Shown: piece after piece, positions 1 to 64,000 of the stretch
How positions within the stretch are numbered: the first letter of the stretch is position 1
How the letters are laid out: each line of letters starts with the position of its first letter
DNA from: a virus
Length of the DNA stretch: 64,000 bases
Direction: 5' to 3' (one strand)
IMG/VR virus record: IMGVR_UViG_3300034101_003554
Span: 32,001 to 96,000 of that record
Position numbers and translations under genes: made by a program
Notes under the pieces: model-generated
The model's database searches: none
What the model was told of the DNA's origin: nothing
The model's input: only the letters and a program-made list of their open reading frames with translations

Positions 1-325
1 TTCTGAACTTATTTAAATGGTGCATCATATTATAAGCTAAATGAGAACCTCCATCTTTAACATCTTTGAATAATCTAATATTATTAAGAATACCCAAAGT
101 ATCAACCATTGAGTTTACCCCAAGTTTTCTTTTGTTTACACCTGGTGCGTAGTTATCATATTCATCAGCAGTACCAACAATTTCATCCAATGGAATTACA
201 TTTTCTGGAACACAACGAGGTGGTGTATCAGTTTTTTCTTTTGAATTTTCATTATTTGAGTTTTCCAATAATTTTTTTCTGATAACTCGTCTAATGTCGG
301 ATTCGTTTATTATTATTCTTTTCAT
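1..325 (-). CDS. hypothetical late protein, runs off the window start
   Basis: ATG at 325 gives MKRIIINESDIRRVIRKKLLE; ATATTTAT motif upstream. Confidence 0.7.
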   Translation of the reverse strand, partial: MKRIIINESDIRRVIRKKLLENSNNENSKEKTDTPPRCVPENVIPLDEIVGTADEYDNYAPGVNKRKLGVNSMVDTLGILNNIRLFKDVKDGGSHLAYNMMHHLNKFR

Positions 326-354
326 AAATTTTATTTTATAAATATTACAATTAT

Positions 355-1932
355 TTAGATTTCAATAATATTATTTACATAACCCCAAGTTTCTCTAGGT
401 ATTTTTCCTTCTAACTCTGAAAAATGTGCATTATCTCTTAACGCTTCGGTATAAACTTTAAGATAAGGACCACTATTATAACCAGCCAAAGCTAAATCAA
501 CTCTACCTTTAAATCTATCTAATAAAAAGTCCATAAGTTTAACATAAGCATTTAAAGCATCAGGAACATTACAAGGGTCACCACCTCCACCATATGCACT
601 CCATGCTGATGGTATAAATTGTGAAAGACCCATTGCACCAGCGGGTGACAATGTTTCACAACTAATAACATCGGGTCTAAAAAATATAGATTCAACAGCT
701 AATTGTTGTACAGCAATTTCAGGGTCTAAACCAATTGACCTAACATCACTGGCAAAGTCATCATAACTTACATCATTTTTTTCTAATAATGATTTAAACT
801 TTGATAATAAAGATGGAGTTAACTTTGAATTACCCATTAATTCTTCAAAAGTATCAACATCTTCTGGAGTATATATTTGTGTTTTTTCTAATTGTACATC
901 AGCGAACATTTCATCAGGTATTTTTTTACTAGACAAAACATCAATTAGCTTATTTTTTGTTCTTTCATCAAAAATACCATCATCAGGTAAACCATATTTT
1001 TCTTTAAATTTTTTAACGGCCATTTCAGTTTCTTCACCAAACTTACCATCAACACCATAAACAGGTAAACTAAGTCCTAATAATTGTAGCCCTAATTGAA
1101 GGAATTTAACAATTGGGGTTTCTATTATTTCACCAGTAAATTCTAATCTAGTTTCTTCGGTTAATCGTTTTTTAAACGAACTCTCATTTAAATTTTTAAG
1201 TGAAGATATTAATTGTTTTTTTAATTTTTCTTGTGGTCCAAAAATAAACTCAGAAGGATTTTCAATAAATTTTTTCAATTTAGTAAAAAATGAATCTTCA
1301 GTTTTTGGACTTTCTTTAGATTGGTCTATATACTTCTCAACATGATTAGCCATTAATTTGTGAGCCCAAGCGTGTGGATGTGTACTATCAGATGTCCATG
1401 AATTATCACCTACAATTTTAGGAATAATAACCGCATTTGTTAGATTTTTTAAATATTTTTGAAACTCAATCATTTTTTCACGTTTCTCAACCATACATTC
1501 TGCGTCACAATATATTGTTGGTACTAATTTTTTTGGCATAACACTTTCAGCATCATAACCAATAAAAACATATGGTGTCCCATCGGATTCGTTAACCATA
1601 TTAATCATTGTTTGAATATTACTAAATGCTCTTTCTTTTGATATGTTTGAAAACATATCATTAGTACCCCCATATATAAAAACTTTATCATATGTGTTAT
1701 TTGTTAATTCATTTTCCAATTCATCTAACATCCAATCGGTTCTTGTACCACCCTTTACAATATGTTTTACATTCCAATTTGGATGATTTTTTTCAATTAA
1801 ATAATTCCAAGTCCATCCAGGACCAGCACTTAAACTATCCCCAATGAATAATACATTAATTTCATCATCTTCAGATTCAGAAATTATGGCAATTATTTTT
1901 TTTAATTGCGATTCTTTTATTATAATTTTCAT
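355..1932 (-). CDS. SGNH hydrolase + peptidoglycan-binding + SLT lytic transglycosylase fusion
   Basis: GDSL, GGTND, DSTHP (SGNH); VDGKFGEETEMAVKKFK (PG-binding); VES, GAMGLSQF, ALAGYNSG (SLT). Confidence 0.85.
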   Translation of the reverse strand: MKIIIKESQLKKIIAIISESEDDEINVLFIGDSLSAGPGWTWNYLIEKNHPNWNVKHIVKGGTRTDWMLDELENELTNNTYDKVFIYGGTNDMFSNISKERAFSNIQTMINMVNESDGTPYVFIGYDAESVMPKKLVPTIYCDAECMVEKREKMIEFQKYLKNLTNAVIIPKIVGDNSWTSDSTHPHAWAHKLMANHVEKYIDQSKESPKTEDSFFTKLKKFIENPSEFIFGPQEKLKKQLISSLKNLNESSFKKRLTEETRLEFTGEIIETPIVKFLQLGLQLLGLSLPVYGVDGKFGEETEMAVKKFKEKYGLPDDGIFDERTKNKLIDVLSSKKIPDEMFADVQLEKTQIYTPEDVDTFEELMGNSKLTPSLLSKFKSLLEKNDVSYDDFASDVRSIGLDPEIAVQQLAVESIFFRPDVISCETLSPAGAMGLSQFIPSAWSAYGGGGDPCNVPDALNAYVKLMDFLLDRFKGRVDLALAGYNSGPYLKVYTEALRDNAHFSELEGKIPRETWGYVNNIIEI

Positions 1933-2005
1933 AATATTATTTTTATTTTATAAATATAATTGTAAATAAAAAAACCCCATATATAAATGAGGTTTTTGTC
2001 AGTCT

Positions 2006-2194
2006 TTAATCTTTATTTTTTTCATTTGGTATAATAGTATTCATCCAAATATCAAAAATTAGGAAATATATCCACCAATTTAACATTGATAGTGGGTAGG
2101 CTTCAGGATTATAAGAAGTCATAAAAAGTAAATAAGAAACTTTAATAAGAATATAGATTTGTATAATCGTGTGAAAAAACGAATAAAATTTCAT
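2006..2194 (-). CDS. small membrane protein
   Basis: 62 aa with two hydrophobic segments. Confidence 0.55.
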   Translation of the reverse strand: MKFYSFFHTIIQIYILIKVSYLLFMTSYNPEAYPLSMLNWWIYFLIFDIWMNTIIPNEKNKD

Positions 2195-2266
2195 AATAGT
2201 TATTTAATTGTTTGATGGTTAATATATGATTATAAAAGTAAGAATATTTATCTAAAAAAACAAATT

Positions 2267-2893
2267 ATGAGAAATAGTTTAGACAATCTAATAAAAAAAG
2301 TTTTGAGGGAATCTCTTAACCCCCCAATGAGATTAACAGAACCTTGTATGATATCTGAAGATTTAAAATATCACTTGGAAAACAGAATATCATTAAATGA
2401 AAATATCTTTAGAATATATTCTGACAAATATTTTAAATTAATCAATGAAGTTAGAAATTTATATTATCAAGGTAATATTAGATTAAACGAAGATGATATT
2501 TGGTTGGTTGAATCTGATTTGGGTAAAAAGGTATTATTAGAAAATGGTGATGAAGTATGGTTAGATGCCCCAATGTTTGAAGAGGAAGTTGAGGAGTTAT
2601 TATTTGAAGCGAAACATCGTGGAAAGAATGTTAAATTAAACTCCCCATTTAGAACACCAGGAAGTCCTAAAAAATTTGCTGTTTATGTAAAAACACCAAA
2701 AGGGACAATTAAAAAAGTAACATTTGGAGACCCAAATCTTAAAGTGAGAAATAGAAATCCAAAAGCAGCAAAATCATTTAGAGCAAGACATAATTGTGCC
2801 CAAAAGAAAGACAGAACAATGGCCGGGTACTGGAGTTGCAATGTTGGGAGGCATGCCAAAAAATTGGGATTAAAATCTAGTGCTAATTGGTAA
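2267..2893 (+). CDS. phage hypothetical protein (KKFAVYVK..VTFGD motif)
   Basis: ORF after ATATTTAT motif; basic C-terminal domain. Confidence 0.7.
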   Translation: MRNSLDNLIKKVLRESLNPPMRLTEPCMISEDLKYHLENRISLNENIFRIYSDKYFKLINEVRNLYYQGNIRLNEDDIWLVESDLGKKVLLENGDEVWLDAPMFEEEVEELLFEAKHRGKNVKLNSPFRTPGSPKKFAVYVKTPKGTIKKVTFGDPNLKVRNRNPKAAKSFRARHNCAQKKDRTMAGYWSCNVGRHAKKLGLKSSANW

Positions 2894-3162
2894 TGAAAAA
2901 TTTACCCTTTCAACAAGAAATAATTGATGACATTAGAATCAGAACATTTGATGAAAATGTTGATGATGAAGAATTAAAATGGCATAGAGATAGAGAAAAT
3001 AGACTTGTTGAAATCTTAGAAAGTGATAATTGGTATTTACAAATGGATAATGAACTTCCCATCAAATTAATTGTTGGGGAGAAATATTTTATCCCAGAGG
3101 GTGTTTATCATCGTGTTATTAAAGGAAAAAGTAATTTGAAAGTCAAAATTAATATGCACTAA
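2887..3162 (+). CDS. small cupin-like protein
   Basis: WHRD..E and FIPEGVYHRV motifs. Confidence 0.6.
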   Translation: MVMKNLPFQQEIIDDIRIRTFDENVDDEELKWHRDRENRLVEILESDNWYLQMDNELPIKLIVGEKYFIPEGVYHRVIKGKSNLKVKINMH

Positions 3163-3973
3163 TTTTACCAAAACTATGTTTTAATTCAGGTTTACTTTTT
3201 TCTTGAACTAAAAATACATCACCTTCTTCCATTTCTTTATAATTTGGATGGTCATAGTCCTCAGAAAGATAATCAGAATCTTGAATTACTAAAAACTTTT
3301 TTCTACTCATCAATCGGTTATAAAATTCTGGGGAAATAACATCATCTGGCACCATATTTTCAAATTTTTTAGTAAAATTAATATCGTAAGATAGATATCT
3401 AGTCATTTTAACTAAAGTTTCATTAACTGCTTTAATCTCTCCCTTACCATCACATATTTCACATTCTAAATCACCATCACCTCCACAATCAGAACAAGTT
3501 TCACTACCTCGTCCATAACAATTACTACATTTTACTTCCCCGCCACCTTCACAATCATAACAATCGTCCCCATCACTATCAACACCATCACCATCACAGA
3601 CATCACATTCTACTCTACCATCACCACCACATTCAGAACAATCTACTTCTCCATCGCCATGACATTTTATACAACCTACATTACCACCACCATCACATTC
3701 ATAACATTCTTTATTTGGATTAAAACTTAAAATTTCTCCAATAGTAAATCTAGAGTAGTTATTACTAATAAAGTCATATAATTTAGATAAATCGACTGAA
3801 AATCTTTGTTCATAAGTTAAAAAACAAAATAACATTACGTCTTTACCATTCATAACATCTAAAAGATTCTGATCAACATAGTCACTTAAATTTATATAAA
3901 TTTCTTGAGGGGAATCGTAATTGTCAAAATAGTCTACATCTTCAACAATTTTAATTAAGGTTTTCTTATTCAT
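3149..3973 (-). CDS. DnaJ-type cysteine-rich zinc-finger protein
   Basis: eight CxxCxGxG repeats; no J-domain HPD motif. Confidence 0.75.
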   Translation of the reverse strand: MNKKTLIKIVEDVDYFDNYDSPQEIYINLSDYVDQNLLDVMNGKDVMLFCFLTYEQRFSVDLSKLYDFISNNYSRFTIGEILSFNPNKECYECDGGGNVGCIKCHGDGEVDCSECGGDGRVECDVCDGDGVDSDGDDCYDCEGGGEVKCSNCYGRGSETCSDCGGDGDLECEICDGKGEIKAVNETLVKMTRYLSYDINFTKKFENMVPDDVISPEFYNRLMSRKKFLVIQDSDYLSEDYDHPNYKEMEEGDVFLVQEKSKPELKHSFGKISAY

Positions 3974-3974
3974 A

Positions 3975-5000
3975 TTATTTATAATACCTTTTTAAGGCAT
4001 TCTCCGTAATAAATATATATTCAGTATCTTTAAATTCTTCTAAATTCTTTGAGTTAGTATATGACATTGCAGATTTAAGATAATCTTGTAGATTCTCAAG
4101 CCATTTATCCAAGGTATATTCAACTTTATTATATTTTGATATACCTTCAGATGTTATTAGTTTATCTCTACCCCATTTTTTTTGTACTTCTTTTGTACTC
4201 ATACCTCTAAATTTTTTATACATATATTTTCTAAGGTATGGTAAGTTATTCCAAATATAAGTTGATGTTGAATCATTTAATTTAATCCATTTATTGAAAT
4301 AAATTGGGGAACAAGATTCAAGACATTTGTTTAATACTCCACCTAACATAATATAATCAGCACCAAGGGCTAATGCTTTAATTATATCGTCATAATTTCT
4401 AAATCCACCATCAGCAACAATATTGGTTTTATAACCTCTTTTCTTTTTAATTTGACAACATTCTGAAATTAGAGAAGCCATAGGGTAATGAACACCAGTA
4501 TTAGCAGATGTTAGACACCCTGAACCACCACCAATACCAACACGAATATAATCAACACCAAGTTCAGCAAATTTCTCGTATGTTGTTGGATTGGCAATAT
4601 TACCAATCATTAATTCTTGGTCTGTTTTGATATTTTCAATGAAGTATTTACATAAGTCATATAATTTTGACATATGACCATTTGCGATATCAACAAGAAT
4701 TTTTTGATATATTGGTACTTTCTCAAATTTTTGATGTTTCAATACCATTAGTTCAAAATCATATAATGATATTGATGTAAAAACATTATTATCACTTGAA
4801 TATTCCCCTCTTGGTAAACAAACTTCTAAATTGTTACTTAAAAACTTTTTATAATTTGAATTATCTACCACAGTATCCATTGGACTTACTATAATGGGTA
4901 GGGTGACATTTTCGGTTAAAATGTTAATTTCACTTCTTGAATCAATATTTGTAATTGTTTCTGGAACTAAGGTGATGTCTTTAAAATCAAATTTCTGCAT
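3975..5000 (-). CDS. guaC: GMP reductase / IMPDH-family oxidoreductase
   Basis: SPMDTV, VDIANGH, RVGIGGGSGCLT, ADGG, KFRGM, SEGI motifs; no CBS domains. Confidence 0.8.
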   Translation of the reverse strand: MQKFDFKDITLVPETITNIDSRSEINILTENVTLPIIVSPMDTVVDNSNYKKFLSNNLEVCLPRGEYSSDNNVFTSISLYDFELMVLKHQKFEKVPIYQKILVDIANGHMSKLYDLCKYFIENIKTDQELMIGNIANPTTYEKFAELGVDYIRVGIGGGSGCLTSANTGVHYPMASLISECCQIKKKRGYKTNIVADGGFRNYDDIIKALALGADYIMLGGVLNKCLESCSPIYFNKWIKLNDSTSTYIWNNLPYLRKYMYKKFRGMSTKEVQKKWGRDKLITSEGISKYNKVEYTLDKWLENLQDYLKSAMSYTNSKNLEEFKDTEYIFITENALKRYYK

Positions 5001-5054
5001 ATGTAATTTATATTTGTTTAGCTAAAACATAAATCAATAATTTAAGAAATTCAA

Positions 5055-5681
5055 TTATTTACCTTTAAATCTTCTAACCATTTTTGTAATTAAATCTTTG
5101 AAAAGAATACCTGATATAGTTAAACCAGTAAAAGCAATAACTCTTGTTGCCAAATTTTTTAAATCACTATTTGTTACTAATCCATCAGTTACCATTTGAT
5201 ATATCATTGGGATGATTGGTATTATAAAGGTATAACTCAACATATTTGTTATTCTATGGAATGTGACACCCAAACTTTCAACAAAATCAGAAAAAACTGA
5301 TTTTAATTCGTTTGTTTTTTTTGATGATATTTTAAATTGTTTTAAAATACCATCTTCCTTTATTTTATCTAATATTTTATTGTTAAGTTCTTTATTTTCA
5401 ATTAAATGTGTTGATATGACACCAAGAATAATAAGAAATACTTGTAAATCGGTTAATTCTGGGAATCTACCTCTTACGAAATCTTCAACAGGACCCATAA
5501 ATCCACCAATACCTGCCCCCCAAGTTAAAAGAAATTGAAGATTCATTCCAATTTGAGTTTGAACTTCTGAAATCAATTTTTTTACTCTTTCAGCATTTTG
5601 TTTGATAATACTTCCAAGGTCTTCACCTATGTTTTCAAGTAATATCATTCTTTTTTGACTTTCTGTAATTATAATTCTCAT
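5055..5681 (-). CDS. hypothetical membrane protein
   Basis: N-terminal MRIIITESQ motif, hydrophobic segments. Confidence 0.7.
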   Translation of the reverse strand: MRIIITESQKRMILLENIGEDLGSIIKQNAERVKKLISEVQTQIGMNLQFLLTWGAGIGGFMGPVEDFVRGRFPELTDLQVFLIILGVISTHLIENKELNNKILDKIKEDGILKQFKISSKKTNELKSVFSDFVESLGVTFHRITNMLSYTFIIPIIPMIYQMVTDGLVTNSDLKNLATRVIAFTGLTISGILFKDLITKMVRRFKGK

Positions 5682-5729
5682 ATCAATAAATATTTAAATA
5701 AATACATAATATTTATAAATAAAAAGAAC

Positions 5730-6230
5730 ATGAACGCATATTTTTTTAAAATGAACAAAGCGGAAAGGAATGACATTCTTGACCAACACAGACAAGTCTA
5801 TGATGGATTTGTTACAACATATGGACAACAAATAAATCAACAACCACTTTATGTCCAAGATTATGCAAATGATAAAGGTGGGATAACTGTTAATAATAAA
5901 GGTGAAGTTAAATCATATACCAATATGAGAATAAATGAAATGAGATATGATGGTAAAAGTACTGGATTATTTTCTGAGGAGGAAGATGATTATACTTATA
6001 TGACACCAACACAAAAAGATTTTACTGGTCAAGATATGATTGGAGATGGTGATGATGATGATTTGGATAAACCTTATTTTATGGAAATGGAAGAAGATGA
6101 TGACTATTTTGAAGAATATGAGGGTGACATTGATTTAAGTGATGAGGATGTTGATGATGACATAATAGAACCACTTCAAGAACAAGTTAATAAAACTTTG
6201 GATATGTTTAAACGATTTAAAAATTATTAA
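5730..6230 (+). CDS. acidic hypothetical protein
   Basis: ATG 5730 after ATATTTAT motif. Confidence 0.7.
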   Translation: MNAYFFKMNKAERNDILDQHRQVYDGFVTTYGQQINQQPLYVQDYANDKGGITVNNKGEVKSYTNMRINEMRYDGKSTGLFSEEEDDYTYMTPTQKDFTGQDMIGDGDDDDLDKPYFMEMEEDDDYFEEYEGDIDLSDEDVDDDIIEPLQEQVNKTLDMFKRFKNY

Positions 6231-6232
6231 AA

Positions 6233-6526
6233 ATGGAAATTATTGAAATTATAACATTTCATATTAATAAACTAGAAGAAGTTTTAGAAGTTACATTTAG
6301 AACTAATTCAGATAGTGAAGAAGAGTGTAGAGAAGCTGAAATCCCATTTATTGAAATCGATGATTTTGGGTATAATTTTCATACAGATATAGATGAATTT
6401 AATTCAAGTGATGATTATGAAGACATTGATGATGATTTGTTCATTGACGAAAATGAAATATTATCATTTCTTAATGAATATTATGTTTTATTTATGGATA
6501 AATTACCAAAACCAGAATTACTATAA
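6233..6526 (+). CDS. acidic hypothetical protein
   Basis: operon-like spacing. Confidence 0.65.
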   Translation: MEIIEIITFHINKLEEVLEVTFRTNSDSEEECREAEIPFIEIDDFGYNFHTDIDEFNSSDDYEDIDDDLFIDENEILSFLNEYYVLFMDKLPKPELL

Positions 6527-6774
6527 TGGAAAATTACGAAATTGACAAAATAATTAGTTTAATGAAAAGATACACCCCCAAAAAAGATATTGATGGTGAA
6601 CTTGATGAACAAGATGCCGCACCAGCCGCTAGTGGTGGAGGGACTAAACCTGTTTATCCTACAGTAACAAAATGGGAGTCAGGTGTAACTAGAGGACCTG
6701 CAAATCAAATTGGAAATACTAAATGGAGAGATATTGTAAAAGTAACTAGAGGTAAAGCAAATACTTTGTTATAA
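6526..6774 (+). CDS. hypothetical protein
   Basis: overlapping stop/start; repeated TKW..VTRG.AN motif. Confidence 0.65.
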   Translation: MENYEIDKIISLMKRYTPKKDIDGELDEQDAAPAASGGGTKPVYPTVTKWESGVTRGPANQIGNTKWRDIVKVTRGKANTLL

Positions 6775-6803
6775 ACAATATATTTATTAAATAAAAAAAC
6801 ATT

Positions 6804-7451
6804 ATGGACAATAATTTAAAAAGTTTAATATCTGAAAAACTTAATAGAACAAAAAAAACAATACTAAGAGAAAGGACTGAAGTTAAATATAGATTCAAAA
6901 TAATTAAAGAATTGAATAAAAATAAATCAAAAGAAAAATTGATTGATGATATTATAACTGAAATGTTCTATCTAAATTCAAATGGATATAAAAAAAGTGT
7001 TATTTCTGAAAATATAATTGATTGGTTTAAAAATTTATTAGGGTTTGGTGATAACACTATGATTGAACCGGTTATTGACACATTTAAAGAATCTCTTTTA
7101 GGATATCTTATCAAAATAATTACACCTGGGTCAACAAATAGTTATTTAGCTAATATTGTTAAAACTGGTTTAGCGGATATTGATATGAGTGATTTAAGTA
7201 AATTAACAGATTGTGAGTTTTTATCTGACACAATAACTAAAGCTATAGTTGAAGGAACGGTTAATAAATTGAAAAATAATGCTGGTATGACTGGTGGTAT
7301 TTATGATGTTGTTAGAAATGGATTAGTTGACCAATTAGATAATATGGAATTTGCAAAAAATATCAAAGAAGGTATTAATAACTTTATCTGTGATGCGATT
7401 GTTGATAAAATATCTTTATTAAAAGATAAAATTGAGGACATTACTGGATAA
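6804..7451 (+). CDS. hypothetical protein
   Basis: 215 aa ORF after ATATTTAT. Confidence 0.7.
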   Translation: MDNNLKSLISEKLNRTKKTILRERTEVKYRFKIIKELNKNKSKEKLIDDIITEMFYLNSNGYKKSVISENIIDWFKNLLGFGDNTMIEPVIDTFKESLLGYLIKIITPGSTNSYLANIVKTGLADIDMSDLSKLTDCEFLSDTITKAIVEGTVNKLKNNAGMTGGIYDVVRNGLVDQLDNMEFAKNIKEGINNFICDAIVDKISLLKDKIEDITG

Positions 7452-7526
7452 TGTAAAGAAACCTGTAAGGTAGTGCTTACATGGGATAAACTCGACTAAA
7501 AGAAAGGGAGGTATCCAACATCTACC

Positions 7527-7550
7527 AAAAGGACGTGAAAACGTCCTTTT
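7527..7550. terminator. bidirectional intrinsic terminator
   Basis: AAAAGGACG-TGAAAA-CGTCCTTTT between convergent genes. Confidence 0.75.
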
Positions 7551-7555
7551 GTGTT

Positions 7556-8074
7556 TTAGTAGATATCGTTTTTAAATTCATTCCAAACTTGACCAACTGA
7601 TGAATTTAATATCTCTGAGAATATTGTTGGTTCGTAAGGTCTAGTATTTAATTTCATATTTGCTTCTTCAGGAGTTCTATCTCCTTTCAATCTATTACAA
7701 CTTGAACAACAAGTAATCAAATTCATCCAAGTGTTTTGTCCTCCTTTTGATTTGGGTATAATGTGATCAATTGTTAAATTTTTCTTACTACCACAATAAG
7801 TACATTCATTATTATCTCTTTTGTAAATTCTTTGTCTATTGATTCTTAATTTGTTGACTCTGAACTTAACAAAATTTAATAATCTAATTATTAATGGTCG
7901 TACAAACTGATTAACCCCAGATAAAATTGGTTTATCACTTGCTTTAATAACTTCAGCCTTACCTTTATTAACCAAGATAAATCCTTTATATACAGATGTT
8001 ACATTTATTGGGGTGAAATCCGCATTTAATACTAATACTTTTTCCATATTTGTTTTGTTGATTATACATTTCAA
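7556..8074 (-). CDS. HNH endonuclease
   Basis: RDNNECTYCG, LTIDHIIPKSKGG, NLITCCSSCNRLKG; true start probably MEKVLVLN. Confidence 0.9.
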   Translation of the reverse strand: MKCIINKTNMEKVLVLNADFTPINVTSVYKGFILVNKGKAEVIKASDKPILSGVNQFVRPLIIRLLNFVKFRVNKLRINRQRIYKRDNNECTYCGSKKNLTIDHIIPKSKGGQNTWMNLITCCSSCNRLKGDRTPEEANMKLNTRPYEPTIFSEILNSSVGQVWNEFKNDIY

Positions 8075-8191
8075 TCAAATCTAAATACTCTTTTACATAT
8101 TATCAAATAAGAAAAAATATTTTATTCATTTTTGAATGAAAAATTTGTTTGTTTGAACCTTAAAATATATCTTTGTGTAAAATTAATCCCA

Positions 8192-8569
8192 ATGAAACAG
8201 AAAACACTTGATGCCATAAAATCAAATATTGAAACTGATGGTTTAATCAACACATCAGAACAATTTGGACTTAGTGTCAATAAATTAATTGAACTTTGTG
8301 ATTTACATTACAAAACATTTGAGGATATTGATTTCCAGCCTAATTGGGCAGGAGGTGTTGCTGGTAAAATTATGTTTGAAAATGGGTATGGTGCTTCGGT
8401 AATTCGTAATGAACAATCATATGGTGGTCATATAGGTTTATATGAATTGGCCGTACTTGACAATTATGGTAAATTAACTTATGATACCCCAATTACTGAT
8501 GATGTTCTTGGATATCTAAAACCAGAAGAAGTAACAAATTATTTAATTCAAATACAAGATTTAAAATGA
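8192..8569 (+). CDS. phage hypothetical protein
   Basis: FENGYGASVI..GLYELAVL motif; TAtcTTTG promoter upstream. Confidence 0.7.
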   Translation: MKQKTLDAIKSNIETDGLINTSEQFGLSVNKLIELCDLHYKTFEDIDFQPNWAGGVAGKIMFENGYGASVIRNEQSYGGHIGLYELAVLDNYGKLTYDTPITDDVLGYLKPEEVTNYLIQIQDLK

Positions 8570-8757
8570 AAAATTTAAAGTTAAACCAAGATGAATTTGT
8601 GTTATTAACCTCTCATTCTATGATGTTAAGAAATCATTTTATTGATGAGATGAACAAATCACAACACGAGGAGGTCAAAAATTATTATCAAAAAGAAATT
8701 GACAATATCAATAAACTTTTTGATATTTTGAATGAAAAATTTAAAACAAATATTTAA
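8566..8757 (+). CDS. hypothetical protein
   Basis: coupled to upstream ORF. Confidence 0.6.
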   Translation: MKNLKLNQDEFVLLTSHSMMLRNHFIDEMNKSQHEEVKNYYQKEIDNINKLFDILNEKFKTNI

Positions 8758-8822
8758 AATTTCACTTGACAAACCAAAGTATATATTTTATACTTTCAAA
8801 ACAAATTCAAAAACAGAATATT

Positions 8823-10226
8823 ATGAACTTCTTAGACGCATTACAGACAGAAGATACTTTAACTGAAAATGGTATGGTTACAAATTCATCAACTCTTAAC
8901 GAGTGTGTGAATCTATTCTTTACTATTGGAGCAATGAGAGGACAAGACAAAGAAAGATTGTTAAGTCTATTCTCAAAGGCTTTCATTGAGAGTCCTAAAA
9001 CTGCATTGCGTATATTATTTTGGGCAAGAGATGTTCGTGGTGGTGCTGGTGAAAGACAAATATTCCGTGATATAATCCAACTCTTAGCAGAGGTGGCACC
9101 AAAAGTATTGGCAAAGAATATTAAATTCATCCCTGAATTCGGTCGTTGGGACGATCTTACAGTCCTATTCAACACAAAAGTGAATGACGATGCGATTGAC
9201 ACAATAGTACAAGGTTTAGAAGCCAAAAATGGACTATGTGCAAAGTGGATGCCAAGAAAAGGAGTTATTTTTAACTCAATCAGGAAGGTTATGGGTCTTA
9301 CACCAAAATCATTACGTAAAACTTTGGTTGTTCTTTCCAAAACGGTCGAGCAAAAGATGTGTGCTAACGAGTGGACAAATATTGAATACTCAAAAGTACC
9401 ATCTTTGGCTATGGCTCGATACACCAAAGCGTTCTCTAAACACAATTTAATTGGTTTTGGAGAATACTTGGAATCATTGAAAAAAGGTGAGACCAAAGTA
9501 AATGCTGGGGCTGTATATCCATATGATGTTATTAAAACCTTGGAACAAGGTGTCAAAGATTTGGCAATAGAACAATGGAAAGCTCTCCCCAACTTTATGG
9601 AAGGAAGTACTGAAAGAATTTTACCAGTAGTTGATGTATCAGGTTCAATGATTAATTTAGCCGGTAACAATAGTAATCTAACTTGTTTGGATGTCGCAGT
9701 ATCATTGGGATTATATATTTCAGAAAGAAATGAAGGTTCTTTTAAAGACTCTTTCATTACATTCTCTGAGAGACCGCAATTACAAAAGTTGAGAGGTAAT
9801 CTATATGATAGATACACACAACTACGTGTAGCTGAATGGGGTATGAGTACAAACTTGGAGTCTGTGTTCAAATTGATTTTAAACCAATCAATTAAACACA
9901 ATGTACCTCAAAGTGAGATGCCGACTAAAATCCTTATCTTATCAGATATGGAATTTAATCAAGCAACTGGTCGTAATAATTCCGCAATTCAAATGATTCG
10001 TGAAGAATATGAGAATAGTGGATATCAACTACCTGGTATTATCTTTTGGAACATACAATCGAGAGGAGATAACTTCCCTGTTCGTTTTGATGAAAGTGGG
10101 ACAGCGTTAATATCTGGTTTTAGTCCTTCAATCTTGAAGTCAATTCTTGGTGGAAAAGAACTATCACCAGTATTAATTATGACCGAAACCATTGAGTCCG
10201 AAAGATACAAGATGATAGAAGTTTAA
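8823..10226 (+). CDS. DUF2828-family protein (TROVE-like helical domain + vWA domain)
   Basis: RDVRGGAGER, FGRWDDL, AKWMPR, vWA MIDAS DVSGSM, ILSDMEF; ATG 8823. Confidence 0.8.
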   Translation: MNFLDALQTEDTLTENGMVTNSSTLNECVNLFFTIGAMRGQDKERLLSLFSKAFIESPKTALRILFWARDVRGGAGERQIFRDIIQLLAEVAPKVLAKNIKFIPEFGRWDDLTVLFNTKVNDDAIDTIVQGLEAKNGLCAKWMPRKGVIFNSIRKVMGLTPKSLRKTLVVLSKTVEQKMCANEWTNIEYSKVPSLAMARYTKAFSKHNLIGFGEYLESLKKGETKVNAGAVYPYDVIKTLEQGVKDLAIEQWKALPNFMEGSTERILPVVDVSGSMINLAGNNSNLTCLDVAVSLGLYISERNEGSFKDSFITFSERPQLQKLRGNLYDRYTQLRVAEWGMSTNLESVFKLILNQSIKHNVPQSEMPTKILILSDMEFNQATGRNNSAIQMIREEYENSGYQLPGIIFWNIQSRGDNFPVRFDESGTALISGFSPSILKSILGGKELSPVLIMTETIESERYKMIEV

Positions 10227-10233
10227 AAAAAAT

Positions 10234-10365
10234 GGAAAAATTGGTTTAAAAGGAATGATTACTGCAAAGTTAACACAACAAATCAATGAGGGGGGTTAGT
10301 CTCACTTTCCTAATCGCACGGGAATAAATTACTAACCAAAAACCCATTCTGAAACCAATTTTTCC
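10234..10365 (+). ncRNA. structured RNA motif, copy 1
   Basis: 14-bp closing stem GGAAAAATTGGTTT/AAACCAATTTTTCC, inner GAATG/CATTC, ATTACTGCAA. Confidence 0.6.
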
Positions 10366-10420
10366 TATTTTTTCTTGACTTAATGAAACTTTTAAATTAA
10401 ATTTACGTTATATAGAACAA

Positions 10421-10479
10421 AGGATAGATTCAGCAAATTAAAATATCAAATTTAGTCAAATTGAACAAAAACTATCCTG
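10421..10479 (+). ncRNA. structured RNA motif, copy 2
   Basis: AGGATAG/CTATCCT stem followed by ATTCAGCAA. Confidence 0.55.
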
Positions 10480-10487
10480 ACAATTAA

Positions 10488-10551
10488 GGTTATAACGAAT
10501 GAGTTCAGCAACTTAAAAAAGACAGCATATCTTAAAAAATCATTCCGAACC
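10488..10551 (+). ncRNA. structured RNA motif, copy 3
   Basis: GGTT/AACC and GAATGA/TCATTC stems with GTTCAGCAA. Confidence 0.55.
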
Positions 10552-10595
10552 AAACTTTTTAATAATTTAGTAATATTTATAAACAAATAACAAAA

Positions 10596-10691
10596 ATGAG
10601 AACATCGATAAACCATATTAGTAATTCAGTACAACCGCAATTTAAAAATTGTTGGTCAGCGGATTCTTATGGTTCAGGTGGAATCTCGTGA
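10596..10691 (+). CDS. putative leader peptide (31 aa) MRTSINHISNSVQPQFKNCWSADSYGSGGIS
   Basis: short ORF between ATATTTAT motif and a terminator preceding a tRNA cluster. Confidence 0.55.
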   Translation: MRTSINHISNSVQPQFKNCWSADSYGSGGIS

Positions 10692-10719
10692 TGGTAAAAA
10701 AAATATTAATTTTTTATAC

Positions 10720-10752
10720 AAACCCTGGACAAAAGACGTTCAGGGTTTTTTT
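10720..10752 (+). terminator. intrinsic terminator / attenuator 1
   Basis: AAACCCTGGAC/GTTCAGGGTTT stem + U-tract. Confidence 0.8.
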
Positions 10753-10782
10753 GTGTTCTTTGACATCGTTGGTAAAATATAA

Positions 10783-10855
10783 TCCCCCTTGGTATAAAGG
10801 TTGATTACATCAGATTTTGAATCTGAGGATGGTGGTTCAATTCCATCAGGGGGAA
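10783..10855 (+). tRNA. tRNA-Gln(TTG)
   Basis: cloverleaf; TCAGA-TTTTGAA-TCTGA. Confidence 0.9.
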
Positions 10856-10902
10856 CAATTTAAAGTGGTTAAATTTGACCACTTAAAAAAAAATATGCAA
10901 TA

Positions 10903-10943
10903 TTGGAACTTTAAGGGATGTGGGATGGTTATAATAATGTAAC
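10903..10943 (+). promoter_or_regulatory. ECF-sigma-like promoter, copy 1
   Basis: TTGGAACT-N16-GGTTATAATAATGTAAC, repeated at 19503 and 24758. Confidence 0.55.
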
Positions 10944-10963
10944 ACACTTAAAAAAATAATAAA

Positions 10964-11125
10964 ATGGAAATGAAAAATCTAACTGGAGCTGAAAAAGTAC
11001 TTTACAAAGCAACTTATGAATTCTTTCTTAATGTTGTAAAAGTTTCTGATGAATGTGCTCATAATGAAGCAATCAATAAGATTGACAAAACTAGAAAGTT
11101 GGCTAAAAAAGTATCTCGTTACTAA
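10964..11125 (+). CDS. small hypothetical protein (53 aa)
   Basis: ORF directly after the GGAACT promoter. Confidence 0.6.
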   Translation: MEMKNLTGAEKVLYKATYEFFLNVVKVSDECAHNEAINKIDKTRKLAKKVSRY

Positions 11126-11141
11126 AAAACTTGATAAAACA

Positions 11142-11173
11142 TTTGGAAATAAGAATAAAGGATTGTAATTTTG
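11142..11173 (+). promoter_or_regulatory. Bacteroidetes housekeeping-sigma promoter
   Basis: TTTG-N20-TAATTTTG. Confidence 0.75.
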
Positions 11174-11177
11174 TGGG

Positions 11178-11243
11178 AGAGTAAGGAAAGGTCGTAGGTA
11201 GCACTGTCCACAACCAGCCTTAAACGTGGTGGATACTTACTCT
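11178..11243 (+). ncRNA. candidate small structured RNA
   Basis: AGAGTAAG/CTTACTCT closing stem, TCCAC/GTGGA inner stem, GC-rich, between promoter and tRNA-Phe. Confidence 0.4.
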
Positions 11244-11250
11244 AAATTAT

Positions 11251-11326
11251 GGTGATGTTGCCAAGTTGGTCAAGGCGAACGACTGAAAATCGTTTTATAC
11301 CAGTTCGAATCTGGTCATCACCACCA
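11251..11326 (+). tRNA. tRNA-Phe(GAA)
   Basis: AACGA-CTGAAAA-TCGTT; CCA encoded. Confidence 0.9.
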
Positions 11327-11337
11327 AACAATTATAT

Positions 11338-11412
11338 GTGGTATGTACCCCAACTGGTAGAGGGGCATCATTGTGGATGATGTATGTGTGGGTTCAAATC
11401 CCATCATACCAC
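11338..11412 (+). tRNA. tRNA-His(GTG)
   Basis: CATCA-TTGTGGA-TGATG; G-1:C73. Confidence 0.9.
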
Positions 11413-11422
11413 CAAACAAATT

Positions 11423-11509
11423 GGAAAGTTAAGCTCGGCGGCCCGAGTCTACGTCTTGAAAACGATAGGTACAATTGTATTGTATGGGGATCGACACCTC
11501 AACTTTCCG
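11423..11509 (+). tRNA. tRNA-Ser(TGA), atypical D/T loops
   Basis: GGAAAGT/ACTTTCC, CTTGAAA loop, long V arm, G73. Confidence 0.75.
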
Positions 11510-11519
11510 CAACAAATTT

Positions 11520-11592
11520 AGTCCCATAGTTCAATGGATTAGAACCGAACAATACGAATGTTCAAATACCTGTTCGAATCGGGTTGGGACTA
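11520..11592 (+). tRNA. tRNA-Arg(ACG)
   Basis: GAACA-ATACGAA-TGTTC. Confidence 0.85.
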
Positions 11593-11601
11593 CAAACAAT
11601 T

Positions 11602-11688
11602 GGAGGATAAAGTAATCAGGGTCGTTACCACCGCCTGCTAAGCGAGTGGCACCAAGTATGGTGTGGGGTTCGTGTCCTCTGTCCTCCG
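11602..11688 (+). tRNA. tRNA-Ser(GCT)
   Basis: GGAGGAT/GTCCTCC, CTGCTAA loop, long V arm. Confidence 0.8.
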
Positions 11689-11705
11689 CAGAAAAATATT
11701 AATAA

Positions 11706-11771
11706 GATTAGAGCAGTTGAGTTCATAACTCAAAGGAATGCAGACAGTGGAGATGAGCGACCCACCTAATC
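11706..11771 (+). ncRNA. D-arm-less tRNA-like element with CAT anticodon stem-loop
   Basis: GATTAG/CTAATC closing stem; TTGAG-TTCATAA-CTCAA; GTGG/CCAC hairpin. Confidence 0.4.
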
Positions 11772-11801
11772 ATATTAAATGAAGAAAAATATTCCAAAGT
11801 G

Positions 11802-11833
11802 TTTGGAAATTAGAAAATGAAATCGTAATTTTG
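11802..11833 (+). promoter_or_regulatory. Bacteroidetes housekeeping-sigma promoter
   Basis: TTTG-N20-TAATTTTG. Confidence 0.75.
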
Positions 11834-11842
11834 TGATACAAT

Positions 11843-11972
11843 AGTCCTGTGGCGAAAGTTAAGGGTAGAGTGAAGATTGAATGTTCAGACACTCCTTAAT
11901 ACTAGGATTGGAGCGAAAGGTCTAACATAAACAATATGTAGCTTAATACAAGTTCGAATCTTGTCAGGACTA
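11843..11972 (+). ncRNA. tRNA-scaffold element 1 (130 nt)
   Basis: AGTCCTG/CAGGACT acceptor + A, ACAAG-TTCGAAT-CTTGT T arm, no anticodon arm. Confidence 0.75.
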
Positions 11973-11994
11973 CTAAAAATTAAAAACTAAAATT

Positions 11995-12171
11995 ATGGAC
12001 ACACATTATTGGGTAAGATTTGAGATTAGAATTGAAACTATCAACAATAGTTTAAACGCTGATGAACAAAAAGAAATCTTTGACTATATAAAATCAAGAA
12101 TTGACGGTAGAGATGACATAGATAGACCTAAAAAGTTGGATTGTTGTTTTGTCAATATGAGAAAATTTTAG
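11995..12171 (+). CDS. small hypothetical protein (58 aa)
   Basis: ORF with A-rich leader directly after element 1. Confidence 0.6.
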   Translation: MDTHYWVRFEIRIETINNSLNADEQKEIFDYIKSRIDGRDDIDRPKKLDCCFVNMRKF

Positions 12172-12184
12172 ATAAGTTAAATAT

Positions 12185-12295
12185 AGTCCTATGGCGGAAT
12201 TGGTAGACGCACTCCCCCTAGATAGGGAGAATATTGTTTCGACGCAATTAACCAGGTGATGGCATCTAATACAGGTTCGAATCCTGTCAGGACTA
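12185..12295 (+). ncRNA. tRNA-scaffold element 2 (111 nt)
   Basis: Leu-type D arm GGCGGAATTGGTAGACGC, canonical T arm, aberrant 8-nt loop and long insert. Confidence 0.75.
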
Positions 12296-12320
12296 CAAAA
12301 ATAAAAATAAAATTAGGAAT

Positions 12321-12554
12321 ATGAAAAAGTCACTTGAAGAAGTAAAGAAATTGAATACGAAAAATCTTCTACGTTTTTATAGAGCAGAACGTATAAGATT
12401 TTATGGTAGTGGATACTGGTGTAGTTGTGGGTGTGGTGAAATGATATGGGAAGCAAGAACATCACAAGCAGATATGGAACAAAAATATAATGAACATAAA
12501 GATTTTTTGAATGTAATTAAAGCAGAACTCAATACAAGAGAACATATTTCTTAA
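12321..12554 (+). CDS. hypothetical protein
   Basis: 77 aa with CSCGC; follows element 2. Confidence 0.65.
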   Translation: MKKSLEEVKKLNTKNLLRFYRAERIRFYGSGYWCSCGCGEMIWEARTSQADMEQKYNEHKDFLNVIKAELNTREHIS

Positions 12555-12575
12555 AATTGTTTGCGAAACTTTTAA

Positions 12576-12696
12576 AGTCTTGTGGCGGAAGTGATAGACG
12601 CTATTGTAAAAGGGTTCACATCCCAAAGATGAGCAAGTGTAATTGCTACATAGATAATGTCATATTATCATACAGGTTCGAATCCTGTCAGGACTA
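12576..12696 (+). ncRNA. tRNA-scaffold element 3 (121 nt)
   Basis: AGTCTTG..GGCGGAAGTGATAGACGC..ACAGGTTCGAATCCTGTCAGGACTA. Confidence 0.75.
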
Positions 12697-12721
12697 TTTT
12701 TTAACTTTAAAACAAATTATT

Positions 12722-12976
12722 ATGAAATCTTTACAAGAACTTTACGCAAACACACCAATTCAAGTGATTGTTGATTTCTATATTCAAAATAACACAGAAG
12801 TATGCCTACTCGAAGGTAAAATTCATAACGGTGACTTGTCTGCAATTGAAGAATTAGAAACCCTTGTTGCCAAAATCCTAAATTATGAGATTGAGAATTT
12901 TGAAGGTAAAGAGTGTTTTGAATCAGCATACCTGAAAAGAATGAAAATGTTGGTTAGAACTAAACAAATTCTTTAA
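12722..12976 (+). CDS. hypothetical protein
   Basis: ATG 12722 (MKSLQELY) after element 3. Confidence 0.65.
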   Translation: MKSLQELYANTPIQVIVDFYIQNNTEVCLLEGKIHNGDLSAIEELETLVAKILNYEIENFEGKECFESAYLKRMKMLVRTKQIL

Positions 12977-12992
12977 AAAAAAATTAAAACTT

Positions 12993-13204
12993 AGTCCTGT
13001 GGCGGAATTGGTAGACGCACATTAGCTGAGTGATGCAATAAGCAAGTACCCCTAATTAAAAGCCTAACGGATTTTACCCACTAGAACAATAAAAATCCTC
13101 AGATTGGGTTTAGGGTCTTACCAAACTCTCCGAAAACAGAGTAGGAGCTGTTAATAACCAAGATGGTAAGTGTTTATTTACAGGTTCGAATCCTGTCAGG
13201 ACTA
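12993..13204 (+). ncRNA. tRNA-scaffold element 4 (212 nt)
   Basis: same ends, about 160-nt insert. Confidence 0.75.
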
Positions 13205-13218
13205 CAAAAAATTAAAAA

Positions 13219-13368
13219 ATGTTAGTAATTATTGGTCTTTTATTTTTGATAATTGGAATCTTATTCTTAATTTTGTCTTACAAAACAAAGAACTCAGACT
13301 TGTTTATAGTTGGAATTATATTTCTAATTGTTCTTTTGTTTGGATTTATATATGGTTTAATAATATAG
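13219..13368 (+). CDS. small two-helix membrane protein (49 aa)
   Basis: MLVIIGLLFLIIGILFLILSYK...; follows element 4. Confidence 0.55.
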   Translation: MLVIIGLLFLIIGILFLILSYKTKNSDLFIVGIIFLIVLLFGFIYGLII

Positions 13369-13436
13369 GTGTAGCTCAGAGGTAGAGTGCTAGTTTTGGG
13401 AACTAGTGGTCGCTGGTTCAATCCCAGTCACCTATA
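13365..13436 (+). tRNA. tRNA-Pro(TGG)
   Basis: CTAGT-TTTGGGA-ACTAG. Confidence 0.9.
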
Positions 13437-13449
13437 CAAGATTTTTAAA

Positions 13450-13523
13450 GGTTCTATAGCTCAATTGGTTAGAGCACCCGACTCATAATCGGTAGGTTCT
13501 AGGTTCAAGTCCTAGTGGAACCA
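13450..13523 (+). tRNA. tRNA(CAT), probably Ile2
   Basis: CCGA-CTCATAA-TCGG, resembles lysidine-type tRNA-Ile2. Confidence 0.85.
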
Positions 13524-13538
13524 CAACAATTTTAACAA

Positions 13539-13613
13539 TGTCCTGTAACTCAGTTGGTTTAGAGTATTCGTCTGATACGCGAAAAGTCGTGAGTTCGAGC
13601 CTCACCAGGACAA
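13539..13613 (+). tRNA. tRNA-Ile(GAT)
   Basis: TTCGT-CTGATAC-GCGAA. Confidence 0.9.
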
Positions 13614-13621
13614 CAACAAAT

Positions 13622-13694
13622 GTCTCAGTAGCTCAGTGGTAGTAGCCCTTGACTGTTAATCAAGTTGTCGTAGGTTCGAATCCTACCTGGGACG
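13622..13694 (+). tRNA. tRNA-Asn(GTT)
   Basis: CTTGA-CTGTTAA-TCAAG. Confidence 0.9.
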
Positions 13695-13710
13695 CAAATT
13701 TTAATAAATT

Positions 13711-13938
13711 ATGGTTAATGTAAAAATTGGTGAATTTAAGGTTGGTGATAAGTTGTTTATTGATTATAGTGAAAATAATCCAAACAATAAACACATCGAA
13801 ATTAGAGCAATTGTGGATATGGAAGTGGTGATTTATTTGGATGAAAAAAATAACTACCATATGGAACCAATTCATTACTTCAATGTGTTATGTAGATGTA
13901 ACTCACTTAAAAAAATAACAAATGAAACGGACAATTAG
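13711..13938 (+). CDS. hypothetical protein
   Basis: 75 aa ORF. Confidence 0.6.
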   Translation: MVNVKIGEFKVGDKLFIDYSENNPNNKHIEIRAIVDMEVVIYLDEKNNYHMEPIHYFNVLCRCNSLKKITNETDN

Positions 13939-14077
13939 AAAACCAAGTTCATCCAAGTTTTATGAAATGCTTAGAAATAAGTACAACAACCACATTAAGA
14001 AACAAGAAAATGAAATGGAAGATTCTACAAATTAGATTCCAACCTAAAAAATTTAATTAACAATATATAATTTTCAT

Positions 14078-14587
14078 ATGAAAAAAGAGTTTTTATTTAA
14101 TGATAACATTATTGATTTTGAATTTGACGAAGTAATAGATAAAAAAATAAATGTTAAGGTATTTCACTATTTCAGTAATAATCTTTTATTTGAAAAAATT
14201 GAAGATAGAATAATTTGTCTTAAAGGTATTGGTAAATTATTCTTTCAAGAAGGATTCCCAATTTCATTATCTATTTCAGTATTAAAAGAACAAGGGGTTG
14301 AGGTTAGTATATTACACGTTGCTGATGAATGTTTAAAAAATGGGTGGTCACCAATAACAACATATAATAAATTAAAATCTGACTTTGAAGAAGATATTGA
14401 CAAAGAAAATCATTATGATTTACATTTATTAAAAAAATTTTGTGAATCAAATTATGAAGACCAAAGAGAAATGATATTTGAATATCTGTTTAAATGCAAA
14501 ACTGATGATGTCAGAAATAAAAAAAATGAAAATCCAATAGACTGGTTACAATTACTTGTAACTAGTGGGGCTAAAAATAAACTTTAA
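14078..14587 (+). CDS. hypothetical protein with AlaRS-like helix motif
   Basis: KLFFQEGFPISLSISVLKEQGVEV resembles the AlaRS KLYDTYGFPxDLT motif. Confidence 0.6.
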   Translation: MKKEFLFNDNIIDFEFDEVIDKKINVKVFHYFSNNLLFEKIEDRIICLKGIGKLFFQEGFPISLSISVLKEQGVEVSILHVADECLKNGWSPITTYNKLKSDFEEDIDKENHYDLHLLKKFCESNYEDQREMIFEYLFKCKTDDVRNKKNENPIDWLQLLVTSGAKNKL

Positions 14588-14596
14588 CAAGAAAAT

Positions 14597-14671
14597 GACC
14601 CTGTAGCTTAGCTGGTTTAAAGCACAATACTTTTAATATTGGGAGCGGGAGTTCAAATCTCCCCAGGGTCA
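14597..14671 (+). tRNA. tRNA-Lys(TTT)
   Basis: CAATA-CTTTTAA-TATTG. Confidence 0.9.
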
Positions 14672-14868
14672 CAACACAATAAGTTACGAAAGGTGTTATT
14701 AGAAAATAGTAGACATATTTTTTGACATTATGGGTCTGAAAATAAAAATTAAGGATGGTACGAAAGTTCAGGACTTTGACTGTAAACTAGGAAAGGTAAC
14801 TAAGATACGCGGTCTCGGTTCTATTGGAGTACAATTATCAGTATAGCCCAATCATTCTTTTATAAATA

Positions 14869-14953
14869 GTCCTTATGGTGTAATGGTTAAACATCCCACT
14901 CTTACAAAGTGGAGACGAGAAGTATAATCCTAGTTCGAATCTAGGTAAGGACA
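14869..14953 (+). tRNA. tRNA-Val(TAC) with long variable region
   Basis: CCACT-CTTACAA-AGTGG; 16-nt variable region. Confidence 0.8.
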
Positions 14954-14982
14954 CATTAAATAATTTTTAAATTACAAAAACG

Positions 14983-15231
14983 ATGAAAAAAATATTATTC
15001 CTTGGATTAATTTCTGTATTATTCCTTAGTTGTCAAAGAGAAGGTATAGAAGAACTAAAAACAGATAATGCGAATTATAACGTTGAGCTTCTATTTAAAG
15101 TTGATGGATGTAAGGTCTATCGATTTTGGGATAAAGGATACAAGTATTTTACAACTTGTGATGGATCCGTGACTCATAAACTAAGTGGAAAACACCCCAA
15201 AGATTTGGGAATACAGACAATCGTGAAATAA
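14983..15231 (+). CDS. putative lipoprotein
   Basis: signal peptide with lipobox FLSC. Confidence 0.7.
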   Translation: MKKILFLGLISVLFLSCQREGIEELKTDNANYNVELLFKVDGCKVYRFWDKGYKYFTTCDGSVTHKLSGKHPKDLGIQTIVK

Positions 15232-15467
15232 AGATTTGAACAATTAAGGGACCGAGCCTGCCTACAATTTCGGTGTGAGGTGCTAGTAGGTAATTGTTCT
15301 TTATGTTATAATAGTACCACGAGGCATCCCATAAGAACTGCTCACTACTGTGGTCTTGTTGCTTGTAAACGAATAGCCCAAGGTATAAGTTATGAAGCTT
15401 AACTCAACCTATCCCCCACTGACGAGTGGGGTGAAGTTGGGGGATTTCATATATTTATAGTAAAAAA

Positions 15468-15926
15468 ATGATGAAAGATTTAAGAATACGTATTAAAACA
15501 ATTTTAAAAGAAGAATTTGAAAATTATACTATAGTATATCGTGGTATTGGAGATAGAATTAACGCTACCTATGGTAAAGTATCTGATGATGGAATGGGTG
15601 TATTTTGGACAGATAATTTAACTATGGCCAAATGGTTTGCTGGACTTATTGATTATTCTGTTGATACTTATAGATATGAAAATATAAAAGGTTCTAAGGG
15701 TAAGATTTTAACTAAAGAAATAAAATTTGAAAATCCATATGTTGTTAATTCAGATGATGAAGATTATGACTCATTTCAAGTTTATATGGATGAAATATAC
15801 AAATTCGGTGGGGTTGACAAATATAAAGAAATGTTAATTGAAAAAAATTATGATGGTATCATATTAAGAAATTGTTCAACAAATTACTATGAAAATGGAA
15901 CTTATGATATCTTTATTGAGTTATAG
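15468..15926 (+). CDS. possible ADP-ribosyltransferase-fold protein
   Basis: VYRG, GVFWTDN..A..FA, YDGIIL motifs; late motif upstream. Confidence 0.5.
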   Translation: MMKDLRIRIKTILKEEFENYTIVYRGIGDRINATYGKVSDDGMGVFWTDNLTMAKWFAGLIDYSVDTYRYENIKGSKGKILTKEIKFENPYVVNSDDEDYDSFQVYMDEIYKFGGVDKYKEMLIEKNYDGIILRNCSTNYYENGTYDIFIEL

Positions 15927-15948
15927 GTAATATAAAAAGAAACAATAG

Positions 15949-16033
15949 GGTTGGGTGGCCGAGTTGGTTAAGGCACTAGTCTGCAAAACTATCGAATGAA
16001 AATTCATCGTGGGTTCGAATCCCTCCCCAACCT
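15949..16033 (+). tRNA. tRNA-Cys(GCA) with long variable arm
   Basis: TAGT-CTGCAAA-ACTA; U73; ATGAA/TTCAT extra arm. Confidence 0.85.
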
Positions 16034-16042
16034 CAAACAAAT

Positions 16043-16115
16043 GTAGATGTAGCTCAATTGGTAGAGTTGCTGATTCCAAACCAGCCGGTTGGGGGTTCGA
16101 GTCCCTCCATCTATG
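16043..16115 (+). tRNA. tRNA-Trp(CCA)
   Basis: GCTG-ATTCCAAAC-CAGC; G73. Confidence 0.9.
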
Positions 16116-16146
16116 CAAATTTTATCAACAATTAAAACTATTTATT

Positions 16147-16467
16147 ATGGTAAGGGATTACATAATCGAAACATTAACAAAAATCAAAGAACAAGATGAG
16201 AAGGTACACAAGCTCTATACTATGGGAGTTGATTTACTTGACTTTGACAACACCATTTCGCAACTTGAGAAGTCCATTCCGACCATCCTCAGAAAAGAAA
16301 AAGACGAACAATACGGATGGATACAGGATTTAGTTGGTTGGTGGTTGTATGAAAAAATTGAAAAAAAGATTTGGCACGATAAAATTGAATTTAATGTTGA
16401 AAGTGTGGAAAATTTTACCGACTATTTGATAAGAGAGTATGGAACAAATGACATACCAACAAATTAA
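16147..16467 (+). CDS. hypothetical protein
   Basis: ATG 16147 (MVRDYII); the longer track ORF overlaps tRNAs. Confidence 0.65.
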   Translation: MVRDYIIETLTKIKEQDEKVHKLYTMGVDLLDFDNTISQLEKSIPTILRKEKDEQYGWIQDLVGWWLYEKIEKKIWHDKIEFNVESVENFTDYLIREYGTNDIPTN

Positions 16468-16469
16468 TT

Positions 16470-17102
16470 ATGGCTTATATTGAAAGTAATTTTTTCCCTT
16501 TAAAGGTATATGTTCGAAATGAATATCTATATCAAAATAAGAAGGGATTTGGTGAATTTACTGAGGGTGTTATAATCTCAATTAGATGTTTACCAGGACA
16601 AGCTGCACTATTCCAAGTATTATTTAATAATGGTGTTATGAGAGATAAACTTCCATCTCACGCATTATTAACTGAACCCAAATCACCTAATGTTGATTTA
16701 CCATTCCATTATCTTCAAATATGGAATTGTTTTTCATACAATTTCTCGGTACATCATTTAAGTTATATCTATGATACCAAAGTTTCAGTCTTTATGAAAG
16801 ATAAGAAATGGTATGATGGAAGTTATTATGCCACAATAAATTGGGGTTCTAGTGATTTGAATAGTGATTTTACCTTGGCTGAGGATCCAATGGAACATAA
16901 ATCACATCACATAATACTACTGAATAATGGCCAAATTGCCCTACAACCAAATAATAGAATAAAATGGGCAGAACCATCCTTTGTCACAAAATCTTTCCCT
17001 GAGAAGCCAGATTATTTGGTGAATAAGGATTATTATAATTGTGAGGGGTTCGAGAAATGGCAAACTGAGGATTCTGATTATATGTTTTATGATAATAATT
17101 AA
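16470..17102 (+). CDS. phage hypothetical protein
   Basis: 210 aa; LQIWNCFS and HKSHH..NGQIALQPNNR motifs. Confidence 0.7.
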   Translation: MAYIESNFFPLKVYVRNEYLYQNKKGFGEFTEGVIISIRCLPGQAALFQVLFNNGVMRDKLPSHALLTEPKSPNVDLPFHYLQIWNCFSYNFSVHHLSYIYDTKVSVFMKDKKWYDGSYYATINWGSSDLNSDFTLAEDPMEHKSHHIILLNNGQIALQPNNRIKWAEPSFVTKSFPEKPDYLVNKDYYNCEGFEKWQTEDSDYMFYDNN

Positions 17103-17105
17103 GAT

Positions 17106-17489
17106 ATGTTTTTATATAAAGTAGAAGTTAAAATAGCAACTAATCCTGAAATGGACTTAGGTTTATTCACAAAAGAATTTATCCCAAAAGGAACTATAGT
17201 TTGGGAATTCGTGGAAGGTGTGGATATTAAAATGGATGAAACGACATTCAATAAATTGAACGAAGCTCAAAAAGAATTTTTTGAAAAATATGGGTGGAAG
17301 GAAGATGATGGGTTTTATTATTCCTCTTGTGACTTAACTAACTTTATTAATCATAGTTACAATCCAAATTTAGATGTTGTGGGGGAAATAATAATTTCAA
17401 ATAAAGATATCCAAATTGGGGAAGAATTATTTGAAGATTATAGTCAATTTGATACTGAGTTTCATACTTATAAAAATGAATTTATTTAA
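17106..17489 (+). CDS. SET-domain protein
   Basis: GLFT..FIPKGT, FINHSYNPN, DIQIGEELFEDY. Confidence 0.85.
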   Translation: MFLYKVEVKIATNPEMDLGLFTKEFIPKGTIVWEFVEGVDIKMDETTFNKLNEAQKEFFEKYGWKEDDGFYYSSCDLTNFINHSYNPNLDVVGEIIISNKDIQIGEELFEDYSQFDTEFHTYKNEFI

Positions 17490-17498
17490 CAAAAAAAT

Positions 17499-18014
17499 AT
17501 GACACCAATGGTAATTGTAAATTTCTATAAACCCTATGATACGACTTGGGAACAACTCCAACTAATGGCATTGGATAAAATTGCCGAACACGAAAAAGAA
17601 ACAAGCGAAGTTGAATTTGGGGATGTCTCCGTTCAACAACAATTTGATGATTATCGTGCAGCTTGTTTTCAAGGGTTAAAAACATTTATAATGCAAGTTC
17701 TAAATGAATGGGGGACTGAAAACATCTTGGTGTTTAATGATAAATTCTATAAGAAATTTGAACATATGGAAATGGAGGGTAGATTAAAAACTTATACAAC
17801 TCCAAATGTTTTCAAAACATCAAAGGAATTATTTAAATGTTTAAAGAAAGAAAAGTTTCAATTAGAACCAGATGATTTTGATTTTATTCACGAAACTTTT
17901 TCAAGTGCTGACGATGTTGTATGTAATATATTCGCGTTTGAATATGAATTAAAAGAAATTGATGATGACAAAGATTGGTTGGATGAGAACGGATTTGGTG
18001 ATATTTTAGAATAA
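17499..18014 (+). CDS. hypothetical protein
   Basis: 171 aa, ends DENGFGDILE. Confidence 0.65.
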   Translation: MTPMVIVNFYKPYDTTWEQLQLMALDKIAEHEKETSEVEFGDVSVQQQFDDYRAACFQGLKTFIMQVLNEWGTENILVFNDKFYKKFEHMEMEGRLKTYTTPNVFKTSKELFKCLKKEKFQLEPDDFDFIHETFSSADDVVCNIFAFEYELKEIDDDKDWLDENGFGDILE

Positions 18015-18269
18015 AAAAAAAGATAATAATATGAAAACAATAGGCGTATTAGAAGCATTGAAAGATGAAACAATTAAAAAAGGAGATAAAATAATTATTG
18101 AACTTATTGTTGATGAAATAGATATTGAAAGTATGTACCCATTATCTGCATTTTGTTTTAATCAATATGATGAAATATCAAAAACTAATTATTTTAAATT
18201 GTCATGGAGTACTAAAATAAAAATAAAAGACATAAATGATGAGAACGGATTTGGGGATATTTTAGAATA
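17982..18269 (+). repeat. 32-bp direct repeat (17982-18013, 18238-18269)
   Basis: GATGAGAACGGATTTGG(T/G)GATATTTTAGAATA. Confidence 0.9.
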
Positions 18270-18270
18270 G
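18031..18270 (+). CDS. hypothetical protein
   Basis: 79 aa, also ends DENGFGDILE. Confidence 0.6.
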   Translation: MKTIGVLEALKDETIKKGDKIIIELIVDEIDIESMYPLSAFCFNQYDEISKTNYFKLSWSTKIKIKDINDENGFGDILE

Positions 18271-18272
18271 TT

Positions 18273-18590
18273 ATGAAAAAGAAAAAAAATATATTTACAA
18301 AAGAAATTAAGGTAGCCGATGCTAAGACATCTGTTAGTGAATTAATAAGAGAAACATTAATTAACTTCAGTTGGGGTTTCTTTGGTAATTCAATAGTTGT
18401 ATTTATGGCCAAAGAAATTGATCTTGCCGTATTGATTAATTTTTTATTATATTATATCTTAATATCTTATATTGTTAATCGTGCGAAATATGAAAGTAAT
18501 TTTGGTAAATTCATTGTTTTACCTGGTTCAGCGGCATTAGGAGCATTCACAGGATATAAAGTAGCACAAATTATTTCACAATTTTTGTAA
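18273..18590 (+). CDS. membrane protein
   Basis: three hydrophobic segments. Confidence 0.7.
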   Translation: MKKKKNIFTKEIKVADAKTSVSELIRETLINFSWGFFGNSIVVFMAKEIDLAVLINFLLYYILISYIVNRAKYESNFGKFIVLPGSAALGAFTGYKVAQIISQFL

Positions 18591-18617
18591 CTAATTTAAT
18601 ATAATATATTTATTAGT

Positions 18618-19106
18618 ATGAAACTTAATGAAGAAATAAAACGAATAAAAGGTTTAATGTTGGAAAACTCCGACCCTTTCACTATTTCAACAGCGGGTAG
18701 TATTAATATAACACCTGGTCTTCACATATCTATTAATAATGGTGAAGTTAAGATGGGTCATATTAATATGATTGATTTTGATAATGGAAAACATTATGAT
18801 TACTACCTACCAAGACTTTTGTATAATGTTAATGAATATTGTAAATCAAATTGTACTGAAAATTTATTCAATAATAATAACTCAATATATCTACACGATT
18901 TAGAAATTTTTAAACCTTACAGAGGTAAAGGTCTAAGTAATCGTCTAATGGACGAATGTCATAAATTAGGAAAAAATATGGGAGTTGACTACATTATTCT
19001 AATAACTGAATGTAATAATTATGTAGCCCAAAACTTATATAAAAAATATGGGTACGAAATTTATAGTTCAGATGGTATTGAAGACTTATTTTACAAAAAA
19101 ATTTAA
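18618..19106 (+). CDS. GNAT acetyltransferase
   Basis: LEIFKPYRGKGLS, N..AQNLYKKYGY. Confidence 0.85.
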   Translation: MKLNEEIKRIKGLMLENSDPFTISTAGSINITPGLHISINNGEVKMGHINMIDFDNGKHYDYYLPRLLYNVNEYCKSNCTENLFNNNNSIYLHDLEIFKPYRGKGLSNRLMDECHKLGKNMGVDYIILITECNNYVAQNLYKKYGYEIYSSDGIEDLFYKKI

Positions 19107-19201
19107 AATAAAGACTCAACAACTTGATTAATTTTTGTAACAAACTTGACCTTTTGTATTATATCGTTATATTTAATAAAAAAATAGTAAAAACTTCACA
19201 A

Positions 19202-19273
19202 ATGAAACACAATCTCTATATGGACTTAACAACTAGAGCTGAGGGTAGAAATCCTCGGATGGAGATGGTATGA
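19202..19273 (+). CDS. putative leader peptide (23 aa) MKHNLYMDLTTRAEGRNPRMEMV
   Basis: short ORF followed by terminator and tRNA cluster. Confidence 0.5.
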   Translation: MKHNLYMDLTTRAEGRNPRMEMV

Positions 19274-19300
19274 TATAAGGTTTTAATTGTTAATAAAATC

Positions 19301-19339
19301 AAATCCATCTTCCTAAAAAAAAGATGGATTTTTTTTTTT
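19301..19339 (+). terminator. intrinsic terminator / attenuator 2
   Basis: AAATCCATCTT/AAGATGGATTT + U-tract. Confidence 0.8.
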
Positions 19340-19346
19340 GAGAGTG

Positions 19347-19378
19347 TTTGAAAATGTGAATTAGTAATTGTATCTTTG
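19347..19378 (+). promoter_or_regulatory. Bacteroidetes housekeeping-sigma promoter
   Basis: TTTG-N20-TATCTTTG. Confidence 0.7.
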
Positions 19379-19410
19379 TGATGTTCATTGAAATTGAGGG
19401 AAAAATATTT

Positions 19411-19485
19411 GGTACCATAGTTTAACGGCAAGAATATAAGGTTGTCACTCTTATGGTAGGGGTTCGATTCCCCTTGGTACCGCCA
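19411..19485 (+). tRNA. tRNA-Asp(GTC)
   Basis: TTGTCAC loop; G73; CCA encoded. Confidence 0.9.
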
Positions 19486-19559
19486 AAAAAAAGTTTTAAA
19501 AGTTGGAACTAAATGAGATGAAGGTTGGTTTATAATAATGTAACTTAAAAAAATAGATT

Positions 19560-19706
19560 ATGACAAACTTTATGATAAACTTTATTATTCTTGCTATTTT
19601 TATAATGCTTTTGGGTTTTATTGGTAACTATATCATAAAAAAATATCCAGATTCTTGGGTAGCAAAATGGTGGGATGATATGACTGATATTGGTCATTGG
19701 TGGTAA
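19560..19706 (+). CDS. small membrane protein (48 aa)
   Basis: ORF after GGAACT promoter copy 2. Confidence 0.6.
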   Translation: MTNFMINFIILAIFIMLLGFIGNYIIKKYPDSWVAKWWDDMTDIGHWW

Positions 19707-19890
19707 ATTAAAATAATATCTATGTCACGAGATTAAGATGTGACTTACGTTCTAAGGAGTTTACTTATTGTCAATTAGGGCGGACGAAGGCAACATAAGT
19801 TATATTATGGTGACTTGATATTCACCATAACGAATACAAGATATCAAAAAGAGAAGTGGAGAGTTCTTATTCAAAACTTCTCTTTATTTT

Positions 19891-20173
19891 GCCTAGGTGG
19901 TGTAATGGTAGCCACGCAAGACTTAAAAATTTGAGTGCTATTGGTGAAAACCTTTAAGTAGAACTCCGTAAATTCGGTGAAGCCTTTAAAATGGTAATAC
20001 CGAGCCAAGTTCAAGAAATTGAAAAGGTGTAGAGACTAGACACGGAGAACCTAAGTCGAAAGATATGGTTAAGGTATAGTCCAGACCACAAACTGAAAAG
20101 GTGGTGAAAACCATAGTGGTAAGAAAATCTTGTGACCAGTAAGGTCGTGCGGGTTCGAGTCCCGCCCTGGGTA
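19891..20173 (+). tRNA. tRNA-Leu(TAA) interrupted by a group I intron
   Basis: exons 19891-19924 and 20124-20173 rebuild CAAGA-CTTAAAA-TCTTG and a Leu V arm. Confidence 0.9.
19925..20123 (+). mobile_element. group I intron (199 nt, no ORF)
   Basis: P1 ACTT/GAGT with U-G pair; P AAATTCGGTGAA, Q AATACCGAGC, R GTAGAGACTA, S AAGGTATAGTCC; terminal G. Confidence 0.9.
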
Positions 20174-20412
20174 CAAAAAAAAAGTTTAAAAAAGATTTGG
20201 AATTAAGAAAATCAAATCGTAATTTTGTGAGACAATAGTCAGGTGGCGAAATGGTAGACGCACATCCGCAGGTGATTTAGTTTGAGGATACAGCGGCAGT
20301 CGAGGTCACAAACATATACAAATATAGGTTCGAATCCTATCCTGACTACAAAAAAAAAGTTTAAAAAAGATTTGGAATTAAGAAAATGAAATCGTAATTT
20401 TGTGACACAATA
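20174..20412 (+). repeat. about 63-bp near-identical promoter-containing direct repeat (about 20174-20237 and 20349-20412)
   Basis: AAAAAGTTTAAAAAAGATTTGGAATTAAGAAAAT(C/G)AAATCGTAATTTTGTGA(G/C)ACAATA flanking element 5. Confidence 0.9.
20237..20348 (+). ncRNA. tRNA-scaffold element 5 (112 nt)
   Basis: AGTCAGG/CCTGACT (covaried acceptor), GGCGAAATGGTAGACGC, ATAGG-TTCGAAT-CCTAT. Confidence 0.75.
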
Positions 20413-20417
20413 AAAAC

Positions 20418-20490
20418 GCACCATTCGACAAGGGGTATAAGTCACCTCCCTTTCACGGAGGAGTCACGGGTTCGAATCCCGTATGGTGTA
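20418..20490 (+). tRNA. tRNA-Glu(TTC)
   Basis: CCTCC-CTTTCAC-GGAGG. Confidence 0.9.
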
Positions 20491-20542
20491 CAAATCTCAG
20501 AAGTAATTAATCTGGGGCTGAGAGGTTCGAAACTCACGGAAA

Positions 20543-20642
20543 TGATTATGGTGTAGGCGCACGGAAAGATAAAGTATGAGAATGGTAAGTACCCATTAAA
20601 GAAATTGACATCAGGATTAAGGTTCGAATCCTTATTAATCAA
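20543..20642 (+). ncRNA. divergent tRNA-scaffold-like element
   Basis: TGATTA/TAATCA ends, TAAGG-TTCGAAT-CCTTA T arm, no anticodon loop. Confidence 0.45.
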
Positions 20643-20651
20643 CAAACATTA

Positions 20652-20723
20652 TGCAAGGAAGGGCAACGGTCGTCCGCTAGGCTCATAACCTAGAAGCTGT
20701 GGGTTCGATTCCCACCCTTGCGT
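20652..20723 (+). tRNA. tRNA-Met(CAT)
   Basis: CTAGG-CTCATAA-CCTAG; atypical D arm. Confidence 0.75.
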
Positions 20724-20732
20724 CAAACAAAT

Positions 20733-20807
20733 TGCAAGATGGACTGGAGGTGGTTCCAGCTCGGTCTCATAAGCCGTACCATGTGGGTTCGACTCCCACT
20801 CTTGCAA
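20733..20807 (+). tRNA. tRNA-Met(CAT)
   Basis: CGGT-CTCATAA-GCCG. Confidence 0.75.
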
Positions 20808-20813
20808 CTAAAC

Positions 20814-21048
20814 AACTTAACTAATGGCGGTAACTGATTAGTAAAATAATCGAACTAAAGCAATCTAATGGAAGTTGAGTAGCGTCTAATATAGTAGTTT
20901 TATAATACTTGCACTACAAATGGGTATTAAATTAACAGGTTGGGAATCTGACTACATAATATTAGTGTTAGGTGGACTTAAATAAGTGAACACCTGTGTA
21001 ACGGGTTGAAAACTTTACGATTGAAATGTCGACCATTTGGGTTAAGTT
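20814..21048 (+). ncRNA. candidate structured RNA (about 235 nt)
   Basis: AACTTAAC/GTTAAGTT closing stem between tRNA-Met and tRNA-Tyr; no ORF. Confidence 0.45.
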
Positions 21049-21079
21049 CTATTTGTAGTAGAACTTGTAAGTTGTAAAA

Positions 21080-21165
21080 GGGTGTCTATCCAAATTGGTG
21101 AAGGAAGCTGTCTGTAAAACAGTTGCCACGTGCTAAACTTGGGGGTTCGAATCCCTCGGCACCCA
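21080..21165 (+). tRNA. tRNA-Tyr(GTA)
   Basis: GCTGT-CTGTAAA-ACAGT, long V arm. Confidence 0.9.
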
Positions 21166-21169
21166 CAAA

Positions 21170-21372
21170 AGAAATGAAACCTTACATAGGATGGATTAGC
21201 ACCATTGAAAGAGAACTTGGCTCTCATAGGATCGCAACCTAAATCGAGAGTAATAATGACCCAAGTTGTTATGTAGGAGACCCTGCTCTACTGTGCACGG
21301 TATCAGGCTATGGGGAACAAACCATCGTAAAACTCTTGCCCATATAATACTTATGGAAGGACTTTCATTTCT
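21170..21372 (+). ncRNA. candidate structured RNA (about 200 nt)
   Basis: AGAAATGAAA/TTTCATTTCT closing stem, TACATA/TATGTA and AACTTGG/CCAAGTT inner stems. Confidence 0.5.
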
Positions 21373-21377
21373 AATTT

Positions 21378-21452
21378 GCAGTAATAGCTCAATGGTAGAG
21401 TTCTTGTCTTCCAAACAAGATGTTGCGAGTTCGAGTCTCGCTTACTGCTCCA
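21378..21452 (+). tRNA. tRNA-Gly(TCC)
   Basis: CTTGT-CTTCCAA-ACAAG; CCA encoded. Confidence 0.9.
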
Positions 21453-21468
21453 AATTTAAAAATTCATT

Positions 21469-21681
21469 ATGAATCAGTCTGAATTTAGAAATCTTAGAAC
21501 TGGGGATAAAATCCATATTAAGTCTCGTGATGGTTTATATACCTTCTTAACAAAAGACTTTATAACTGGTGAAATTCATATAACTTGTAAAAGATGGAAA
21601 TATGAAGATTCCCCAATCAGAGTAACAAGTTTTGATGATTTCAAATGTTTGGCTGGTGGATTATGGAGAAAAATTATGTAA
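21469..21681 (+). CDS. hypothetical protein
   Basis: 70 aa ORF. Confidence 0.6.
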   Translation: MNQSEFRNLRTGDKIHIKSRDGLYTFLTKDFITGEIHITCKRWKYEDSPIRVTSFDDFKCLAGGLWRKIM

Positions 21682-21754
21682 TAGGAGAAAGTAAGTCGGT
21701 TGGTGTATAGCTTCCTTACGTCTAAAATTTAAGCACAATTACATAATACAAAAA

Positions 21755-21831
21755 GGGGGATTAGCTCATTCAGCAAGAGCACTTGTTTTGCACACAAGAG
21801 GTGGTCGGAGCAAAGCCGACATCCTCCACCA
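21755..21831 (+). tRNA. tRNA-Ala(TGC)
   Basis: G3:U70, CTTGT-TTTGCAC-ACAAG, atypical T loop AGCAAAG, CCA encoded. Confidence 0.85.
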
Positions 21832-21860
21832 AAAAATAAACGTTGTTTTAAATTTAATTT

Positions 21861-22466
21861 ATGAAAAAATTTTTAGTATTTTTAGTATTATTTGTATTAT
21901 TGACATCTTGGTCATATACACCCCCACGTAGGGTATTATATATCGGTGATAGTTTAACCTGTGCTCCTGGTGGGTGGCAGGATCAAGTTTCAAAACATTT
22001 TGGATATCAAAGTCTCAATCTAGCAAAAGGTGGTGTTAGAACGGATTATATGAGAACGACAATGAATGCTTGTTTTAAAAAAGATTCAGCTTTCTCTCAG
22101 GTATTCATTTATGGTGGATGTAACGATGCTTTTTCTATGGTAGATTTACAAGGGGCGGTGAATAACATTCAGATGATGGTTGATAGTTGTAATAGAAGAG
22201 GAATTGAACCTATTGTAATTGTGGGTTTTAATCCAGCTCAAGTAACAACAAAGACTGTGTATGACGCAGAAACAACCAAGAGATGTGTTGGAAGATACAT
22301 TGAGTTTCAAAAACTAATGGTTAAAGAAAAAACTGGATTAAAGAATTGTAAAATAATTCCTATGGACACTACAATGTTTTATAGTGATACTTGGGATGGA
22401 ATTCACTTCGCACCTTCTGGACATAAGAAATTTTCTACTTGGGTTATAAATAATATGGAAAAATGA
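21861..22466 (+). CDS. secreted SGNH/GDSL hydrolase
   Basis: signal peptide; GDSL, GGCND, DGIH; similar to the N-terminus of 355..1932. Confidence 0.85.
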   Translation: MKKFLVFLVLFVLLTSWSYTPPRRVLYIGDSLTCAPGGWQDQVSKHFGYQSLNLAKGGVRTDYMRTTMNACFKKDSAFSQVFIYGGCNDAFSMVDLQGAVNNIQMMVDSCNRRGIEPIVIVGFNPAQVTTKTVYDAETTKRCVGRYIEFQKLMVKEKTGLKNCKIIPMDTTMFYSDTWDGIHFAPSGHKKFSTWVINNMEK

Positions 22467-22714
22467 AAAAAATATTTTGGTTTTCAACTTTAATCACTAT
22501 CTTTGTATCCTGTTACAAACACCCCACAATAGAACCTGGTGATATTGTTAAGAAGTGTGTGATTGATACGATGTATATTACAGAATCTCCATCTACAATT
22601 GAATTTGGTAAAAGATATAATTATAAAACCGATTGTGATGAATTGATAATGACAAGAAGAAGTGATGTATATAAAATAGGGGATACAATAACCTATGTTT
22701 ATAAAAGAAGATAA
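22463..22714 (+). CDS. putative lipoprotein
   Basis: lipobox FVSC. Confidence 0.65.
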   Translation: MKKIFWFSTLITIFVSCYKHPTIEPGDIVKKCVIDTMYITESPSTIEFGKRYNYKTDCDELIMTRRSDVYKIGDTITYVYKRR

Positions 22715-22720
22715 TTATTT

Positions 22721-22806
22721 GCCGTTTTCGCATAGTGGTTGATTGCACTGGATTTGTAACCCAGTTCCGTTAGGACACGTCAGTTCGAATCTGACAAACG
22801 GCTCCA
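22721..22806 (+). tRNA. tRNA-Thr(TGT) with long variable arm
   Basis: CTGG..TTTGTAA..CCAG; TCC-GTTA-GGA extra arm; CCA encoded. Confidence 0.85.
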
Positions 22807-23142
22807 AAAATCCCAATTGATGTAGATAGATTGGGTGGTCTGCAAGCCTCAATTGCCGTATTTGGTTAATATGTTAACCTAACCACGTATTATGGTTAAT
22901 ATGTCACTATAACTAGGGGTCGCCAAGACCAGATTGTTGGCAGTTTACACGAGATAGTCACTCGCATTTTCTACAAAAGGCAAAAAACACTAGTCCGTTT
23001 CTACTGGATGAGGGGGTATTGAAAAAGTGTAGCTAACTTGGAAGATACCCCAAAATTTTTTAAAAAAAAACATAGGAAAAAGTGAATAATTCAGGAAGAA
23101 CAACTATCTTTGTCTTATTAATCACTGAAACACATAATCACA

Positions 23143-23373
23143 ATGGCTAAAGAGAAAAAAACAATCCAAGTTGAGTTATTAAAAGAATTCGCAAACAACT
23201 ATTTGGCTATTCCAATGGTTTCTATCCAAGAAAAAATGGGCATTATCACAATGATTGAAAAGGTTCTACATGAATCCAATGCTTATAAAGGCTATATGTA
23301 TTTGAAACTTGAAGAAAACAATACCCCACCAGCATTTGAAACTGAGGGGTGGGTAACAAGAAAATATTTTTAG
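23143..23373 (+). CDS. hypothetical protein
   Basis: ORF after TAtcTTTG promoter. Confidence 0.65.
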   Translation: MAKEKKTIQVELLKEFANNYLAIPMVSIQEKMGIITMIEKVLHESNAYKGYMYLKLEENNTPPAFETEGWVTRKYF

Positions 23374-23479
23374 TGGTTGTGACACCTAATAATTCACAAG
23401 TAGTGGTTGACACTTAGAATGTTACCTGACTTTAAGGTTTGGAATAGAAAAACCGAAAACTTTTAAAACTTTTAAAACT

Positions 23480-23752
23480 TTGAATATTATGGCACTTATT
23501 TATGTAATCTTGGATAGCAACGATAGAATTCCTATTCTAACTGCAAGTAGTATTGAAAAAGCTGAATTACTTTTGAATCAATATATGGGTGTTGAAGGTC
23601 CTATATTTGATGAAAGTGTTGAGTATATAGGTTTTGAACCATTTGATGACAGAGGTTATTACACAATTTATGAAGGCGAATACAAATATAAGACAGAAGA
23701 TGGTGAACAAAGATTCATGAGATATTGTATGGGATTAGATAGTTTAGATTAA
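23480..23752 (+). CDS. hypothetical protein
   Basis: 90 aa ORF. Confidence 0.6.
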   Translation: MNIMALIYVILDSNDRIPILTASSIEKAELLLNQYMGVEGPIFDESVEYIGFEPFDDRGYYTIYEGEYKYKTEDGEQRFMRYCMGLDSLD

Positions 23753-23822
23753 AAATTATGGTAAAGATTGTAATTTTGTGAACTATTTTTTATTCTAAAT
23801 ATTTATTATTAAAAATAAAACT

Positions 23823-24272
23823 ATGAGTAAAGAAATGAGGAAATTTATAGACGCATTCAAAAAATTCAATTTGAATGAAAGTGTTACTAATGTATATAAA
23901 CGAGATGATGATGATGATGATTCACCTATTATAATTGAAGGTGAAATAGAATATGATGATGATGTATTTTATTACAAAGTCGAGTATCACGATGATTTCG
24001 GATATAAAGTATTTGAAGTAACATCAGAAGAAAATGAAGATGTTGAAGATTTTTTTGATGATGATGAATATGAAGAATTATTAGGTTTAATAATTGATGA
24101 TGTAAAATCAGAAAGATATAAAGAAAAAGAAATATCCACTAAGTGGGTTGCTATTGATACCAGAAATGGTAGAGTAATACACAGAAGTAAAAATCATATT
24201 GATAGAAAATTTGTTGCTGAATTGTATGATATACCAAAATCTTTTATAGAAATTAAAATAGAGACAAGGTAA
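23823..24272 (+). CDS. acidic hypothetical protein
   Basis: ATATTTAT upstream. Confidence 0.65.
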   Translation: MSKEMRKFIDAFKKFNLNESVTNVYKRDDDDDDSPIIIEGEIEYDDDVFYYKVEYHDDFGYKVFEVTSEENEDVEDFFDDDEYEELLGLIIDDVKSERYKEKEISTKWVAIDTRNGRVIHRSKNHIDRKFVAELYDIPKSFIEIKIETR

Positions 24273-24310
24273 AAATTATTACACATAACATAAATATATA
24301 TGTAACTTTT

Positions 24311-24452
24311 AGTCCTATGGCGGAAGTAGACGCTGTGGTGCAAATCCACTTAGCCCAAAGGGGGTTACAATATAGAGGTTCAATTCCTCTACTGGCACGG
24401 ATGTGTCAGATTGGCGTTGTTGTAAATACAGGTTCGAATCCTGTCAGGACTA
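24311..24452 (+). ncRNA. tRNA-scaffold element 6 (142 nt)
   Basis: conserved ends; insert holds extra T-arm-like hairpins. Confidence 0.75.
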
Positions 24453-24487
24453 CAAAATAAATTTTTTAACAAACTTAAATTTTAATT

Positions 24488-24655
24488 ATGAGTGATTTAG
24501 AAACAAAACTTCAAATTTTACAAGAGCAATTAAAACTCAACAATGAAAAACTTGAACATATGAGAGATGAAATAAAGTTTAGTAAAACTTTTATTTATTT
24601 TGATTTAGCATTGTTGGGATTAATTTTGTTATACGTAATTTTGTTTGTAATTTAA
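24488..24655 (+). CDS. small coiled-coil/membrane protein (55 aa)
   Basis: ORF directly after element 6. Confidence 0.6.
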   Translation: MSDLETKLQILQEQLKLNNEKLEHMRDEIKFSKTFIYFDLALLGLILLYVILFVI

Positions 24656-24665
24656 AGTGGAATTT

Positions 24666-24737
24666 AGTCCTGTAGCCAAATTGGTAAAGGCCTCATGTAT
24701 GGATGAGAGAGTATGGGTTCGAATCCTGTCGGGACTA
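24666..24737 (+). ncRNA. tRNA-scaffold element 7 (72 nt, 6-nt pseudo-anticodon loop)
   Basis: AGTCCTG/CGGGACT; CTCAT-GTATGG-ATGAG. Confidence 0.7.
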
Positions 24738-24831
24738 TTAAAAAATAATTCTAACCTTTGGAACTAAATGATAGGTAAAAAGGTTTATAGTTATGTAAGT
24801 TGAATATTAACACACAAAAAAATTAAAAATT

Positions 24832-25002
24832 ATGAATATAGAAGATGTAAAAAAATTAATTAAGGAAAACCTTAAAATTAGTGTAGAAACTCTCACTAGA
24901 GGTAGTGAATGTTCGTATAATGAAAAAACATATGTTAAATTAATTTTTCTTGATGAAGTTATTTCAGAAACAGAAATTGAAAAACTTAGTGAAGATAGAT
25001 AA
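24832..25002 (+). CDS. small hypothetical protein (56 aa)
   Basis: ORF after GGAACT promoter copy 3. Confidence 0.6.
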   Translation: MNIEDVKKLIKENLKISVETLTRGSECSYNEKTYVKLIFLDEVISETEIEKLSEDR

Positions 25003-25042
25003 TAATTTTATGTTTTATAACATAAATATATATGTAACTTTT

Positions 25043-25187
25043 AGTCCTATGGCGGAAGTAGACGCTGTGAGAGTATGTGTATGGCTCTGTTAGGTTCGTG
25101 TAACGCTATTAACGGGAATTAGTAGATGATTTCAAAGATAAAAGCACATACAAAATCTACGTATAGGTTCAAATCCTATTAGGACTA
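25043..25187 (+). ncRNA. tRNA-scaffold element 8 (145 nt)
   Basis: AGTCCTA/TAGGACT; ATAGG-TTCAAAT-CCTAT. Confidence 0.75.
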
Positions 25188-25194
25188 CAACATT

Positions 25195-25282
25195 TAAAAC
25201 ATCAACTCGTAAAGAAAATGATGGCAAAGAGGTTCAGATTAAAGGTAACGGGCTCCTACCTACCCTGAACAAGATGTTTTAA
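25195..25282 (+). ncRNA. candidate structured RNA
   Basis: TTAAAACATC/GATGTTTTAA, GTTCAG/CTGAAC, AGGTA/TACCT nested stems. Confidence 0.45.
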
Positions 25283-25289
25283 TTAATAT

Positions 25290-25403
25290 GGTCAAGTGGC
25301 GGAATGGAAGACGCTAAGTAAGATGGTGTACGTTTGTCCCATAAGAAAGACCGATGCAACAGAAATGTGAAGGGTCGTATAGGTTCAAATCCTATCTTGA
25401 CTA
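25290..25403 (+). ncRNA. tRNA-scaffold element 9 (114 nt)
   Basis: GGTCAAG/CTTGACT; GGCGGAATGGAAGACGC; T arm. Confidence 0.75.
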
Positions 25404-25415
25404 CAATATATATTA

Positions 25416-25488
25416 GCACCCATAGCTCAACTGGAAGAGCAATTGCCTTCTAAGCAATAGGTTACAGGTTCGAATCCTGTTGGGTGTA
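25416..25488 (+). tRNA. tRNA-Arg(TCT)
   Basis: ATTGC-CTTCTAA-GCAAT. Confidence 0.9.
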
Positions 25489-25547
25489 CTAAATTTTAAA
25501 GAAGTACAAGAGTTCTATTTCTATGTAAATTGATAACTTAAAATCTA

Positions 25548-25931
25548 ACGGCTTTCAAAAACGCAGAATATAGTTTATTAAAATTCCGACCTTCAGTGGT
25601 ATTGGATGAACAAGTAAATGTTGGTATTTTAATCTTTCTTAAAGAAGATTCAAAACTACAATTCATCTATCCAAATTCATTGACACGATTAACATATCTT
25701 TTTCCAAATATTGATTTAAATTGTATTAAAGAAAAATTGGAGAATTTTAAAAGTCGTGTTAATCAATTCAACACAGATGGATTAACAAATTTTGAGTCCA
25801 TTAGAGACGAACATTTGCTTATATTGGATGATAATAGTTTTTTCTTCAGTAATACAATTAATACCAAATACACCAATAGTGATGGTATTCTAAAACATTA
25901 CACTGAAAAATATTTTTTATCTTACAAATAA
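25548..25931 (+). CDS. DUF3037-like protein
   Basis: YSLLKFRPSVVLDEQVNVGIL motif; frame opens at ACG 25548. Confidence 0.6.
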   Translation, partial: TAFKNAEYSLLKFRPSVVLDEQVNVGILIFLKEDSKLQFIYPNSLTRLTYLFPNIDLNCIKEKLENFKSRVNQFNTDGLTNFESIRDEHLLILDDNSFFFSNTINTKYTNSDGILKHYTEKYFLSYK

Positions 25932-25957
25932 ATCATTATATTATTTAAAAAAAAATT

Positions 25958-26143
25958 ATGAAATTTAAAGTAGGAGACAAAGTTTACAAACCAAAAGGTT
26001 ACAAATTCCCAGGTATAGTTGTTGCGGTATTCCAAACCACATCTGGTGAAACAAGAATTGTTGCAGAATTAATTGACAATGGTATGTTGCACATATTTAG
26101 TGAGAGTCAGCTAGAACTTGATAATGATGAAAAAAATGATTAA
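25958..26143 (+). CDS. small SH3-like hypothetical protein
   Basis: MKFKVGDKV..GYKFPG..LHIF. Confidence 0.65.
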   Translation: MKFKVGDKVYKPKGYKFPGIVVAVFQTTSGETRIVAELIDNGMLHIFSESQLELDNDEKND

Positions 26144-26384
26144 TATGAAAAACACACCTCTCCAAAATGTTATAGACAGAGTTGAAAAACTTGCTAGAGA
26201 AGCTAAAGAAAATACAGAGGAAAAAAGAAAATTAAACATAGTTATTTCTTATCTTTGGGATGAGTTACAAAATGAAAGATATGTAATGTCTGAAATTTAT
26301 GAAAAAAGTAAAAAAGAAGATAATGAAGTAACTGGAAAAATGTGGATTGAAAAAAATTTTATAGACTATCAAAAATTTTTATAA
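26118..26384 (+). CDS. hypothetical protein
   Basis: ORF track. Confidence 0.55.
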   Translation: MIMMKKMINMKNTPLQNVIDRVEKLAREAKENTEEKRKLNIVISYLWDELQNERYVMSEIYEKSKKEDNEVTGKMWIEKNFIDYQKFL

Positions 26385-26621
26385 TGAAAAACAAAAATCA
26401 AGGTAAAACAAATGACCAAAGAGAATTTGCAATGTATATGTTTTCAACAGCAATGCTTGGACTTATTGTATTGGGATTGGTTTATCTAATCAAATTTGGA
26501 TTTAACCTTTAAAAAAAACATACATAGAGAAAACTGGTATGTATGTTGTAAAGTAAAATCTTACTTACCTCCGACTATTTTGATAGTCATACGGAAGTTC
26601 CCAGATAAAAGATTTATTTAT

Positions 26622-26704
26622 GCCTGAGTGGCGGAATTGGCAAACGCAATTGATTTAGGATCAATCGTTATAATGACTTGTGGGTTCGAGTCCCACCTTG
26701 GGTA
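26622..26704 (+). tRNA. tRNA-Leu(TAG)
   Basis: ATTGA-TTTAGGA-TCAAT, V arm, A73. Confidence 0.9.
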
Positions 26705-26727
26705 CTAACATTTTAAAAAAAGAAATT

Positions 26728-26976
26728 ATGGATTTATTATTTGGTTCACTTTTTATGGTTGTTGGATTGTTTGCCTTTTTTGGTTCTTTCTCTTTTATAG
26801 ACAATCGAGGCATTTATTTATTTATTCTTGGGTTTATTTTATTTATTACTGGTTTTATGATTATCCCAAAAACACCCCCAAAACCAATTGAGATTAAATC
26901 AAACAAGGTAATTAATGTTGATTCAATTTATTTGCAAGGTTATAAAGATGGAATAAAAGATTGTAATAAAAATTGA
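26728..26976 (+). CDS. membrane protein
   Basis: MDLLFGSLF..., two TM segments. Confidence 0.6.
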   Translation: MDLLFGSLFMVVGLFAFFGSFSFIDNRGIYLFILGFILFITGFMIIPKTPPKPIEIKSNKVINVDSIYLQGYKDGIKDCNKN

Positions 26977-27189
26977 ATTGTTGGGAACATTTGATTGAGT
27001 TATTTGGTTATAATAAAAACAACTTAAAACTTAATATTATGAAAACCAAGAATAAACTTAAAGTTACAATTGATGCCATTGGTAATGGTGCTAGATTGGT
27101 GTATTTGGAGAATAACCCACATGGGTTTGTATCAGTAACTAAGGTACACAAAAGTTCAAAACAATATTCACGTAAAAACAAGAGTAAAA

Positions 27190-27612
27190 ATGAAATACAA
27201 AATATATTTGGATGATGAAAGAACTCCTAATGACAAAGATTGGATTGTTGTTAGAAATTATGGTCAATTCATCAAAAAGATTTCTGAGTTAGGATTAGAG
27301 AATATCGATGTTATTTCATTTGACCACGATTTGGGTGACACTGCGGTTGAAGAGTATTACACAAATGTAATGAATAAAGGTATATTAGATTATGATAACA
27401 TTGAAGAAAAAACTGGATATGATGCAGTTAAATGGTTGGTTGGACAATATATGGACAACTTTACAAGTCCTTTCCCTCAAGTATATGTTCACTCAGCCAA
27501 TCCTATTGGAGCTGCTAATATTGTTAATTATGTTAATCGTTTCCTAAGATATATGGATAAGGAACAAACCGCAAAATTAAGAGTAGAACCCTTCACCATT
27601 CAACATAAATAA
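27190..27612 (+). CDS. cyclic-phosphate-processing receiver-domain protein
   Basis: IYLDDER.P, ISFDHDLG, TGYD, VHSANPIG. Confidence 0.75.
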   Translation: MKYKIYLDDERTPNDKDWIVVRNYGQFIKKISELGLENIDVISFDHDLGDTAVEEYYTNVMNKGILDYDNIEEKTGYDAVKWLVGQYMDNFTSPFPQVYVHSANPIGAANIVNYVNRFLRYMDKEQTAKLRVEPFTIQHK

Positions 27613-28265
27613 AAATGATATTAACAGAACAACAAGAAAAATTTCTTGAGTTTGTCAAAGAACAACATGGCACTCAAGTGAGAAAATATACGGGAGAACC
27701 TTACTGGACTCATCCATTGGCTGTCGCAGAATTAGTGAATAAATATAAATCAGATTCTTTTAGTAATGGTGAAGTATTTGCTATAGAAATATCGTTAGGT
27801 CATGATTTATTGGAAGATACTCCTTGTACTGTTGAAACTTTAAGAAAAAAATTAAGTGAGATTGGTTATCCCTATTTAAGTACTGAGATGATTGTTTCAG
27901 GTATTGGTCATTTAACCGACACCTATACCAAAGAAGCTTATCCTAAACTCAATAGAGCCAAAAGAAAAGCTATGGAAGTTGAAAGACTTGGTAGAATCCC
28001 TGCTTATTGTCAAACAGTTAAATATGCTGACTTGATTGAGAATATTGCATCTATTGTTGAGCATGATAAATCTTTCGCTGTTACTTATCTTAAAGAGAAA
28101 AAAGAGTTACTTAAGAATATGAGGGGTGGAAATTTTAATCTTTACTTGAAAGCGATAGAAGTTTATTTGGAAGCTTTAAAAACTCTTGAGAGGGGTAAAG
28201 GATTTTGATGAAATTCCTTATTACCCAAAGTAGAACCTTTCACCATTCAACATAAATAAAAATGA
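27582..28265 (+). repeat. 37-bp direct repeat (27582-27618, 28229-28265), 1 mismatch, flanking the HD gene
   Basis: AGTAGAACC(C/T)TTCACCATTCAACATAAATAAAAATGA. Confidence 0.9.
27615..28208 (+). CDS. HD-domain hydrolase, RelA/SpoT hydrolase (Mesh1/SAH)-like
   Basis: H.TQVRKYTGEPYWTHP, HDLLEDT, VKYADLIEN. Confidence 0.8.
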   Translation: MILTEQQEKFLEFVKEQHGTQVRKYTGEPYWTHPLAVAELVNKYKSDSFSNGEVFAIEISLGHDLLEDTPCTVETLRKKLSEIGYPYLSTEMIVSGIGHLTDTYTKEAYPKLNRAKRKAMEVERLGRIPAYCQTVKYADLIENIASIVEHDKSFAVTYLKEKKELLKNMRGGNFNLYLKAIEVYLEALKTLERGKGF

Positions 28266-28753
28266 ACATTTTCTTTTTGGATTATGATGTTGTCAAATGT
28301 GCTAAATACCATTGTGACAAACACGTTGTTAAAATGATTTTGGAAACGGCACAATTGTTATGTTCAGCCCACCACGTAACTAATTCCAAACTAGATATCC
28401 CTTATAAATTATCACACAAAAATCACCCTTGTTCAATATGGGTTAGAGAATCATTATCTAACTATTTATACCTATGTGAACTTGGATTGGAATTGTGTAA
28501 GGAGTATACTTATAGATATGGAAAACGTCATAAATCCCAAGATGTTATTGAGTGGTGTGTCACAAATTTTGTCAATATTTGTGACAAAAGTTTCACTGAA
28601 CCACCCAAAGCAATGCCTGATGAATATAAGGTTAAAGACGTTATTCAATCTTATAGGAACTATTACATTGGGGCAAAAAAAGATTTTGTTTCTTGGAAAA
28701 ATCGTGATGTTCCCTATTGGTTTTGTGATGAAAATCACTTAGAATTGGTATAA
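28262..28753 (+). CDS. pyrimidine-dimer DNA glycosylase (DenV-like)
   Basis: MNIFFLD..CAKYHCDKHVVKMILETAQLL, HKNHPCSIW, YRNYY. Confidence 0.75.
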   Translation: MNIFFLDYDVVKCAKYHCDKHVVKMILETAQLLCSAHHVTNSKLDIPYKLSHKNHPCSIWVRESLSNYLYLCELGLELCKEYTYRYGKRHKSQDVIEWCVTNFVNICDKSFTEPPKAMPDEYKVKDVIQSYRNYYIGAKKDFVSWKNRDVPYWFCDENHLELV

Positions 28754-28759
28754 AAAATT

Positions 28760-29020
28760 ATGACAGAAGAAAAATTTTTTGAGTTAAAATCCTTTATGGA
28801 TAAAATTGAAAATATGGAAATGAGACTCCATATTATTGATTCTCTACTGAAATATAATAATTTAGATATGAAAATTACGGGGATGTCTGATTGTAAGTTT
28901 AAAATATCAAGATTTTTATATATAGGTGGAGATGATTTAATTAAATCAGTTTTAGAAACTGAAAGAAAAAATGTACAAGATGAATTATCTGTTTTAAAGG
29001 AAGAATTTGAAAAAAAATAA
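28760..29020 (+). CDS. hypothetical protein
   Basis: ORF track, operon context. Confidence 0.6.
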   Translation: MTEEKFFELKSFMDKIENMEMRLHIIDSLLKYNNLDMKITGMSDCKFKISRFLYIGGDDLIKSVLETERKNVQDELSVLKEEFEKK

Positions 29021-29110
29021 AACTATGAATATATTCAATAAAATAATGACAGGAATTTGGTTTATACTATTTCTTCTATTTTTATTTACAATTAGAAAAA
29101 GGAGGAAGGC

Positions 29111-29350
29111 ATGAAAGAAAAATTAACAAAGTTTCAAACTAAGGTTTGGCAAACAATTGAACCCATAATTAAAAAAGAATCTTATCAAGTTAATTTGACA
29201 TTTGATGACGAATTTGTAATAACCAGAGATTCTAAATTTATAATTAAAATTTTTCCCAAAAAAGAAGTTTCAATAACACAAGATAATACAATAATTTTTG
29301 AGGAAAAAAATATAACTGAATTCGTAAAATTCTTGGAAAACTTAAATTAA
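29111..29350 (+). CDS. hypothetical protein
   Basis: ORF track. Confidence 0.6.
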   Translation: MKEKLTKFQTKVWQTIEPIIKKESYQVNLTFDDEFVITRDSKFIIKIFPKKEVSITQDNTIIFEEKNITEFVKFLENLN

Positions 29351-29354
29351 AAAA

Positions 29355-29660
29355 ATGAACATTAATGAAGCGTATGAGTTTGTTATGAACAAACTTGAAA
29401 GATTGAAAAATGAGGGGATTGATTACACAATGAATGAATCAATTAAAACTCCAGTATTGATTGAGAAATATGATAAACCAAACAGATTACCAGTTGATAA
29501 GTGGATTAATATCGCATTCAACTTGGAAAATGAAAGTGATGTAAAGAAAATTCACGATATGGAAAATCTGTGTAAAATGGTTGGGATTTATTTTGATACT
29601 AGGTTTGGTAAAGTCCAACGAGACTGGGAAATAGATTGGTCATTTAGATTAAATTCTTAA
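29355..29660 (+). CDS. hypothetical protein
   Basis: ORF track; hairpin follows. Confidence 0.6.
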   Translation: MNINEAYEFVMNKLERLKNEGIDYTMNESIKTPVLIEKYDKPNRLPVDKWINIAFNLENESDVKKIHDMENLCKMVGIYFDTRFGKVQRDWEIDWSFRLNS

Positions 29661-29733
29661 AAAAATCCCCATTTAATTTTGATATTAGGTGGGGATTTCT
29701 TAATTTTGTAAAACAATTAAAACGAATAAAACA

Positions 29734-30219
29734 ATGGGAACAAACTACTACAGAATTCCAAGTGTGGAAGAAATGGAAAAAAGAAAACAAGAGTTGATTG
29801 ATAATATTAATTCTTTGGATATTTCTCCATCTTCAATAGAAAGAAAATTTGCAACAATCCAAAAGGAAAATGATTGGGGTAACTATTCAATTTGGGATTT
29901 GTTTACTGATGGAACAAACATTCACTTAGGTAAACGTAGTAGTGGTTGGAAGTTTTTGTGGAATTTTAATGACAAAAAATTTTATTCAAATAAAGAAGAA
30001 TTATTGAACTTTATAAGAATAGGTAGGGTTATAGATGAGTATGGTAATGAAATGGATGTGGAAGATTTTATCACAATGGCGTTAGAATGGGGACAACCTG
30101 ATGGATATGATTTAAAACGTTATAGACAAGAACATCCAAGACAATACCATTACGATTTTGAAGTAAAAGAAGAATATATAGATGAATTAAGAATTTCACC
30201 AAATAATGAATTTAGTTAA
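29734..30219 (+). CDS. phage hypothetical protein
   Basis: MGTNYY, IHLGKRSSGWKF, IDEYG motifs. Confidence 0.7.
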   Translation: MGTNYYRIPSVEEMEKRKQELIDNINSLDISPSSIERKFATIQKENDWGNYSIWDLFTDGTNIHLGKRSSGWKFLWNFNDKKFYSNKEELLNFIRIGRVIDEYGNEMDVEDFITMALEWGQPDGYDLKRYRQEHPRQYHYDFEVKEEYIDELRISPNNEFS

Positions 30220-31231
30220 TATGGAAAGAAAATTAGCGAGCATACAAATAGTAAAAGAAGTTAGACCAATCGTTGGGGCTGACGCTATAGAAGTTGTTAG
30301 AATAAACAACTGGGATGTTGTGTCCAAAAAAGGAGAATACAAAGCTGGAGACTTTTGTATCTATTGTGAAATTGACTCCTTCTTACCCATTAAAGAAGAA
30401 TTTGAATTCTTAAGAAAAACATCATACAAAAAAATGTCTGATGGTAGTGAAGGATTTAGATTGAAAACAATAAGATTAAGAGGACAATTAAGTCAAGGTC
30501 TATTGTTACCAATAAGTGTTCTTCCAATTGATATGGAAATAACTGAAGGAGAAGATGTAACTGAAATGTTGGGTATATTTAAATACGAACCCCCAATTCC
30601 AGCAGAACTTCAAGGTAAAGTTAAAGGTATGTTTCCATCTTTTATAAGAAAAACAGATGAAGAACGTATCCAAAACTTATCAAGTGAATACGAAAATATC
30701 AGATTGTCTGGTAAGGCATTTTATGTCACTGAGAAGTTGGATGGATCGAGTGCTACATTCTATTACAAGGATGGTGTATTTGGGGTATGTTCAAGAAATC
30801 TTGAGCTATTGGAGACTGAGGGTAATTCCTTTTGGAAAATTGCAAGAGAATTGAATTTAGAGGATTCTTTATCTAAATTGGGTTATAATATATGTGTTCA
30901 AGGTGAAATCATTGGAGAAGGAATCCAGGGTAACCCATACAAGATAAAAGGTCAAACAGTTAAATTCTTTAACGCATTTAATATTGATGAACAAAAAAAT
31001 ATCCCATTTACTAAATTCCTAATGTTAATGGAAGATTTGGGTTTAAAAACAGTTCCAATATTGGATTACGAATTTGTACTTCCAAAATCAATTGATGAAT
31101 TATTGTTATTTGCTGAAGATAAATCTCAACTTAATGGGAACTTTGATAGGGAAGGTGTTGTTATAAGAGGATATGATAGAAAAATATCATTCAAAGTTAT
31201 ATCAAACAAATTTTTGTTAAACGAAAAATAA
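30206..31231 (+). CDS. RNA ligase (DRB0094/Rnl5 family)
   Basis: N-terminal OB domain (RKLASI, YCEIDS, LRGQLSQGL), TEKLDGSS, QGE, REGVV, FKVISNKFL. Confidence 0.9.
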   Translation: MNLVNMERKLASIQIVKEVRPIVGADAIEVVRINNWDVVSKKGEYKAGDFCIYCEIDSFLPIKEEFEFLRKTSYKKMSDGSEGFRLKTIRLRGQLSQGLLLPISVLPIDMEITEGEDVTEMLGIFKYEPPIPAELQGKVKGMFPSFIRKTDEERIQNLSSEYENIRLSGKAFYVTEKLDGSSATFYYKDGVFGVCSRNLELLETEGNSFWKIARELNLEDSLSKLGYNICVQGEIIGEGIQGNPYKIKGQTVKFFNAFNIDEQKNIPFTKFLMLMEDLGLKTVPILDYEFVLPKSIDELLLFAEDKSQLNGNFDREGVVIRGYDRKISFKVISNKFLLNEK

Positions 31232-31239
31232 ATAAAACT

Positions 31240-31518
31240 ATGGCTAAGAGACTTTCATATCAAGAAAAAAGAGACAACCTAGTAATTGAAATATTGAATA
31301 AAATGTTTGAATTTGCTGGACATAAGGTTACATTTGAAGACATCAAAGATAGACAAGATGCTTGGTATAATGATTGGACAATTACTGAAGACCAATATGA
31401 CAAATGGAAAGAATGGGGTACTAAACAAATCAAGAAAAAACTTAAGTATACTGATACTTATGCCGACAGACAAATGTCAATGATTGGGGCAAGATGGGGT
31501 TTGAAATTTGAGAAATAA
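31240..31518 (+). CDS. hypothetical protein
   Basis: ORF track. Confidence 0.6.
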   Translation: MAKRLSYQEKRDNLVIEILNKMFEFAGHKVTFEDIKDRQDAWYNDWTITEDQYDKWKEWGTKQIKKKLKYTDTYADRQMSMIGARWGLKFEK

Positions 31519-31684
31519 GATATTTATACTAAAAAAGAAGTATGAAAAAATTTATTTGTAAATTTGTCCAAAAAATAACTTTTGGTAAAGTTTGTCTTGG
31601 GTGGTGTAAATTATAAAGTGTGAGAATAGTCTCACACTTTTTTGTTTATATAAAGTATTTATATATTATAGCAAAAAATAGAAT

Positions 31685-32125
31685 ATGAAATTATCTGATT
31701 TTAAATCACAAATTAAAACCTTAAAAAAAGAAAATACTATTACTAATATAAAAGGTGATGATAATATTGATTATGGTAATCTTTTAGATGGGATTCTTAC
31801 TTGGTTAAAAACATATGGTGATGTACAATTACAAAACCTATCTACCGATAATAAAAATGTTTCAATTACAATACTTGGTACAAATAAGAATTCTTTAAAA
31901 GATTATTTAGTTAAGGGTTACACTAATCATAATGCAACTTGGGATAATAATAATTCTATACTTAAAATGTCATTAAACCCTATTAGTAAAGATAATGCTA
32001 CAACTAATACAACAACAATTGATTCATCAATACCAAATGTATATGATACAATTGCAAAAAGTATATTTCCTGTTAATGAAGAAAAACTTTTTGAAAATAT
32101 AAATCGAATAAAACAATTATTTTAA
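31685..32125 (+). CDS. hypothetical late protein
   Basis: ends ENINRIKQLF. Confidence 0.65.
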   Translation: MKLSDFKSQIKTLKKENTITNIKGDDNIDYGNLLDGILTWLKTYGDVQLQNLSTDNKNVSITILGTNKNSLKDYLVKGYTNHNATWDNNNSILKMSLNPISKDNATTNTTTIDSSIPNVYDTIAKSIFPVNEEKLFENINRIKQLF

Positions 32126-32126
32126 T

Positions 32127-32690
32127 ATGAAAATTAGTACTTCAAACAGATTACAAAAACTTAGCGCGCAAGTAGCTGCTTGTACGCCTGTTAAAGATAG
32201 TAATATTATTTCACCTATTAGTGGTGTAATTGAGAATGTTACAGATAAATCAATTAAAATTAATTATAGTTCATCAGATTGTAAATTTTCAGTAATTATT
32301 AATCATTTTACCCCAGATAAAAATATACATATAAATGATAATGTAGAGGAAGGTGATGAGATTGGTAAGGCCACAGGAGAACAAATAAAATTATCGATTA
32401 AAAAAGGACTATATTCAAACGAAAATATTGATTCATATTTATCAGGAGAATATTGTCCAAGTAAAAAAACCTCAACAGACAATAAAACAAGTTCAGGTAC
32501 TAATAAAAAAGAAACTACAGATGATTTAGGAATTATGAACCCATACAAAGTTGCTGCATTACCTTTTCTTGGACTTCAAAAAGGTGCTAAAGCTATTATG
32601 CGTTTTGTTCCTGGACTAAGTACTGAGAGTGAGGAAGAAATAACGAATATTGTTGAAGAAGTTAACAGAATAAAGCAACTAATGAAATAA
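32127..32690 (+). CDS. hypothetical protein with degenerate M23-like segment
   Basis: IISPISGVI..VEEGDEIGK; ends EEVNRIKQLMK. Confidence 0.6.
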   Translation: MKISTSNRLQKLSAQVAACTPVKDSNIISPISGVIENVTDKSIKINYSSSDCKFSVIINHFTPDKNIHINDNVEEGDEIGKATGEQIKLSIKKGLYSNENIDSYLSGEYCPSKKTSTDNKTSSGTNKKETTDDLGIMNPYKVAALPFLGLQKGAKAIMRFVPGLSTESEEEITNIVEEVNRIKQLMK

Positions 32691-32740
32691 AAAAATCCCC
32701 ATTTCAATTAAGAGTGGGGATTTTTAGTTAGAAATTAAAA

Positions 32741-33046
32741 TTATTTCTCAACTTTTGCAGAATCAACAGATGGTGTTGTTACTGTAGTTGTTTCAACTTT
32801 AGTTGAATCTTCAGTTGATTTAACTTCTTCAGTTTTAGTTTGTGATTCACAAGATGTGAAAATAGCACCAAGTACCAATGCTGCTCCAAAAATTACTTTT
32901 TTCATTTTTTTTCTTTGTTTTAAAATTGATTTGTTATTTTTTATAGACAATAAATAGATAATAATTCCAAAGAAGTCAAATAGTTTTAACATTTTTTTAA
33001 AAAAAATATACTTATAAATAAAACATAAAATATGAATTGGAAACAC
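32741..33046 (-). CDS. small lipoprotein
   Basis: MKKVIFGAALVLGAIFTSC lipobox; true start probably this internal ATG. Confidence 0.65.
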   Translation of the reverse strand: MFPIHILCFIYKYIFFKKMLKLFDFFGIIIYLLSIKNNKSILKQRKKMKKVIFGAALVLGAIFTSCESQTKTEEVKSTEDSTKVETTTVTTPSVDSAKVEK

Positions 33047-33385
33047 ACCCTAATTATTGTGGTATCAATATTATTGATTGGGATTATTTTGGGTTATATG
33101 ATGAATACAAATCATCAAGATAACAAGAAATTACAACAACAAATTATTGATGCAGAAAAGAAAGCCATAGATTCTCTATATAAAAAATTGGACATAATGA
33201 AATCTGAGAGAGAAAAAATGGAATCCCAGTTGGATATCTTAACTACAAACATTCAAATGAGTGAAAGTAATCTAACATCAAAAATAAACCAATTAAAAAT
33301 TCAAAACAATGTTAAGATTGACGCTATTATTAATAGTTCTAATGACCAGCTCCTGGATGGTTTACGCACAAGGTTTAACCAATAA
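33032..33385 (+). CDS. membrane-anchored coiled-coil protein (spanin-like?)
   Basis: N-terminal TM + coiled coil; overlaps next ORF. Confidence 0.55.
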   Translation: MNWKHTLIIVVSILLIGIILGYMMNTNHQDNKKLQQQIIDAEKKAIDSLYKKLDIMKSEREKMESQLDILTTNIQMSESNLTSKINQLKIQNNVKIDAIINSSNDQLLDGLRTRFNQ

Positions 33386-33800
33386 GACAGATACAATTAA
33401 ACCCAAAATTGATTTAATAATTGTCAATGGTGATACCTCTTTTGTTATCAATAGAAAATTTGCTGAGAAAATTGCCATACAATATGATTCATTGAAAATT
33501 GTAATCGCCAAACTATCTGAGTATAAAATTGTATTGGATGATTGTGTTAAAGTAAAAGACCAATATAAAGTAGCCTTGGACAAATCAATGGACATTACAG
33601 ATATGTTAAAAAGAGAGGCTGAAACCAAAGACCAAATTGTTCAAGGATATAAGAAAATTGAAGAGTCACAACAAAAGATTATTACCGATTTGAATACTGA
33701 ATTCCGTAAAGTAAAAAATAGGAATAAATGGTTAACTGGATTAAGTATTGGCGGGGTAACATTTGGATTTACTTCATTTATCCTTTTACTACTAAAATAA
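33309..33800 (+). CDS. coiled-coil protein with terminal hydrophobic segments
   Basis: signal-like N-terminus, C-terminal TM. Confidence 0.55.
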   Translation: MLRLTLLLIVLMTSSWMVYAQGLTNKTDTIKPKIDLIIVNGDTSFVINRKFAEKIAIQYDSLKIVIAKLSEYKIVLDDCVKVKDQYKVALDKSMDITDMLKREAETKDQIVQGYKKIEESQQKIITDLNTEFRKVKNRNKWLTGLSIGGVTFGFTSFILLLLK

Positions 33801-33853
33801 GTTTATTATATTTTTTAGGTCTTCGGACATAAAAAATTAAATAATTTATTATT

Positions 33854-34168
33854 ATGGGAATTACTTATTTCGCTTTAGGTATGCTCTCGATGGTGGCTCT
33901 AGTATTTGTTGGAGTTATTGTTTGGGGTTTGGTTAAGGTATTAAGAATTGAAAGGCAGATTGTTGCCATAAAAGAAAATCAAAGATTTGATGTTAATAGT
34001 GTCCAACGTCAATTTGATAGTGTTTATAGAACTATTGGTGAACTTAAAGATAATTCATCTAGGGACTATTCCGAATTGTTAGCAATAGTTAACAACAAAT
34101 TTGATGACTCAATACGTTATACTGACAAAAGAATTGACAAAGCATTAAATCAAAAAGAAATTCAGTAA
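33854..34168 (+). CDS. membrane protein
   Basis: N-terminal TM. Confidence 0.65.
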   Translation: MGITYFALGMLSMVALVFVGVIVWGLVKVLRIERQIVAIKENQRFDVNSVQRQFDSVYRTIGELKDNSSRDYSELLAIVNNKFDDSIRYTDKRIDKALNQKEIQ

Positions 34169-34209
34169 AACAAAAAACCCCTTCTTAACGGAGGGGTTTC
34201 TTTTTTAAA

Positions 34210-34590
34210 GGTGGAGGTAGAGAGATTTGAACTCTCGTGTTGTCCGTTTTAACTATTAAGGACTACATGTTTAGGACAACATTATTCGCAGTGTTCCGAG
34301 CTATTTGATTTTTATACACCCAAAATCAACAAAATCGGTCAATTCATTTTTAGGGATGAGAATTGATTAGACAACCCTATAGTGCTCCTGTTCCTGAGTT
34401 AATGCACCCCGACTCGAAAGTAATACCCTATTAACTAGGCTACTACTGCTTCTTCAGCACGGATTAAACCTACTGCAGAAAGTTTGTTGATAACGTTGCC
34501 GTGTATCGTTTCAAACCAGTTTAACAGACTTAGTTTAGGTCTGACATGCCCCAAATAACTAACAACGTCAGTCAATTCCAGATTACCCCC
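34210..34590 (-). ncRNA. ssrA: tmRNA
   Basis: 5' GGGGGTAATCTGGAATTGAC; acceptor GGGGGTA/TACCTCC with G3:U; T arm; tag ORF 34500-34435 GNVINKLSAVGLIRAEEAVVA*. Confidence 0.9.
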
Positions 34591-34669
34591 TTTTGTAAAG
34601 TACTACAATAATAAATATAATGATTGATAATTCCAAGTTTTGATTATATTTATTTTAATAAAAAAATGT

Positions 34670-36040
34670 ATGGATTATTCTAATAACGATATATTGTTTG
34701 AAAATGACAAATACTTGGCCATTAAATCTCCAAATATGGAAGAGGGTTTAAAAGTAGGTCCAGAATTCTTAACAACAACAAGACATGGTAAAGATGTCTA
34801 TAATAATAGAACAGTATACTTTTTCATTAATAAAGAAGAAAAAGATACTAGATATGGAATTATAACTCTAGCATTTGGAGAATATTTTGAAGTCTATGAT
34901 AATTATGGCGATGATATTCAATTAAGGGATGCTTTCCATTATTTTCCAGATTTAGATAAAACAATTACAGACATAGTCGGTAATGTTGATTTAATAACAA
35001 CATTAATCTTGATTGAGCAGGGGAAAGAATTTGATAAATATAAATTACAGAGGATAGATTCTAATATTGATTATATACAATATAATAAAAAAGTACCAGC
35101 TAATAGTAAAATTTATTTAGAATTTAATGGTGACGCAGGTATTTTGAGTTTAATGGATTTTAATAGTGATGATCTTTATTATATTAATGCTGTTTTAAGT
35201 AGATATGGATATAGTTCTAATTTATGGGAAGGAGATACAGATTACGATTGGAAAGAAGGTAATTTATTACATTATTTTAATGATGGAAGTAATAAACTTT
35301 TGGATAAAATTGTTTCATATATTAAACCTGAATTTTTTAATTGGAGGGATGATTATAATATAAAGGGTGAATTATGTGAATTATTATATAATCAATTTGA
35401 TAATGAAATAAGTAGAATACTAGACGATTATAGTAATCATTATGAACAAGCTGGGATTAATGCACTAAAAGAAGAATTATATAGTGATTTTTGTAATCCA
35501 TTTGATGGATATCAAATACATGTTGTTAAAAGAAATGAAATAGTTAGATGTTTTTATGAATATCGTACTTGGGTTTCACAATTAAAAGATTTATTAATCG
35601 CGACTAATACTAGTACTATTGAAGAGTTGATAACAAAATTATCTGAGTTCGTTGGTGGTGGTTTAAGAACTGAGATTTACGAGTATCCATATCGTGGTGA
35701 ATTTGACACAGAATCTTTTAATAGAGAAGTTGAATACGAACTTGAAAATATAATTGATAAGATTGAAGAAAATCCTGAAAAATATTCCAAGAATCTTAGT
35801 GAGAATTTAAAATTAATACAAATAATTAAAAAGTATCAATTGAATACTCCTGTCAAAATTGATGATGAAAGAGGTTCATTTATTATCACAGGAATTAAAG
35901 ATGGAAAACTTCTTGTAACACACATTAAAAAGAATGGTGAAAAAACAAACAAGAGTTTCAATTTTGAAGAATTTAATAATTTTATGTCAATGGGTGAATT
36001 ATTTGAACATTTAGTTAGAAAATTAAAAAGAATGTTGTAA
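34670..36040 (+). CDS. hypothetical protein
   Basis: long ORF, ATG 34670. Confidence 0.75.
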   Translation: MDYSNNDILFENDKYLAIKSPNMEEGLKVGPEFLTTTRHGKDVYNNRTVYFFINKEEKDTRYGIITLAFGEYFEVYDNYGDDIQLRDAFHYFPDLDKTITDIVGNVDLITTLILIEQGKEFDKYKLQRIDSNIDYIQYNKKVPANSKIYLEFNGDAGILSLMDFNSDDLYYINAVLSRYGYSSNLWEGDTDYDWKEGNLLHYFNDGSNKLLDKIVSYIKPEFFNWRDDYNIKGELCELLYNQFDNEISRILDDYSNHYEQAGINALKEELYSDFCNPFDGYQIHVVKRNEIVRCFYEYRTWVSQLKDLLIATNTSTIEELITKLSEFVGGGLRTEIYEYPYRGEFDTESFNREVEYELENIIDKIEENPEKYSKNLSENLKLIQIIKKYQLNTPVKIDDERGSFIITGIKDGKLLVTHIKKNGEKTNKSFNFEEFNNFMSMGELFEHLVRKLKRML

Positions 36041-36049
36041 TATTGTGTT

Positions 36050-36865
36050 ATGAAACACAATTACGATTTACTCAAAAAGGTTTTGTCCATACCTACCAAG
36101 ACATACAAAGAGGACTTAATGATTCAATTCCTAGGTGAATGGTTAACAGAAAACAACATCCCTTATCAAGTTGATAAGATGGGTAATGTTTATGCGACCA
36201 AACAAACGAATGATATTGAATATTTCCCCTGTGTTGTTGCACATACCGACACAGTACACGAATTGGATACAATCAACATTAAAGAAATGATGTTACCCAA
36301 TGACCAAAAAGAATTAAAACCAGCATTAAAGGCTTTTAATGATAAAGGAGAACCCACGGGTATTGGTGGGGATGACAAATGTGGTGTTTATGTATGTTTG
36401 GAATTATTGAAAAATTTACCAAATGTAAAAGCCGCATTTTTTGTCTCAGAAGAAACTGGTTGTCACGGGTCAAAGAATGCTGATAAAGAGTTTTTCTCAA
36501 ATGTTGGTTATGCTATTCAATTTGACGCTCCAGGTAATTGGATGGTTAGTGAATATTGTATGGGAACAAAATTATTTGATAAGAAGTCTGAATTCTTCAG
36601 CAAATGTGACAAGGTGTTAACTGAGGGATTTGATAACCGAAACAAATACCAATCACATCCTTATACTGATGTTTATGCTCTTAAAAATCAATTTGATTTT
36701 TCTTGTATAAATTTTGCTGTAGGATATTATAACTACCACACAAAACATGAATATGTGATTGTTGAGGATGTTTTTAATACATTGGATATTGCAAAGAAAA
36801 TGATTAATGATTTGGGTAGTGTGAAATATTTTGAGGAAGTTAAATCAAGTAAATTTTTACTATAA
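36050..36865 (+). CDS. M20/M28-family zinc peptidase
   Basis: AHTDTV, GGDDKCG, SEETG, QFD, YH. Confidence 0.85.
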   Translation: MKHNYDLLKKVLSIPTKTYKEDLMIQFLGEWLTENNIPYQVDKMGNVYATKQTNDIEYFPCVVAHTDTVHELDTINIKEMMLPNDQKELKPALKAFNDKGEPTGIGGDDKCGVYVCLELLKNLPNVKAAFFVSEETGCHGSKNADKEFFSNVGYAIQFDAPGNWMVSEYCMGTKLFDKKSEFFSKCDKVLTEGFDNRNKYQSHPYTDVYALKNQFDFSCINFAVGYYNYHTKHEYVIVEDVFNTLDIAKKMINDLGSVKYFEEVKSSKFLL

Positions 36866-36875
36866 AAAAAAGGGA

Positions 36876-38906
36876 CTATTCAGTCCCTTTTTTCTTTTTT
36901 GATTTTTTAACTTCTTTTTCTTTAAACACTATGTTTTCTTCATTGGTTGTGAGTTCATATTTTTCATTCTCAGCAACATTTCCGTTAAGTACTTCCTCCG
37001 ATATGAAATCTTCAATTTTGTCTTGTATGGCTCGTTTTATTGGCCTTGCACCATACGTTTCATCAAATCCAACTTTTGATATTAAATCATAAACAGATTC
37101 ATCACAAGTTATATTATAATTTAATCCATTCAATCTATTAATTAATTTTTCAATTTCAAGTTTTACAATTTGTTTAACTTCTTCTTCTTTCAAAGTATTA
37201 AATACAATAATTTCATCAATACGATTTAAGAACTCTGGGGCAAAAAACTTTTTAAGTTCTTTCTTAAGCATATCCCTTTTTTCTTCTTCCTCAATATAAG
37301 AATTTGAACTTGTTTTAAATCCAACACCAGTTCCAAATTCTTGGAATTTTTTAACCCCAAGATTGGAGGTCATAATTATGATACAATTTTTGAAATTGAT
37401 TTTTCTTCCCAATCCATCAGTAAGATGTCCATCATCCAACACTTGAAGTAATGTTGAGAATACATCTTTATTCGCCTTTTCAATTTCATCAAATAGAATA
37501 ACTGAATATGGTTTATTTTTAACTTGTTCAGTTAATTGTCCACCTTCATCATAACCAACATAACCTGGAGGTGAACCAATCAATCTTGATATTGAATGTT
37601 TTTCTTGGAATTCTGACATATCAACTCGGATAAGGTTTTCTTCACTACCGAATATTTCTTTGGCCAATTGTTTTGCTAAATACGTTTTACCCACACCAGT
37701 TGAACCCAAGAAAATAAATGAACCTATAGGTTTACTTGGGTCTTTGATACCAAGTCTATTTCTACGGATTGATTTGGCAATTTTGGATACAGCTTCAGAT
37801 TGACCAATGACTTTGGAAGATAGATTATCAGCCAATGATGAAAGTTTATTTGTTTCATCTGAGTTCATTTTTGATACGGGTATTTTGGTCATATTAGATA
37901 CAACTTCATATACCAATTCAAATGAAATATCTTTCTTCTTGGTTAATAAATCAGATTCAAATTTTTTCTTTTCTGATTCTAATTTATCCAATATTTTTGT
38001 TTCTTTATCTCGTAAATCTGCAGCTTGTTCATAATTTTGACTTTTAACAACCTCAATCTTTTGTTGTTTAATATCCAACGCTTGAAGTTTCAAGTCTTCA
38101 ATTATTTTAGGCATTTTTATTTCCACTTGACTTCTTGCTCCAACTTCATCAATAATGTCAAAAGCTTTATCAGGGAATTCTCTATCTGTGATATATCTTT
38201 CAGCCAAATCAACACAAAGTTTTAGAATATCATCACTATAATTTACTTTATGATAATTTTCATATTTGTCTTTAACATTAATTAGTATCTGTAAGGTTTC
38301 TTCTTTTGTAGATGGGTCAACAATTACTTTTTGGAAACGTCTTTCTAATGCCCCATCTTTTTCAAAATTCTTTCTATATTCATCCAATGTTGTCGCACCA
38401 ATACATTGTATTTCACCCCGGGCCAAAGCTGGTTTAAATATGTTTGAGGCATCCAATGAACCTGATGAATTCCCAGCACCAACAATTTGGTGTATTTCAT
38501 CAATGAAAAGAATTATGTTTGGGGCAGATTGTAGTTCTTCAATGATAACTTTCATTCTTTCTTCAAATTGTCCACGATATTTTGTTCCCGCAACAATAGA
38601 TGTCATATCCAAAGACATAATTCTTTTATCCATCAAATTTCTTGGACATTCCCCATTCAATATTTTTAAAGCCAAACCTTCCACTATGGCAGTTTTACCA
38701 CAACCAGGTTCACCTATTATGATTGGGTTATTCTTTTTTCTTCTTGATAATATTTGAGCAATTCTTGTTATTTCTCTATCTCTACCTACCACGGGATCTA
38801 ATTTTCCTTCTTCGGCAAGTTTGATTAAATCCTTTGCAAAGTTATTTAACACTGGGGTATCACCTTTACCTTTTGTTGAGTAATCTCCATCTTTTGATTC
38901 TATCAT
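36876..38906 (-). CDS. clpC: ClpC-like Hsp100 ATPase lacking the N-domain
   Basis: two Walker A motifs (GEPGCGKT, GSTGVGKT), UVR-type M domain AADLRD, VGF ClpP-docking loop. Confidence 0.9.
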   Translation of the reverse strand: MIESKDGDYSTKGKGDTPVLNNFAKDLIKLAEEGKLDPVVGRDREITRIAQILSRRKKNNPIIIGEPGCGKTAIVEGLALKILNGECPRNLMDKRIMSLDMTSIVAGTKYRGQFEERMKVIIEELQSAPNIILFIDEIHQIVGAGNSSGSLDASNIFKPALARGEIQCIGATTLDEYRKNFEKDGALERRFQKVIVDPSTKEETLQILINVKDKYENYHKVNYSDDILKLCVDLAERYITDREFPDKAFDIIDEVGARSQVEIKMPKIIEDLKLQALDIKQQKIEVVKSQNYEQAADLRDKETKILDKLESEKKKFESDLLTKKKDISFELVYEVVSNMTKIPVSKMNSDETNKLSSLADNLSSKVIGQSEAVSKIAKSIRRNRLGIKDPSKPIGSFIFLGSTGVGKTYLAKQLAKEIFGSEENLIRVDMSEFQEKHSISRLIGSPPGYVGYDEGGQLTEQVKNKPYSVILFDEIEKANKDVFSTLLQVLDDGHLTDGLGRKINFKNCIIIMTSNLGVKKFQEFGTGVGFKTSSNSYIEEEEKRDMLKKELKKFFAPEFLNRIDEIIVFNTLKEEEVKQIVKLEIEKLINRLNGLNYNITCDESVYDLISKVGFDETYGARPIKRAIQDKIEDFISEEVLNGNVAENEKYELTTNEENIVFKEKEVKKSKKKKGTE

Positions 38907-39061
38907 ATTTTTCTTTTTAATTAATTATAATATTTATTTTTACATTTTCAACTATGATAAACTGACAATTTGTTAATATTATTTTTATTCTTGACTAGTT
39001 AATTTAATTGATATATAATTGAATTATAACAATAAAAATAAACTTTAAAAAATATATTATT

Positions 39062-39496
39062 ATGAACGGAAAAGATTTTCATAAAAGATTCGAGGAATTT
39101 TTCAATCAATTTTTCAATCAAGACAATCAAAAATTTAATACGCCTATGGATGGATTTTTAAAAGCATTAAATCCAGATGACATTTCAAAAGAAATGAAGA
39201 AATATAGAAAATCGATTAAAGAATCTAATGATGGGTTATTTACAACTATTAGTTTCATTTTTACTAATCCACCATTTAGTGATAAGAGTGAAGCTAATGA
39301 GTTGAAATCTAAATTAGATGAATGTGTATCAAATCAAGATTTTGAGGAAGCAGCAAGATTAAGAGATAAAATTAAAGAACTTGAAAATAACTCATCTAAG
39401 GTTAAAGATTTGAAAAAAGAGTTAGATATTGCAATTAAAGAACAAAATTTTGAAAGGGCAATTGAAATCCGAGATGAATTAAAAAAAATAAACTAA
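39062..39496 (+). CDS. protein with two UVR (UvrB/C) motifs
   Basis: QDFEEAARLRDKIK and QNFERAIEIRDELK. Confidence 0.8.
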   Translation: MNGKDFHKRFEEFFNQFFNQDNQKFNTPMDGFLKALNPDDISKEMKKYRKSIKESNDGLFTTISFIFTNPPFSDKSEANELKSKLDECVSNQDFEEAARLRDKIKELENNSSKVKDLKKELDIAIKEQNFERAIEIRDELKKIN

Positions 39497-39538
39497 TCAT
39501 AACCCCTCGTAATTGAGGGGTTTTTAAATTTAAAAATT

Positions 39539-39781
39539 ATGGCAATATTAAGAGAAGAAATCAGAGGTACAAAAATTATTAATGAAATTCAGTCAAGTAA
39601 TATTAGAAAGACAGAATTTGATACAGAATCAAAAGAGTTAATTGTGGAATTTAACAACGGACTCATATATTCCTATGAAAATGTTCCTCATCAATTGTAT
39701 ACCCAATTTAGGATGTCGGAATCCCAAGGTAAGTTTTTTAATTCCAAAATAGCAAAAGTATATAAATACAAAAGATTGTGA
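39539..39781 (+). CDS. KTSC-domain protein
   Basis: SSNI..L.VEFNNG.IY.Y.NVP..S.GKFFN. Confidence 0.85.
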   Translation: MAILREEIRGTKIINEIQSSNIRKTEFDTESKELIVEFNNGLIYSYENVPHQLYTQFRMSESQGKFFNSKIAKVYKYKRL

Positions 39782-39813
39782 TAATTATAGTGGTACACTA
39801 ATATTTATCATTT

Positions 39814-41760
39814 ATGGAAAGTTTAAATAAAGTCATATCTAGTTTTAAATTAAATTCAACATTACAACCAAAAATTTGGATTGATGGGGGTTCAAAAATA
39901 AATCCAAATGTTAGAAAAAATTTATTAGAAATAGCATATCAATTCATTGATTCCTTTGGGATGGATGTTGTAATTGATGATATCATAGTAACAGGTTCAA
40001 TTGCAAATTATAATTGGTCAGAGTATTCGGATGTTGATTTACATATTTTGGTAGATTACAAACAGTTTTCAAATAAACTTAAAGATATGTATGTTGAATA
40101 TTTTGATTTAAAAAAAATAGTTTTTAATCAAAAAAGAGACATAAAAATGTTTGGTTATGAGGTTGAGGTTTTTGTTGAAGATACTGATGTAAAAGGTGTA
40201 AGTGGTGGTTTGTATTCTGTATTAAATGATGAATGGATAAAAAAACCAACAAAAGAATCTGTTAAAATTTCAAAAGAAGAAATTATTAAAGGGGCTAAAA
40301 AATGGATGAGTATTATTGATACTTTGATTAAAAACTCTGACGATGATGATATTGAAGGTATTCAAAGTAGTGTTAAAAATTTAAAAAACAAACTCAAAAA
40401 GTTTAGATTAAGTGGTCTTAAGGAAGGAGGTGAGTTAGGGTTACAGAATTTAATATTCAAAGTTTTAAGAAGAAATGGGTATATTGAAAAACTTTATTCA
40501 ATTCCATTACAAAAAATAGATAAAAAACTTTCAATTAAAGAAATTACATTATCATCTCCACTTGAAAACTTGGAGGTTGCTGCTAAATTTGGCGTTGTTA
40601 GACCTGGATTGGATACTACAAGACCACATTCTGGTACAGATTTTAGAGCAAGTACTGGTACACCAATTTATGCCCCAGCTGATGGAACAATAGTTAAAGC
40701 TGATATGGGTGAAAATGGTGGATGTGGGGGTTCAATATTCATTGAACATAGTGATGGTTTAGAAAGTCGATTCTGTCATAGTAGTAAAATTATGGTGAAT
40801 GTTGGTGATATAGTTAAAAGAGGTGAAGTTGTAGGACTTGTAGGTGGTGGACAAGGTGACCCAGGTAGAGGGTTTTCAACAGGTTCACATTTACACTATA
40901 CTTTAGTCAAAAATGGTGAATTGGTTGACCCTATTGACTATATTGATAAAGATTTTGATATACCAAATATTGAGGCTGAAGAATATGAGGCGACAGAATT
41001 AAATATATCTTTAGATAAAATATCCGAAATAAAGGAAAAGATATATGATTATGATTCTAGTTTAGAAGACAATGATGACCCTGAAATTTTGGAGGATTCT
41101 AAACAAAGTAAATTTATGTCAGATTTTTTAAAAATGGTTAAAAGTGATATTGATGTATCTGAAGATGATAAAATTATTACCAATAATCCTGAAGTTGAGC
41201 AAATACAAATAGCTTTACAATTTTTAGAGTATTTAGATTTAAATTATGGTATTGATGGATTTTATGACGAAAAAACAATAAATGCTTTAAATGAATTTAG
41301 AGATGATTTTGATTTACCAAAAACAAGTGAAATAAATAAAGATGATTTATTATATATGTACTATTTGTTATTATACAAATTATTTGATGACACAAAATTA
41401 TCTAGAATAAACAAAACAATTAATTTTGATGAGTTAAAAATAACAAATATAAATAATTTTTATCAAATGGTTTTAATTACTATTGGGGCTGATATAACAT
41501 ATAATAATGTTAATTTTTTAAATGCTTGGAATGATGCAACTTCAATTGGGGGTGAAGAAAATCCATTTGGGTTACCATATAAGAAAGAAAAAAATATATC
41601 AAGTCCTTTGTATAATACAATAGATATTTTAAACACTGTTGAATATAGTTGTGTTAGATTTGGTTTAACAAAAAATAAAAAAATTGATGAAATTTTAAGT
41701 TGTCCTATATTTAGGACTAATGATTTAAAAGAAAAAATTAAAAATTTTTTACATAAATAA
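39814..41760 (+). CDS. nucleotidyltransferase-like + M23 peptidase + PG-binding fusion
   Basis: TGS.ANYNW..SDVDLH; HSGTD..HLH; IDGFYDEKT..ALNEFR. Confidence 0.75.
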   Translation: MESLNKVISSFKLNSTLQPKIWIDGGSKINPNVRKNLLEIAYQFIDSFGMDVVIDDIIVTGSIANYNWSEYSDVDLHILVDYKQFSNKLKDMYVEYFDLKKIVFNQKRDIKMFGYEVEVFVEDTDVKGVSGGLYSVLNDEWIKKPTKESVKISKEEIIKGAKKWMSIIDTLIKNSDDDDIEGIQSSVKNLKNKLKKFRLSGLKEGGELGLQNLIFKVLRRNGYIEKLYSIPLQKIDKKLSIKEITLSSPLENLEVAAKFGVVRPGLDTTRPHSGTDFRASTGTPIYAPADGTIVKADMGENGGCGGSIFIEHSDGLESRFCHSSKIMVNVGDIVKRGEVVGLVGGGQGDPGRGFSTGSHLHYTLVKNGELVDPIDYIDKDFDIPNIEAEEYEATELNISLDKISEIKEKIYDYDSSLEDNDDPEILEDSKQSKFMSDFLKMVKSDIDVSEDDKIITNNPEVEQIQIALQFLEYLDLNYGIDGFYDEKTINALNEFRDDFDLPKTSEINKDDLLYMYYLLLYKLFDDTKLSRINKTINFDELKITNINNFYQMVLITIGADITYNNVNFLNAWNDATSIGGEENPFGLPYKKEKNISSPLYNTIDILNTVEYSCVRFGLTKNKKIDEILSCPIFRTNDLKEKIKNFLHK

Positions 41761-41826
41761 ATAAATGTATTTATTTAACTTGTTATATATTTATATAAAA
41801 ATAATTTCATAAAAAAAAACTAAAAT

Positions 41827-43074
41827 ATGGGAAATTTAAAACCTATCGGTAGTGAAAAATTACAAGGTATAGACAAAATAAAAAGAATGATTGAGATTTC
41901 ACAATATAATCTTAATATTCCACAACCAATCAATGAAGTAACATCAAATGAATTTAAAAAAACATTGTCAGATGGTAACACATATCACATTGTAAAAGAA
42001 AAAAGTGGATATGTTTTAAAGAAAGGAATTAATGAATCTACTGCAGAATATATTGAACCTATAAAAAATAGAAAATATTATCCATCATATTCGCAAGCAT
42101 TAAAAAGACTAAATCTAATAATTAAAGAAGTTAATTCATTGACTGGTTATGATAATAATTTATCATTATTTAATGAGTCTGATGATGTCAAATATTTTTT
42201 GAAATACGGAGAACAAACAGAACAACAACAACCAGCAGGTAGACAACAACCAGCGCCAGCCCCACAACCAGCACCAGCTCCACAACAACCCGCACCTGCA
42301 CCAGCTCTACAACAACCAGCACCATCTGTTGATGGTGAACCTGAGATTGATACAGATATAGACTCTGAAATGGACACTGATATGGATATGGGTGATGAGG
42401 CAGATATGGAAGAACCTATGGATGATACTAGCGGAGAAAAAGAAGAAGTCGTAACATATAAAACAATCCAAAAATTGGTGGGTAAATTAGGACAAAAAAC
42501 AAGAGAATTTTTGTCTAATGAAGAAAATCAAATGGATTCAAATCAAATAAAATATGTTATTAATTCTATTTTATCTGCATTGCCCTTAGATTCACTAGAA
42601 GAAGAAGACAGAGAAGAAATTATGTCAAGTTTTGAAGGTGGTGAAGAAGAAGAAGGTGATATGACTGATATTAGTGGTGAAGAAATGCCTGATATGGGTG
42701 ATGAAGAAGGTTACGAACAAGAACCTATGGATCAACTACCACCACCCCCTCCAGCACCAGAAACTGCGGAATCGTATCACCATAGAAAGATGGGTAGTAG
42801 AAATATAAAAGATAGAACAGATAGGATGAAAGAAGTTATTGAAAATGTTTTTTCTGAATCAAAAGTTGATAGAGTTTTAAAAAAATATTTCAAAAATAAC
42901 AATTTAGCTAAAATTAAAAATTTAACAGAATCATATAAACAAGAAAAAGCGGTATCAAACTTTATGGATAATAATCCAAATGCTAAATTTTTGGGAAAAA
43001 CTTCAAAAGGTCAAATGGTATTTGAAGTTCTCAATGAGAGGTTTTATATTTTTGCAAATGGTAATGTTATATGA
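41827..43074 (+). CDS. hypothetical virion/head protein with QPAPAP repeats
   Basis: late motif upstream; low-complexity linkers. Confidence 0.7.
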   Translation: MGNLKPIGSEKLQGIDKIKRMIEISQYNLNIPQPINEVTSNEFKKTLSDGNTYHIVKEKSGYVLKKGINESTAEYIEPIKNRKYYPSYSQALKRLNLIIKEVNSLTGYDNNLSLFNESDDVKYFLKYGEQTEQQQPAGRQQPAPAPQPAPAPQQPAPAPALQQPAPSVDGEPEIDTDIDSEMDTDMDMGDEADMEEPMDDTSGEKEEVVTYKTIQKLVGKLGQKTREFLSNEENQMDSNQIKYVINSILSALPLDSLEEEDREEIMSSFEGGEEEEGDMTDISGEEMPDMGDEEGYEQEPMDQLPPPPPAPETAESYHHRKMGSRNIKDRTDRMKEVIENVFSESKVDRVLKKYFKNNNLAKIKNLTESYKQEKAVSNFMDNNPNAKFLGKTSKGQMVFEVLNERFYIFANGNVI

Positions 43075-43481
43075 TGTATTTAGTATTTGTTAATGAACTA
43101 GGACCAAATTATAAAGGAGATAATATATACGAATTTATTTTTTCTGATACAATTGATGATATTTGGGGGGAGTCTTGGGAGTCAGCACCATCTAATGGTT
43201 ATCCTCATCCACCAAACATTGAATTGATAAAGAAAGTAGGTGTTTTAAAAAATGATAAAATTGTATTATCTGTCATTCAAAAATCTGATTATTTTTCAAT
43301 GATGGACGCTATTGATGATGTAATTGCGTTGGCTTGGGAAAATGAATCTGAAAGTGTAAATTTTGATGTGAATAAAAGATTGGTTTTTAGATTTGGTGAA
43401 AACATTGAGACAATAAAAAATAAATTATACGAAAGAGACATCGTATTAGAATTTGAAAGGAAAGTGCAATATGAATCTTAA
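43071..43481 (+). CDS. hypothetical protein
   Basis: coupled ORF. Confidence 0.7.
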   Translation: MMYLVFVNELGPNYKGDNIYEFIFSDTIDDIWGESWESAPSNGYPHPPNIELIKKVGVLKNDKIVLSVIQKSDYFSMMDAIDDVIALAWENESESVNFDVNKRLVFRFGENIETIKNKLYERDIVLEFERKVQYES

Positions 43482-44694
43482 TAAAAAAATCGGTTTCTTA
43501 TTAGATAAAGGATTAAATCCTAAATTTATATCTTCATTAAATGAAAACAAAATTAATTTTTTGTTTGAAACAATGTCAAAAAAAGAAAATAAAGAACAAG
43601 TTACGCAAGTACCATCAAAACCTTCATTTAAGGTTGGTGATAAAGGAGGGACATTACCACCAAATGACAAAGGATATGCCATAAAAAAGAATACAGATAA
43701 TACAGTAACCGCAACACCTATGGAATCCGAAATAAAAGAGGATAATATTAAAGAAAAATTTGAATCTAAAGCTCAACAAGGATTATTTTGGGCACGTTGT
43801 AATAAATGTAAAAGTGAAGATTGTAAGTGGTGTAAAATGGCAAAAGAATTTTCAAAAAGTACATCAAAGAAACATCCTGAAAAGACTGTAAAATACAAAA
43901 AGAAAGAAACTAATGAGGAGTTTACTATGGCAAATTATTTTGATAAATTGACTAGTACATATACCAATAATGTAAAAAATAAACTAACTAAAGAAGAGAT
44001 ATTAAATAAACATTTAACAACTCTTGTTGAAAACAATTTAAGACCAACTATGAAAAAAAGAGATTTATTAAAACTAATTGAATCTAAAATCAAACGTAAA
44101 AAAGGTTTGAATGAAGATTTTTATTATGGTAGTGAATTAGGGGAATCATCATATGGTGAACCAATGACATTAGACCCTATGACTACATTTGATACAGAAA
44201 CTGACATTGAAACTAAGAGAGAGTTATCAAAAGTTGCTGAAGTTGAGGATTGTGAAACTGGTCAAACATTTTATATTAAACCAAAAAAATCTACTAGTCC
44301 TAGTGACATTTATATGATTAGTGATGGTGGAAGTAACTATTGTGTTCAAGTTATCAAAATGGTTAAAAAAGAACCTAGTGATTTTAGAATAATTGAATCA
44401 TATAGTGAATGTAATGATTGTATAATAGATTTAAAACTTAATAAAAAAGAAGGAGGTGGTAAATCACAATTTGGGGTAGAGACATCTTATGGTACAGATA
44501 CTAGTAGTGATAGTGGACCTAGAATAAAAAAATTTGGTAAATTTACACCAGATGTTGACAAACATAGTACTATTGATCCAGACACATTAAGGTTACCAAA
44601 AGCTGGTCGTGAAAATACATCAAAATTTACGGCAAGTTTTAGAAGAAACTTGGATAAAATAAATGAAATTTTAAACAGAAGAAATAATATTTAG
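43453..44694 (+). CDS. hypothetical protein
   Basis: 413 aa ORF. Confidence 0.7.
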   Translation: MKGKCNMNLNKKIGFLLDKGLNPKFISSLNENKINFLFETMSKKENKEQVTQVPSKPSFKVGDKGGTLPPNDKGYAIKKNTDNTVTATPMESEIKEDNIKEKFESKAQQGLFWARCNKCKSEDCKWCKMAKEFSKSTSKKHPEKTVKYKKKETNEEFTMANYFDKLTSTYTNNVKNKLTKEEILNKHLTTLVENNLRPTMKKRDLLKLIESKIKRKKGLNEDFYYGSELGESSYGEPMTLDPMTTFDTETDIETKRELSKVAEVEDCETGQTFYIKPKKSTSPSDIYMISDGGSNYCVQVIKMVKKEPSDFRIIESYSECNDCIIDLKLNKKEGGGKSQFGVETSYGTDTSSDSGPRIKKFGKFTPDVDKHSTIDPDTLRLPKAGRENTSKFTASFRRNLDKINEILNRRNNI

Positions 44695-44712
44695 TTATTA
44701 AAATTATATAAA

Positions 44713-46083
44713 ATGAAAAGAATTTTGTATGAAGCCCCAATTGATGATTTTATCAGTAAAGAATCAATGGAAAAAATAAACGTGGCTCAAATTAGAAAAT
44801 ATAATACCAACAAAACTGAAGGTGGTAGTAGCTATGAAATGGGAAATTTAATGCGTGGGTTACCAAATAAGGAAGCACCATACAAAAGACAATTAGTCCA
44901 ATTGGCCATTGATAAATTTTTAGAAAATTTTTATGAGATTAAAGAAAAGATAGACGAGGGATTAGTTTCGTTAGATGTTCAAATTTCAACAACACCAGCC
45001 GCTAGAAGACCTCAAAAAAAGGTTACACCTGAAGAAATAGAGCAAGCACAAAAAAAAGACCCATTATTTAATGAACGAATAAAAGGAAGAAATTTTCAAA
45101 ATGCTATAACACAAGGTAATAGTTGGAATCGTGGTTTTGATTTTGAAAATGATAAAGAATTTTTAGATGATATTGAAGATATTATTAACTATGTTGATTC
45201 AACCCAAGGTGGTGAACGTAACCGTAGATATGACGATGACGATGAGGGATTAGTTGAAAAATATAAAAAATTTGGTAAATCTGCAACAGTTTTTTATAAT
45301 GATAATTTAGCTCAATTGGAGAGTATGGCAAAAAACGCGTCAGGTGTTGCTGCGTATTGTGAAATTGTTAATGACCCAACGAATCCTAAAGCTTATATAT
45401 TAGTAGTTAGAGCCCCTAACTTTCCTTTATTAATGCACGAATTAGAAAAAGTTGGTGAGGATTTTCTAACTTATCTTTATATGTCAAAAGATAAAGTTGT
45501 AAAAGATGCTCTTGTAAAAACAACTGATGTTCATGACCATGAAATAAGAAATATGCTTACAGGAAAACAAATAAGTTTAGGACTTAATTATCATATTAAA
45601 CCTCACATTGATACGGCAATTAATCAATTTATAAAAGAAAAAAGATTACCAACCAATGAAAAAGGAGAAGTAACTGAATCAACTATAAAAAAATATGAAA
45701 GATGGTTATATAATATCATAATCAAAAATTTCAACAAATTGGCAAATGATGAAATATTAATGTATAATATGATTATGTATGATGGTATTATTGATGGAAA
45801 GAATAAAGTTAAATTTGAAGGTGAAATGGTAAATCCAATGGAATATTTTGATGAATTTATTGAAATGATTATATATGGTGGAGATGGAAATAAAGGTGCT
45901 GTTGATGTTTTACCAATAATGCAAACAACAACGAGAACAACAACGAGAACAACAACGACAACAACAACTCAAAAATATGAACCTCCAACTTATGATTTTG
46001 ATGACGAAGATGATGATGATGATGATGAACCTCCAACAGATGATATTGATGACGAAGATGGAGAAAGATGGTGGGAAGATTAA
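44713..46083 (+). CDS. hypothetical protein with Thr-rich and acidic tail
   Basis: 456 aa ORF. Confidence 0.7.
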   Translation: MKRILYEAPIDDFISKESMEKINVAQIRKYNTNKTEGGSSYEMGNLMRGLPNKEAPYKRQLVQLAIDKFLENFYEIKEKIDEGLVSLDVQISTTPAARRPQKKVTPEEIEQAQKKDPLFNERIKGRNFQNAITQGNSWNRGFDFENDKEFLDDIEDIINYVDSTQGGERNRRYDDDDEGLVEKYKKFGKSATVFYNDNLAQLESMAKNASGVAAYCEIVNDPTNPKAYILVVRAPNFPLLMHELEKVGEDFLTYLYMSKDKVVKDALVKTTDVHDHEIRNMLTGKQISLGLNYHIKPHIDTAINQFIKEKRLPTNEKGEVTESTIKKYERWLYNIIIKNFNKLANDEILMYNMIMYDGIIDGKNKVKFEGEMVNPMEYFDEFIEMIIYGGDGNKGAVDVLPIMQTTTRTTTRTTTTTTTQKYEPPTYDFDDEDDDDDDEPPTDDIDDEDGERWWED

Positions 46084-46141
46084 AATAAAAACCCTCATTT
46101 AGAAATAAGTGGGGGTTTTTATATTTATATAAAAAGATTAT

Positions 46142-47905
46142 ATGAGTTTAACAAAAGAACAAGTAATGATTGAATATCTTAAGTGTATGAAAGATACCCC
46201 ATACGCGTTAAGAACATATCTGGAAACCTATGATAATACTGTATCAAAATATGTTCCATTAGAGTTATTTCCAGACCAAATATCATTATTAAAAGATTAT
46301 GAAGATTTTAATGAAAACATCGCATTAAAGTATAGACAAGCTGGTGTATCAACAGTAACTGCAGCTTGGGTGTCGTTAAAAATTGCTTTTGCCAAAAAGA
46401 CAAAACCTGAAAAGATTCTAATCATTGCCAACAAATTGGATACATCTATGGAGATGGCAAATAAAATAAGAATGTTTATTGGTCAATGGCCTAGTTGGGT
46501 TGGAATTGATTTTTCAACTGATAAAAATTCACAAAAACATTACAAGACAAACAATGGATGTGAAGTAAAAGCTGTGGCGACATCAAAGGATGCTCTACGT
46601 GGTTTTACACCAACAATCCTAGTATTTGACGAAGCCGCATTTATTGACGCGGATTCAGACTTTTGGGCGGCTTGTATGGCCTCACTATCAACTGGGGGTA
46701 AAGTTATTGTAGTGTCAACTCCAAATGGATATGACCCAATTTATTATGAGATTTATAACCAAGCAAATAGAGGAATGAATGATTTCAAAATTTCTGAAAT
46801 GTATTGGTTTAGAGACCCAAGATATACAAAAGATTTATATCTAGTCAAAACACAAGATGTTGTTCATTATCTTCGTAATAAAACGGAATATAGTGATAGT
46901 GATGTTATAAGTTGGGAACATATTCCATTTGAAAAAAGAAATTACGAGGAACTTAAATTAATGATGAATTCAGGGTACAAACCTTGTTCATCTTGGTTTG
47001 AGGGAATGGTAAAGAAACTTAAGTATGATAAAAGAAAAGTTTCCCAAGAATTAGAATGTAATTTTCTTGGGTCAGGTGATAATGTATTTGATTCTCTTTT
47101 AATGCAGAGAGTTAAAGAAAATATGATTAAAGAACCCCAAAATAAAATGATGGGTAATTCTTTATGGATATGGAAAGAACCTGTAATGGGACACAAGTAT
47201 GTTATGGGTGTGGATGTCAGTAGAGGGGATAGTGAAGACTTTAGTTCTTTCCAAATTATTGATTTTGATACAAGAGAACAAGTTGCAGAATATGTTGGGA
47301 AATTACCTCCAGATACAATGGCTGAAATATGTTATAAGTGGGGTAATATGTATAATTGTTTTATTGTAATAGATATAACTGGTGGTATGGGGGTTTCAAC
47401 ATCAAGAAAATTACAAGAGTTGGGTTATAAAAATTTATATGTGGATGGGGTTGATTTGGCGAACAAATGGAAGTATGACCCCAAGGCATTGGATAAAATT
47501 CCTGGACTTAATTTTAATAATAAACGTGTTCAGATAATTGCATCATTTGAGGAAGCAATGAGACATGAATTTAAGATATATAGTTCAAGGTTATTTGATG
47601 AGATGAACACCTTTATTTATGTAAATGGAAGACCAGACCACCAAAAGGGACAACACGATGACTTAATAATGTCAATTGCAATGGCGACTTATGTTGCCGA
47701 ATCATCTTTCAGCAGTTTGGAAAAAGTTACAGAACAAACAAAAGCAATGTTGGAATCTTGGTCTGTAAGTAATAATGAAAATATGGGGAAACAATTGGAG
47801 TTTAATCCAGTAATACCATATGGGCATGAAAGAATTAACCAAAGAAATCAAAATCTAAGTAGAGAAGATTATCAAAAATATGGTTGGTTATTTGGTGGAA
47901 GATAA
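46142..47905 (+). CDS. terminase large subunit
   Basis: KYRQAGVST Walker A, LVFDEAAF, STPNG, GVDVSRG, HDDLIM. Confidence 0.95.
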   Translation: MSLTKEQVMIEYLKCMKDTPYALRTYLETYDNTVSKYVPLELFPDQISLLKDYEDFNENIALKYRQAGVSTVTAAWVSLKIAFAKKTKPEKILIIANKLDTSMEMANKIRMFIGQWPSWVGIDFSTDKNSQKHYKTNNGCEVKAVATSKDALRGFTPTILVFDEAAFIDADSDFWAACMASLSTGGKVIVVSTPNGYDPIYYEIYNQANRGMNDFKISEMYWFRDPRYTKDLYLVKTQDVVHYLRNKTEYSDSDVISWEHIPFEKRNYEELKLMMNSGYKPCSSWFEGMVKKLKYDKRKVSQELECNFLGSGDNVFDSLLMQRVKENMIKEPQNKMMGNSLWIWKEPVMGHKYVMGVDVSRGDSEDFSSFQIIDFDTREQVAEYVGKLPPDTMAEICYKWGNMYNCFIVIDITGGMGVSTSRKLQELGYKNLYVDGVDLANKWKYDPKALDKIPGLNFNNKRVQIIASFEEAMRHEFKIYSSRLFDEMNTFIYVNGRPDHQKGQHDDLIMSIAMATYVAESSFSSLEKVTEQTKAMLESWSVSNNENMGKQLEFNPVIPYGHERINQRNQNLSREDYQKYGWLFGGR

Positions 47906-48111
47906 TATTTATTAAATAAAATAACTTATGGGATACATTAGAAGAAAAAAAAGTGGTAAAATAATTAATGGTTCAAATATGATTGTACCTAATCAAGGGA
48001 TTAGTTTAGTTAATCCTGGGGGTGATAATAAAATAAATCAACAAAAAAAAATAGATACCAACGCACCTAGTTAATTATTTATTTAAACTAAAATGGTGTT
48101 AAAATGTTTTT

Positions 48112-49938
48112 ATGGAACAAAATGAAAAAAATTTAACAATATGGCAAAGGTTAACTCAAACCTTTGGACCTAATTCTTTATTAAATCAAGATTATCCAAC
48201 ATATAAGTTTGATAAAAAAGAATTATTACGTACTACATCTAAACAAGAATATGATAAAGAGTTATTACAAGCTCAACAAACATATTACTTGGCAAATCAA
48301 TGGACTAAAATAGAAAGTAATTTATATACTCAAGCGGTGTATTATGAACCAACTAGATTAGCTTCATTTTACGATTACGAATCTATGGAATATACACCTG
48401 AAATATCTGCAGCTTTGGACATTTATGGTGAAGAATCAACTACTGTTGACCATAATGGTAATATGTTACAAATATACTCAGAGTCAAAAAGGATTAAATC
48501 AATTTTAACTGATTTATTTAACAATGCTTTAGACATTAATACAAACCTACCAATGTGGACAAGAAATACTTGTAAGTATGGTGATAATTTTGTTTATCTT
48601 AAACTTGACTCGGAAAAAGGTATTGTTGGTTGTATGCAACTACCAAACATTGAAATTGAGCGTTTGGAACGAGGTACGCCAGCTCAGGCTACAAGACAAA
48701 ATACTGAAGAACCCGCAGAAAACAAAGGTTTACGATTTAAATGGAAAGTGAAAGATATGGAATTTAATGCTTGGGAAATCGCTCATTTCCGTTTACTAGG
48801 TGATGATAGAAAACTTCCATATGGTACATCAATGTTGGAAAAAGCAAGACGTATTTGGAAACAATTATTATTATCTGAGGATGCTATGTTGATATATAGA
48901 ACTTCACGCGCACCAGAAAGACGTGTATTCAAAGTATTTGTTGGTAATATGGATGATAAAGATGTTGAATCGTATGTACAACGTGTTGCCAATAAATTTA
49001 AACGTAGTCAAGTAGTTGATTCTCAGACAGGTAATGTAGATATGAGATTTAATCAAATGGCGGTTGACCAAGATTATTTTATCCCAGTAAGGGATGCCGC
49101 AACAGCAAGTCCAATTGAAACTTTGGCGGGTGGTACAAACTTGGGTGAAATTGCCGATATTGAATACATCCAAAAGAAATTATTGACAGCACTTCGTGTA
49201 CCTAAAGCTTTCTTAGGTTTTGAAGAACCCGTTGGTGATGGTAAAAATCTTTCTTTGATTGATATAAGATTCGCTAGAACAATCAATAGAATACAAAAAT
49301 GTATGATAGCTGAATTAAATAAGATTGCAATTATACATTTATTCCTTTTAGGTTTTGAAGATGAGTTAAATAATTTCACATTGGGATTAACAAATCCATC
49401 AAGTCAGGCTGATTTATTAAAACTTGATGTTTGGAAAGAAAAATTTGTGACATATAAAGAGGCGACAACTGCCGATCAAACTGGTTTTATGCCAGTATCA
49501 ATCACTTGGGCTAAAAAACATATTTTAGGATTCTCCGATGAAGAATTAAAACTTGATTTACAACAACAAAGAATTGAAAGGGCTGTTGGGGCTGAATTAA
49601 CTAATACCGCAACAATTATTACTAAAACAGGAATATTTGATAATATTGATAAATTGTATGGTTCAACAACAGGTACTACTGAAGGAGCAGCACAACCACC
49701 ATCTAGTGATATGGGAGGTTCTGGTGATATGGGTTCATCAATACCTCCTCCTCCACTAGGAGGAGCTGAAGAACCAGCAGGGGGTGGACTTACACCTGAA
49801 TCAAATCAAAAGGACAATTTAAATATACTATTAGAAAGCGATAATTTATTGGATGATGACTCATATATTGATTTATCCAAAGCAAGAAATTATTTAGGTG
49901 AAATTGAATCGCAATTAAATAAACTATTAAACTCTTGA
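48112..49938 (+). CDS. portal protein (T4 gp20-like)
   Basis: EDAMLIYRTSRAPERRVF, DYFIP, IETLAGG, ALRVP. Confidence 0.95.
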   Translation: MEQNEKNLTIWQRLTQTFGPNSLLNQDYPTYKFDKKELLRTTSKQEYDKELLQAQQTYYLANQWTKIESNLYTQAVYYEPTRLASFYDYESMEYTPEISAALDIYGEESTTVDHNGNMLQIYSESKRIKSILTDLFNNALDINTNLPMWTRNTCKYGDNFVYLKLDSEKGIVGCMQLPNIEIERLERGTPAQATRQNTEEPAENKGLRFKWKVKDMEFNAWEIAHFRLLGDDRKLPYGTSMLEKARRIWKQLLLSEDAMLIYRTSRAPERRVFKVFVGNMDDKDVESYVQRVANKFKRSQVVDSQTGNVDMRFNQMAVDQDYFIPVRDAATASPIETLAGGTNLGEIADIEYIQKKLLTALRVPKAFLGFEEPVGDGKNLSLIDIRFARTINRIQKCMIAELNKIAIIHLFLLGFEDELNNFTLGLTNPSSQADLLKLDVWKEKFVTYKEATTADQTGFMPVSITWAKKHILGFSDEELKLDLQQQRIERAVGAELTNTATIITKTGIFDNIDKLYGSTTGTTEGAAQPPSSDMGGSGDMGSSIPPPPLGGAEEPAGGGLTPESNQKDNLNILLESDNLLDDDSYIDLSKARNYLGEIESQLNKLLNS

Positions 49939-50000
49939 TATTTATTTTAATAATTTGTTATTGTTTAACAATAAAATAAAAAAAGAAAAAATATAACAAA

Positions 50001-50714
50001 ATGAATTTTGGTTCAATTAAATCAAAAATAGAAAAATTACTTTCGGAGTCTTATTCAAAACAAGAATTAAAACTTGATATGAAAGTATTTAAAACTTTAG
50101 TTTTAGAAAATAAAAATATTAGTAAGTTATTTTATTTATACGATGAGTTAAGTAGTAACAAGGGTATGAGTGAAACTATTGTGAATGATTACATTAATGA
50201 ATGTATCATTATGTATGAAAATATAATAAATAAAATATCTAAAAAAGATTTAAACCAATTAAAATTGTGGGTTTCAGATATTAAATCTGATAATAAATAT
50301 GAAAAAATTGATAATTTGTTTGAGACAAATATTTTCAAATTAGAACATAAAATTTTAAGTAGAAAATTAATTGCAGAATCTCTTAAAAAATCTAACAAAG
50401 AATCAAAAGAAGTTATTAATTTACCAATAAGTACGATGATAAATTTGGCAAACAAAACTATCAATAATTATATTGGTAATATGAATGAATCAGAGAAAGA
50501 AGAACTATCTAAGTTATTAAAGATAGATGAAAAAGATATAAAAGATTCATATCTAAACATTAAAGAAAATGTTTTAGATAAATTAAATAAATTGTTAATT
50601 GACTCCGATACAGAAACATCTGAAAAAATTAGTGAATCAATTTCAAAAATTAAAGATGAGAAATTTGATAAACTAAATTATTACAGATTAAAATCACTTA
50701 ATGATAGTATTTAA
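50001..50714 (+). CDS. hypothetical head-module protein
   Basis: ORF after portal. Confidence 0.7.
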   Translation: MNFGSIKSKIEKLLSESYSKQELKLDMKVFKTLVLENKNISKLFYLYDELSSNKGMSETIVNDYINECIIMYENIINKISKKDLNQLKLWVSDIKSDNKYEKIDNLFETNIFKLEHKILSRKLIAESLKKSNKESKEVINLPISTMINLANKTINNYIGNMNESEKEELSKLLKIDEKDIKDSYLNIKENVLDKLNKLLIDSDTETSEKISESISKIKDEKFDKLNYYRLKSLNDSI

Positions 50715-50715
50715 T

Positions 50716-50901
50716 CTAATTTAAATTTATTTTTTCCACATACTTTGCTTTATTTACTAAATTTCTTCTAGTTACTGAAGGTTTTGTAAATTCTTTTCTA
50801 TTTCTTAACTCAGACATCAATTTAGTTTTGATTACCTTACTCTTAAATAATTTAAGAGCTTTTTCTATTGGTGTCTTATTATCTACGTGTACAATTAACA
50901 T
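50716..50901 (-). CDS. rpsU: ribosomal protein bS21
   Basis: IEKALKLFKSKV..ELRNRKEFTKPSVTRR. Confidence 0.9.
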   Translation of the reverse strand: MLIVHVDNKTPIEKALKLFKSKVIKTKLMSELRNRKEFTKPSVTRRNLVNKAKYVEKINLN

Positions 50902-50996
50902 AAGTTTTAATTTTATTTTGATTTATTATTGTTTTTGACTTATTTAATAAATTTAATTACATTTAATTAAAATAAACAGAAATTAATTTTTTTTTA

Positions 50997-51446
50997 ATGA
51001 AAAAGGGTAAAACCTCAAAAATTATAGGATTCAAAAACACTAAAGTCACTTATGGTACAGTTGATTCATTTGAATTAAAATCAATTTACTTAAATATCCA
51101 AACTTGGGTTGAACCCTATAAAGATTCAGATAATTGGAACAGAGTGGTTTTAAATCTATCTAGGTCAATAAAACATATTGTATTACGGTCAATAAACCAA
51201 AAATTTTTTAAAGAAAATTTTATAGTTGATTTAGACCTAAGACCTAGTGGTATTAACTTAAATAAAAAATCATTTTTAAATCTTGAAATCAATTTATTTA
51301 CAAATATTGAGAGTCTTGACTTTAAAGATAATTTTTTAAAAGAGTCATTGAAAGACTTAACAAAAAATATAATTAATTCAAATTTTAGTAAAAATGATTA
51401 TTTTAATTTCTCAATAACCAAAAAGACTAAGTCTCCAAATGTATAA
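50997..51446 (+). CDS. hypothetical protein
   Basis: 149 aa ORF. Confidence 0.7.
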   Translation: MKKGKTSKIIGFKNTKVTYGTVDSFELKSIYLNIQTWVEPYKDSDNWNRVVLNLSRSIKHIVLRSINQKFFKENFIVDLDLRPSGINLNKKSFLNLEINLFTNIESLDFKDNFLKESLKDLTKNIINSNFSKNDYFNFSITKKTKSPNV

Positions 51447-51482
51447 ATATCAAATTTATGATATTTATGTTAAAAAACATAT

Positions 51483-52202
51483 ATGGACTTAAAAATAATT
51501 AAACCTGGAGAAATTGGTAAGGGAATTTTAATTGAATATGATGCAGGTTATGTATCACCAAGAACTGAACATAATTCATTTATATTAGAACAAAAATCTT
51601 ATTTAGACCATTCCAAACCATTTGAATTCTACGCTGTATTACAAAAATATAATACACCAAATCGTAATGGTAGAATTTATCCAGAAAAGATATTAAAGAG
51701 AGAAGCCGAGAATTATAAAAAGATAATTCAAAAAGGAACATCTTTATCTGAATTAAATCACCCAGAATCATCTTTAATTGACCTTGATAGAGTATCTCAT
51801 ATCATAAATGAAGTTTGGTGGGAAGGTCCTATATTAATGGGTAAACTCAAATTATTAACATCACCAGGATTCCACGAAAGAGGTATAGTATCAACTAAAG
51901 GTGATATGGCGGCAAATTATTTAAGACAAGGTGTTACCCTTGGTATTTCTTCTCGTGGAGTTGGTTCGTTAAAAAAAGTTGGTGAGCAAAATGAAGTCCA
52001 AGATGATTTTGAATTAATTTGTTTTGATTTGGTTTCTTCACCATCAACACCTGGTGCTTATCTTTTCTTAAATAAAGATGATAAACATATGTATGAAGAA
52101 AATCTTGAAGAAGAGAAAAAAATGTCAATAGAAAGAAATGTTGGTGATAGTGGTAATAAATCACTTGATTTAATGAAAAAATTGTCTAAACTTGGGTATT
52201 AG
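51483..52202 (+). CDS. prohead protease (T4 gp21-like)
   Basis: NRNGRIYP, ELNHP, RVSH, GISSRGVGS, DLVSSPS. Confidence 0.95.
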   Translation: MDLKIIKPGEIGKGILIEYDAGYVSPRTEHNSFILEQKSYLDHSKPFEFYAVLQKYNTPNRNGRIYPEKILKREAENYKKIIQKGTSLSELNHPESSLIDLDRVSHIINEVWWEGPILMGKLKLLTSPGFHERGIVSTKGDMAANYLRQGVTLGISSRGVGSLKKVGEQNEVQDDFELICFDLVSSPSTPGAYLFLNKDDKHMYEENLEEEKKMSIERNVGDSGNKSLDLMKKLSKLGY

Positions 52203-52226
52203 TTAATTTAAAAAAATAATATCAAA

Positions 52227-52442
52227 ATGGAAGATGGACAAAAATATTTTGTAGCAAAAATCGCCGAAGATTTGGTTGATGATGAAACAGGTAAAGTTAA
52301 AAAAGTAAAATTGGAAAAATTAGTTATGGGTTACACCCCAACAGATGTTGAAGCTAAAATAACCAAGGTTTACGAACATTACACTTTCAATTGGAGAATT
52401 ACTGCAATAGTAGAAAGTAAAATTGATGAGGTAATTGACTAA
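52227..52442 (+). CDS. hypothetical protein
   Basis: 71 aa ORF. Confidence 0.65.
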   Translation: MEDGQKYFVAKIAEDLVDDETGKVKKVKLEKLVMGYTPTDVEAKITKVYEHYTFNWRITAIVESKIDEVID

Positions 52443-52609
52443 AAGTTTTATTACAAATTTTAATAAGGATAATCCAAAATAAGGGTTATCCTTATTTTTT
52501 TTGTTATATCATAATATTTATTTTATATAAAAACATATTTTTTTGATTTATTTAATCTTAAAAAATATTTTTTTAAAAAATTAACATATTTATAGAATAA
52601 AAAATAAAA

Positions 52610-54205
52610 ATGACAGAAAAAAAATCATTAGTAGAAGAAGCGATAATCCAAATGAAAAATTTGGAGGAATTAGTCGCTGAAAATGCAAAAGGAATACTTG
52701 CGTCAACAATGACAAAAGAAATCAAACAACTAGTAAAAGAATCTCTTAACGAACAAGATGAAGACGAAGAAGAAGTTGAAGATGAAGAAGAAATTGAAGA
52801 CGAAGAAGACATAAACATGGGTGACGAAATGGATATGGAAGACGAAATGGATATGGAAGACGAAATGGATATGGATGATGAAATGGATGGTATGAGTCAA
52901 GTGCAGATGGGGGACGATAAAACCTTAGACTTGACAAATATGGATACAGATTCTGTTGTCAAGATTTTTTCAGCATTAGATAGTGAAACTGAAGTTGAAG
53001 TCATTCCTGACCAACAAAAAGGTAAAGTGCATTTTAAAGATAAACGCACAAATAAAGAATATATTGTTATGTCAGAAAGCGAAATTGAAAGAGAAGTTAC
53101 TAGTGCAATACATGATACTTTTTCTGAAAGTGATTACATTGACGATGAAGAAGATTTTGACTTCATTCCTGAATACGAAGAAGATGAAGAAGAAGATTTT
53201 GACTTCATTCCTGAATACGAAGAAGATGAAGAAGAAGAATTTGATTTTCCTAAAGAGGAAGAAGGTTTTGAAAGTTCTTATGGAATCCAATACGAAGATG
53301 AAACTTTATACGAAATTGAAATGGAAGACGGAATGGACATGATGGAAATGGACAATGAGATGGATATGATGGAAATGGATATGGAAGATGAAACTTTATA
53401 CGAAATTGAAATGGAAGAAGACGATGAAGACTTTGAAAGTGATGAGTATATGATGGAATCAAAAAAATCAACAAAAAAACCAAAAGGTATGGGTTTTGGT
53501 TCAGCATCTAAATTCAAATTTCCAAGTAAAACTACTGATTACCCAACTAAAAAACAAAAACAAGGCACTAAAGGTGTAGGTATGGGTAAAGGTCCTAAAA
53601 AAGACATATATAAATCTGACTCTCCAAGTTTTGATGGTGAATTCTCTAAGAAACCAACCAAATCAAAAGAAACAAAAGGAAGTATGATGATGAAGCCTAA
53701 AAAAGTAGAAACAAAAGAGGCCGCACGTACTTTAGGAAACGGAAAATATTGGGGTAGAGATGGTCTTCCAAAACCAAGAACAGCTCCTCGTCATCTAAGA
53801 AATGAATCTGTTGAGTCTCAAGAATTAAATTTACTTAGAGAAAAAAACGAAGAGTACAGAAAAGCATTAAACATTTTTAGAACTAAACTTGATGAAGTAG
53901 CAATCTTTAATTCAAACTTAGCGTACGCAACTAGATTATTTACAGAACATTCTACATCAAAACAAGAAAAAATTAACATTCTACAAAGATTTGATGGTGT
54001 TGAAACTCTTAAAGAATCTAAAAATCTTTACAAAGTAATTAAAGACGAATTATCGAACACTAAGACTCAACAAGTTAATGAATCAATTGAAAGAACTATT
54101 ACGAAGACACCTTCTACCGGTTCTGCAATTAATTTAATTGAATCAAAAACATATGAAAATCCACAATTCTTAAGAATGAAGGATTTAATGTCAAAATTAA
54201 AATAA
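52610..54205 (+). CDS. prohead scaffold/core protein
   Basis: very acidic with tandem repeats, coiled C-terminus, directly upstream of MCP. Confidence 0.75.
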   Translation: MTEKKSLVEEAIIQMKNLEELVAENAKGILASTMTKEIKQLVKESLNEQDEDEEEVEDEEEIEDEEDINMGDEMDMEDEMDMEDEMDMDDEMDGMSQVQMGDDKTLDLTNMDTDSVVKIFSALDSETEVEVIPDQQKGKVHFKDKRTNKEYIVMSESEIEREVTSAIHDTFSESDYIDDEEDFDFIPEYEEDEEEDFDFIPEYEEDEEEEFDFPKEEEGFESSYGIQYEDETLYEIEMEDGMDMMEMDNEMDMMEMDMEDETLYEIEMEEDDEDFESDEYMMESKKSTKKPKGMGFGSASKFKFPSKTTDYPTKKQKQGTKGVGMGKGPKKDIYKSDSPSFDGEFSKKPTKSKETKGSMMMKPKKVETKEAARTLGNGKYWGRDGLPKPRTAPRHLRNESVESQELNLLREKNEEYRKALNIFRTKLDEVAIFNSNLAYATRLFTEHSTSKQEKINILQRFDGVETLKESKNLYKVIKDELSNTKTQQVNESIERTITKTPSTGSAINLIESKTYENPQFLRMKDLMSKLK

Positions 54206-54241
54206 ACAATAAACAAAATTAAAACAAAAATCAAATACAAA

Positions 54242-56089
54242 ATGGGAGCATTATTAGAAAGCGGTCTTGTTGGTAACATTGGTTTAAAACACCTTAAAGT
54301 TATCAAAGAAGATACTATTAACAAATGGGATAGATTAGGATTCCTTGATGGCCTTAGAGGTCACCTAAAAGAAAATGTTGCACAGTTATATGAAAACCAA
54401 GCATCATTCTTAATCAATGAGGCAACAGCTGATGGAAGTTCTGGTTCATTCGAAACAGTTGTATTTCCAATCGTTAGACGTGTATTCTCTAAATTATTAG
54501 CAAATGATATCGTATCTGTACAAGCTATGAACTTACCTATCGGTAAATTGTTCTACTTCGTACCTAAAATCCAAGGTTATAATGGTGGTGGTAATACCAA
54601 TTCTGGTGAACATTACGGTCCGTTTGGCGCTCCAGGAGGTCCTAGTGAAGTAAACGCAGGTTATGGTGATAGTGCTGGAGCTTATCAAAAAAATCTTTAT
54701 GATTTATTTTACGAAGGTAATGAACCTAGTTTAAATCCTGCCGGATTATTTGATTATTCTAAAGGTCAATGGTCTGCGATTACAACTGGTACAACAGTTC
54801 AAGTTTGGAGTAATGGTCTATTAACAGGTGCTACAGATCAATTTACAGCTAACACTACTATCAGAAAAGTAATCGTTAAACTTTGTAATTTCACTAACTT
54901 AGGTGTTGGTAAACTTATTGCTCCTGATGGTAATGAAATTGACACAGAATCTTTCTTGTCTGATTTGAAGCTTATGGCGACTAGCGCTAAAAGTGAATCA
55001 GCATTCTCATCAGATACTTGTGATGCAATATACAATGTCGATGGAAGTAAAAAATCATTATTGTTTAGAGTTGTAACTCAACAATATGGTAAAGGTATTG
55101 TTTCTCCAACATCAACACCAAATAAAACTACATGGGCTTCTAATGGTGGTGGTGGAACATTCAATGACATTTGTGGTCAAGATGGTTGTATCTATTTAGA
55201 AGTTGACCTTTCTTGTCCAGTATGTGCAACTTGTGATAATTCTAACACAATTGATGGTTACACTGGTACAACTTTAACAAGTACTTTATCTGGAGACGCT
55301 TTCACAGCTGTTTGGAGAAGATACGAAGAACTTGAATTCGAAGATAAAATTGGTGAAGTTTCTTTCGACCTTGAATCAGTAACTGTTTCTGTAACTGAAA
55401 GAAAACTTAGAGCTCAATGGTCTCCTGAACTTGCTCAAGACGTTGCAGCATTCCATAACATTGATGCTGAAGCTGAATTGACGGCTCTTCTTTCTGAACA
55501 AGTTGCTGCTGAAATCGATAGAGAAATCCTTCGTGACCTTAGAAAAGGTGCGGCTTGGAACTTGAGATGGGACTACAACGGATGGAGAAGAATTCAAAAT
55601 ACAACTTCTTACACTCAAAAAGACTGGAACCAAACGTTGATTACTGCTATCAACCAACTTTCAGCTCAAATTCACAAATCAACTCTTAGAGGTGGTGCTA
55701 ACTGGATTGTTGTTTCTTCTGAGGTTTCTGCAATCTTTGATGACTTGGAATACTTCCACGTATCAAATGCTTCTCCTGAGCAAGACCAATACAACATGGG
55801 TATTGAAAGAGTAGGTACATTAGCTGGTAGATACCAAGTATATCGTGACCCTTACTTCCCACCTAACCAAGTGTTAATCGGACATAAAGGTACATCACTT
55901 CTTGATACTGGTTACATCTACGCTCCGTATGTTCCACTTCAATTAACTCCAACAATGTATAATCCATTCAACTTTACTCCTATTAAGGGTATTATGACAC
56001 GTTACGCCAAAAAAATGGTGAACAACAGATTTTATGCCAGAATTACAGTTGATGGTGTTAGAACATTTGACTTACAAGAATTGAGATAG
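54242..56089 (+). CDS. major capsid protein (T4 gp23-like)
   Basis: VSVQAM, RKLRAQWSPELAQD, EIDREI, YAPYVPL, TRYA. Confidence 0.95.
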   Translation: MGALLESGLVGNIGLKHLKVIKEDTINKWDRLGFLDGLRGHLKENVAQLYENQASFLINEATADGSSGSFETVVFPIVRRVFSKLLANDIVSVQAMNLPIGKLFYFVPKIQGYNGGGNTNSGEHYGPFGAPGGPSEVNAGYGDSAGAYQKNLYDLFYEGNEPSLNPAGLFDYSKGQWSAITTGTTVQVWSNGLLTGATDQFTANTTIRKVIVKLCNFTNLGVGKLIAPDGNEIDTESFLSDLKLMATSAKSESAFSSDTCDAIYNVDGSKKSLLFRVVTQQYGKGIVSPTSTPNKTTWASNGGGGTFNDICGQDGCIYLEVDLSCPVCATCDNSNTIDGYTGTTLTSTLSGDAFTAVWRRYEELEFEDKIGEVSFDLESVTVSVTERKLRAQWSPELAQDVAAFHNIDAEAELTALLSEQVAAEIDREILRDLRKGAAWNLRWDYNGWRRIQNTTSYTQKDWNQTLITAINQLSAQIHKSTLRGGANWIVVSSEVSAIFDDLEYFHVSNASPEQDQYNMGIERVGTLAGRYQVYRDPYFPPNQVLIGHKGTSLLDTGYIYAPYVPLQLTPTMYNPFNFTPIKGIMTRYAKKMVNNRFYARITVDGVRTFDLQELR

Positions 56090-56160
56090 TAAATCTTAAT
56101 AAAAAATGACGAGAGGGACAAGTTTTTGTCCCTCTTTTTTTATTAATTTAACATAAATAA

Positions 56161-56877
56161 TTGATTTTATGTTCTTATTTCATATATTTATATTATATGA
56201 AAAGAATAGAATTAGATAAAAACGTTATTGATGAGATTATACGATTATACAACGAGGAAATGTTGGGTAGTCCATCAATATCCGAAAAATTGGGTATAAA
56301 TAGACATATTGTTTTACGAGTACTTAAAGAAAATAATATTAAGGTTGGAGTGCCTGGTCAAAAGTTTAAAGGTGGGAAATATGCTTCATATAAAAGAAAT
56401 TGTCATAAACATAAAGATAAAAAAAATGAGTATCATAAAGAATGGTCAAAACAAAATAGAAACAGACTTAATGAATACCACAAAGAGTGGAGAGAGAAGA
56501 ACATTGACAAACATAGAGAGAAAAAACGTAACTACGAAAAATACAAAAAAAGTACAGATCCAATATACAAACTAATATCTAATTTTAGAACTGCAATATA
56601 CATTGTTCTAAAAGAGAACAAATTGGATAAGTATACCAACTATTTCAATATGGTTGGGTATTCCGCATTAGATTTAAAAAAACATTTAGAAAAACAATTT
56701 ATTGATGGTATGACTTGGGACAATTATGGTGAATGGCATATTGACCATATTAAACCAATATCATTGTTTGTATTTGAAAGTGTGGATAATAAAGAGTTTA
56801 AAGAATGTTGGTCTTTGGATAATTTACAGCCAATGTGGGGTGTTGAGAATATAAAAAAAGGAAATAAACTATTTTAG
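56161..56877 (+). CDS. HNH-type homing endonuclease-like protein
   Basis: WHIDHIKP..NLQPMW..ENIKK; N-terminal HTH-like segment. Confidence 0.75.
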   Translation: MILCSYFIYLYYMKRIELDKNVIDEIIRLYNEEMLGSPSISEKLGINRHIVLRVLKENNIKVGVPGQKFKGGKYASYKRNCHKHKDKKNEYHKEWSKQNRNRLNEYHKEWREKNIDKHREKKRNYEKYKKSTDPIYKLISNFRTAIYIVLKENKLDKYTNYFNMVGYSALDLKKHLEKQFIDGMTWDNYGEWHIDHIKPISLFVFESVDNKEFKECWSLDNLQPMWGVENIKKGNKLF

Positions 56878-56927
56878 TTTATTTTTATCCAACTAATAGA
56901 TATTTATAAAGAAAAAAATTAATCAAT

Positions 56928-58742
56928 ATGAAAAAATTATATTATTTAGATGAATCTGAGAAAGAACGAATTCTCAATATGCACAAAGACGCAACAAAAA
57001 ATAATTATTTAATTAAAAAAAATGATGATGAAAATTTAATAATTGAACGTCCATTAAAAAAAGTTCGTAATTTTCTTTTTGGTACAGGTCCATATAAAAA
57101 ATATGGTGGTGTTACTGTTGGTAGTAAAACCAAAGATTACATAACTACATTACAAACGGAATTATCTAATAAATTAAATAGTTATTTAGATAATGGTGAT
57201 ATCTATATTGCCACAAAAAGAATTAAAGGTTCTGATAGTCCTGAGATGATAGAATGGAGAACAGAACTTATAGACTTGAAAAACGAAATTATAACTCTTC
57301 AAAGAAAGTTAAGAGACGAAAAAATGGAGTTAAGCATAAGTGATAAAGCAACAGAGAAAAAGAACCTTAAGATTAAAATTTCACTTTATGAGGATCAGTT
57401 AATTGAAACTCAAAAAAGAGCCGTTGAATTAGAAAAAAATATTCTAAATTATAATACAATGAAACATGAAATCTATGGTGTTCAAGATGTTAAAATAATT
57501 ACTTTAGAGCAATTAAAACAAATAATTGATAAAAATGTTCAAAAAATCGACTTGGATGAAAATGAGGAAGAAATTCTTGCTTATTTGTTTGAAAAAGAAG
57601 CAAATATAATAAATCCAAACGAAATTAAAATATCCGGTGATTATTATGTCCCTATAGACTCAAGTAAAAAAATATCAAAATTAAATCCTAGTACAGACCC
57701 AGATTTTATAGATAAGTTTAAAAAAACTGCACCTAGTTATCGTGCTCACCCTAAAAGTGTAGGGAATAGAAAATTAGCTAGATGGGCAAAAAAACATCCA
57801 GTGCGTGCAATTATTTGGAGTTTAGCGATTATATCAAAAATTGGAATTATTCTTTGGTATTTTTATACATCAGCAGAAATGTTTGGTAAGTCAATTGCAG
57901 CCTCATTTGATGGGTTTAAAAAAACTACGGATGGTGAAGGAGCTGATATGTATTTAGAAGAAATGTGTGGAGTACTACAAAATGACCCAAGTATTGGAAA
58001 ATGGGTTGGGGATGATAAGAGTAAAAATAATTATGCTTTTTTAAAAGGAATTTTACCTAATATTGATAAAAATCAGTTTAAAGAACAATTAAATAGAAGA
58101 TTTTTAATTCCCGCTAACATTTGTAAGTGTGTTGCAACTTCTAAAAACGAGGGAAAAGAAGGTGGAATCAACACAATTATTTATAATAAAAATAAAGATT
58201 TGTTTGACATTATGAAAAAACATATAACTTTTGTTATGAACGATTCTGTCAGCGGTAATCAATTAAAAAGAGCTTGGGATGAGTTATCTAAAAAACAAAT
58301 TGTAACTACTTTTAAAAATAAACAATATGGTCTTGGTGTGGATAAAGGTACTGATGTATCAATTTCAGGAGCTGAAGCTATAAGATATGCAAGGTTAGAT
58401 GATGTAACCGATCCAGTTTGTAAACAGAATTTTTTAAATGTTTTTACCGAAGGAAATAATTTTGATGTAAAATTACTTGGGGTGTTCTCACATGATGGTA
58501 AAATTTATCAAGAGACAACCTGGAATAAGGCATTAGTACCTGTTTTAATTTATCAAGCTTATGATGAAAATTATAATAAAAAATGGTATTTAGGTTGTAA
58601 GGTTATTAGTGAAGAAATTTTTGAAAAAGTACAAGAAATAAATAGACTTGTTAATTCTAATATTTATAAGGATGAGTTTGAAGCAAAAGCAAAAGAATTT
58701 CAGGCTAAGGCGGATACAATTATTTCTATGATACAAAGATAA
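56928..58742 (+). CDS. hypothetical late protein with TM segment
   Basis: MKKLYYLDESEKERILNMH N-terminus. Confidence 0.7.
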   Translation: MKKLYYLDESEKERILNMHKDATKNNYLIKKNDDENLIIERPLKKVRNFLFGTGPYKKYGGVTVGSKTKDYITTLQTELSNKLNSYLDNGDIYIATKRIKGSDSPEMIEWRTELIDLKNEIITLQRKLRDEKMELSISDKATEKKNLKIKISLYEDQLIETQKRAVELEKNILNYNTMKHEIYGVQDVKIITLEQLKQIIDKNVQKIDLDENEEEILAYLFEKEANIINPNEIKISGDYYVPIDSSKKISKLNPSTDPDFIDKFKKTAPSYRAHPKSVGNRKLARWAKKHPVRAIIWSLAIISKIGIILWYFYTSAEMFGKSIAASFDGFKKTTDGEGADMYLEEMCGVLQNDPSIGKWVGDDKSKNNYAFLKGILPNIDKNQFKEQLNRRFLIPANICKCVATSKNEGKEGGINTIIYNKNKDLFDIMKKHITFVMNDSVSGNQLKRAWDELSKKQIVTTFKNKQYGLGVDKGTDVSISGAEAIRYARLDDVTDPVCKQNFLNVFTEGNNFDVKLLGVFSHDGKIYQETTWNKALVPVLIYQAYDENYNKKWYLGCKVISEEIFEKVQEINRLVNSNIYKDEFEAKAKEFQAKADTIISMIQR

Positions 58743-58788
58743 AATAAGTAATGATATTGGTAGTATTACTTACGTAAGTAAATGAAAG

Positions 58789-58998
58789 TTATGATAAACT
58801 TAAAACTCTAATACTTTTTGATATTATTTCAGCTTCGGCTAATGAAAAAGTACCTTCGTGGTAAGCATGTTTAACCGCTTGTACTAAAAAATAAATTGAG
58901 GAATCTTTATCTAATGTCTGGAGTAGTACATCTAGGTGGTTTTCGGATAGTAATGTTACGGTATTGAATAGTTTTCCATATATTTTTTCTTCTTCCAT
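58789..58998 (-). CDS. hypothetical protein
   Basis: 69 aa ORF. Confidence 0.6.
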   Translation of the reverse strand: MEEEKIYGKLFNTVTLLSENHLDVLLQTLDKDSSIYFLVQAVKHAYHEGTFSLAEAEIISKSIRVLSLS

Positions 58999-59012
58999 AA
59001 TTTTTTATTAGA

Positions 59013-59906
59013 ATGATAAATAAAATAAAAGATATAGTCAAACAAATTTTAAAAGAGGCTACAAGTAATTTAACAGGTAGTAGAGGTTCGTTTGTACCCC
59101 CACTTAGACAAGGTAAAAAAAATTTTGAGAAAACTCAATTAGACCCATATAGTGAGTCTGTATCAAAGTATTATAGTCAAGAATTAGCGACAGATAGTTA
59201 TGATGGTAAAATGTCAACATCCAAGAAGGACATCAAAAAAATTGAATCTAAGGTAAAAAAAACTTCAATCTATGCCAAGAATCATCCAGTGCAGAATGAT
59301 GACGATGGTGAGGTAATTAACCCCTATCCAAAGGGTAAATCAAAGAAAATAAATGAGGCGACATTTGGATATGGTGGGGAATATAATGCACCACTTGAGA
59401 TTGGGATGAAAAAATGGAAAAACCCTGAATTACAACCATTTTCAGATTTTGTTGATACTGAAGCAAATATAAATAAAGTTAAGTCAACAACCAAAAACAA
59501 TATAAGAAGAACTGTTGGAATGTGGGAGAAAGGGAAGGATGGTAGTTATAAAATTGATAAACATTATGTCCATACGGTTAATGAGTGGGATTATGAAGAA
59601 GCTCCAATATTAACTGAAGATTTGGCTGTATGGTTTGGAACAAAGAAAAAACCCAAGGGGTCATCACAACCAAAAGGACCTTGGGTTAATATCTGTAAAA
59701 AGGTAGATGGAAAACATCCCCCTTGTGGAAGGAGTGAGGCAGATACCAAGAGTTACCCCAAATGTAGGGCAGCAGGAGTTGCTGGTAAGATGTCAGATTC
59801 TGAGAAGAAATCGGCTTGCGCTCAGAAACGTAGGGCTGAAAAGAAAGACCCCAAAATTGGTACTGGTAACAAACCAACAATGACTTCTTATAAACCTAAG
59901 AAATAA
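59013..59906 (+). CDS. hypothetical protein with basic Cys-containing C-domain
   Basis: PPCGRS..YPKCR motif. Confidence 0.7.
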   Translation: MINKIKDIVKQILKEATSNLTGSRGSFVPPLRQGKKNFEKTQLDPYSESVSKYYSQELATDSYDGKMSTSKKDIKKIESKVKKTSIYAKNHPVQNDDDGEVINPYPKGKSKKINEATFGYGGEYNAPLEIGMKKWKNPELQPFSDFVDTEANINKVKSTTKNNIRRTVGMWEKGKDGSYKIDKHYVHTVNEWDYEEAPILTEDLAVWFGTKKKPKGSSQPKGPWVNICKKVDGKHPPCGRSEADTKSYPKCRAAGVAGKMSDSEKKSACAQKRRAEKKDPKIGTGNKPTMTSYKPKK

Positions 59907-60320
59907 TTATTGTTTTATTTTATTAAGTATCACATCCAATGAGTGAACAATTTGTGACATAATTTCATCTTCATCTTTTTGACGTATTGTTTCAACTTTT
60001 TCATCATACATTTTTGTGAACCTATCATAATTTCTATCACTTATAACTATATCGTGATGATGAACGTGGTTCGTTATGCTTAATAATCTTCCATCCAATA
60101 TTAAAAATAACCCCAAAGTTTTATTTATGATATATCTTTTTTTGCTTAAAAAAGTAAGTCGAAAACTAGAATCTGGATGTAGAATCAATAATCTTGCAAT
60201 TGACATACATTTTTTTTGAGTCTCGGAGACTTTGTCATAATCTGGGTTATTCATTTTTCTATTGAAAAGAACCCATTTAACGTAAGCACGTTTTAAAAAC
60301 CTTTTTATAAATTTTTTCAT
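59907..60320 (-). CDS. hypothetical protein
   Basis: 137 aa ORF. Confidence 0.65.
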   Translation of the reverse strand: MKKFIKRFLKRAYVKWVLFNRKMNNPDYDKVSETQKKCMSIARLLILHPDSSFRLTFLSKKRYIINKTLGLFLILDGRLLSITNHVHHHDIVISDRNYDRFTKMYDEKVETIRQKDEDEIMSQIVHSLDVILNKIKQ

Positions 60321-60423
60321 AAGATGTTATTTTTTGATTCATCACAAAGATAAAAAGGTTTTCTTATTAAAACAAAAAAAGGTAGAATATTTTTCTACCT
60401 TTTTTATATGAAAAAAATAGTAA

Positions 60424-60894
60424 TTAACAATAAGGTGGTGAACATTTCTTTTTACCATCTAATCCCTTGAATCTACCCTGACACACTTGTACAGCAAACG
60501 CATTAGAATATGCTGAGGGATAGACCTTATATTTAGCTTTTGCAGCTTTATATCCTCTTGAACATAATTCAGTTCCAGTTTTCTTTTTTCCCTCCATCAT
60601 AACCACATCTTCTTCCTCATCATAGAATTCATCAGAATGTTTAGTTTCATTCATCATAAAGTCAAATACTTGGTCTAGGTTTTCTTTTGCCGTTGCAATA
60701 TGGTCATCAGCCCAATCGTGACCACCTTGAAGTATTTTTTCAACTTGCATTGGGTCTAATTCTAATAACAATTGTGCTTGTCTTATCATTTGTTCAAGAT
60801 TACTGAAAAACATATAGTTTTGTACTTTTCCATAATCTTTTTCGTTAACTATTTTTTTAACTAGATTGTTAAGTTGTGATTCTGTAATTCTCAT
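60424..60894 (-). CDS. hypothetical protein
   Basis: MRITESQL N-terminus; AKAKYKVYPSAY motif. Confidence 0.7.
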   Translation of the reverse strand: MRITESQLNNLVKKIVNEKDYGKVQNYMFFSNLEQMIRQAQLLLELDPMQVEKILQGGHDWADDHIATAKENLDQVFDFMMNETKHSDEFYDEEEDVVMMEGKKKTGTELCSRGYKAAKAKYKVYPSAYSNAFAVQVCQGRFKGLDGKKKCSPPYC

Positions 60895-60899
60895 ATAAT

Positions 60900-61082
60900 T
60901 TAATTGTTTAAACCATTAATTCCACCCAATGTGATTGCATTTAGTTGAATAACAACATTATTTTGTCCATCAGTCCAAATTGGATGTGGGGGAATGATTT
61001 CTTGAGTTGTACCACTACAAATTTCACATATAATAACTTCTGTATTTGCACTAGTACCTGTTGGATAAAAATAATTTGACAT
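60900..61082 (-). CDS. small hypothetical protein
   Basis: 60 aa after late motif. Confidence 0.6.
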   Translation of the reverse strand: MSNYFYPTGTSANTEVIICEICSGTTQEIIPPHPIWTDGQNNVVIQLNAITLGGINGLNN

Positions 61083-61109
61083 AATGTTTTATTTATAAAT
61101 ATTTACTTT

Positions 61110-62576
61110 TTATTTATAGTTCACAATTTGGAACTTTATTTGTCTTTTATATGTGTTAACCTCCCCACTACTTTCAACTTTAATATCAATATAATATTCA
61201 TTTGGAATTTTATCTCTTGTATCAAAGATGAAATAGTATTCATTAGGAGTTCTATTAATTTGAGTCCAATCTTGAACTTGAACTTCAGTTTGTCCTTCTC
61301 TTACATATACACGATAATAAGCACTTACTTTTGGTAATAATTTATTTGTTGTATAAGCTTGTTTAATAATAACACCAACTTTTCTTATATCGGTATTAAA
61401 TATTTTTTCATCTTGTTTAATTCCATAATAATCAAATCCATATATTTTGGGGTCAATTGAATTTGTACCTATAGTAAATCCATTTTTAAATGGTTGTAAT
61501 GTAAAATCATTAAGTACATTAGGTAATGGAAATCCGTTATAAGTTAATCCGGTCCATTTATCTGAGAATGTACAAGGTGTTTTATACCCAATAAGTGGGG
61601 GAATAGTTACTTCATACACCCCTTGAGTTTTTTGACAACCAGTTAGACCTGATAAACTTGGTATAACATTTCCACTATTGTCAAGGATTGCTACACTTGG
61701 TAAGTTGTCTAAATTTATTGGGTTACCATCTTCATATAAATAAAGATATAACTTATTAACTTTTCCTAAAGTAAAATTATTTCTATCGTCTTCTATTAAA
61801 TCATCATATGATGTCTCCAAATAAGGTTCATAAAATGTTTGTGTATGTCTAGTAAAGAATTGAACTTCATATGTATCTGACGCACCAATTAATAATTCCA
61901 ACTGAGGTTTATAAGCAATAATCCAACCTGTAACTCCACTTAATGAACCATTTATAATTGTGTTTATTTCATTTGTCATATCAAATTCAATATTTTCATC
62001 ACCAAATTCAAAATGTTGTGTATCAACAATAGTTAATGCGGAGTATGGATAAGACCCTATATTATTATTGTTATAAATCCCAGGTTCAGTCCAAGTATCA
62101 ATTGTTGTTGTTTGATACCAATTTGATGGTCTATCTGAAAAATTTCTATCAATTGTGTTTAATTCATAAACTAAATTTCCGTAATCATAACCAACACCTT
62201 CATCCCACATTTGAGGGATTGATTCGTCAAAATCAATTGGTGGAATTCGTAATAAAACCAAATCAAAGGATGTTGCACGTTTTCTACTTTGAGATGTGGA
62301 AGTATTTAATAATTCTTTGTTAAATGTAGAAGTATTTGTCATTCTTAATGTATGTTTAACATTTAAAGAACAATCTAAAGATATAATTTTGTTATTATAT
62401 TTTTCTTTTAATAAATCTAAATTAAGATTAAAAATAAATCTACTAAATCCATTTGGGTATGGTGAAATTGGGGTATTACCATAAAAAAGTTCTGTCACAG
62501 GATTTCTCCCTGTATTGACAGAACTTTGAAAAATAATTGTATTATTTTTATTGAAATATGAATTATTGATTGACAT
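61110..62576 (-). CDS. putative virion structural protein
   Basis: beta-rich 488 aa, late motif upstream. Confidence 0.65.
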   Translation of the reverse strand: MSINNSYFNKNNTIIFQSSVNTGRNPVTELFYGNTPISPYPNGFSRFIFNLNLDLLKEKYNNKIISLDCSLNVKHTLRMTNTSTFNKELLNTSTSQSRKRATSFDLVLLRIPPIDFDESIPQMWDEGVGYDYGNLVYELNTIDRNFSDRPSNWYQTTTIDTWTEPGIYNNNNIGSYPYSALTIVDTQHFEFGDENIEFDMTNEINTIINGSLSGVTGWIIAYKPQLELLIGASDTYEVQFFTRHTQTFYEPYLETSYDDLIEDDRNNFTLGKVNKLYLYLYEDGNPINLDNLPSVAILDNSGNVIPSLSGLTGCQKTQGVYEVTIPPLIGYKTPCTFSDKWTGLTYNGFPLPNVLNDFTLQPFKNGFTIGTNSIDPKIYGFDYYGIKQDEKIFNTDIRKVGVIIKQAYTTNKLLPKVSAYYRVYVREGQTEVQVQDWTQINRTPNEYYFIFDTRDKIPNEYYIDIKVESSGEVNTYKRQIKFQIVNYK

Positions 62577-62599
62577 TGATTCTCTTTAATCAATAAATA

Positions 62600-63817
62600 T
62601 CAATTAATTCTAATATTTTGATTTAATATACTATTTTCAGCATTTGATAATAAAATCTCAATTTCAGCTGAGGATTGTCCATTTCCAGATGCGATTGGTA
62701 CTGGTGGCAAAGTTGCTATTGGGTGAACGTGTCCAGTTATAAATGCCATCATTTTTCTTAATAATATTATCAATTGATCACCTCTAACCGTTGGGTAGGT
62801 TTGAATTTCAATATTTTCGTTAGGCTTGGTAAATAAATTTTGTTCTAATCCATATATTGATGTACCTAAATCAAGTTTACCATTTGGTCCTACAGAATCA
62901 TGTGATAATAAATAAATTTTTTGTGCACCAACAATACCATAAGTTATTGGGGCGTCTACAATATCTTGTGGTGTGGATTCAATGGTTTTAAATTGAGCTG
63001 GAATACCAATAACAGGACTTCCATTATTATTACCTGAAACCAAAAAAAATCCACTTTTATTAATACCCCTATCAAGAATAATTTTACTATAAAAATTAAT
63101 ATAGTTATTTAATTGAGCTAAATCATTTTCATCATTTAGCTGAAGTAAGTTTCCTTTTCTATATGTTTGGTCTGATGGTGTAACAATAAATGGAAATACA
63201 TTTTGATTAAAAATATTTTTTATAAAGTTATTAATTAGAATAACTACGTCATCAAAACTTTTACCAATAAAAGTTTCACCAATACCAGTTTCTTTGTAAT
63301 CAATTCCAATACTTAAGTTTGATATTGTGTTAATTGAAAAATTTTTAGTGTTAATTAAATCACTATTTGGTATTATATCATATAATTTAACATATCCTGT
63401 ATAATTAATTAAACTTTCTAAATTTTCAATATGCCAAACTATCATTTTTTTTACAGCTAAAACTGGAAATTCTTGTATTATTTCACTTTTAGTCGGTAAG
63501 TCTACTACAGTTTGAGTGAAATTAGACAATTGAATGAATGCTTGTTTATTATTAGCTTTAGGAAATTTATTTTGATTTAATAAATTTGTTTTTCCAGCAC
63601 GTATTAAAACTTCATCAGATTTTAAGACAAGGTCAGTAGAACCTCTACCTAATATTGCATTATCTCCAGGTTCAGGGAATACACCTTTAGACACAGCTTC
63701 ATTATATTCATTATTTGAATCTTTCAAAGCTATTGAAGCTTTAAATATGTCACCACTTGCCAAATATTTCATTGCTGGTAAGTAGTGTTCACCTTTTAAA
63801 TTCATTGGAGATGACAA
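62600..63817 (-). CDS. putative baseplate hub/spike-related protein (probably starts beyond the window)
   Basis: PEPGDNAILGRG, VRGDQL..HVHP; frame appears open toward the window end. Confidence 0.55.
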   Translation of the reverse strand: MSSPMNLKGEHYLPAMKYLASGDIFKASIALKDSNNEYNEAVSKGVFPEPGDNAILGRGSTDLVLKSDEVLIRAGKTNLLNQNKFPKANNKQAFIQLSNFTQTVVDLPTKSEIIQEFPVLAVKKMIVWHIENLESLINYTGYVKLYDIIPNSDLINTKNFSINTISNLSIGIDYKETGIGETFIGKSFDDVVILINNFIKNIFNQNVFPFIVTPSDQTYRKGNLLQLNDENDLAQLNNYINFYSKIILDRGINKSGFFLVSGNNNGSPVIGIPAQFKTIESTPQDIVDAPITYGIVGAQKIYLLSHDSVGPNGKLDLGTSIYGLEQNLFTKPNENIEIQTYPTVRGDQLIILLRKMMAFITGHVHPIATLPPVPIASGNGQSSAEIEILLSNAENSILNQNIRIN

Positions 63818-64000
63818 TAACCCAGGAATATAAAATTGGTTTTGGAATTTAAATTTTTTGTTTTGATAAATTATATGAACATATTCATCTTTTTCTTTTG
63901 GTACAAAATAACAATAATAAGGTAATAATGGTAAAAAAATGAATGGGTCATTTGATTTCCATTTGTCAGTATCTTCGTTGAAGTTATTAGCTTTTTTTAC

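Follow-up and report, generated by a model that had tools for sequence, protein, structure and literature searches.

Genomic context and organization of the locus

The DNA studied here is a 64,000-nt window (positions 32,001-96,000) of the IMG/VR virus record IMGVR_UViG_3300034101_003554, which totals 141 kb. The G+C content of the window is 29%, and Shine-Dalgarno-like signals are few. At least 24 tRNA genes lie between 10.7 and 26.7 kb, several of them directly preceded by promoter-like sites of the Bacteroidota type (TTG-N17-21-TAnnTTTG). Given these sites, the host of this giant lake phage is inferred from sequence to be probably a member of Bacteroidota, and it is uncultured. Related contigs come from fresh water and reach 362 kb. 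All results on the two modules described below are computational, and no experiment was run.

Upstream of the first tRNA block lie a gene for a DUF2828/DUF7788 protein and, 3' of it, approximately 370 nt of highly conserved, structured non-coding sequence. Module 1 then comprises a phage-type motif, a 31-codon open reading frame (leader 1), an intrinsic terminator and a boxA-like element, followed by tRNA-Gln (Table 1). This order had been proposed from the letters alone (hereafter the sequence-only reading), and every element was found in its place. A similarity search of deposited phage genomes with positions 10200-11400 returned tRNA-Gln as the sole match, and no Pfam family matched leader 1 or the adjoining small ORFs.

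Table 1. Features of the two putative modules and their surroundings, in window coordinates
Feature	Position	Strand	Remarks
DUF2828/DUF7788 protein gene	8766-10226		upstream of leader 1
Phage-type promoter/initiation motif TAATATTTATAA	10571-10582	+	14-25 nt 5' of the leader 1 ATG
ATATTTAT motif	10573-10580	+	
Leader ORF 1, MRTSINHISNSVQPQFKNCWSADSYGSGGIS	10596-10691	+	31 codons plus stop
Putative sensing run (codons 1-21 of leader 1)	10596-10658	+	residues from the block-1 set except Thr3
Region 1 (AACCATA)	10612-10618	+	predicted partner of region 2 in the untranslated ORF hairpin
Region 2 (TATGGTTCAGG)	10668-10678	+	would supply the 5' strand of the antiterminator; lies 11-21 nt upstream of the stop codon
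Small A/U hairpin	10694-10719	+	between stop codon and terminator; predicted in every clade, from differing sequences
Intrinsic terminator 1	10720-10752	+	stem 10720-10730 / 10738-10748, T7
boxA-like element 1 TGTTCTTTGACATCGTTG	10754-10771	+	TGTTCTTTGACA core at 10754-10765
tRNA-Gln(UUG)	10783-10856	+	first gene behind putative attenuator 1
tRNA block 1	10783-16116	+	Gln, Phe, His, Arg(ACG), Ser(GCU), Pro, Met, Ile, Asn, Lys, Val, Cys, Trp
Phage-type motif TATATTTAA	19168-19176	+	before leader 2; overlapped by a sigma-70-like match, TTGACC-16-TATATT
Leader ORF 2, MKHNLYMDLTTRAEGRNPRMEMV	19202-19273	+	sequence unrelated to leader 1
Region 2 of module 2 (GGAGATGG)	19261-19268	+	predicted partner of CCATCTTC in terminator 2 (5' arm and loop)
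Terminator 2 (AAATCCATCTT / AAGATGGATTT, T-run)	19301-19339	+	reported on the minus strand by the scan; bidirectional element
Host-type (Bacteroidota) promoter-like site, TTG-N20-TATCTTTG	19348-19378	+	between terminator 2 and boxA-like element 2
boxA-like element 2 (TGTTCATTGAAA)	19382-19393	+	before tRNA-Asp
tRNA-Asp	19411-19485	+	

The composition of leader 1 is unusual, as the sequence-only reading had pointed out. The peptide contains 18 distinct amino acids, with Leu and Glu missing, a diversity reached by only 1% of 31-residue windows in the phage's own proteins. Leader 1 also has four NCG codons, which had been expected to be rare; in the large ORFs of the phage CCG accounts for 2% of Pro, TCG for 3% of Ser and GCG for 10% of Ala codons. 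The heptamer GTTCAGG near the end of the ORF (10672-10678) is, as had been noticed, identical to part of the terminator 3' arm (10738-10744). The ATATTTAT motif of leader 1 belongs to a class consisting of wATATTTAT plus an A-rich stretch located 8-35 nt before the ATG, which precedes 24 of 58 large ORFs (approximately 6% expected); leader 1 therefore has the expression signals of ordinary phage genes. Terminator 1 consists of 11 pairs (one G-U), a loop of 7 and a T7 tract that extends to 10752, with a predicted energy of -14.9 kcal/mol. Only this terminator and the one at 19301-19339 qualified as strong + strand terminators between 8000 and 27500.

Conservation and coding character of leader 1

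Relatives of module 1 were collected by two separate scans, one based on the peptide core and the other on a pattern of only the boxA-like element and the 5' end of tRNA-Gln. The scans yielded 60 loci with 25 distinct sequences (24 complete) in five clades of freshwater phages, and the intergenic region of relatives aligned at 90%, 79% and 77% identity. Both the ORF and the terminator were present in 24/24 complete distinct sequences retrieved without asking for the ORF; a stricter boxA pattern recovered clades A and E only.

Leader 1 is open in all 24 complete sequences, with lengths of 30, 31 or 35 aa and either TGA or TAA as the stop codon, and its frame survives a 3-nt deletion as well as a 6-nt insertion. 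Within codons 11-20, which encode the core S-V/I-Q-P-Q-F-x-N-C-W, six of the eight variable columns are third positions. On this comparative evidence, the kept frame and the third-position variation mean that leader 1 is a coding sequence under selection, its translation itself being inferred.

Conservation also extends to the flanking elements. The TAATATTTATAA motif is kept in all clades, including clade D, in which an inserted 205-aa gene separates the ORF from the upstream RNA units and the unit from ATATTTAT to tRNA-Gln is intact; the position of this insertion fixes the 5' border of module 1. The stem of terminator 1 is conserved in all clades, with variable loops, and boxA-like element 1 is nearly invariant in all of them. 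An exact look-up in a collection of 15 billion proteins retrieved only the 35-aa peptide of clade C, which has no name there; the peptide of the window and three other variants were absent. In addition, a cmscan search of positions 8000-30000 against Rfam (E up to 1) reported only tRNAs, freshwater-1 and chance hits, and no family, including the His, Trp, Thr and Leu leaders, Bacteroid-trp and the T-box, matched in 10573-10782 or 19160-19400.

Correspondence between leader residues and downstream tRNAs

The decisive evidence is the match between the amino-acid set of the leader and that of the tRNA genes behind it, not the GTTCAGG heptamer. Residues 1-20 of leader 1 include all 13 amino acids served by block 1 and, in addition, only Thr. 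For independent residues, 13/13 coverage within 20 positions has a probability of 2.5e-6, and none of 14,490 real 20-residue windows of phage proteins (15,592 residues) contained more than 11 of the 13. Among 258 small ORFs in all six frames, the only one to reach 13 was leader 1 itself. Across 21 sequences, Thr is the sole residue outside the block-1 set in codons 1-21; the N-terminal half of the leader varies freely between clades and yet stays within the 13-amino-acid set.

A second leader of unrelated sequence lies in front of the tRNA genes for Asp, Glu, Met, Tyr, Gly, Ala, Thr, Arg and Leu (block 2). Codons 5-16 of leader 2 use exactly these nine amino acids (9/9 in 12 residues, iid P 7.9e-5); none of 14,954 real windows exceeded eight of the nine, and leader 2 was unique among small ORFs in this respect. 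Against equally large sets of amino acids drawn at random, P was 7e-4 for leader 1 and 1e-4 for leader 2, and neither leader matched the block of the other (4 and 6). Together, the two leaders cover all 20 amino acids. The homologue of leader 2 in clade B1 is MKNYLYTGETLRAEDLNLRNGRV, of which residues 4-16 all fall within the block-2 set; the six differences between the cores of clades A and B1 likewise remain within it. Leader 2 is present in two of the five clades and is absent from clades C, D and E.

The correspondence is better for amino acids than for codons. Under standard wobble rules, the three Ser codons of leader 1 (TCG/TCA) are read by no phage tRNA, and its Arg AGA codon is read by a block-2 rather than a block-1 tRNA. 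The leader content does not follow recent gain and loss of tRNA genes. Clade B1 is without the block-1 tRNAs for Phe, His, Arg, Ser, Ile, Asn and Lys and has kept the leader 1 codons for them. Covariation of the leader Arg with tRNA-Arg(ACG) was considered and rejected: both are missing in clade C, but in clade D the tRNA is present and Arg is absent from the run, so that the test holds in one clade and fails in the other.

Similar modules in unrelated viral contigs

The boxA-like 18-mer of module 1 occurs 6-18 nt before tRNA genes in five unrelated viral contigs. Four contigs found by this 18-mer alone (L155, L153, L119 and L158) each have an upstream small ORF of unrelated sequence, and these ORFs contain 5/5, 5/5, 10/10 and 7/7, respectively, of the amino acids of the downstream tRNAs (P 5e-5 to 6e-3 against random sets of equal size). 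In the four foreign modules, too, 6-7 nt of the terminator 3' arm recur close to the ORF end, which brings the occurrence of such a copy to 6/6 modules. In all six, the gap between stop codon and terminator is 22-28 nt.

Predicted RNA structures and ribosome stalling

GTTCAGG is complementary to 10724-10730, and the proposed antiterminator would consist of 7 pairs, one of them G-U. The strength of this element varies with the way it is assessed. An exact 7-mer of the 3' arm is expected in the shuffled ORF with P = 0.018; when wobble is allowed, the energy of the duplex between ORF and arm in the window is equalled by 17-26% of dinucleotide shuffles, and the GTTCAGG match alone is therefore not convincing. 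The six modules gave shuffle P values of 0.22, 0.14, 0.0025, 0.05, 0.17 and 0.035. Only their combination is significant for complementarity to the arm, with a Fisher value of approximately 4e-4, or approximately 0.004 when four independent modules are counted.

The sequence-only reading had asked whether the ORF and the duplicated arm vary together in related phages. The ORF is kept in 24/24 sequences, and in an alignment of 20 distinct sequences 90.6% of cells retain the pairing of region 2 with the 5' arm; the duplex in the window is no better than chance, changes are one-sided only, and no compensatory double changes in the antiterminator were found among these 20 sequences. The shuffle control for pairing counts was uninformative because the 3' columns hardly vary. 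A consensus fold by RNAalifold contained only an apical hairpin and the terminator and likewise revealed no double changes.

Without translation, leader 1 is predicted to fold into a single long hairpin (-23.9 kcal/mol) in which the start codon is partly paired, and the fold of 10573-10782 has a z of -3.9. In the window, region 2 pairs in this predicted state with 10612-10618, leaving the terminator arm free; no free arm was predicted for the untranslated state in module 1 of clades B, C and D, nor in module 2. A double change from A-U to G-C (UCA..UUG vs UCG..UCG) occurs in clade B in the corresponding helix of the ORF hairpin, and the register of the outer ORF hairpin is not conserved.

Stalling was modelled by partition function on the RNA made before the 3' arm emerges, with the A site at each codon in turn and an assumed ribosome footprint extending to about 12 nt past the A-site codon. 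For A-site codons 2-22 in clades A, B and E, the loop-proximal 7 nt of the 5' arm were predicted to be paired upstream with a probability of 0.65-0.99; clades C and D, which have 6 extra nt (two extra codons), gave a range of codons 2-24. At the stop codon, the predicted pairing of the arm was 0.2 or less in the five clades. In module 2 of the window, codons 2-16 gave values of at least about 0.9, with 0 at the stop, and in clade B1 codons 2-15 gave 0.74-0.85; the four foreign modules behaved likewise. The modelled switch points accordingly lie at codons 22-24 in module 1 and 16-17 in module 2. In module 1 the last residue of the matched run is 21, 21, 27, 25 and 21 across the five clades, and in module 2 it is 16 in both versions, so that the run end tracks the modelled boundary in 7/7 cases, within -2 to +3 codons. 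Folding of the alternative structures, a check named in the sequence-only reading, thus agrees with its expectation: stalls within the matched run are predicted to favour the antiterminator, and a ribosome near the stop codon is predicted to leave the terminator arm free. As the terminator wins at equilibrium (-14.9 kcal/mol), any such switch must be kinetic.

boxA-like elements and promoter-like sites

The gamma-proteobacterial boxA consensus is GYTCTTTAANA (PMC5725501). This consensus was the one used here, and the host probably belongs to a different group, the Bacteroidota. Element 1 (GTTCTTTGACA) agrees with it at 10/11 positions, with G for A at position 8, and element 2 at 9/11; over the whole window, matches with up to two mismatches occur at chance level. 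Because it lies 3' of the terminator, the boxA-like element cannot help polymerase to pass that terminator. Its role is probably to shield the untranslated read-through transcript from Rho, Nus binding being inferred.

No sigma-70-like or TAnnTTTG site was detected in 10753-10782, nor between the T-tract and tRNA-Gln in any clade, and in the absence of such a promoter-like site the boxA-like element is sensible only if it is transcribed from upstream. A scan for sigma-70-type promoters gave a number of matches no different from that in shuffled sequences. TTGACA at 10760 was rejected as a -35 element, as the matching -10 would fall inside the tRNA. Host-type TTG-N17-21-TAnnTTTG sites do occur inside block 1, at 11143, 11803 and 13246, and the TAnnTTTG site between terminator 2 and boxA-like element 2 is kept in five clades, including those without leader 2. 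In view of the sites within block 1 and at 19348, much tRNA expression may bypass the attenuators, which may gate only part of it, adding to a basal level rather than controlling it.

Proposed mechanism and alternative explanations

Module 1 is best explained as a multivalent ribosome-mediated (leader-peptide) transcription attenuator that feeds phage tRNA genes. We assign this reading a probability of roughly 0.6; it is founded on computation only, namely the observed conservation, coding signature, codon-set match, terminator, complementarity and geometry. A short transcript would start at the phage-type promoter motif, and the 31-codon ORF would be translated while RNA polymerase proceeds to the terminator. 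Codons 1-21 would serve as a checklist in which each of the 13 amino acids served by the block-1 tRNAs appears. If any checklist codon were read slowly, the ribosome is inferred to stall upstream of region 2, which would then be free, its partner in the ORF hairpin being covered or melted. In the inferred switch, free region 2 would pair with that half of the terminator 5' arm which is next to the loop, so that the terminator would not nucleate and polymerase would continue. The read-through transcript, whose extent is likewise inferred, would cross the boxA-like element (likely a Nus-type anti-Rho signal) and enter tRNA-Gln and the genes beyond. If all codons were read fast, the ribosome would reach the last codons or the stop and cover region 2, the terminator would form, and the transcript would end at 10752. 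The supply of precisely these tRNAs would thereby be under negative feedback, with module 2 (19202-19393) exerting equivalent control for the other nine amino acids. Since the residues of the leader are those that the downstream tRNAs carry, the phage probably expresses these tRNAs only when they are in short supply at the ribosomes. A pyrBI-type mechanism, with the ribosome acting directly as the obstacle to terminator formation, was rejected, since the ORF ends 28 nt before the stem.

The central proposal of the sequence-only reading, stall-dependent read-through into phage tRNA genes, gains support from conservation in five clades and the coding signature, and further from module 2, the four unrelated contigs and the set match of leaders to tRNAs. 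Its description of a general translation-stress sensor does not hold: codons 1-21 list the 13 amino acids of block 1, and the rest are found in leader 2.

The strong codon-set match would equally suit a translation sensor matched to the tRNA block whose output is something other than a hairpin switch, such as Rho or Nus action involving the boxA-like element, transcript stability, processing of tRNA precursors, or a leader RNA or peptide that acts in trans. This possibility is unlikely but not negligible: the antiterminator pairing is weak and without covariation, a boxA-like element follows both terminators, and the ORF is a stable hairpin followed by a terminator, which resembles an sRNA. 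There is also a precedent in Sinorhizobium, where attenuator-derived sRNAs and leader peptides are reported to act in trans (PMC6614838, PMC7968998). The geometry speaks against this possibility. In 6/6 modules part of the 3' arm is repeated close to the end of the ORF, the gap is constant at 22-28 nt, and the end of the matched run coincides with the point at which a stalled ribosome starts to cover region 2; all of this is predicted by the hairpin switch and needed by no alternative output. Another account, which we consider improbable, assigns no control to the ORF: the terminator would end an upstream unit (the DUF2828 gene, the structured RNAs and a small gene), and tRNA-Gln would be expressed from an unrecognised promoter overlapping the boxA-like motif. 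In its favour, that motif contains TTCTTTG, which resembles the Bacteroidota -7 element TAnnTTTG, a TAnnTTTG lies between terminator and tRNAs in module 2 and in unrelated contigs, and RNA contigs start upstream of the ATATTTAT motif. The TA is missing, however, and no -33 TTG occurs at the right spacing in any clade; the boxA-like motif, with its 10/11 match, is found downstream of clear promoters in other phages; and the 13/13 and 9/9 set matches, together with their replication, would be left unexplained.

Two further explanations concern the nature of the ORF. The near-invariance of S-V-Q-P-Q-F-x-N-C-W in five clades goes beyond what a mere checklist would need and could point to a functional micro-protein or an arrest peptide with the core QPQFxNCW, the agreement with the tRNAs then being a compositional coincidence. 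This seems quite improbable in view of the N-terminal half, which is variable but only inside the 13-amino-acid set, and of leader 2 and the four other leaders, which are unrelated in sequence but alike in set-matching; there is also no Pfam family, and the clade C variant of 35 aa was the only one present in the 15-billion-protein collection. Finally, the fold z of -3.9, the ORF hairpin of -23.9 kcal/mol and the partly paired start codon would be expected of an untranslated, structured non-coding RNA (a long hairpin plus terminator) with an incidental open frame. Against this highly improbable reading are the third-position variation, the in-frame indels, the retention of ATG and stop in 24 distinct sequences and an upstream motif shared with 24/58 real genes; the outer hairpin, moreover, is not conserved in register.

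Relation to known systems and possible significance

Leader-peptide attenuators such as trpL, hisL, leuL, pheL and thrL of enterobacteria regulate operons for amino-acid biosynthesis. The modules resemble the trpL type in having a short translated ORF (here inferred to be translated) with diagnostic codons, a terminator a few tens of nt past the stop codon, and a segment at the ORF end that pairs with an earlier ORF segment or the terminator 5' arm, with the position of the ribosome deciding between them. In contrast to that type, the targets are phage tRNA genes rather than biosynthetic enzymes, 13 (or 9) different amino acids are represented, mostly once or twice each and without a run of a single codon, a boxA-like element follows the terminator, and there is no sequence or Rfam relationship. 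Multivalent leaders are known from ilvGMEDA (Ile, Leu and Val) and thr (Thr and Ile), where a stall at any of the codons relieves termination. These provide the closest likeness, with several amino acids per leader; they differ in that two or three amino acids of one pathway are involved rather than 13 and 9, and the output of the modules is tRNAs.

In two other systems, a choice between terminator and antiterminator that depends on the state of the cognate tRNA controls components of the translation apparatus: the pheM leader of pheST senses one amino acid, and the T-boxes of aminoacyl-tRNA synthetase genes bind uncharged tRNA directly, without translation. Their targets are synthetases, whereas those of the modules are tRNA genes, and no T-box match was found in the modules. 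The boxA of rRNA operons and the lambdoid nut sites (NusB/NusE) share with the modules a location in the transcribed leader of an untranslated stable-RNA array, for which protection from Rho would be useful. Unlike the boxA of rRNA operons, GTTCTTTGACA has G at position 8 and sits after a terminator.

Phage tRNA genes are usually seen either as constitutive aids to codon usage or as a means of replacing tRNAs that host defences have destroyed, and, to our knowledge, the control of their expression is largely unknown. In the full-text literature no description of leader-peptide control of phage tRNA genes was found; coverage was incomplete, and this is not proof of absence. What would be new is the target (tRNA genes), the breadth (13 and 9 amino acids, together all 20) and the phage setting, the attenuator logic being known. 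In a wider reading, whose odds we judge to be even, giant Bacteroidota phages would operate closed-loop control of tRNA supply, with a translated checklist of the amino acids served by a block acting as the gate to that block, and the modules would be the first natural attenuators with tRNA-gene output, sensing up to 13 amino acids. The triggers might be a mismatch with host codon usage or tRNA-cleaving defence nucleases of the host.

If this is true, phages monitor how fast each codon is decoded and produce tRNAs as the need arises. Classical attenuation would then extend to tRNA genes in viruses of Bacteroidota, each sensor handling 9-13 amino acids and each genome all 20. Such regulators could be recognised, and functional tRNA operons in uncultured phages delimited, by a rule based on sequence alone, and compact natural parts would become available for monitoring how well many tRNAs are supplied.

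Assembled transcripts

Assembled metatranscriptome contigs have limited reach at this locus: tRNA regions are poorly assembled and filtered in them, and positions 10753-11123 are uncovered in four runs, so that they are uninformative on read-through. They do place transcription upstream of the ATATTTAT motif, with starts at 10459 and 10540. One contig spans 10540-10752; it stops at the last T and has no loose end there, which provides a weak hint.

Checklist leaders and tRNA turnover

Four unrelated viral contigs (L155, L153, L119 and L158), reached through the boxA-like 18-mer alone, each carry that 18-mer with a tRNA block and their own checklist leader, a small ORF that in all four contains every amino acid of the tRNAs in the block and is followed, 22-28 nt past its stop codon, by a terminator. 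Among large phages whose promoters are of the Bacteroidota type, the checklist-leader design is widespread. In the clade B1 relative G002 (locus L196), leader 1 is unchanged despite the loss of the Phe, His, Arg, Ser, Ile, Asn and Lys tRNAs from block 1, and the Val tRNA has shifted from block 1 to block 2; tRNA content here turns over faster than the leader. Insertions also occur: in clade D (L089/L102), an inserted gene, whose 205-aa product has a signal-peptide-like N-terminus, separates the conserved RNA units from leader 1, and L206-L209 carry an insert of about 500 nt that separates terminator 2 from boxA 2.

Additional elements of the window

Features detected in the window
Feature	Position	Strand	Remarks
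Three structured RNA units	10234-10551		3' of DUF2828/DUF7788 (TROVE/vWA-like) gene 8766-10226
Freshwater-1 RNA (Rfam RF02979) match	21272-21332	+	58.9 bits, E 2e-11
tRNA-like elements (Rfam tRNA matches)	12185-12295, 20237-20348, 25290-25403, 24666-24737	+	33-41 bits
Bacteroidota-type promoter-like sites, TTG-N17-21-TAnnTTTG	11143-11173, 11803-11833, 13246-13275, 19348-19378, 20197-20227, 20372-20402, 22477-22505, 24600-24643	+	
wATATTTAT motif (examples)	336-345(-), 1948-1957(-), 5709-5718, 6780-6789, 52586-52595, 56900-56909		
Second exact copy of TGTTCTTTGACA	27653-27664	-	Within + strand ORF

The three structured RNA units, each composed of a stem, (A/G)TTCAGCAA or TACTGCAA, a variable loop and the complementary strand, are better conserved than the neighbouring DUF2828/DUF7788 gene, and it is possible that they are Y-RNA-like partners of its protein. 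At 10287/10288 the window lacks a 52-54-nt piece, containing a T-arm-like GGTTCAAAYC, that is present in all clade A relatives and in RNA contigs from three studies.

The freshwater-1 match, flanked by tRNA-Tyr and tRNA-Gly, scores below the gathering score of 72. The Rfam tRNA matches, which are 110-114 nt long or have odd anticodon loops, are tRNA-like elements with inserts; ARAGORN called one of the four (24665-24738, as tRNA-???).

Most of the promoter-like sites lie directly 5' of tRNAs or tRNA-like elements. These predicted signals suggest that the host belongs to the Bacteroidota and that the tRNA region has promoters of its own inside it. Across the whole window, the phage motif wATATTTAT, with an A-rich stretch after it, lies 8-35 nt 5' of the ATG in 24 of the 58 large ORFs, compared with an expectation of about 6%. 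It probably acts as a phage-specific signal, either a promoter or an initiation signal. The second TGTTCTTTGACA copy may be due to chance, since no tRNA lies downstream of it.

Follow-up and report, generated by a model that had tools for sequence, protein, structure and literature searches.

Natural tRNA-like frames with unrelated centres in a family of phage RNA elements

Stable RNAs of tRNA-like form and the elements of an uncultured phage

The nearest known RNAs to the elements reported here are the "stable RNAs" of two phages, rnaC and rnaD of T4 and RNA1 and RNA2 of T5. The T4 RNAs, or species 1 and 2, are processed in vivo; they are small stable RNAs, encoded where the T4 tRNA cluster ends. 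Whereas rnaC shares the canonical T arm of the elements, rnaC and rnaD have no Leu-type D arm, appear to have imperfect acceptor pairing and do not match the Rfam tRNA model. RNA1 and RNA2 of T5 (NC_005859, 30501-30644 and 32959-33083), annotated as "tRNA-like stable RNA with unknown functions", are located like the elements within a phage tRNA cluster and among micro-ORFs, and have tRNA-like ends but no anticodon. RNA1 carries the Leu-type D arm of the elements (17 of 19 bases are the same and the two differences are a compensatory flip of pair 10:25), as well as a T arm and an acceptor stem that enclose a large non-anticodon centre; it gives a weak full-length match to the Rfam tRNA model (24 bits). 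The T arm of RNA2 is almost identical to that of the elements and its internal T-loop hairpin resembles some of the centres described below. However, the acceptor stems and centres of both T5 RNAs cannot be aligned with those of the elements, the D arm of RNA1 alone being held in common. Furthermore, they are single copies in a phage with an enterobacterial host, for which neither exchange of centres nor a large family has been described.

Other RNAs follow a comparable plan. The tmRNA has the same topology, with an acceptor stem and a T arm at its ends and a long functional insert in place of the anticodon arm. However, the elements do not match RF00023, have U:A at 3:70 in 9/9 cases instead of the G3:U70 of tmRNA, and carry neither a conserved tag ORF nor the pseudoknot set; the phage's own tmRNA (34209-34590) is separate from them. 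The YrlA RNAs found with Ro60 (PMC4201824) also fuse a tRNA-mimicking module to another functional module, and in some phages they are encoded close to tRNAs and RNA-repair genes. Unlike the elements, they end in the Ro-binding helix and their tRNA-like part is internal. In the engineered tRNA scaffolds used for recombinant RNA, the cargo takes the place of the anticodon arm and the RNA is processed and stabilised by the cell (PMC3753655). These scaffolds are man-made, whereas the elements share their design principle but form a natural and diversified system.

The window analysed here is a stretch of 64,000 nt whose source is an uncultured freshwater phage, probably of a Bacteroidota host. 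It holds nine elements (E1 to E9) of 72-212 nt, all on the + strand, and a search with a degenerate pattern found no tenth copy elsewhere in the 141-kb record. On balance, it is probable that these elements encode phage small RNAs matured via the host tRNA pathway, in which the frame serves for processing, for folding and as a recombination junction, while the insert is the working part. If they are made as predicted, phages would have independently reached the laboratory trick of the tRNA scaffold for stable RNA expression, and would use it to build up a large and rapidly exchanged set of structured small RNAs. The "stable RNAs" of T4 and T5, unexplained for decades, would then be set in the context of a family offering dozens of conserved, testable modules, and an RNA layer would join the phage accessory gene pool.

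The tRNA-Leu-type frame

The initial annotation, made from this DNA alone, had attributed to the nine elements a common 7-bp acceptor stem, a discriminator A and a canonical T arm. This is confirmed by canonical pairing at 61/63 positions of the acceptor stem and 45/45 of the T stem, by an A discriminator in 9/9 elements and by a T arm with a TTCRAAT loop. Compensatory changes are found at acceptor pairs 5-7 and at T-stem pairs 50 and 52; E9 (25290..25403, 114 nt), for example, has the acceptor stem GGTCAAG/CTTGACT. The 3' frame motif is present in 8 copies at up to 3 mismatches versus 0 in 100 shuffles, the ninth copy (E9) having been picked up by the degenerate pattern and not by this motif. 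The base that follows the discriminator is C in 7/9 elements, mostly within CAA, as it is in 22/22 real tRNAs of the phage.

Positions 8-26 of the frame are identical to the D arm of bacterial tRNA-Leu. This Leu-type arm with G18G19 is carried by E2 (12185..12295, 111 nt), E3 (12576..12696, 121 nt; a variant), E4 (12993..13204, 212 nt), E5 (20237..20348, 112 nt) and E9. It is missing or shortened in E1 (11843..11972, 130 nt), whose D region is divergent, in E6 (24311..24452, 142 nt), in E7 (24666..24737, 72 nt), whose D arm is non-Leu, and in E8 (25043..25187, 145 nt). The arm had rightly been assigned to most elements, with E1 and E7 as the divergent ones, but E6 and E8 also have a short D loop without GG.

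Bacterial LeuRS recognises its tRNA through A73 and the tertiary core and does not rely on the anticodon. A73 is named in the abstract of PMC2377443. The Leu-type frame and its A discriminator would therefore suit RNAs charged by the host LeuRS, whose function would be the Leu-RNA itself or the sequestration of LeuRS/EF-Tu, directed or tuned by the centre. We regard this as quite unlikely: the Leu-type D loop is missing in E1, E6, E7 and E8, the E1 family lies mostly on another tRNA-like frame with a G discriminator in 4/16 aligned members, and in sets collected by centre this position is sometimes G or T. Furthermore, the phage genome encodes neither a LeuRS-class enzyme nor a Leu/Phe transferase.

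None of the elements combines a 5-bp anticodon stem, a 7-nt loop with U33 and purine 37, and a Leu anticodon. Loops in this place are 4 nt, 6 nt or at least 8 nt long, or else lack conservation. For example, E2 has an 8-nt loop on a 5-bp hairpin, besides two more hairpins, and the "anticodon" loop of E7 has 6 nt. The earlier statement that a normal 7-nt anticodon loop is missing throughout agrees with the absence of any tRNA-Leu call, but has to be qualified, E1 and E6 each holding one hairpin with a 7-nt loop beside the D arm. That of E1 is outside the fold conserved in the E1 family; in that of E6 the stem is 4 bp long and position 33 is a G. As had been anticipated for a tRNA caller, ARAGORN called E7 alone, as tRNA-??? 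with a 2-base "anticodon", and tRNA-Leu in 0/9. The Rfam tRNA model (RF00005) scored E2 at 37.8 bits, E5 at 41.1, E7 at 41.5 and E9 at 33.6, and did not match the other five elements (E1, E3, E4, E6 and E8). Beyond these weak tRNA matches, no described Rfam family was matched by any of the nine. For annotation, this means that tRNA finders overlook such genes or label them as odd tRNAs.

Centres and extent of the family

The centres had been described as unrelated, and they indeed share no k-mer; their length ranges from 22 to 162 nt, the largest (about 160 nt) being that of E4. The centre of E3 comprises a closing helix and three hairpins (a T-loop-like one, a second one and that of the variable arm), and that of E6 includes a second T-arm-like hairpin. 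The 5' half of E8, together with 30 nt upstream, is a duplicate of that of E6.

Orthologues of the centres of E1, E2, E3 and E5 were found, with compensatory base changes, in phage contigs that are otherwise unalignable, and the orthologous element is the sole similarity at DNA level between these diverged phages and the 17.5-kb tRNA region of the window. The E1 centre contains the invariant hairpin CTCC-TTAATACTAGGATY-GGAG and its family is spread over 34 viral contigs. Compensatory changes affect 17/27 pairs of this type; its centre helices are paired at 95.4% versus 84.4% after shuffling (0/500 shuffles as high), and pairing falls to 35-51% when the partners are slid. In the same way, 11/30 pairs of the E3 type show compensatory changes across 9 sequences, and the E2 orthologues (contigs L044, L249 and L250) combine compensatory pairs with a loop whose length varies between about 5 and 8 nt. 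The E5 type comprises the window copy and 7 other distinct copies on other contigs, with covarying pairs 46:77 and 53:71, and its centre occurs in several frame variants (AGTCAGG, GGTCAGG and AGTCCTG). The frame and four centre types thus show covariation, which upholds the initial proposal of a natural tRNA frame whose diverse centres are selected for structure. No diverged orthologue was found for the centres of E4, E6, E7, E8 and E9, and no orthologue at all for that of E4; the evidence for selection is therefore confined to the centres of E1, E2, E3 and E5. Taken as a set, the centres have a mean folding z-score of -0.72 versus -0.05 for random genome segments (p = 4e-6), although these structure scores are modest and the E5 centre is unstable when isolated.

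The module standing in for the anticodon and variable arms would be folded and type-specific, and would be the functional part of the RNA. Its most likely ligand is a protein or an RNA, of the host or of the phage, in an accessory role in host takeover or counter-defence. Neither a partner, a target nor a common motif of the centres was found, and Rfam gave no match for them; their antisense matches to the phage's own genome are not above chance, and the single one that involves the E1 loop lacks conservation. It is conceivable, if rather doubtful, that the elements are an RNA counterpart of the anti-defence gene islands of phages, with each centre acting as an evolved aptamer or decoy against one particular host defence or host factor, made by the tRNA pathway and traded between phages as a cassette through recombination in the frame, a subset perhaps being leucylated.

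A DUF2828/DUF7788 (TROVE/vWA-like) gene (8766-10226) is located directly upstream of the tRNA cluster, three hairpins are present at 10234-10551, and the phage also encodes an RNA ligase besides its tmRNA. By analogy with Ro60 and the tRNA-like Y RNAs, the elements might be ligands of this protein, all the more so as bacterial YrlA RNAs are tRNA mimics (PMC4201824). This seems very improbable. PF11443 (DUF2828) occurs in 7/50 frame-bearing virus records and in 1/9 of those at least 90% complete, so that a TROVE-like gene is missing from most frame-bearing phages and a role of DUF2828 as general partner is not supported. Moreover, the YrlA model (RF02553) does not match any element, and the ends of the RNAs form the acceptor stem, not a Ro-binding helix.

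At least 119 viral contigs carry the same frame, the conservation of which is partly imposed by the search in its 3' part since the first collection scan used a fixed 3' frame sequence. Among the matches listed, there are at least 109 distinct elements of 70-212 nt and at least 90 centre clusters. Frame RNAs are also carried by two phage genomes devoid of canonical tRNA, of 68 kb (100% complete) and 113 kb (98% complete). An exact search with the commonest 3' frame end retrieved no bacterial isolate genome; 23/23 matches are metagenome-assembled contigs, 11 of them from Bacteroidota, all with odd centres and none being a normal tRNA-Leu. BLAST did not match the elements to any cultured phage. 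The elements are members of a large RNA family confined to phages, of which no published description was found.

Such a distribution also bears on whether the elements are tRNA-Leu paralogues in decay or tRNA genes whose introns are spliced out. The frame descends from tRNA-Leu, a genuine tRNA-Leu(UAA) interrupted by a group I intron (RF00028, 19914-20105) sits in the same cluster, and some artificially deleted variants are called as tRNAs by ARAGORN. However, these calls are about as frequent as in shuffled controls, except where a non-canonical hairpin persists, the intron family is unmatched by 9/9 elements, and splicing to normal tRNAs is not supported. The centres lack a common core, the E2-type loop varies in length, and compensatory changes are seen in both frame and centres. 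Decayed or intron-bearing tRNAs are hardly credible and were rejected on the grounds of orthologous covarying centres, tRNA-free genomes, the lack of isolate-genome matches, the promoters of E1 and E5 and frame exchange.

Promoters, micro-ORFs and exchange at the frame

The pattern TTTG-N20-TAATTTTG occurs 19 times versus 5.6 expected; the Bacteroidota promoter consensus used for these calls is reportedly that of Bayley et al. 2000. Among the nine elements, only E1 and E5 have a cassette of their own (11802..11833 and 20196..20227, + strand) and start 9 nt downstream of it. The cassette also precedes tRNA-Glu as a predicted promoter, and a third copy (20371-20402, +) lies beyond E5, a stand-alone gene flanked by two promoters and without ORF. 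E1 and E5 would be transcribed from these Bacteroidota-type promoters, the other seven elements probably being co-transcribed with the adjoining micro-ORFs and tRNAs. Through its acceptor stem, T arm and D arm, each transcript would be a substrate of the host tRNA maturation enzymes, RNase P producing the 5' end and RNase Z or exonucleases, together with the CCA-adding enzyme, the 3' end. The predicted product is a compact, stable, L-shaped RNA.

Several elements precede a small ORF, at 14-26 nt for E1-E4 and 35 nt for E6. The + strand micro-ORFs that follow E1 (11995..12171, 58 aa; seen only in the close relative L065), E2 (12321..12554, 77 aa), E3 (12722..12976, 84 aa, with an ATG at 12722) and E4 (13219..13368, 49 aa, hydrophobic) alternate regularly with the elements. 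This arrangement is equally compatible with a processing role, in which the frames would mainly be punctuation and recombination anchors, RNase P/Z would cut a polycistronic early transcript into micro-ORF mRNAs and the centres would matter little. The limitation of promoter cassettes to E1 and E5 and the position of indel breakpoints within frames, as repeats that let phages shuffle small genes, point in the same direction. We nevertheless consider it unlikely, given that E5 stands alone between its promoters, that compensatory changes preserve the centres while the neighbouring ORFs are unconserved, and that unrelated genes adjoin orthologous centres.

Small RNAs with exchangeable inserts, the reading favoured here, would have their centres or centre-plus-ORF blocks swapped and lost at the frame by homologous recombination. 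The frame is proposed as the junction because it is near-identical between copies and between phages. Near-identical relatives do differ through insert swaps and indels with breakpoints in the frame. In L065, whose flanks are 98.5-99.7% identical to the window, a single 40-nt centre replaces positions 12212-13177. L015 lacks a stretch of some 700 nt that the window has at approximately 24459-25161, E7 included, while its E6 is 94% identical and its E9 centre identical. All the breakpoints in both relatives fall within frames.

The very large size of the family, the membership of E1 in a separate family and the frame as a recombination junction were points that the initial annotation had missed.

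Nine elements built on a tRNA-like frame

The initial annotation claimed nine elements whose outer parts (acceptor stem, D arm and T arm, hereafter the frame) resemble those of a tRNA-Leu and whose anticodon arm is replaced by an insert (the centre). All were found, on the + strand, at 11843-11972 (E1), 12185-12295 (E2), 12576-12696 (E3), 12993-13204 (E4), 20237-20348 (E5), 24311-24452 (E6), 24666-24737 (E7), 25043-25187 (E8) and 25290-25403 (E9). Eight copies of the 3' frame motif are detected with at most 3 mismatches, none being present in shuffled sequences, and the ninth was recovered by a degenerate pattern; the whole 141-kb record holds no further copy of the frame. Canonical pairs occupy 61 of 63 positions of the acceptor stems and all 45 of the T stems, with double changes at pairs 5-7 of the former and pairs 50 and 52 of the latter, and the discriminator is an A in every element. 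As anticipated (pseudo or no call), ARAGORN calls only E7, with a 2-base anticodon. The Rfam tRNA model matches four of the nine at threshold, always with a long insertion, while no other Rfam family matches the elements, even at permissive thresholds, in the window and 13 loci. The idea of a natural tRNA scaffold is well supported.

Frame RNAs also occur in phage genomes devoid of ordinary tRNA genes. A 68-kb genome (100% complete) encodes two of them and no canonical tRNA, and in a 113-kb genome (98% complete) a single frame RNA is the only match to the tRNA model. Joined to the covariation, this excludes that the elements are decaying copies of redundant tRNAs.

E1 and E5 each begin 9 nt after a promoter cassette that also precedes a tRNA-Glu. 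This cassette of about 55 nt is present in three copies (11802-11842, 20178-20236 and 20353-20411, + strand, before E1, E5 and the tRNA-Glu, respectively); E5, flanked on both sides, is therefore a gene of its own. The base following the discriminator is a C in seven elements, usually within CAA, as in 22 of the 22 real tRNAs checked, which suggests that the elements would take the same 3' maturation route as tRNAs. The reading that we prefer, and to which we give slightly better than even chances, is that they are phage small RNAs matured by the tRNA pathway and carrying exchangeable effector centres.

E6 and E8 are identical over about 53 nt (24285-24337 and 25017-25069, + strand), a stretch comprising an upstream palindrome-containing segment and the 5' half of the frame.

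Exchange and conservation of the centres

Comparison with other viral contigs reveals exchanges whose limits lie within the frame. One of them, L065, shares 98.5-99.7% identity with the window on both flanks and carries a single 40-nt centre in place of positions 12212-13177 (E2 centre, an ORF, E3, another ORF and E4 centre), the breakpoints falling in the E2 5' frame and in the E4 T arm. In the same way, some 700 nt of the window (from roughly 24459 to 25161) are missing from contig L015, with a junction in the 3' frame common to E6 and E8. Furthermore, the E5 centre occurs in three frame variants, and most frames of this genome have the AGTCCTG acceptor variant, orthologous centres being found elsewhere in AGTCAGG frames. 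Micro-ORFs do not travel with the centres. The main rival explanation, which we hold to be improbable, is that the frames act as processing punctuation and recombination anchors. A further indel of the cluster (13926-14592) concerns an ORF of 169 aa without any Pfam match (14078-14587), missing from L065, which is 98.5-100% identical there.

Diverged orthologues exist for four of the nine centres (E1, E2, E3 and E5), which, as judged from sequence comparison, are under selection; the DNA of these diverged phages resembles the tRNA region of the window, taken as a whole, in the orthologous element alone. A 16-sequence alignment of the E1 type displays compensatory change at 17 of 27 pairs, and the helices of the centre alone are 95.4% paired; shuffling gives 84.4%, none of 500 shuffles attaining the observed value, and sliding the partners gives 35-51%. 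An ARAGORN call of E1 as a tRNA-Ser(UGA), obtained after deletions, was rejected because the hairpin involved lies outside this covarying fold. In the E3 type, compensatory changes affect 11 of 30 pairs (9 sequences); its closing helix, misaligned by MAFFT, was confirmed by eye, and a T-loop-like hairpin lies inside the centre. In the E5 type, a GGCA tetraloop caps the first hairpin in seven of eight members and the second helix has two covarying pairs.

The E2 hairpin adjoining the D arm also covaries, with a loop varying from about 5 to 8 nt across orthologues, and hence is not an anticodon loop. Quadruplet decoding, considered for the 8-nt loop with UAG or UAA of E2 and one orthologue (L044), was rejected since the loop is shorter, at about 5 to 6 nt, in other orthologues.

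The invariant hairpin of the E1 family is present in 34 viral contigs, and the majority of this family is held by a different tRNA-like frame (other acceptor stem, extended D region, other T arm). This second frame, which carries the same hairpin, combines the acceptor GGCTCTA/TAGAGCY, an extended D-region hairpin and the T arm GGTGGGTTCGATTCCTAC. RNAs of this kind, about 150 nt long and not in Rfam, adjoin ordinary tRNAs in L285 (13056-13208, - strand), L280 (2090-2242, + strand) and about 20 other loci.

Distribution, relatives and putative partners

IMG/VR was scanned with the 3' frame, each match being then paired with its 5' half. The 3' frame is present in at least 119 contigs, many with 2-6 copies, and the 5' half is nearly invariant although it was absent from the search pattern. 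Among the matches listed, there are at least 109 distinct elements of 70-212 nt, whose centres sort into at least 90 clusters. No motif is common to all centres, a T-loop-like GGTTC being only mildly enriched; collectively, their folding surpasses that of random segments from the same loci (mean z -0.72 versus -0.05, p = 4e-6). Looking for the commonest form of the frame 3' end in bacteria (one genome per species, 185,579 species) led to 23 stretches, all on MAG contigs and all with odd centres, none being a normal tRNA-Leu. This form is absent from the cultured phages of the collection, where no relatives were found; Enterococcus phage matches were rejected as ordinary tRNA-Gln.

No description of this RNA family was found in the literature searched. 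The closest known RNAs, from phages T5 and T4, bear the annotation of stable RNAs with unknown function. The D arm of T5 RNA1 is of the same Leu type, with a compensatory 10:25 flip, and the tRNA model gives this RNA a weak full-length match extending around a large insert. T5 RNA2 has the T arm in common with the elements, as well as an internal T-loop hairpin; in T4 rnaC, the T arm is the sole resemblance.

The DUF2828 protein, initially proposed as a ligand-binding partner, is unsupported in this role, being encoded by 7 of 50 frame-bearing records and by one of the nine nearly complete ones. No gene for a CCA-adding enzyme, a Leu/Phe transferase or a class Ia synthetase was found in the phage genome examined, and no conserved neighbour gene accompanies the solitary frame RNAs of two complete phages. 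Within the genome of the phage itself, antisense complementarity is at chance level (longest complements 9-15 nt). A 13-nt complement of the E1 loop in a terminase-like ORF (46614) was rejected, as just 4 of the 33 other records have a second copy; in five Bacteroidota MAGs, complements of this loop are no commoner than a control pattern.

The phage, its tRNA region and its host

The window covers bases 32001-96000 of a 141-kb IMG/VR virus record, to which CheckV assigns a completeness of 48%. The promoter pattern of Bacteroidota is TTTG-N19-21-TAnnTTTG, which occurs 19 times versus 5.6 expected. Since MAG contigs bearing the same RNA frame are also mostly from Bacteroidota, the host is probably a freshwater member of this phylum.

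ARAGORN makes 24 calls in the window, corresponding to 23 ordinary tRNAs and E7. It misses a tRNA-Leu(UAA) (19893-20170, + strand) split in its anticodon loop by a compact, ORF-less group I intron (RF00028, 62.3 bits, 19914-20105). The tRNA region sits amid genes encoding a DUF2828/DUF7788 protein (8766-10226), a SET-domain protein (17106-17489), a GNAT acetyltransferase (18618-19106), an RNA ligase (30719-31201) and a tmRNA (34209-34590, - strand). The genes of tRNA-Val(UAC), tRNA-Cys(GCA) and tRNA-Thr(UGU) (14869-14954, 15949-16034 and 22721-22806, + strand) are 86 nt each, with variable regions of about 15-17 nt that are unusual for these amino acids.

The freshwater-1 RNA (RF02979) lies within phage tRNA clusters, at 21272-21332 (+ strand) in the window, where its score is sub-threshold (58.9 bits, E = 6e-12), and in contigs L278 (1382-1443, - strand; 86 bits) and L026 (4124-4186, + strand), which makes this motif a phage tRNA-cluster RNA.

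Follow-up and report, generated by a model that had tools for sequence, protein, structure and literature searches.

A candidate leader-peptide attenuator ahead of a tRNA gene cluster in an uncultured lake phage

The window analysed here, a stretch of 64,000 nucleotides, corresponds to bases 32001–96000 of the 141-kb IMG/VR virus record IMGVR_UViG_3300034101_003554, which comes from an uncultured AT-rich lake phage (29% G+C; CheckV completeness estimate 48%). The record codes for tRNAs of all 20 amino acids, with about 24 genes lying on the + strand in two clusters, and has one further tRNA gene with an unreadable anticodon. The amino acids are split near-cleanly between the clusters, Met and Arg alone being common to both, and the 3.3 kb separating them is taken up by protein genes:

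10783–16116, + strand: tRNA cluster 1 (Gln, Phe, His, Arg-ACG, Ser-GCT, Pro, a CAT tRNA, Ile, Asn, Lys, Val, Cys, Trp)
19411–26705, + strand: tRNA cluster 2 (Asp, Leu-TAA, Glu, two CAT tRNAs, Tyr, Gly, Ala, Thr, Arg-TCT, Leu-TAG)
19411–19485, + strand: tRNA-Asp(GTC), first gene of cluster 2 (ARAGORN and Rfam)
26622–26705: tRNA-Leu(TAG), last gene of cluster 2

The tRNA-Leu-TAA gene of cluster 2 contains a group I intron. The operon upstream of cluster 2, made up of tRNA cluster 1 and the genes following it, reaches position 19106. Only two good + strand intrinsic terminators are present in 10,000–27,000, at about 10720–10753 and at 19301–19339, and both lie directly 5' of the first tRNA of a cluster. 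An assignment of the CAT tRNA of cluster 1 as tRNA-Ile2, via the 'Ile(TAT)' call in a relative, was considered and rejected, the extraction not being a clean orthologue; with that assignment unsupported, Met is treated as ambiguous.

The second terminator closes a compact arrangement, here called unit 2; its parts, and the elements between it and the first tRNA, are the following:

19146–19173, + strand: promoter P1, sigma-70 type, TTGACC-16-TATATT (scan match 10/12)
19174–19201, + strand: A-rich 5' leader without a Shine-Dalgarno sequence (5–7 of 28 positions differ in diverged relatives, including a 3-nt deletion)
19202–19273, + strand: leader ORF of 23 codons, MKHNLYMDLTTRAEGRNPRMEMV* (start, frame and stop kept in 12 variants from 27 loci)
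19213–19219, + strand: segment 1, UCUCUAU, predicted to pair with 19259–19265 when ribosome-free
19239–19258, + strand: inner hairpin CUGAGGGU-AGAA-AUCCUCGG within the ORF, seen in folds
19257–19268, + strand: segment 2, the putative antiterminator strand GGAUGGAGAUGG, which mimics the terminator 3' arm and has two pairing registers with 19304–19312
19274–19300, + strand: variable spacer from stop codon to terminator (8–9 of 27 positions differ in diverged relatives)
19301–19339, + strand: intrinsic terminator (fold and scan), with stem 19301–19311/19321–19331, loop 19312–19320 and T-run 19329–19339
19348–19376, + strand: promoter P2, TTGAAA-17-TATCTT, conserved as the gene X promoter in relatives
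19382–19406, + strand: boxA-like motif TGTTCATTGAAAT... (TGTTCATTGAAAT at 19382–19394), at the head of tRNA cluster 2

Promoter P1, with a predicted transcription start at about 19180, was missed by a prior sequence-only reading of this DNA, as was the full extent of the codon match described below. What that reading had reported is present at the coordinates listed: a 23-codon ORF with four Met codons, running from an ATG at 19202 to a TGA at 19271–19273; a terminator followed by a boxA-like motif and tRNA-Asp; and a complementarity between the end of the ORF and the 5' arm of the terminator. In the terminator, an 11-bp stem encloses a 9-nt loop and 11 T make up the T-run; the hairpin is worth about -10.5 to -11 kcal/mol. 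The complementarity involves GGAGATGG (19261–19268) and CCATCTTC (19305–19312), giving 8 bp including one G-U, or in RNA terms the pairing GGAGAUGG/CCAUCUUC. Since 6–10% of shuffled or random upstream sequences also contain 8 bp of complementarity to the terminator arm, this pairing in unit 2 is, on its own, only suggestive. GGAG precedes none of the 122 long ORFs in this phage, whose upstream regions are A-rich; hence, the missing Shine-Dalgarno sequence at the leader is normal for the phage and none is needed.

DNA searches of the phage record collection for near and distant matches returned no relative of unit 2, only pieces of tRNAs and introns being matched. The neighbouring GNAT gene, for which no relatives were found in IMG/VR, is an insertion private to the phage of the window. 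An Rfam search with 19180–19340 recovered no family, including any leader family, apart from a chance snoRNA match (E = 0.12). A weak similarity of 19265–19308 to positions 112540–112584 of the record was set aside as chance, the latter lying within a coding gene in the same sense.

We turn to the amino acid composition of the leader ORF. It covers all nine amino acids served by cluster 2 (Asp, Leu, Glu, Met, Tyr, Gly, Ala, Thr and Arg), and codons 5–16 (19214–19249; LYMDLTTRAEGR) form an unbroken run of them. Against a null of random peptides with the phage's own amino-acid usage, 16 of its 22 codons fall within the cluster-2 set (background 0.48; p = 0.018), the 9/9 coverage has p = 0.038, and the two properties jointly p = 0.004. 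For the 12-codon run, p is about 0.001 irrespective of whether the null is built from proteome frequencies or from shuffled versions of the ORF's own bases matched in composition. Among 455 small ORFs in the six frames of the 141-kb record, the leader alone has both properties. Unit 1 (10596–10765), which precedes cluster 1, has the same layout with an unrelated sequence, and its leader (10596–10691) covers 12 of the 12 amino acids of that cluster (joint p = 0.00016). Within the window, the contingency of ORF by cluster yields p = 0.003, and p = 0.023 by Fisher's test with Met and Arg excluded. The match of unit 2 is at the level of amino acids and not of strict codons: where a choice of codons exists, those readable under strict wobble number 3 of 9, as against 4.6 expected, and the CGG and CTC codons of the leader have no cognate phage tRNA. 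Each amino acid is represented by one or two codons, without the runs seen in the his, phe and leu leaders.

This correspondence is replicated in other phages. In G009, a distant phage whose gene X (a protein gene discussed below) is only 54% identical, we found two units of the same layout that are unrelated in sequence. The first G009 leader is 35 codons long; every one of the 16 amino acids served by the cluster behind it is represented, and Asp, Glu and Gly are absent (joint p = 1e-5). The second contains Gly, Gly, Asp and Glu, from which Gly, Asp and Glu tRNAs were predicted to lie behind it and then confirmed in the fetched DNA; this second cluster comprises Leu, Phe, Met, Gly, Glu and Asp. 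The contrast of leader by cluster in G009 has p = 0.004.

For a wider survey, IMG/VR was scanned for a U-run abutting a boxA-like string, and hits were retained when a terminator hairpin was present and a tRNA lay no more than 200 nt away; the leader was taken as the longest ORF ending at most 90 nt from the hairpin, with its composition ignored. With the addition of the four units described above, the collection comprises 28 units, which fall into 18 sequence families. The survey covers only clusters where a U-run abuts the boxA-like motif, and it makes no phylogenetically independent contrasts. The full tRNA set was covered in 15 of the 18 matched leader–cluster pairs as against 22% of mismatched pairs, with a mean z of 1.82 versus -0.19; none of 20,000 permutations was as extreme (p < 5e-5). 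The leaders of the survey also prefer codons readable by their own cluster under strict wobble (110 of 157 versus 86 expected, z = 4.2, the expectation being drawn from the codon usage of the phage of the window), a preference absent from the two units of the window. The correspondence between leader and tRNA set, within this phage and across phages, is thus a matter of observation, and it favors reading the ORF as the leader of a regulatory device, as its amino acids track the downstream tRNA repertoire over 18 unrelated units.

The survey also bears on the placement of the strand complementary to the terminator. The strand that pairs best with the terminator 5' arm ends close to the ORF end, from 30 nt upstream to 7 nt downstream of it, in 17 of the 18 units of the survey; in the four sequence-unrelated units (unit 1, unit 2 and the two of G009) it ends 1–18 nt upstream of it. 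Against shuffles, the strength of this pairing in those four has p = 0.15, 0.065, 0.069 and 0.010. The recurrence of a putative antiterminator strand in the last codons of the ORF, in both units of the window and both of the distant phage, likewise agrees with the leader/terminator interpretation offered by the sequence-only reading.

Relatives of unit 2 itself were found by exact-pattern scans rather than by similarity searches of the phage record collection. They amount to 27 loci, namely 14 IMG/VR contigs, L056 (reached via a neighbouring gene) and 12 metagenome contigs; a distant branch found later comprises L113, L084, L109, L141 and L160. Another locus, L182, proved to be a chance match to a short search pattern and was removed from the alignment. 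The 27 loci display 12 variants of the ORF, all with the ATG, the frame and a stop codon, despite more than 20 substitutions and one in-frame deletion; the stop has changed from TGA to TAA in two lineages, and one codon has been lost in-frame in L060/L062. Codons 10–13 are a hot spot of change (TTRA, TTGA, TAGT, TIAT, TITT, TTT): three variants have an Ile (ATA) inside the run and two have lost the Ala. An Ala codon persists in the L022 group, although its contigs yielded no typed tRNA-Ala 3' of the unit. The place of Tyr differs between branches: in the phage of the window its tRNA belongs to cluster 2 and its codon is found in the leader of unit 2, whereas L113 has the tRNA in its first cluster and no Tyr codon in its second leader. 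In unit 1, about half of the residues of the leader have changed in L025, with the full cluster-1 set apparently still covered.

The contrast between conserved and drifting parts is sharpest against the most diverged groups, the L022 group and L025, in which the upstream 105-aa gene is only 56–63% identical at third codon positions. Against these, the ORF differs at just 3 of 72 nt, and the promoter hexamers and terminator stems are essentially unchanged (P1 keeps TTGACC/TTGACA and TATATT, with 4–5 of the 16 spacer nucleotides changed and a spacer length of 16–17 nt). Divergence is 18–33% over the 5'UTR, the spacer after the stop codon and that of the promoter. So both promoter hexamers, the block from ATG to stop and the terminator are under selection. 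The suggestion made earlier from sequence, that leader and terminator form a real mechanism, gains support from this conservation of the functional parts while the spacers drift. Further, as synonymous sites are conserved too, the constraint is on the RNA or on codon identity and not on the peptide alone, which argues against a plain micro-protein gene.

These data also bear on the most mundane account of the locus, that it is an ordinary operon boundary, in which the upstream operon merely stops at the hairpin and the following one begins at P2, the small ORF being open by accident. A terminator followed by a promoter is the commonest arrangement in phage genomes, each of the only two + strand terminators in 10,000–27,000 stands at a block junction, and the complementarity, taken alone, has a 6–10% chance. 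However, a chance frame would not be expected to survive more than 20 substitutions and an in-frame deletion over 12 variants, or a conserved block to span ATG to stop in diverged relatives with a conserved promoter directly 5' of it; likewise, chance is an unlikely source of an amino-acid match that recurs in other phages. We regard this account as very improbable.

We next consider the RNA structures on which attenuation by the leader would depend. The terminator stems are invariant in close relatives and show two compensatory pairs (U-A to C-G) relative to the L113 branch. Over 13 distinct sequences, the cells of the antiterminator helix are paired in 95% of cases, as compared with 35–65% in controls with a slid partner. 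L065 has a double change from G-C to A-U at 19261:19312, and the L113 branch keeps the antiterminator pairing, with its G-U turned into G-C, even though its terminator stem covaried. A shuffle control for the antiterminator covariation was not significant, and what these alignments offer is best described as evidence of retention, not as proof of covariation. The 1:2 helix (19213–19219:19259–19265) is predicted in minimum-free-energy and consensus folds, and being invariant it makes no covariation available. The inner hairpin, which on the folding models could possibly serve as a pause hairpin, has undergone one-sided and mostly pair-keeping changes in relatives (G-U to G-C, G-C to G-U, U-G to U-A), with one end pair lost in L060/L062. 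No compensatory pairs were seen in either the 1:2 helix or the inner hairpin in close relatives, because the block is invariant; such variation as relatives show lies in the predicted loop or is one-sided.

Equilibrium folding of the window sequence with a masked ribosome gave the antiterminator a probability of 0.2–0.6 for stalls at codons 1–11, falling to about 0 when the ribosome was placed further on or at the stop codon, or was left out; 5 of 120 shuffles matched this switch (p of about 0.04). A version with folding of the nascent transcript showed only a modest effect. The switch is absent from several near-identical relatives that differ in the length of the U-run or in one codon; hence, this modelling is not robust and we give it little weight.

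Given these results, one must ask if the leader might sense tRNA supply without any competition between hairpins, for instance by letting in Rho or a nuclease once ribosome and polymerase become uncoupled, or by control of transcript stability or processing, with the terminator being merely a constitutive partial stop. Such a route would retain the strong match of leader to tRNA set while accommodating the fragile switch modelling and sparse covariation, and the presence of a boxA-like element hints that Rho-dependent termination is of consequence for these untranslated clusters. Yet, it would leave unaccounted for the mimic of the terminator arm, which recurs at the ORF end in unrelated units and persists while the terminator stem covaries. 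These two observations point specifically to a competition between antiterminator and terminator, and we deem the route without it decidedly unlikely.

The stretch between the terminator and tRNA-Asp has a history of its own. In nearly all relatives it holds gene X, which codes for a 159-aa protein of unknown function (phrog_3754) and is preceded by TTG(G/A)(G/A)A-16/17-TA(A/T)CTT, then six bases and the ATG; as read from this spacing, its promoter is predicted to give a leaderless message. This promoter accompanies the gene in distant phages where gene X is located elsewhere, and a second promoter-like copy lies at the 3' end of gene X, 5' of the boxA-like motif. The phage of the window and L005 lack gene X and have a single fused copy, P2 (predicted start at about 19383), a type of promoter that is not a frequent motif in the genome. 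Apparently, P2 is a relic of the gene X cassette, the gene having been deleted by recombination between the two promoter copies. The sequence-only reading had cautioned that a promoter after the terminator could bypass it, and the caution is well founded: P2 descends from a conserved promoter and can bypass the terminator in the phage of the window. It probably provides cluster 2 with a basal unregulated input that partly circumvents the terminator, and cluster 2 may be largely constitutive in this phage.

Unit 1 differs from unit 2 precisely in having no promoter between terminator and boxA-like motif. Likewise, in G009 unit B and the L113 branch, both headed by a P1-type promoter as distant orthologues, the U-run of the terminator abuts the boxA-like motif. 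As these units and unit 1 have no room for a promoter, the tRNAs there can be transcribed only through the terminator. The abutting arrangement of the L113 branch and G009 unit B is what we take to be the ancestral layout.

The call of a boxA-like motif in the sequence-only reading is supported: the 24-nt pattern GTTCNTTGANATYGNKGGNAAAAT occurs in the 64 kb only at 10755–10778 and 19383–19406, before the first tRNA of each cluster, with 0.1 occurrences expected by chance. It is kept before the first tRNA in relatives, and it stands before tRNA/ncRNA arrays in relatives and distant phages. Its core resembles the rrn boxA (TGCTCTTTAACAA in E. coli, TGTTCTTTGAAAA in the Bacillus/Mycoplasma type), which makes it a putative element of that kind. 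Being downstream of the terminator, the motif cannot itself act on it.

The layout around P2 raises the alternative that P1 drives an independent product: a transcript of about 160 nt, ended by an ordinary terminator of its own, that serves as a structured small RNA or else codes for a 23-aa micro-protein, with cluster 2 being transcribed from P2 only and no effect in cis. P1 and the terminator indeed bracket a compact conserved unit; the conserved synonymous sites (3/72 nt), a fold z-score of -2.3 to -2.6 and the confinement of variation to the predicted loop would fit a structured RNA; and P2 is conserved and correctly placed, with gene X separating the unit from the tRNAs in most relatives. 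Nevertheless, an independent product offers no explanation for the mirroring of the tRNA set by the leader (p = 0.004 here and p < 5e-5 over 18 unrelated units), for the consistent location of the terminator-arm mimic in the last codons of the ORF, or for the promoterless abutment of boxA-like motif and tRNAs in orthologous and analogous units. Further, the RNA matches no Rfam family, and a pure micro-protein gene would drift at synonymous sites. We consider an independent product unlikely, without dismissing it.

Taken together, we favor the interpretation that unit 2 is a leader-peptide transcription attenuator gating read-through into tRNA cluster 2, to which we assign a probability of roughly 0.72. 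Its parts and their conservation are observed; translation of the ORF, ribosome stalling and the switch itself are inferred, there being no expression data and the host being unknown. Briefly, the proposed mechanism is as follows. Transcripts from P1 and from the upstream operon would carry the 23-codon leader ORF. A ribosome that reaches the stop codon would cover segment 2, including GGAGAUGG (19261–19268), so that the terminator hairpin (19301–19331) with its U-run forms and transcription ends. If, instead, a ribosome were to stall in codons 5–16 (Leu, Tyr, Met, Asp, Leu, Thr, Thr, Arg, Ala, Glu, Gly, Arg), which name exactly amino acids with tRNAs downstream, it would hold segment 1 and free GGAGAUGG. 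The freed strand could then pair with the emerging 5' arm of the terminator, and the polymerase would pass the boxA-like element into the tRNA genes. The outcome would be a negative feedback by which the block of tRNAs is made when any of them is scarce, with the relic promoter P2 presumably adding an unregulated input in the phage of the window.

In its general plan, unit 2 resembles the attenuators of amino-acid operons (trpL, hisL, leuL, thrL, ilvL, pheL), which likewise have a promoter, an ORF of 14–35 codons and an intrinsic terminator, with an ORF-distal strand pairing with the terminator 5' arm, the regulatory codons placed upstream of that strand and leader amino acids that name what is regulated; its nearest counterparts among them are the multivalent thr and ilv leaders. 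In contrast to these, it is phage-encoded, would regulate tRNAs and not biosynthetic enzymes, is followed by a boxA-like element and spells out nine amino acids with one or two codons apiece, as against runs of one to three kinds. It has no similarity in sequence or at the level of Rfam to the Trp, His, Leu and Thr leaders. Leader-peptide control of a component of the translation apparatus by charged-tRNA supply has a precedent in the E. coli pheST attenuator with its pheM leader. There, the target is a synthetase and a single amino acid is read by a run of Phe codons, whereas unit 2 would control tRNA genes themselves in response to many amino acids. T-box riboswitches, too, make a decision between terminator and antiterminator that reports the supply or charging of a specific tRNA; they bind the uncharged tRNA directly and have no ORF, whereas unit 2 would sense via the ribosome, with many tRNAs per leader. 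Finally, the rrn-type boxA (NusB/NusE) is likewise a TGTTC(T/A)TTGA(C/A)AT-like motif that follows a promoter or terminator and precedes a long untranslated array of RNA genes; the motif of unit 2 differs in that it precedes phage tRNA clusters and not rRNA, and that its position 6 varies (T/A/G).

Of the usual criteria for an attenuator, those of a promoter with a translatable short ORF, a terminator, a competing antiterminator and matching regulatory codons are fulfilled, while the upstream helix that a stalled ribosome would disrupt rests on predicted folds alone; that of biosynthesis or synthetase genes as targets, shared by all described members, is not, as tRNA genes lie downstream (with gene X between in relatives). 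The tRNA targets, along with the lack of an Rfam leader match, indicate a new variant rather than a member of a described leader family, and no report of tRNA genes controlled in this manner turned up in full-text literature searches. Extending this beyond the present phage, we lean towards the view, held with less assurance than that on unit 2, that it belongs to a widespread and undescribed class of phage elements in which a leader ORF lists the amino acids of the tRNAs that follow, the clusters being transcribed on demand.

The regulation of tRNA genes in large phages is an open question, on which the present findings would bear alongside codon-usage compensation and the escape from tRNA-targeting defences. 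If the above interpretation is true, the sequence of a leader predicts which tRNAs follow it, giving annotators a rule for finding such switches. It would also mean that large phages could detect a mismatch or degradation in the tRNA pool of the host, or its cleavage by anticodon nucleases, and make up for it through a direct feedback loop from decoding demand to tRNA supply that is written in a tiny ORF.

In L025, a diverged related contig, the leader of unit 1 (the leader/terminator unit ahead of the first tRNA cluster, window 10596-10765) lies on the reverse strand upstream of tRNA-Gln, and about half of its residues differ from those of its window counterpart. Despite these changes, every amino acid of cluster 1 is still present in it, with Phe, Lys, Arg and Val each lost from one site but reacquired elsewhere in the leader.

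Besides the leader and terminator, the clusters share a boxA-like 24-nt motif, GTTCNTTGANATYGNKGGNAAAAT, which in the window is confined to 5 nt ahead of the first tRNA of each:
Window 10755-10778, boxA-like motif, cluster 1
Window 19383-19406, boxA-like motif, cluster 2

Judged from sequence alone, the core of the motif resembles an rrn-type boxA. At least 120 IMG/VR contigs contain a U-run immediately followed by that core.

The surroundings of unit 2, which precedes the second cluster, vary between relatives:
Window 18618-19106, GNAT acetyltransferase gene, directly upstream of promoter P1
L003 3464-3940 (-) and L022 6554-7030 (+), gene X (phrog_3754) in two related contigs

Only this phage carries the GNAT gene, as an insertion; every relative has unit 2 immediately behind the gene for a 105-aa membrane protein (window 18273-18590), with no GNAT gene between. 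Nearly all relatives have gene X in the stretch from the terminator to tRNA-Asp; it encodes a 159-aa protein of unknown function in which Cys and His are conserved, and its promoter is positioned for a leaderless start. Gene X is missing from the window phage (between 19376 and 19383) and from the related contig L005, apparently through a deletion between two promoter-like copies.

Further features lie in and between the tRNA clusters:
Window 19891-20173, tRNA-Leu(UAA), intron-interrupted
Window 17106-17489, SET-domain protein gene (Pfam PF00856, E=2e-12), between the two tRNA clusters

The anticodon loop of this tRNA-Leu(UAA) contains a group I intron at 19914-20105 (Rfam RF00028, 62.3 bits). 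L003 (reverse strand, ~300 nt past tRNA-Asp) carries an allele without the intron at the same site, which makes the intron a presence/absence polymorphism between closely related phages.

Large inserts also mark tRNA-like genes dispersed across both window clusters (approximate starts 12185, 12576, 12993, 20237 and 24311), which ARAGORN calls as intron-containing and which score 34-41 bits as Rfam tRNAs. Separately, a freshwater-1 RNA family match lies between tRNA-Tyr and tRNA-Gly (window 21272-21332); at 58.9 bits it falls short of the family's gathering score, 72. In the related contig L024 (reverse strand), ARAGORN at a relaxed threshold reports a tRNA with anticodon TTA ~4.8 kb past the leader ORF; it would read UAA and is a possible suppressor tRNA.

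On the distant branch, the 16.6-kb phage contig L113 carries two units back to back, separated by tRNAs only:
L113 10889-11002, first leader/terminator/boxA-like unit
L113 12495-12566, second leader/terminator/boxA-like unit

The second of these is distantly orthologous to unit 2; its leader (MKNLNNILNARTEGDNPTVTEMV) is without Tyr, and the tRNA-Tyr of L113 belongs to the first cluster.
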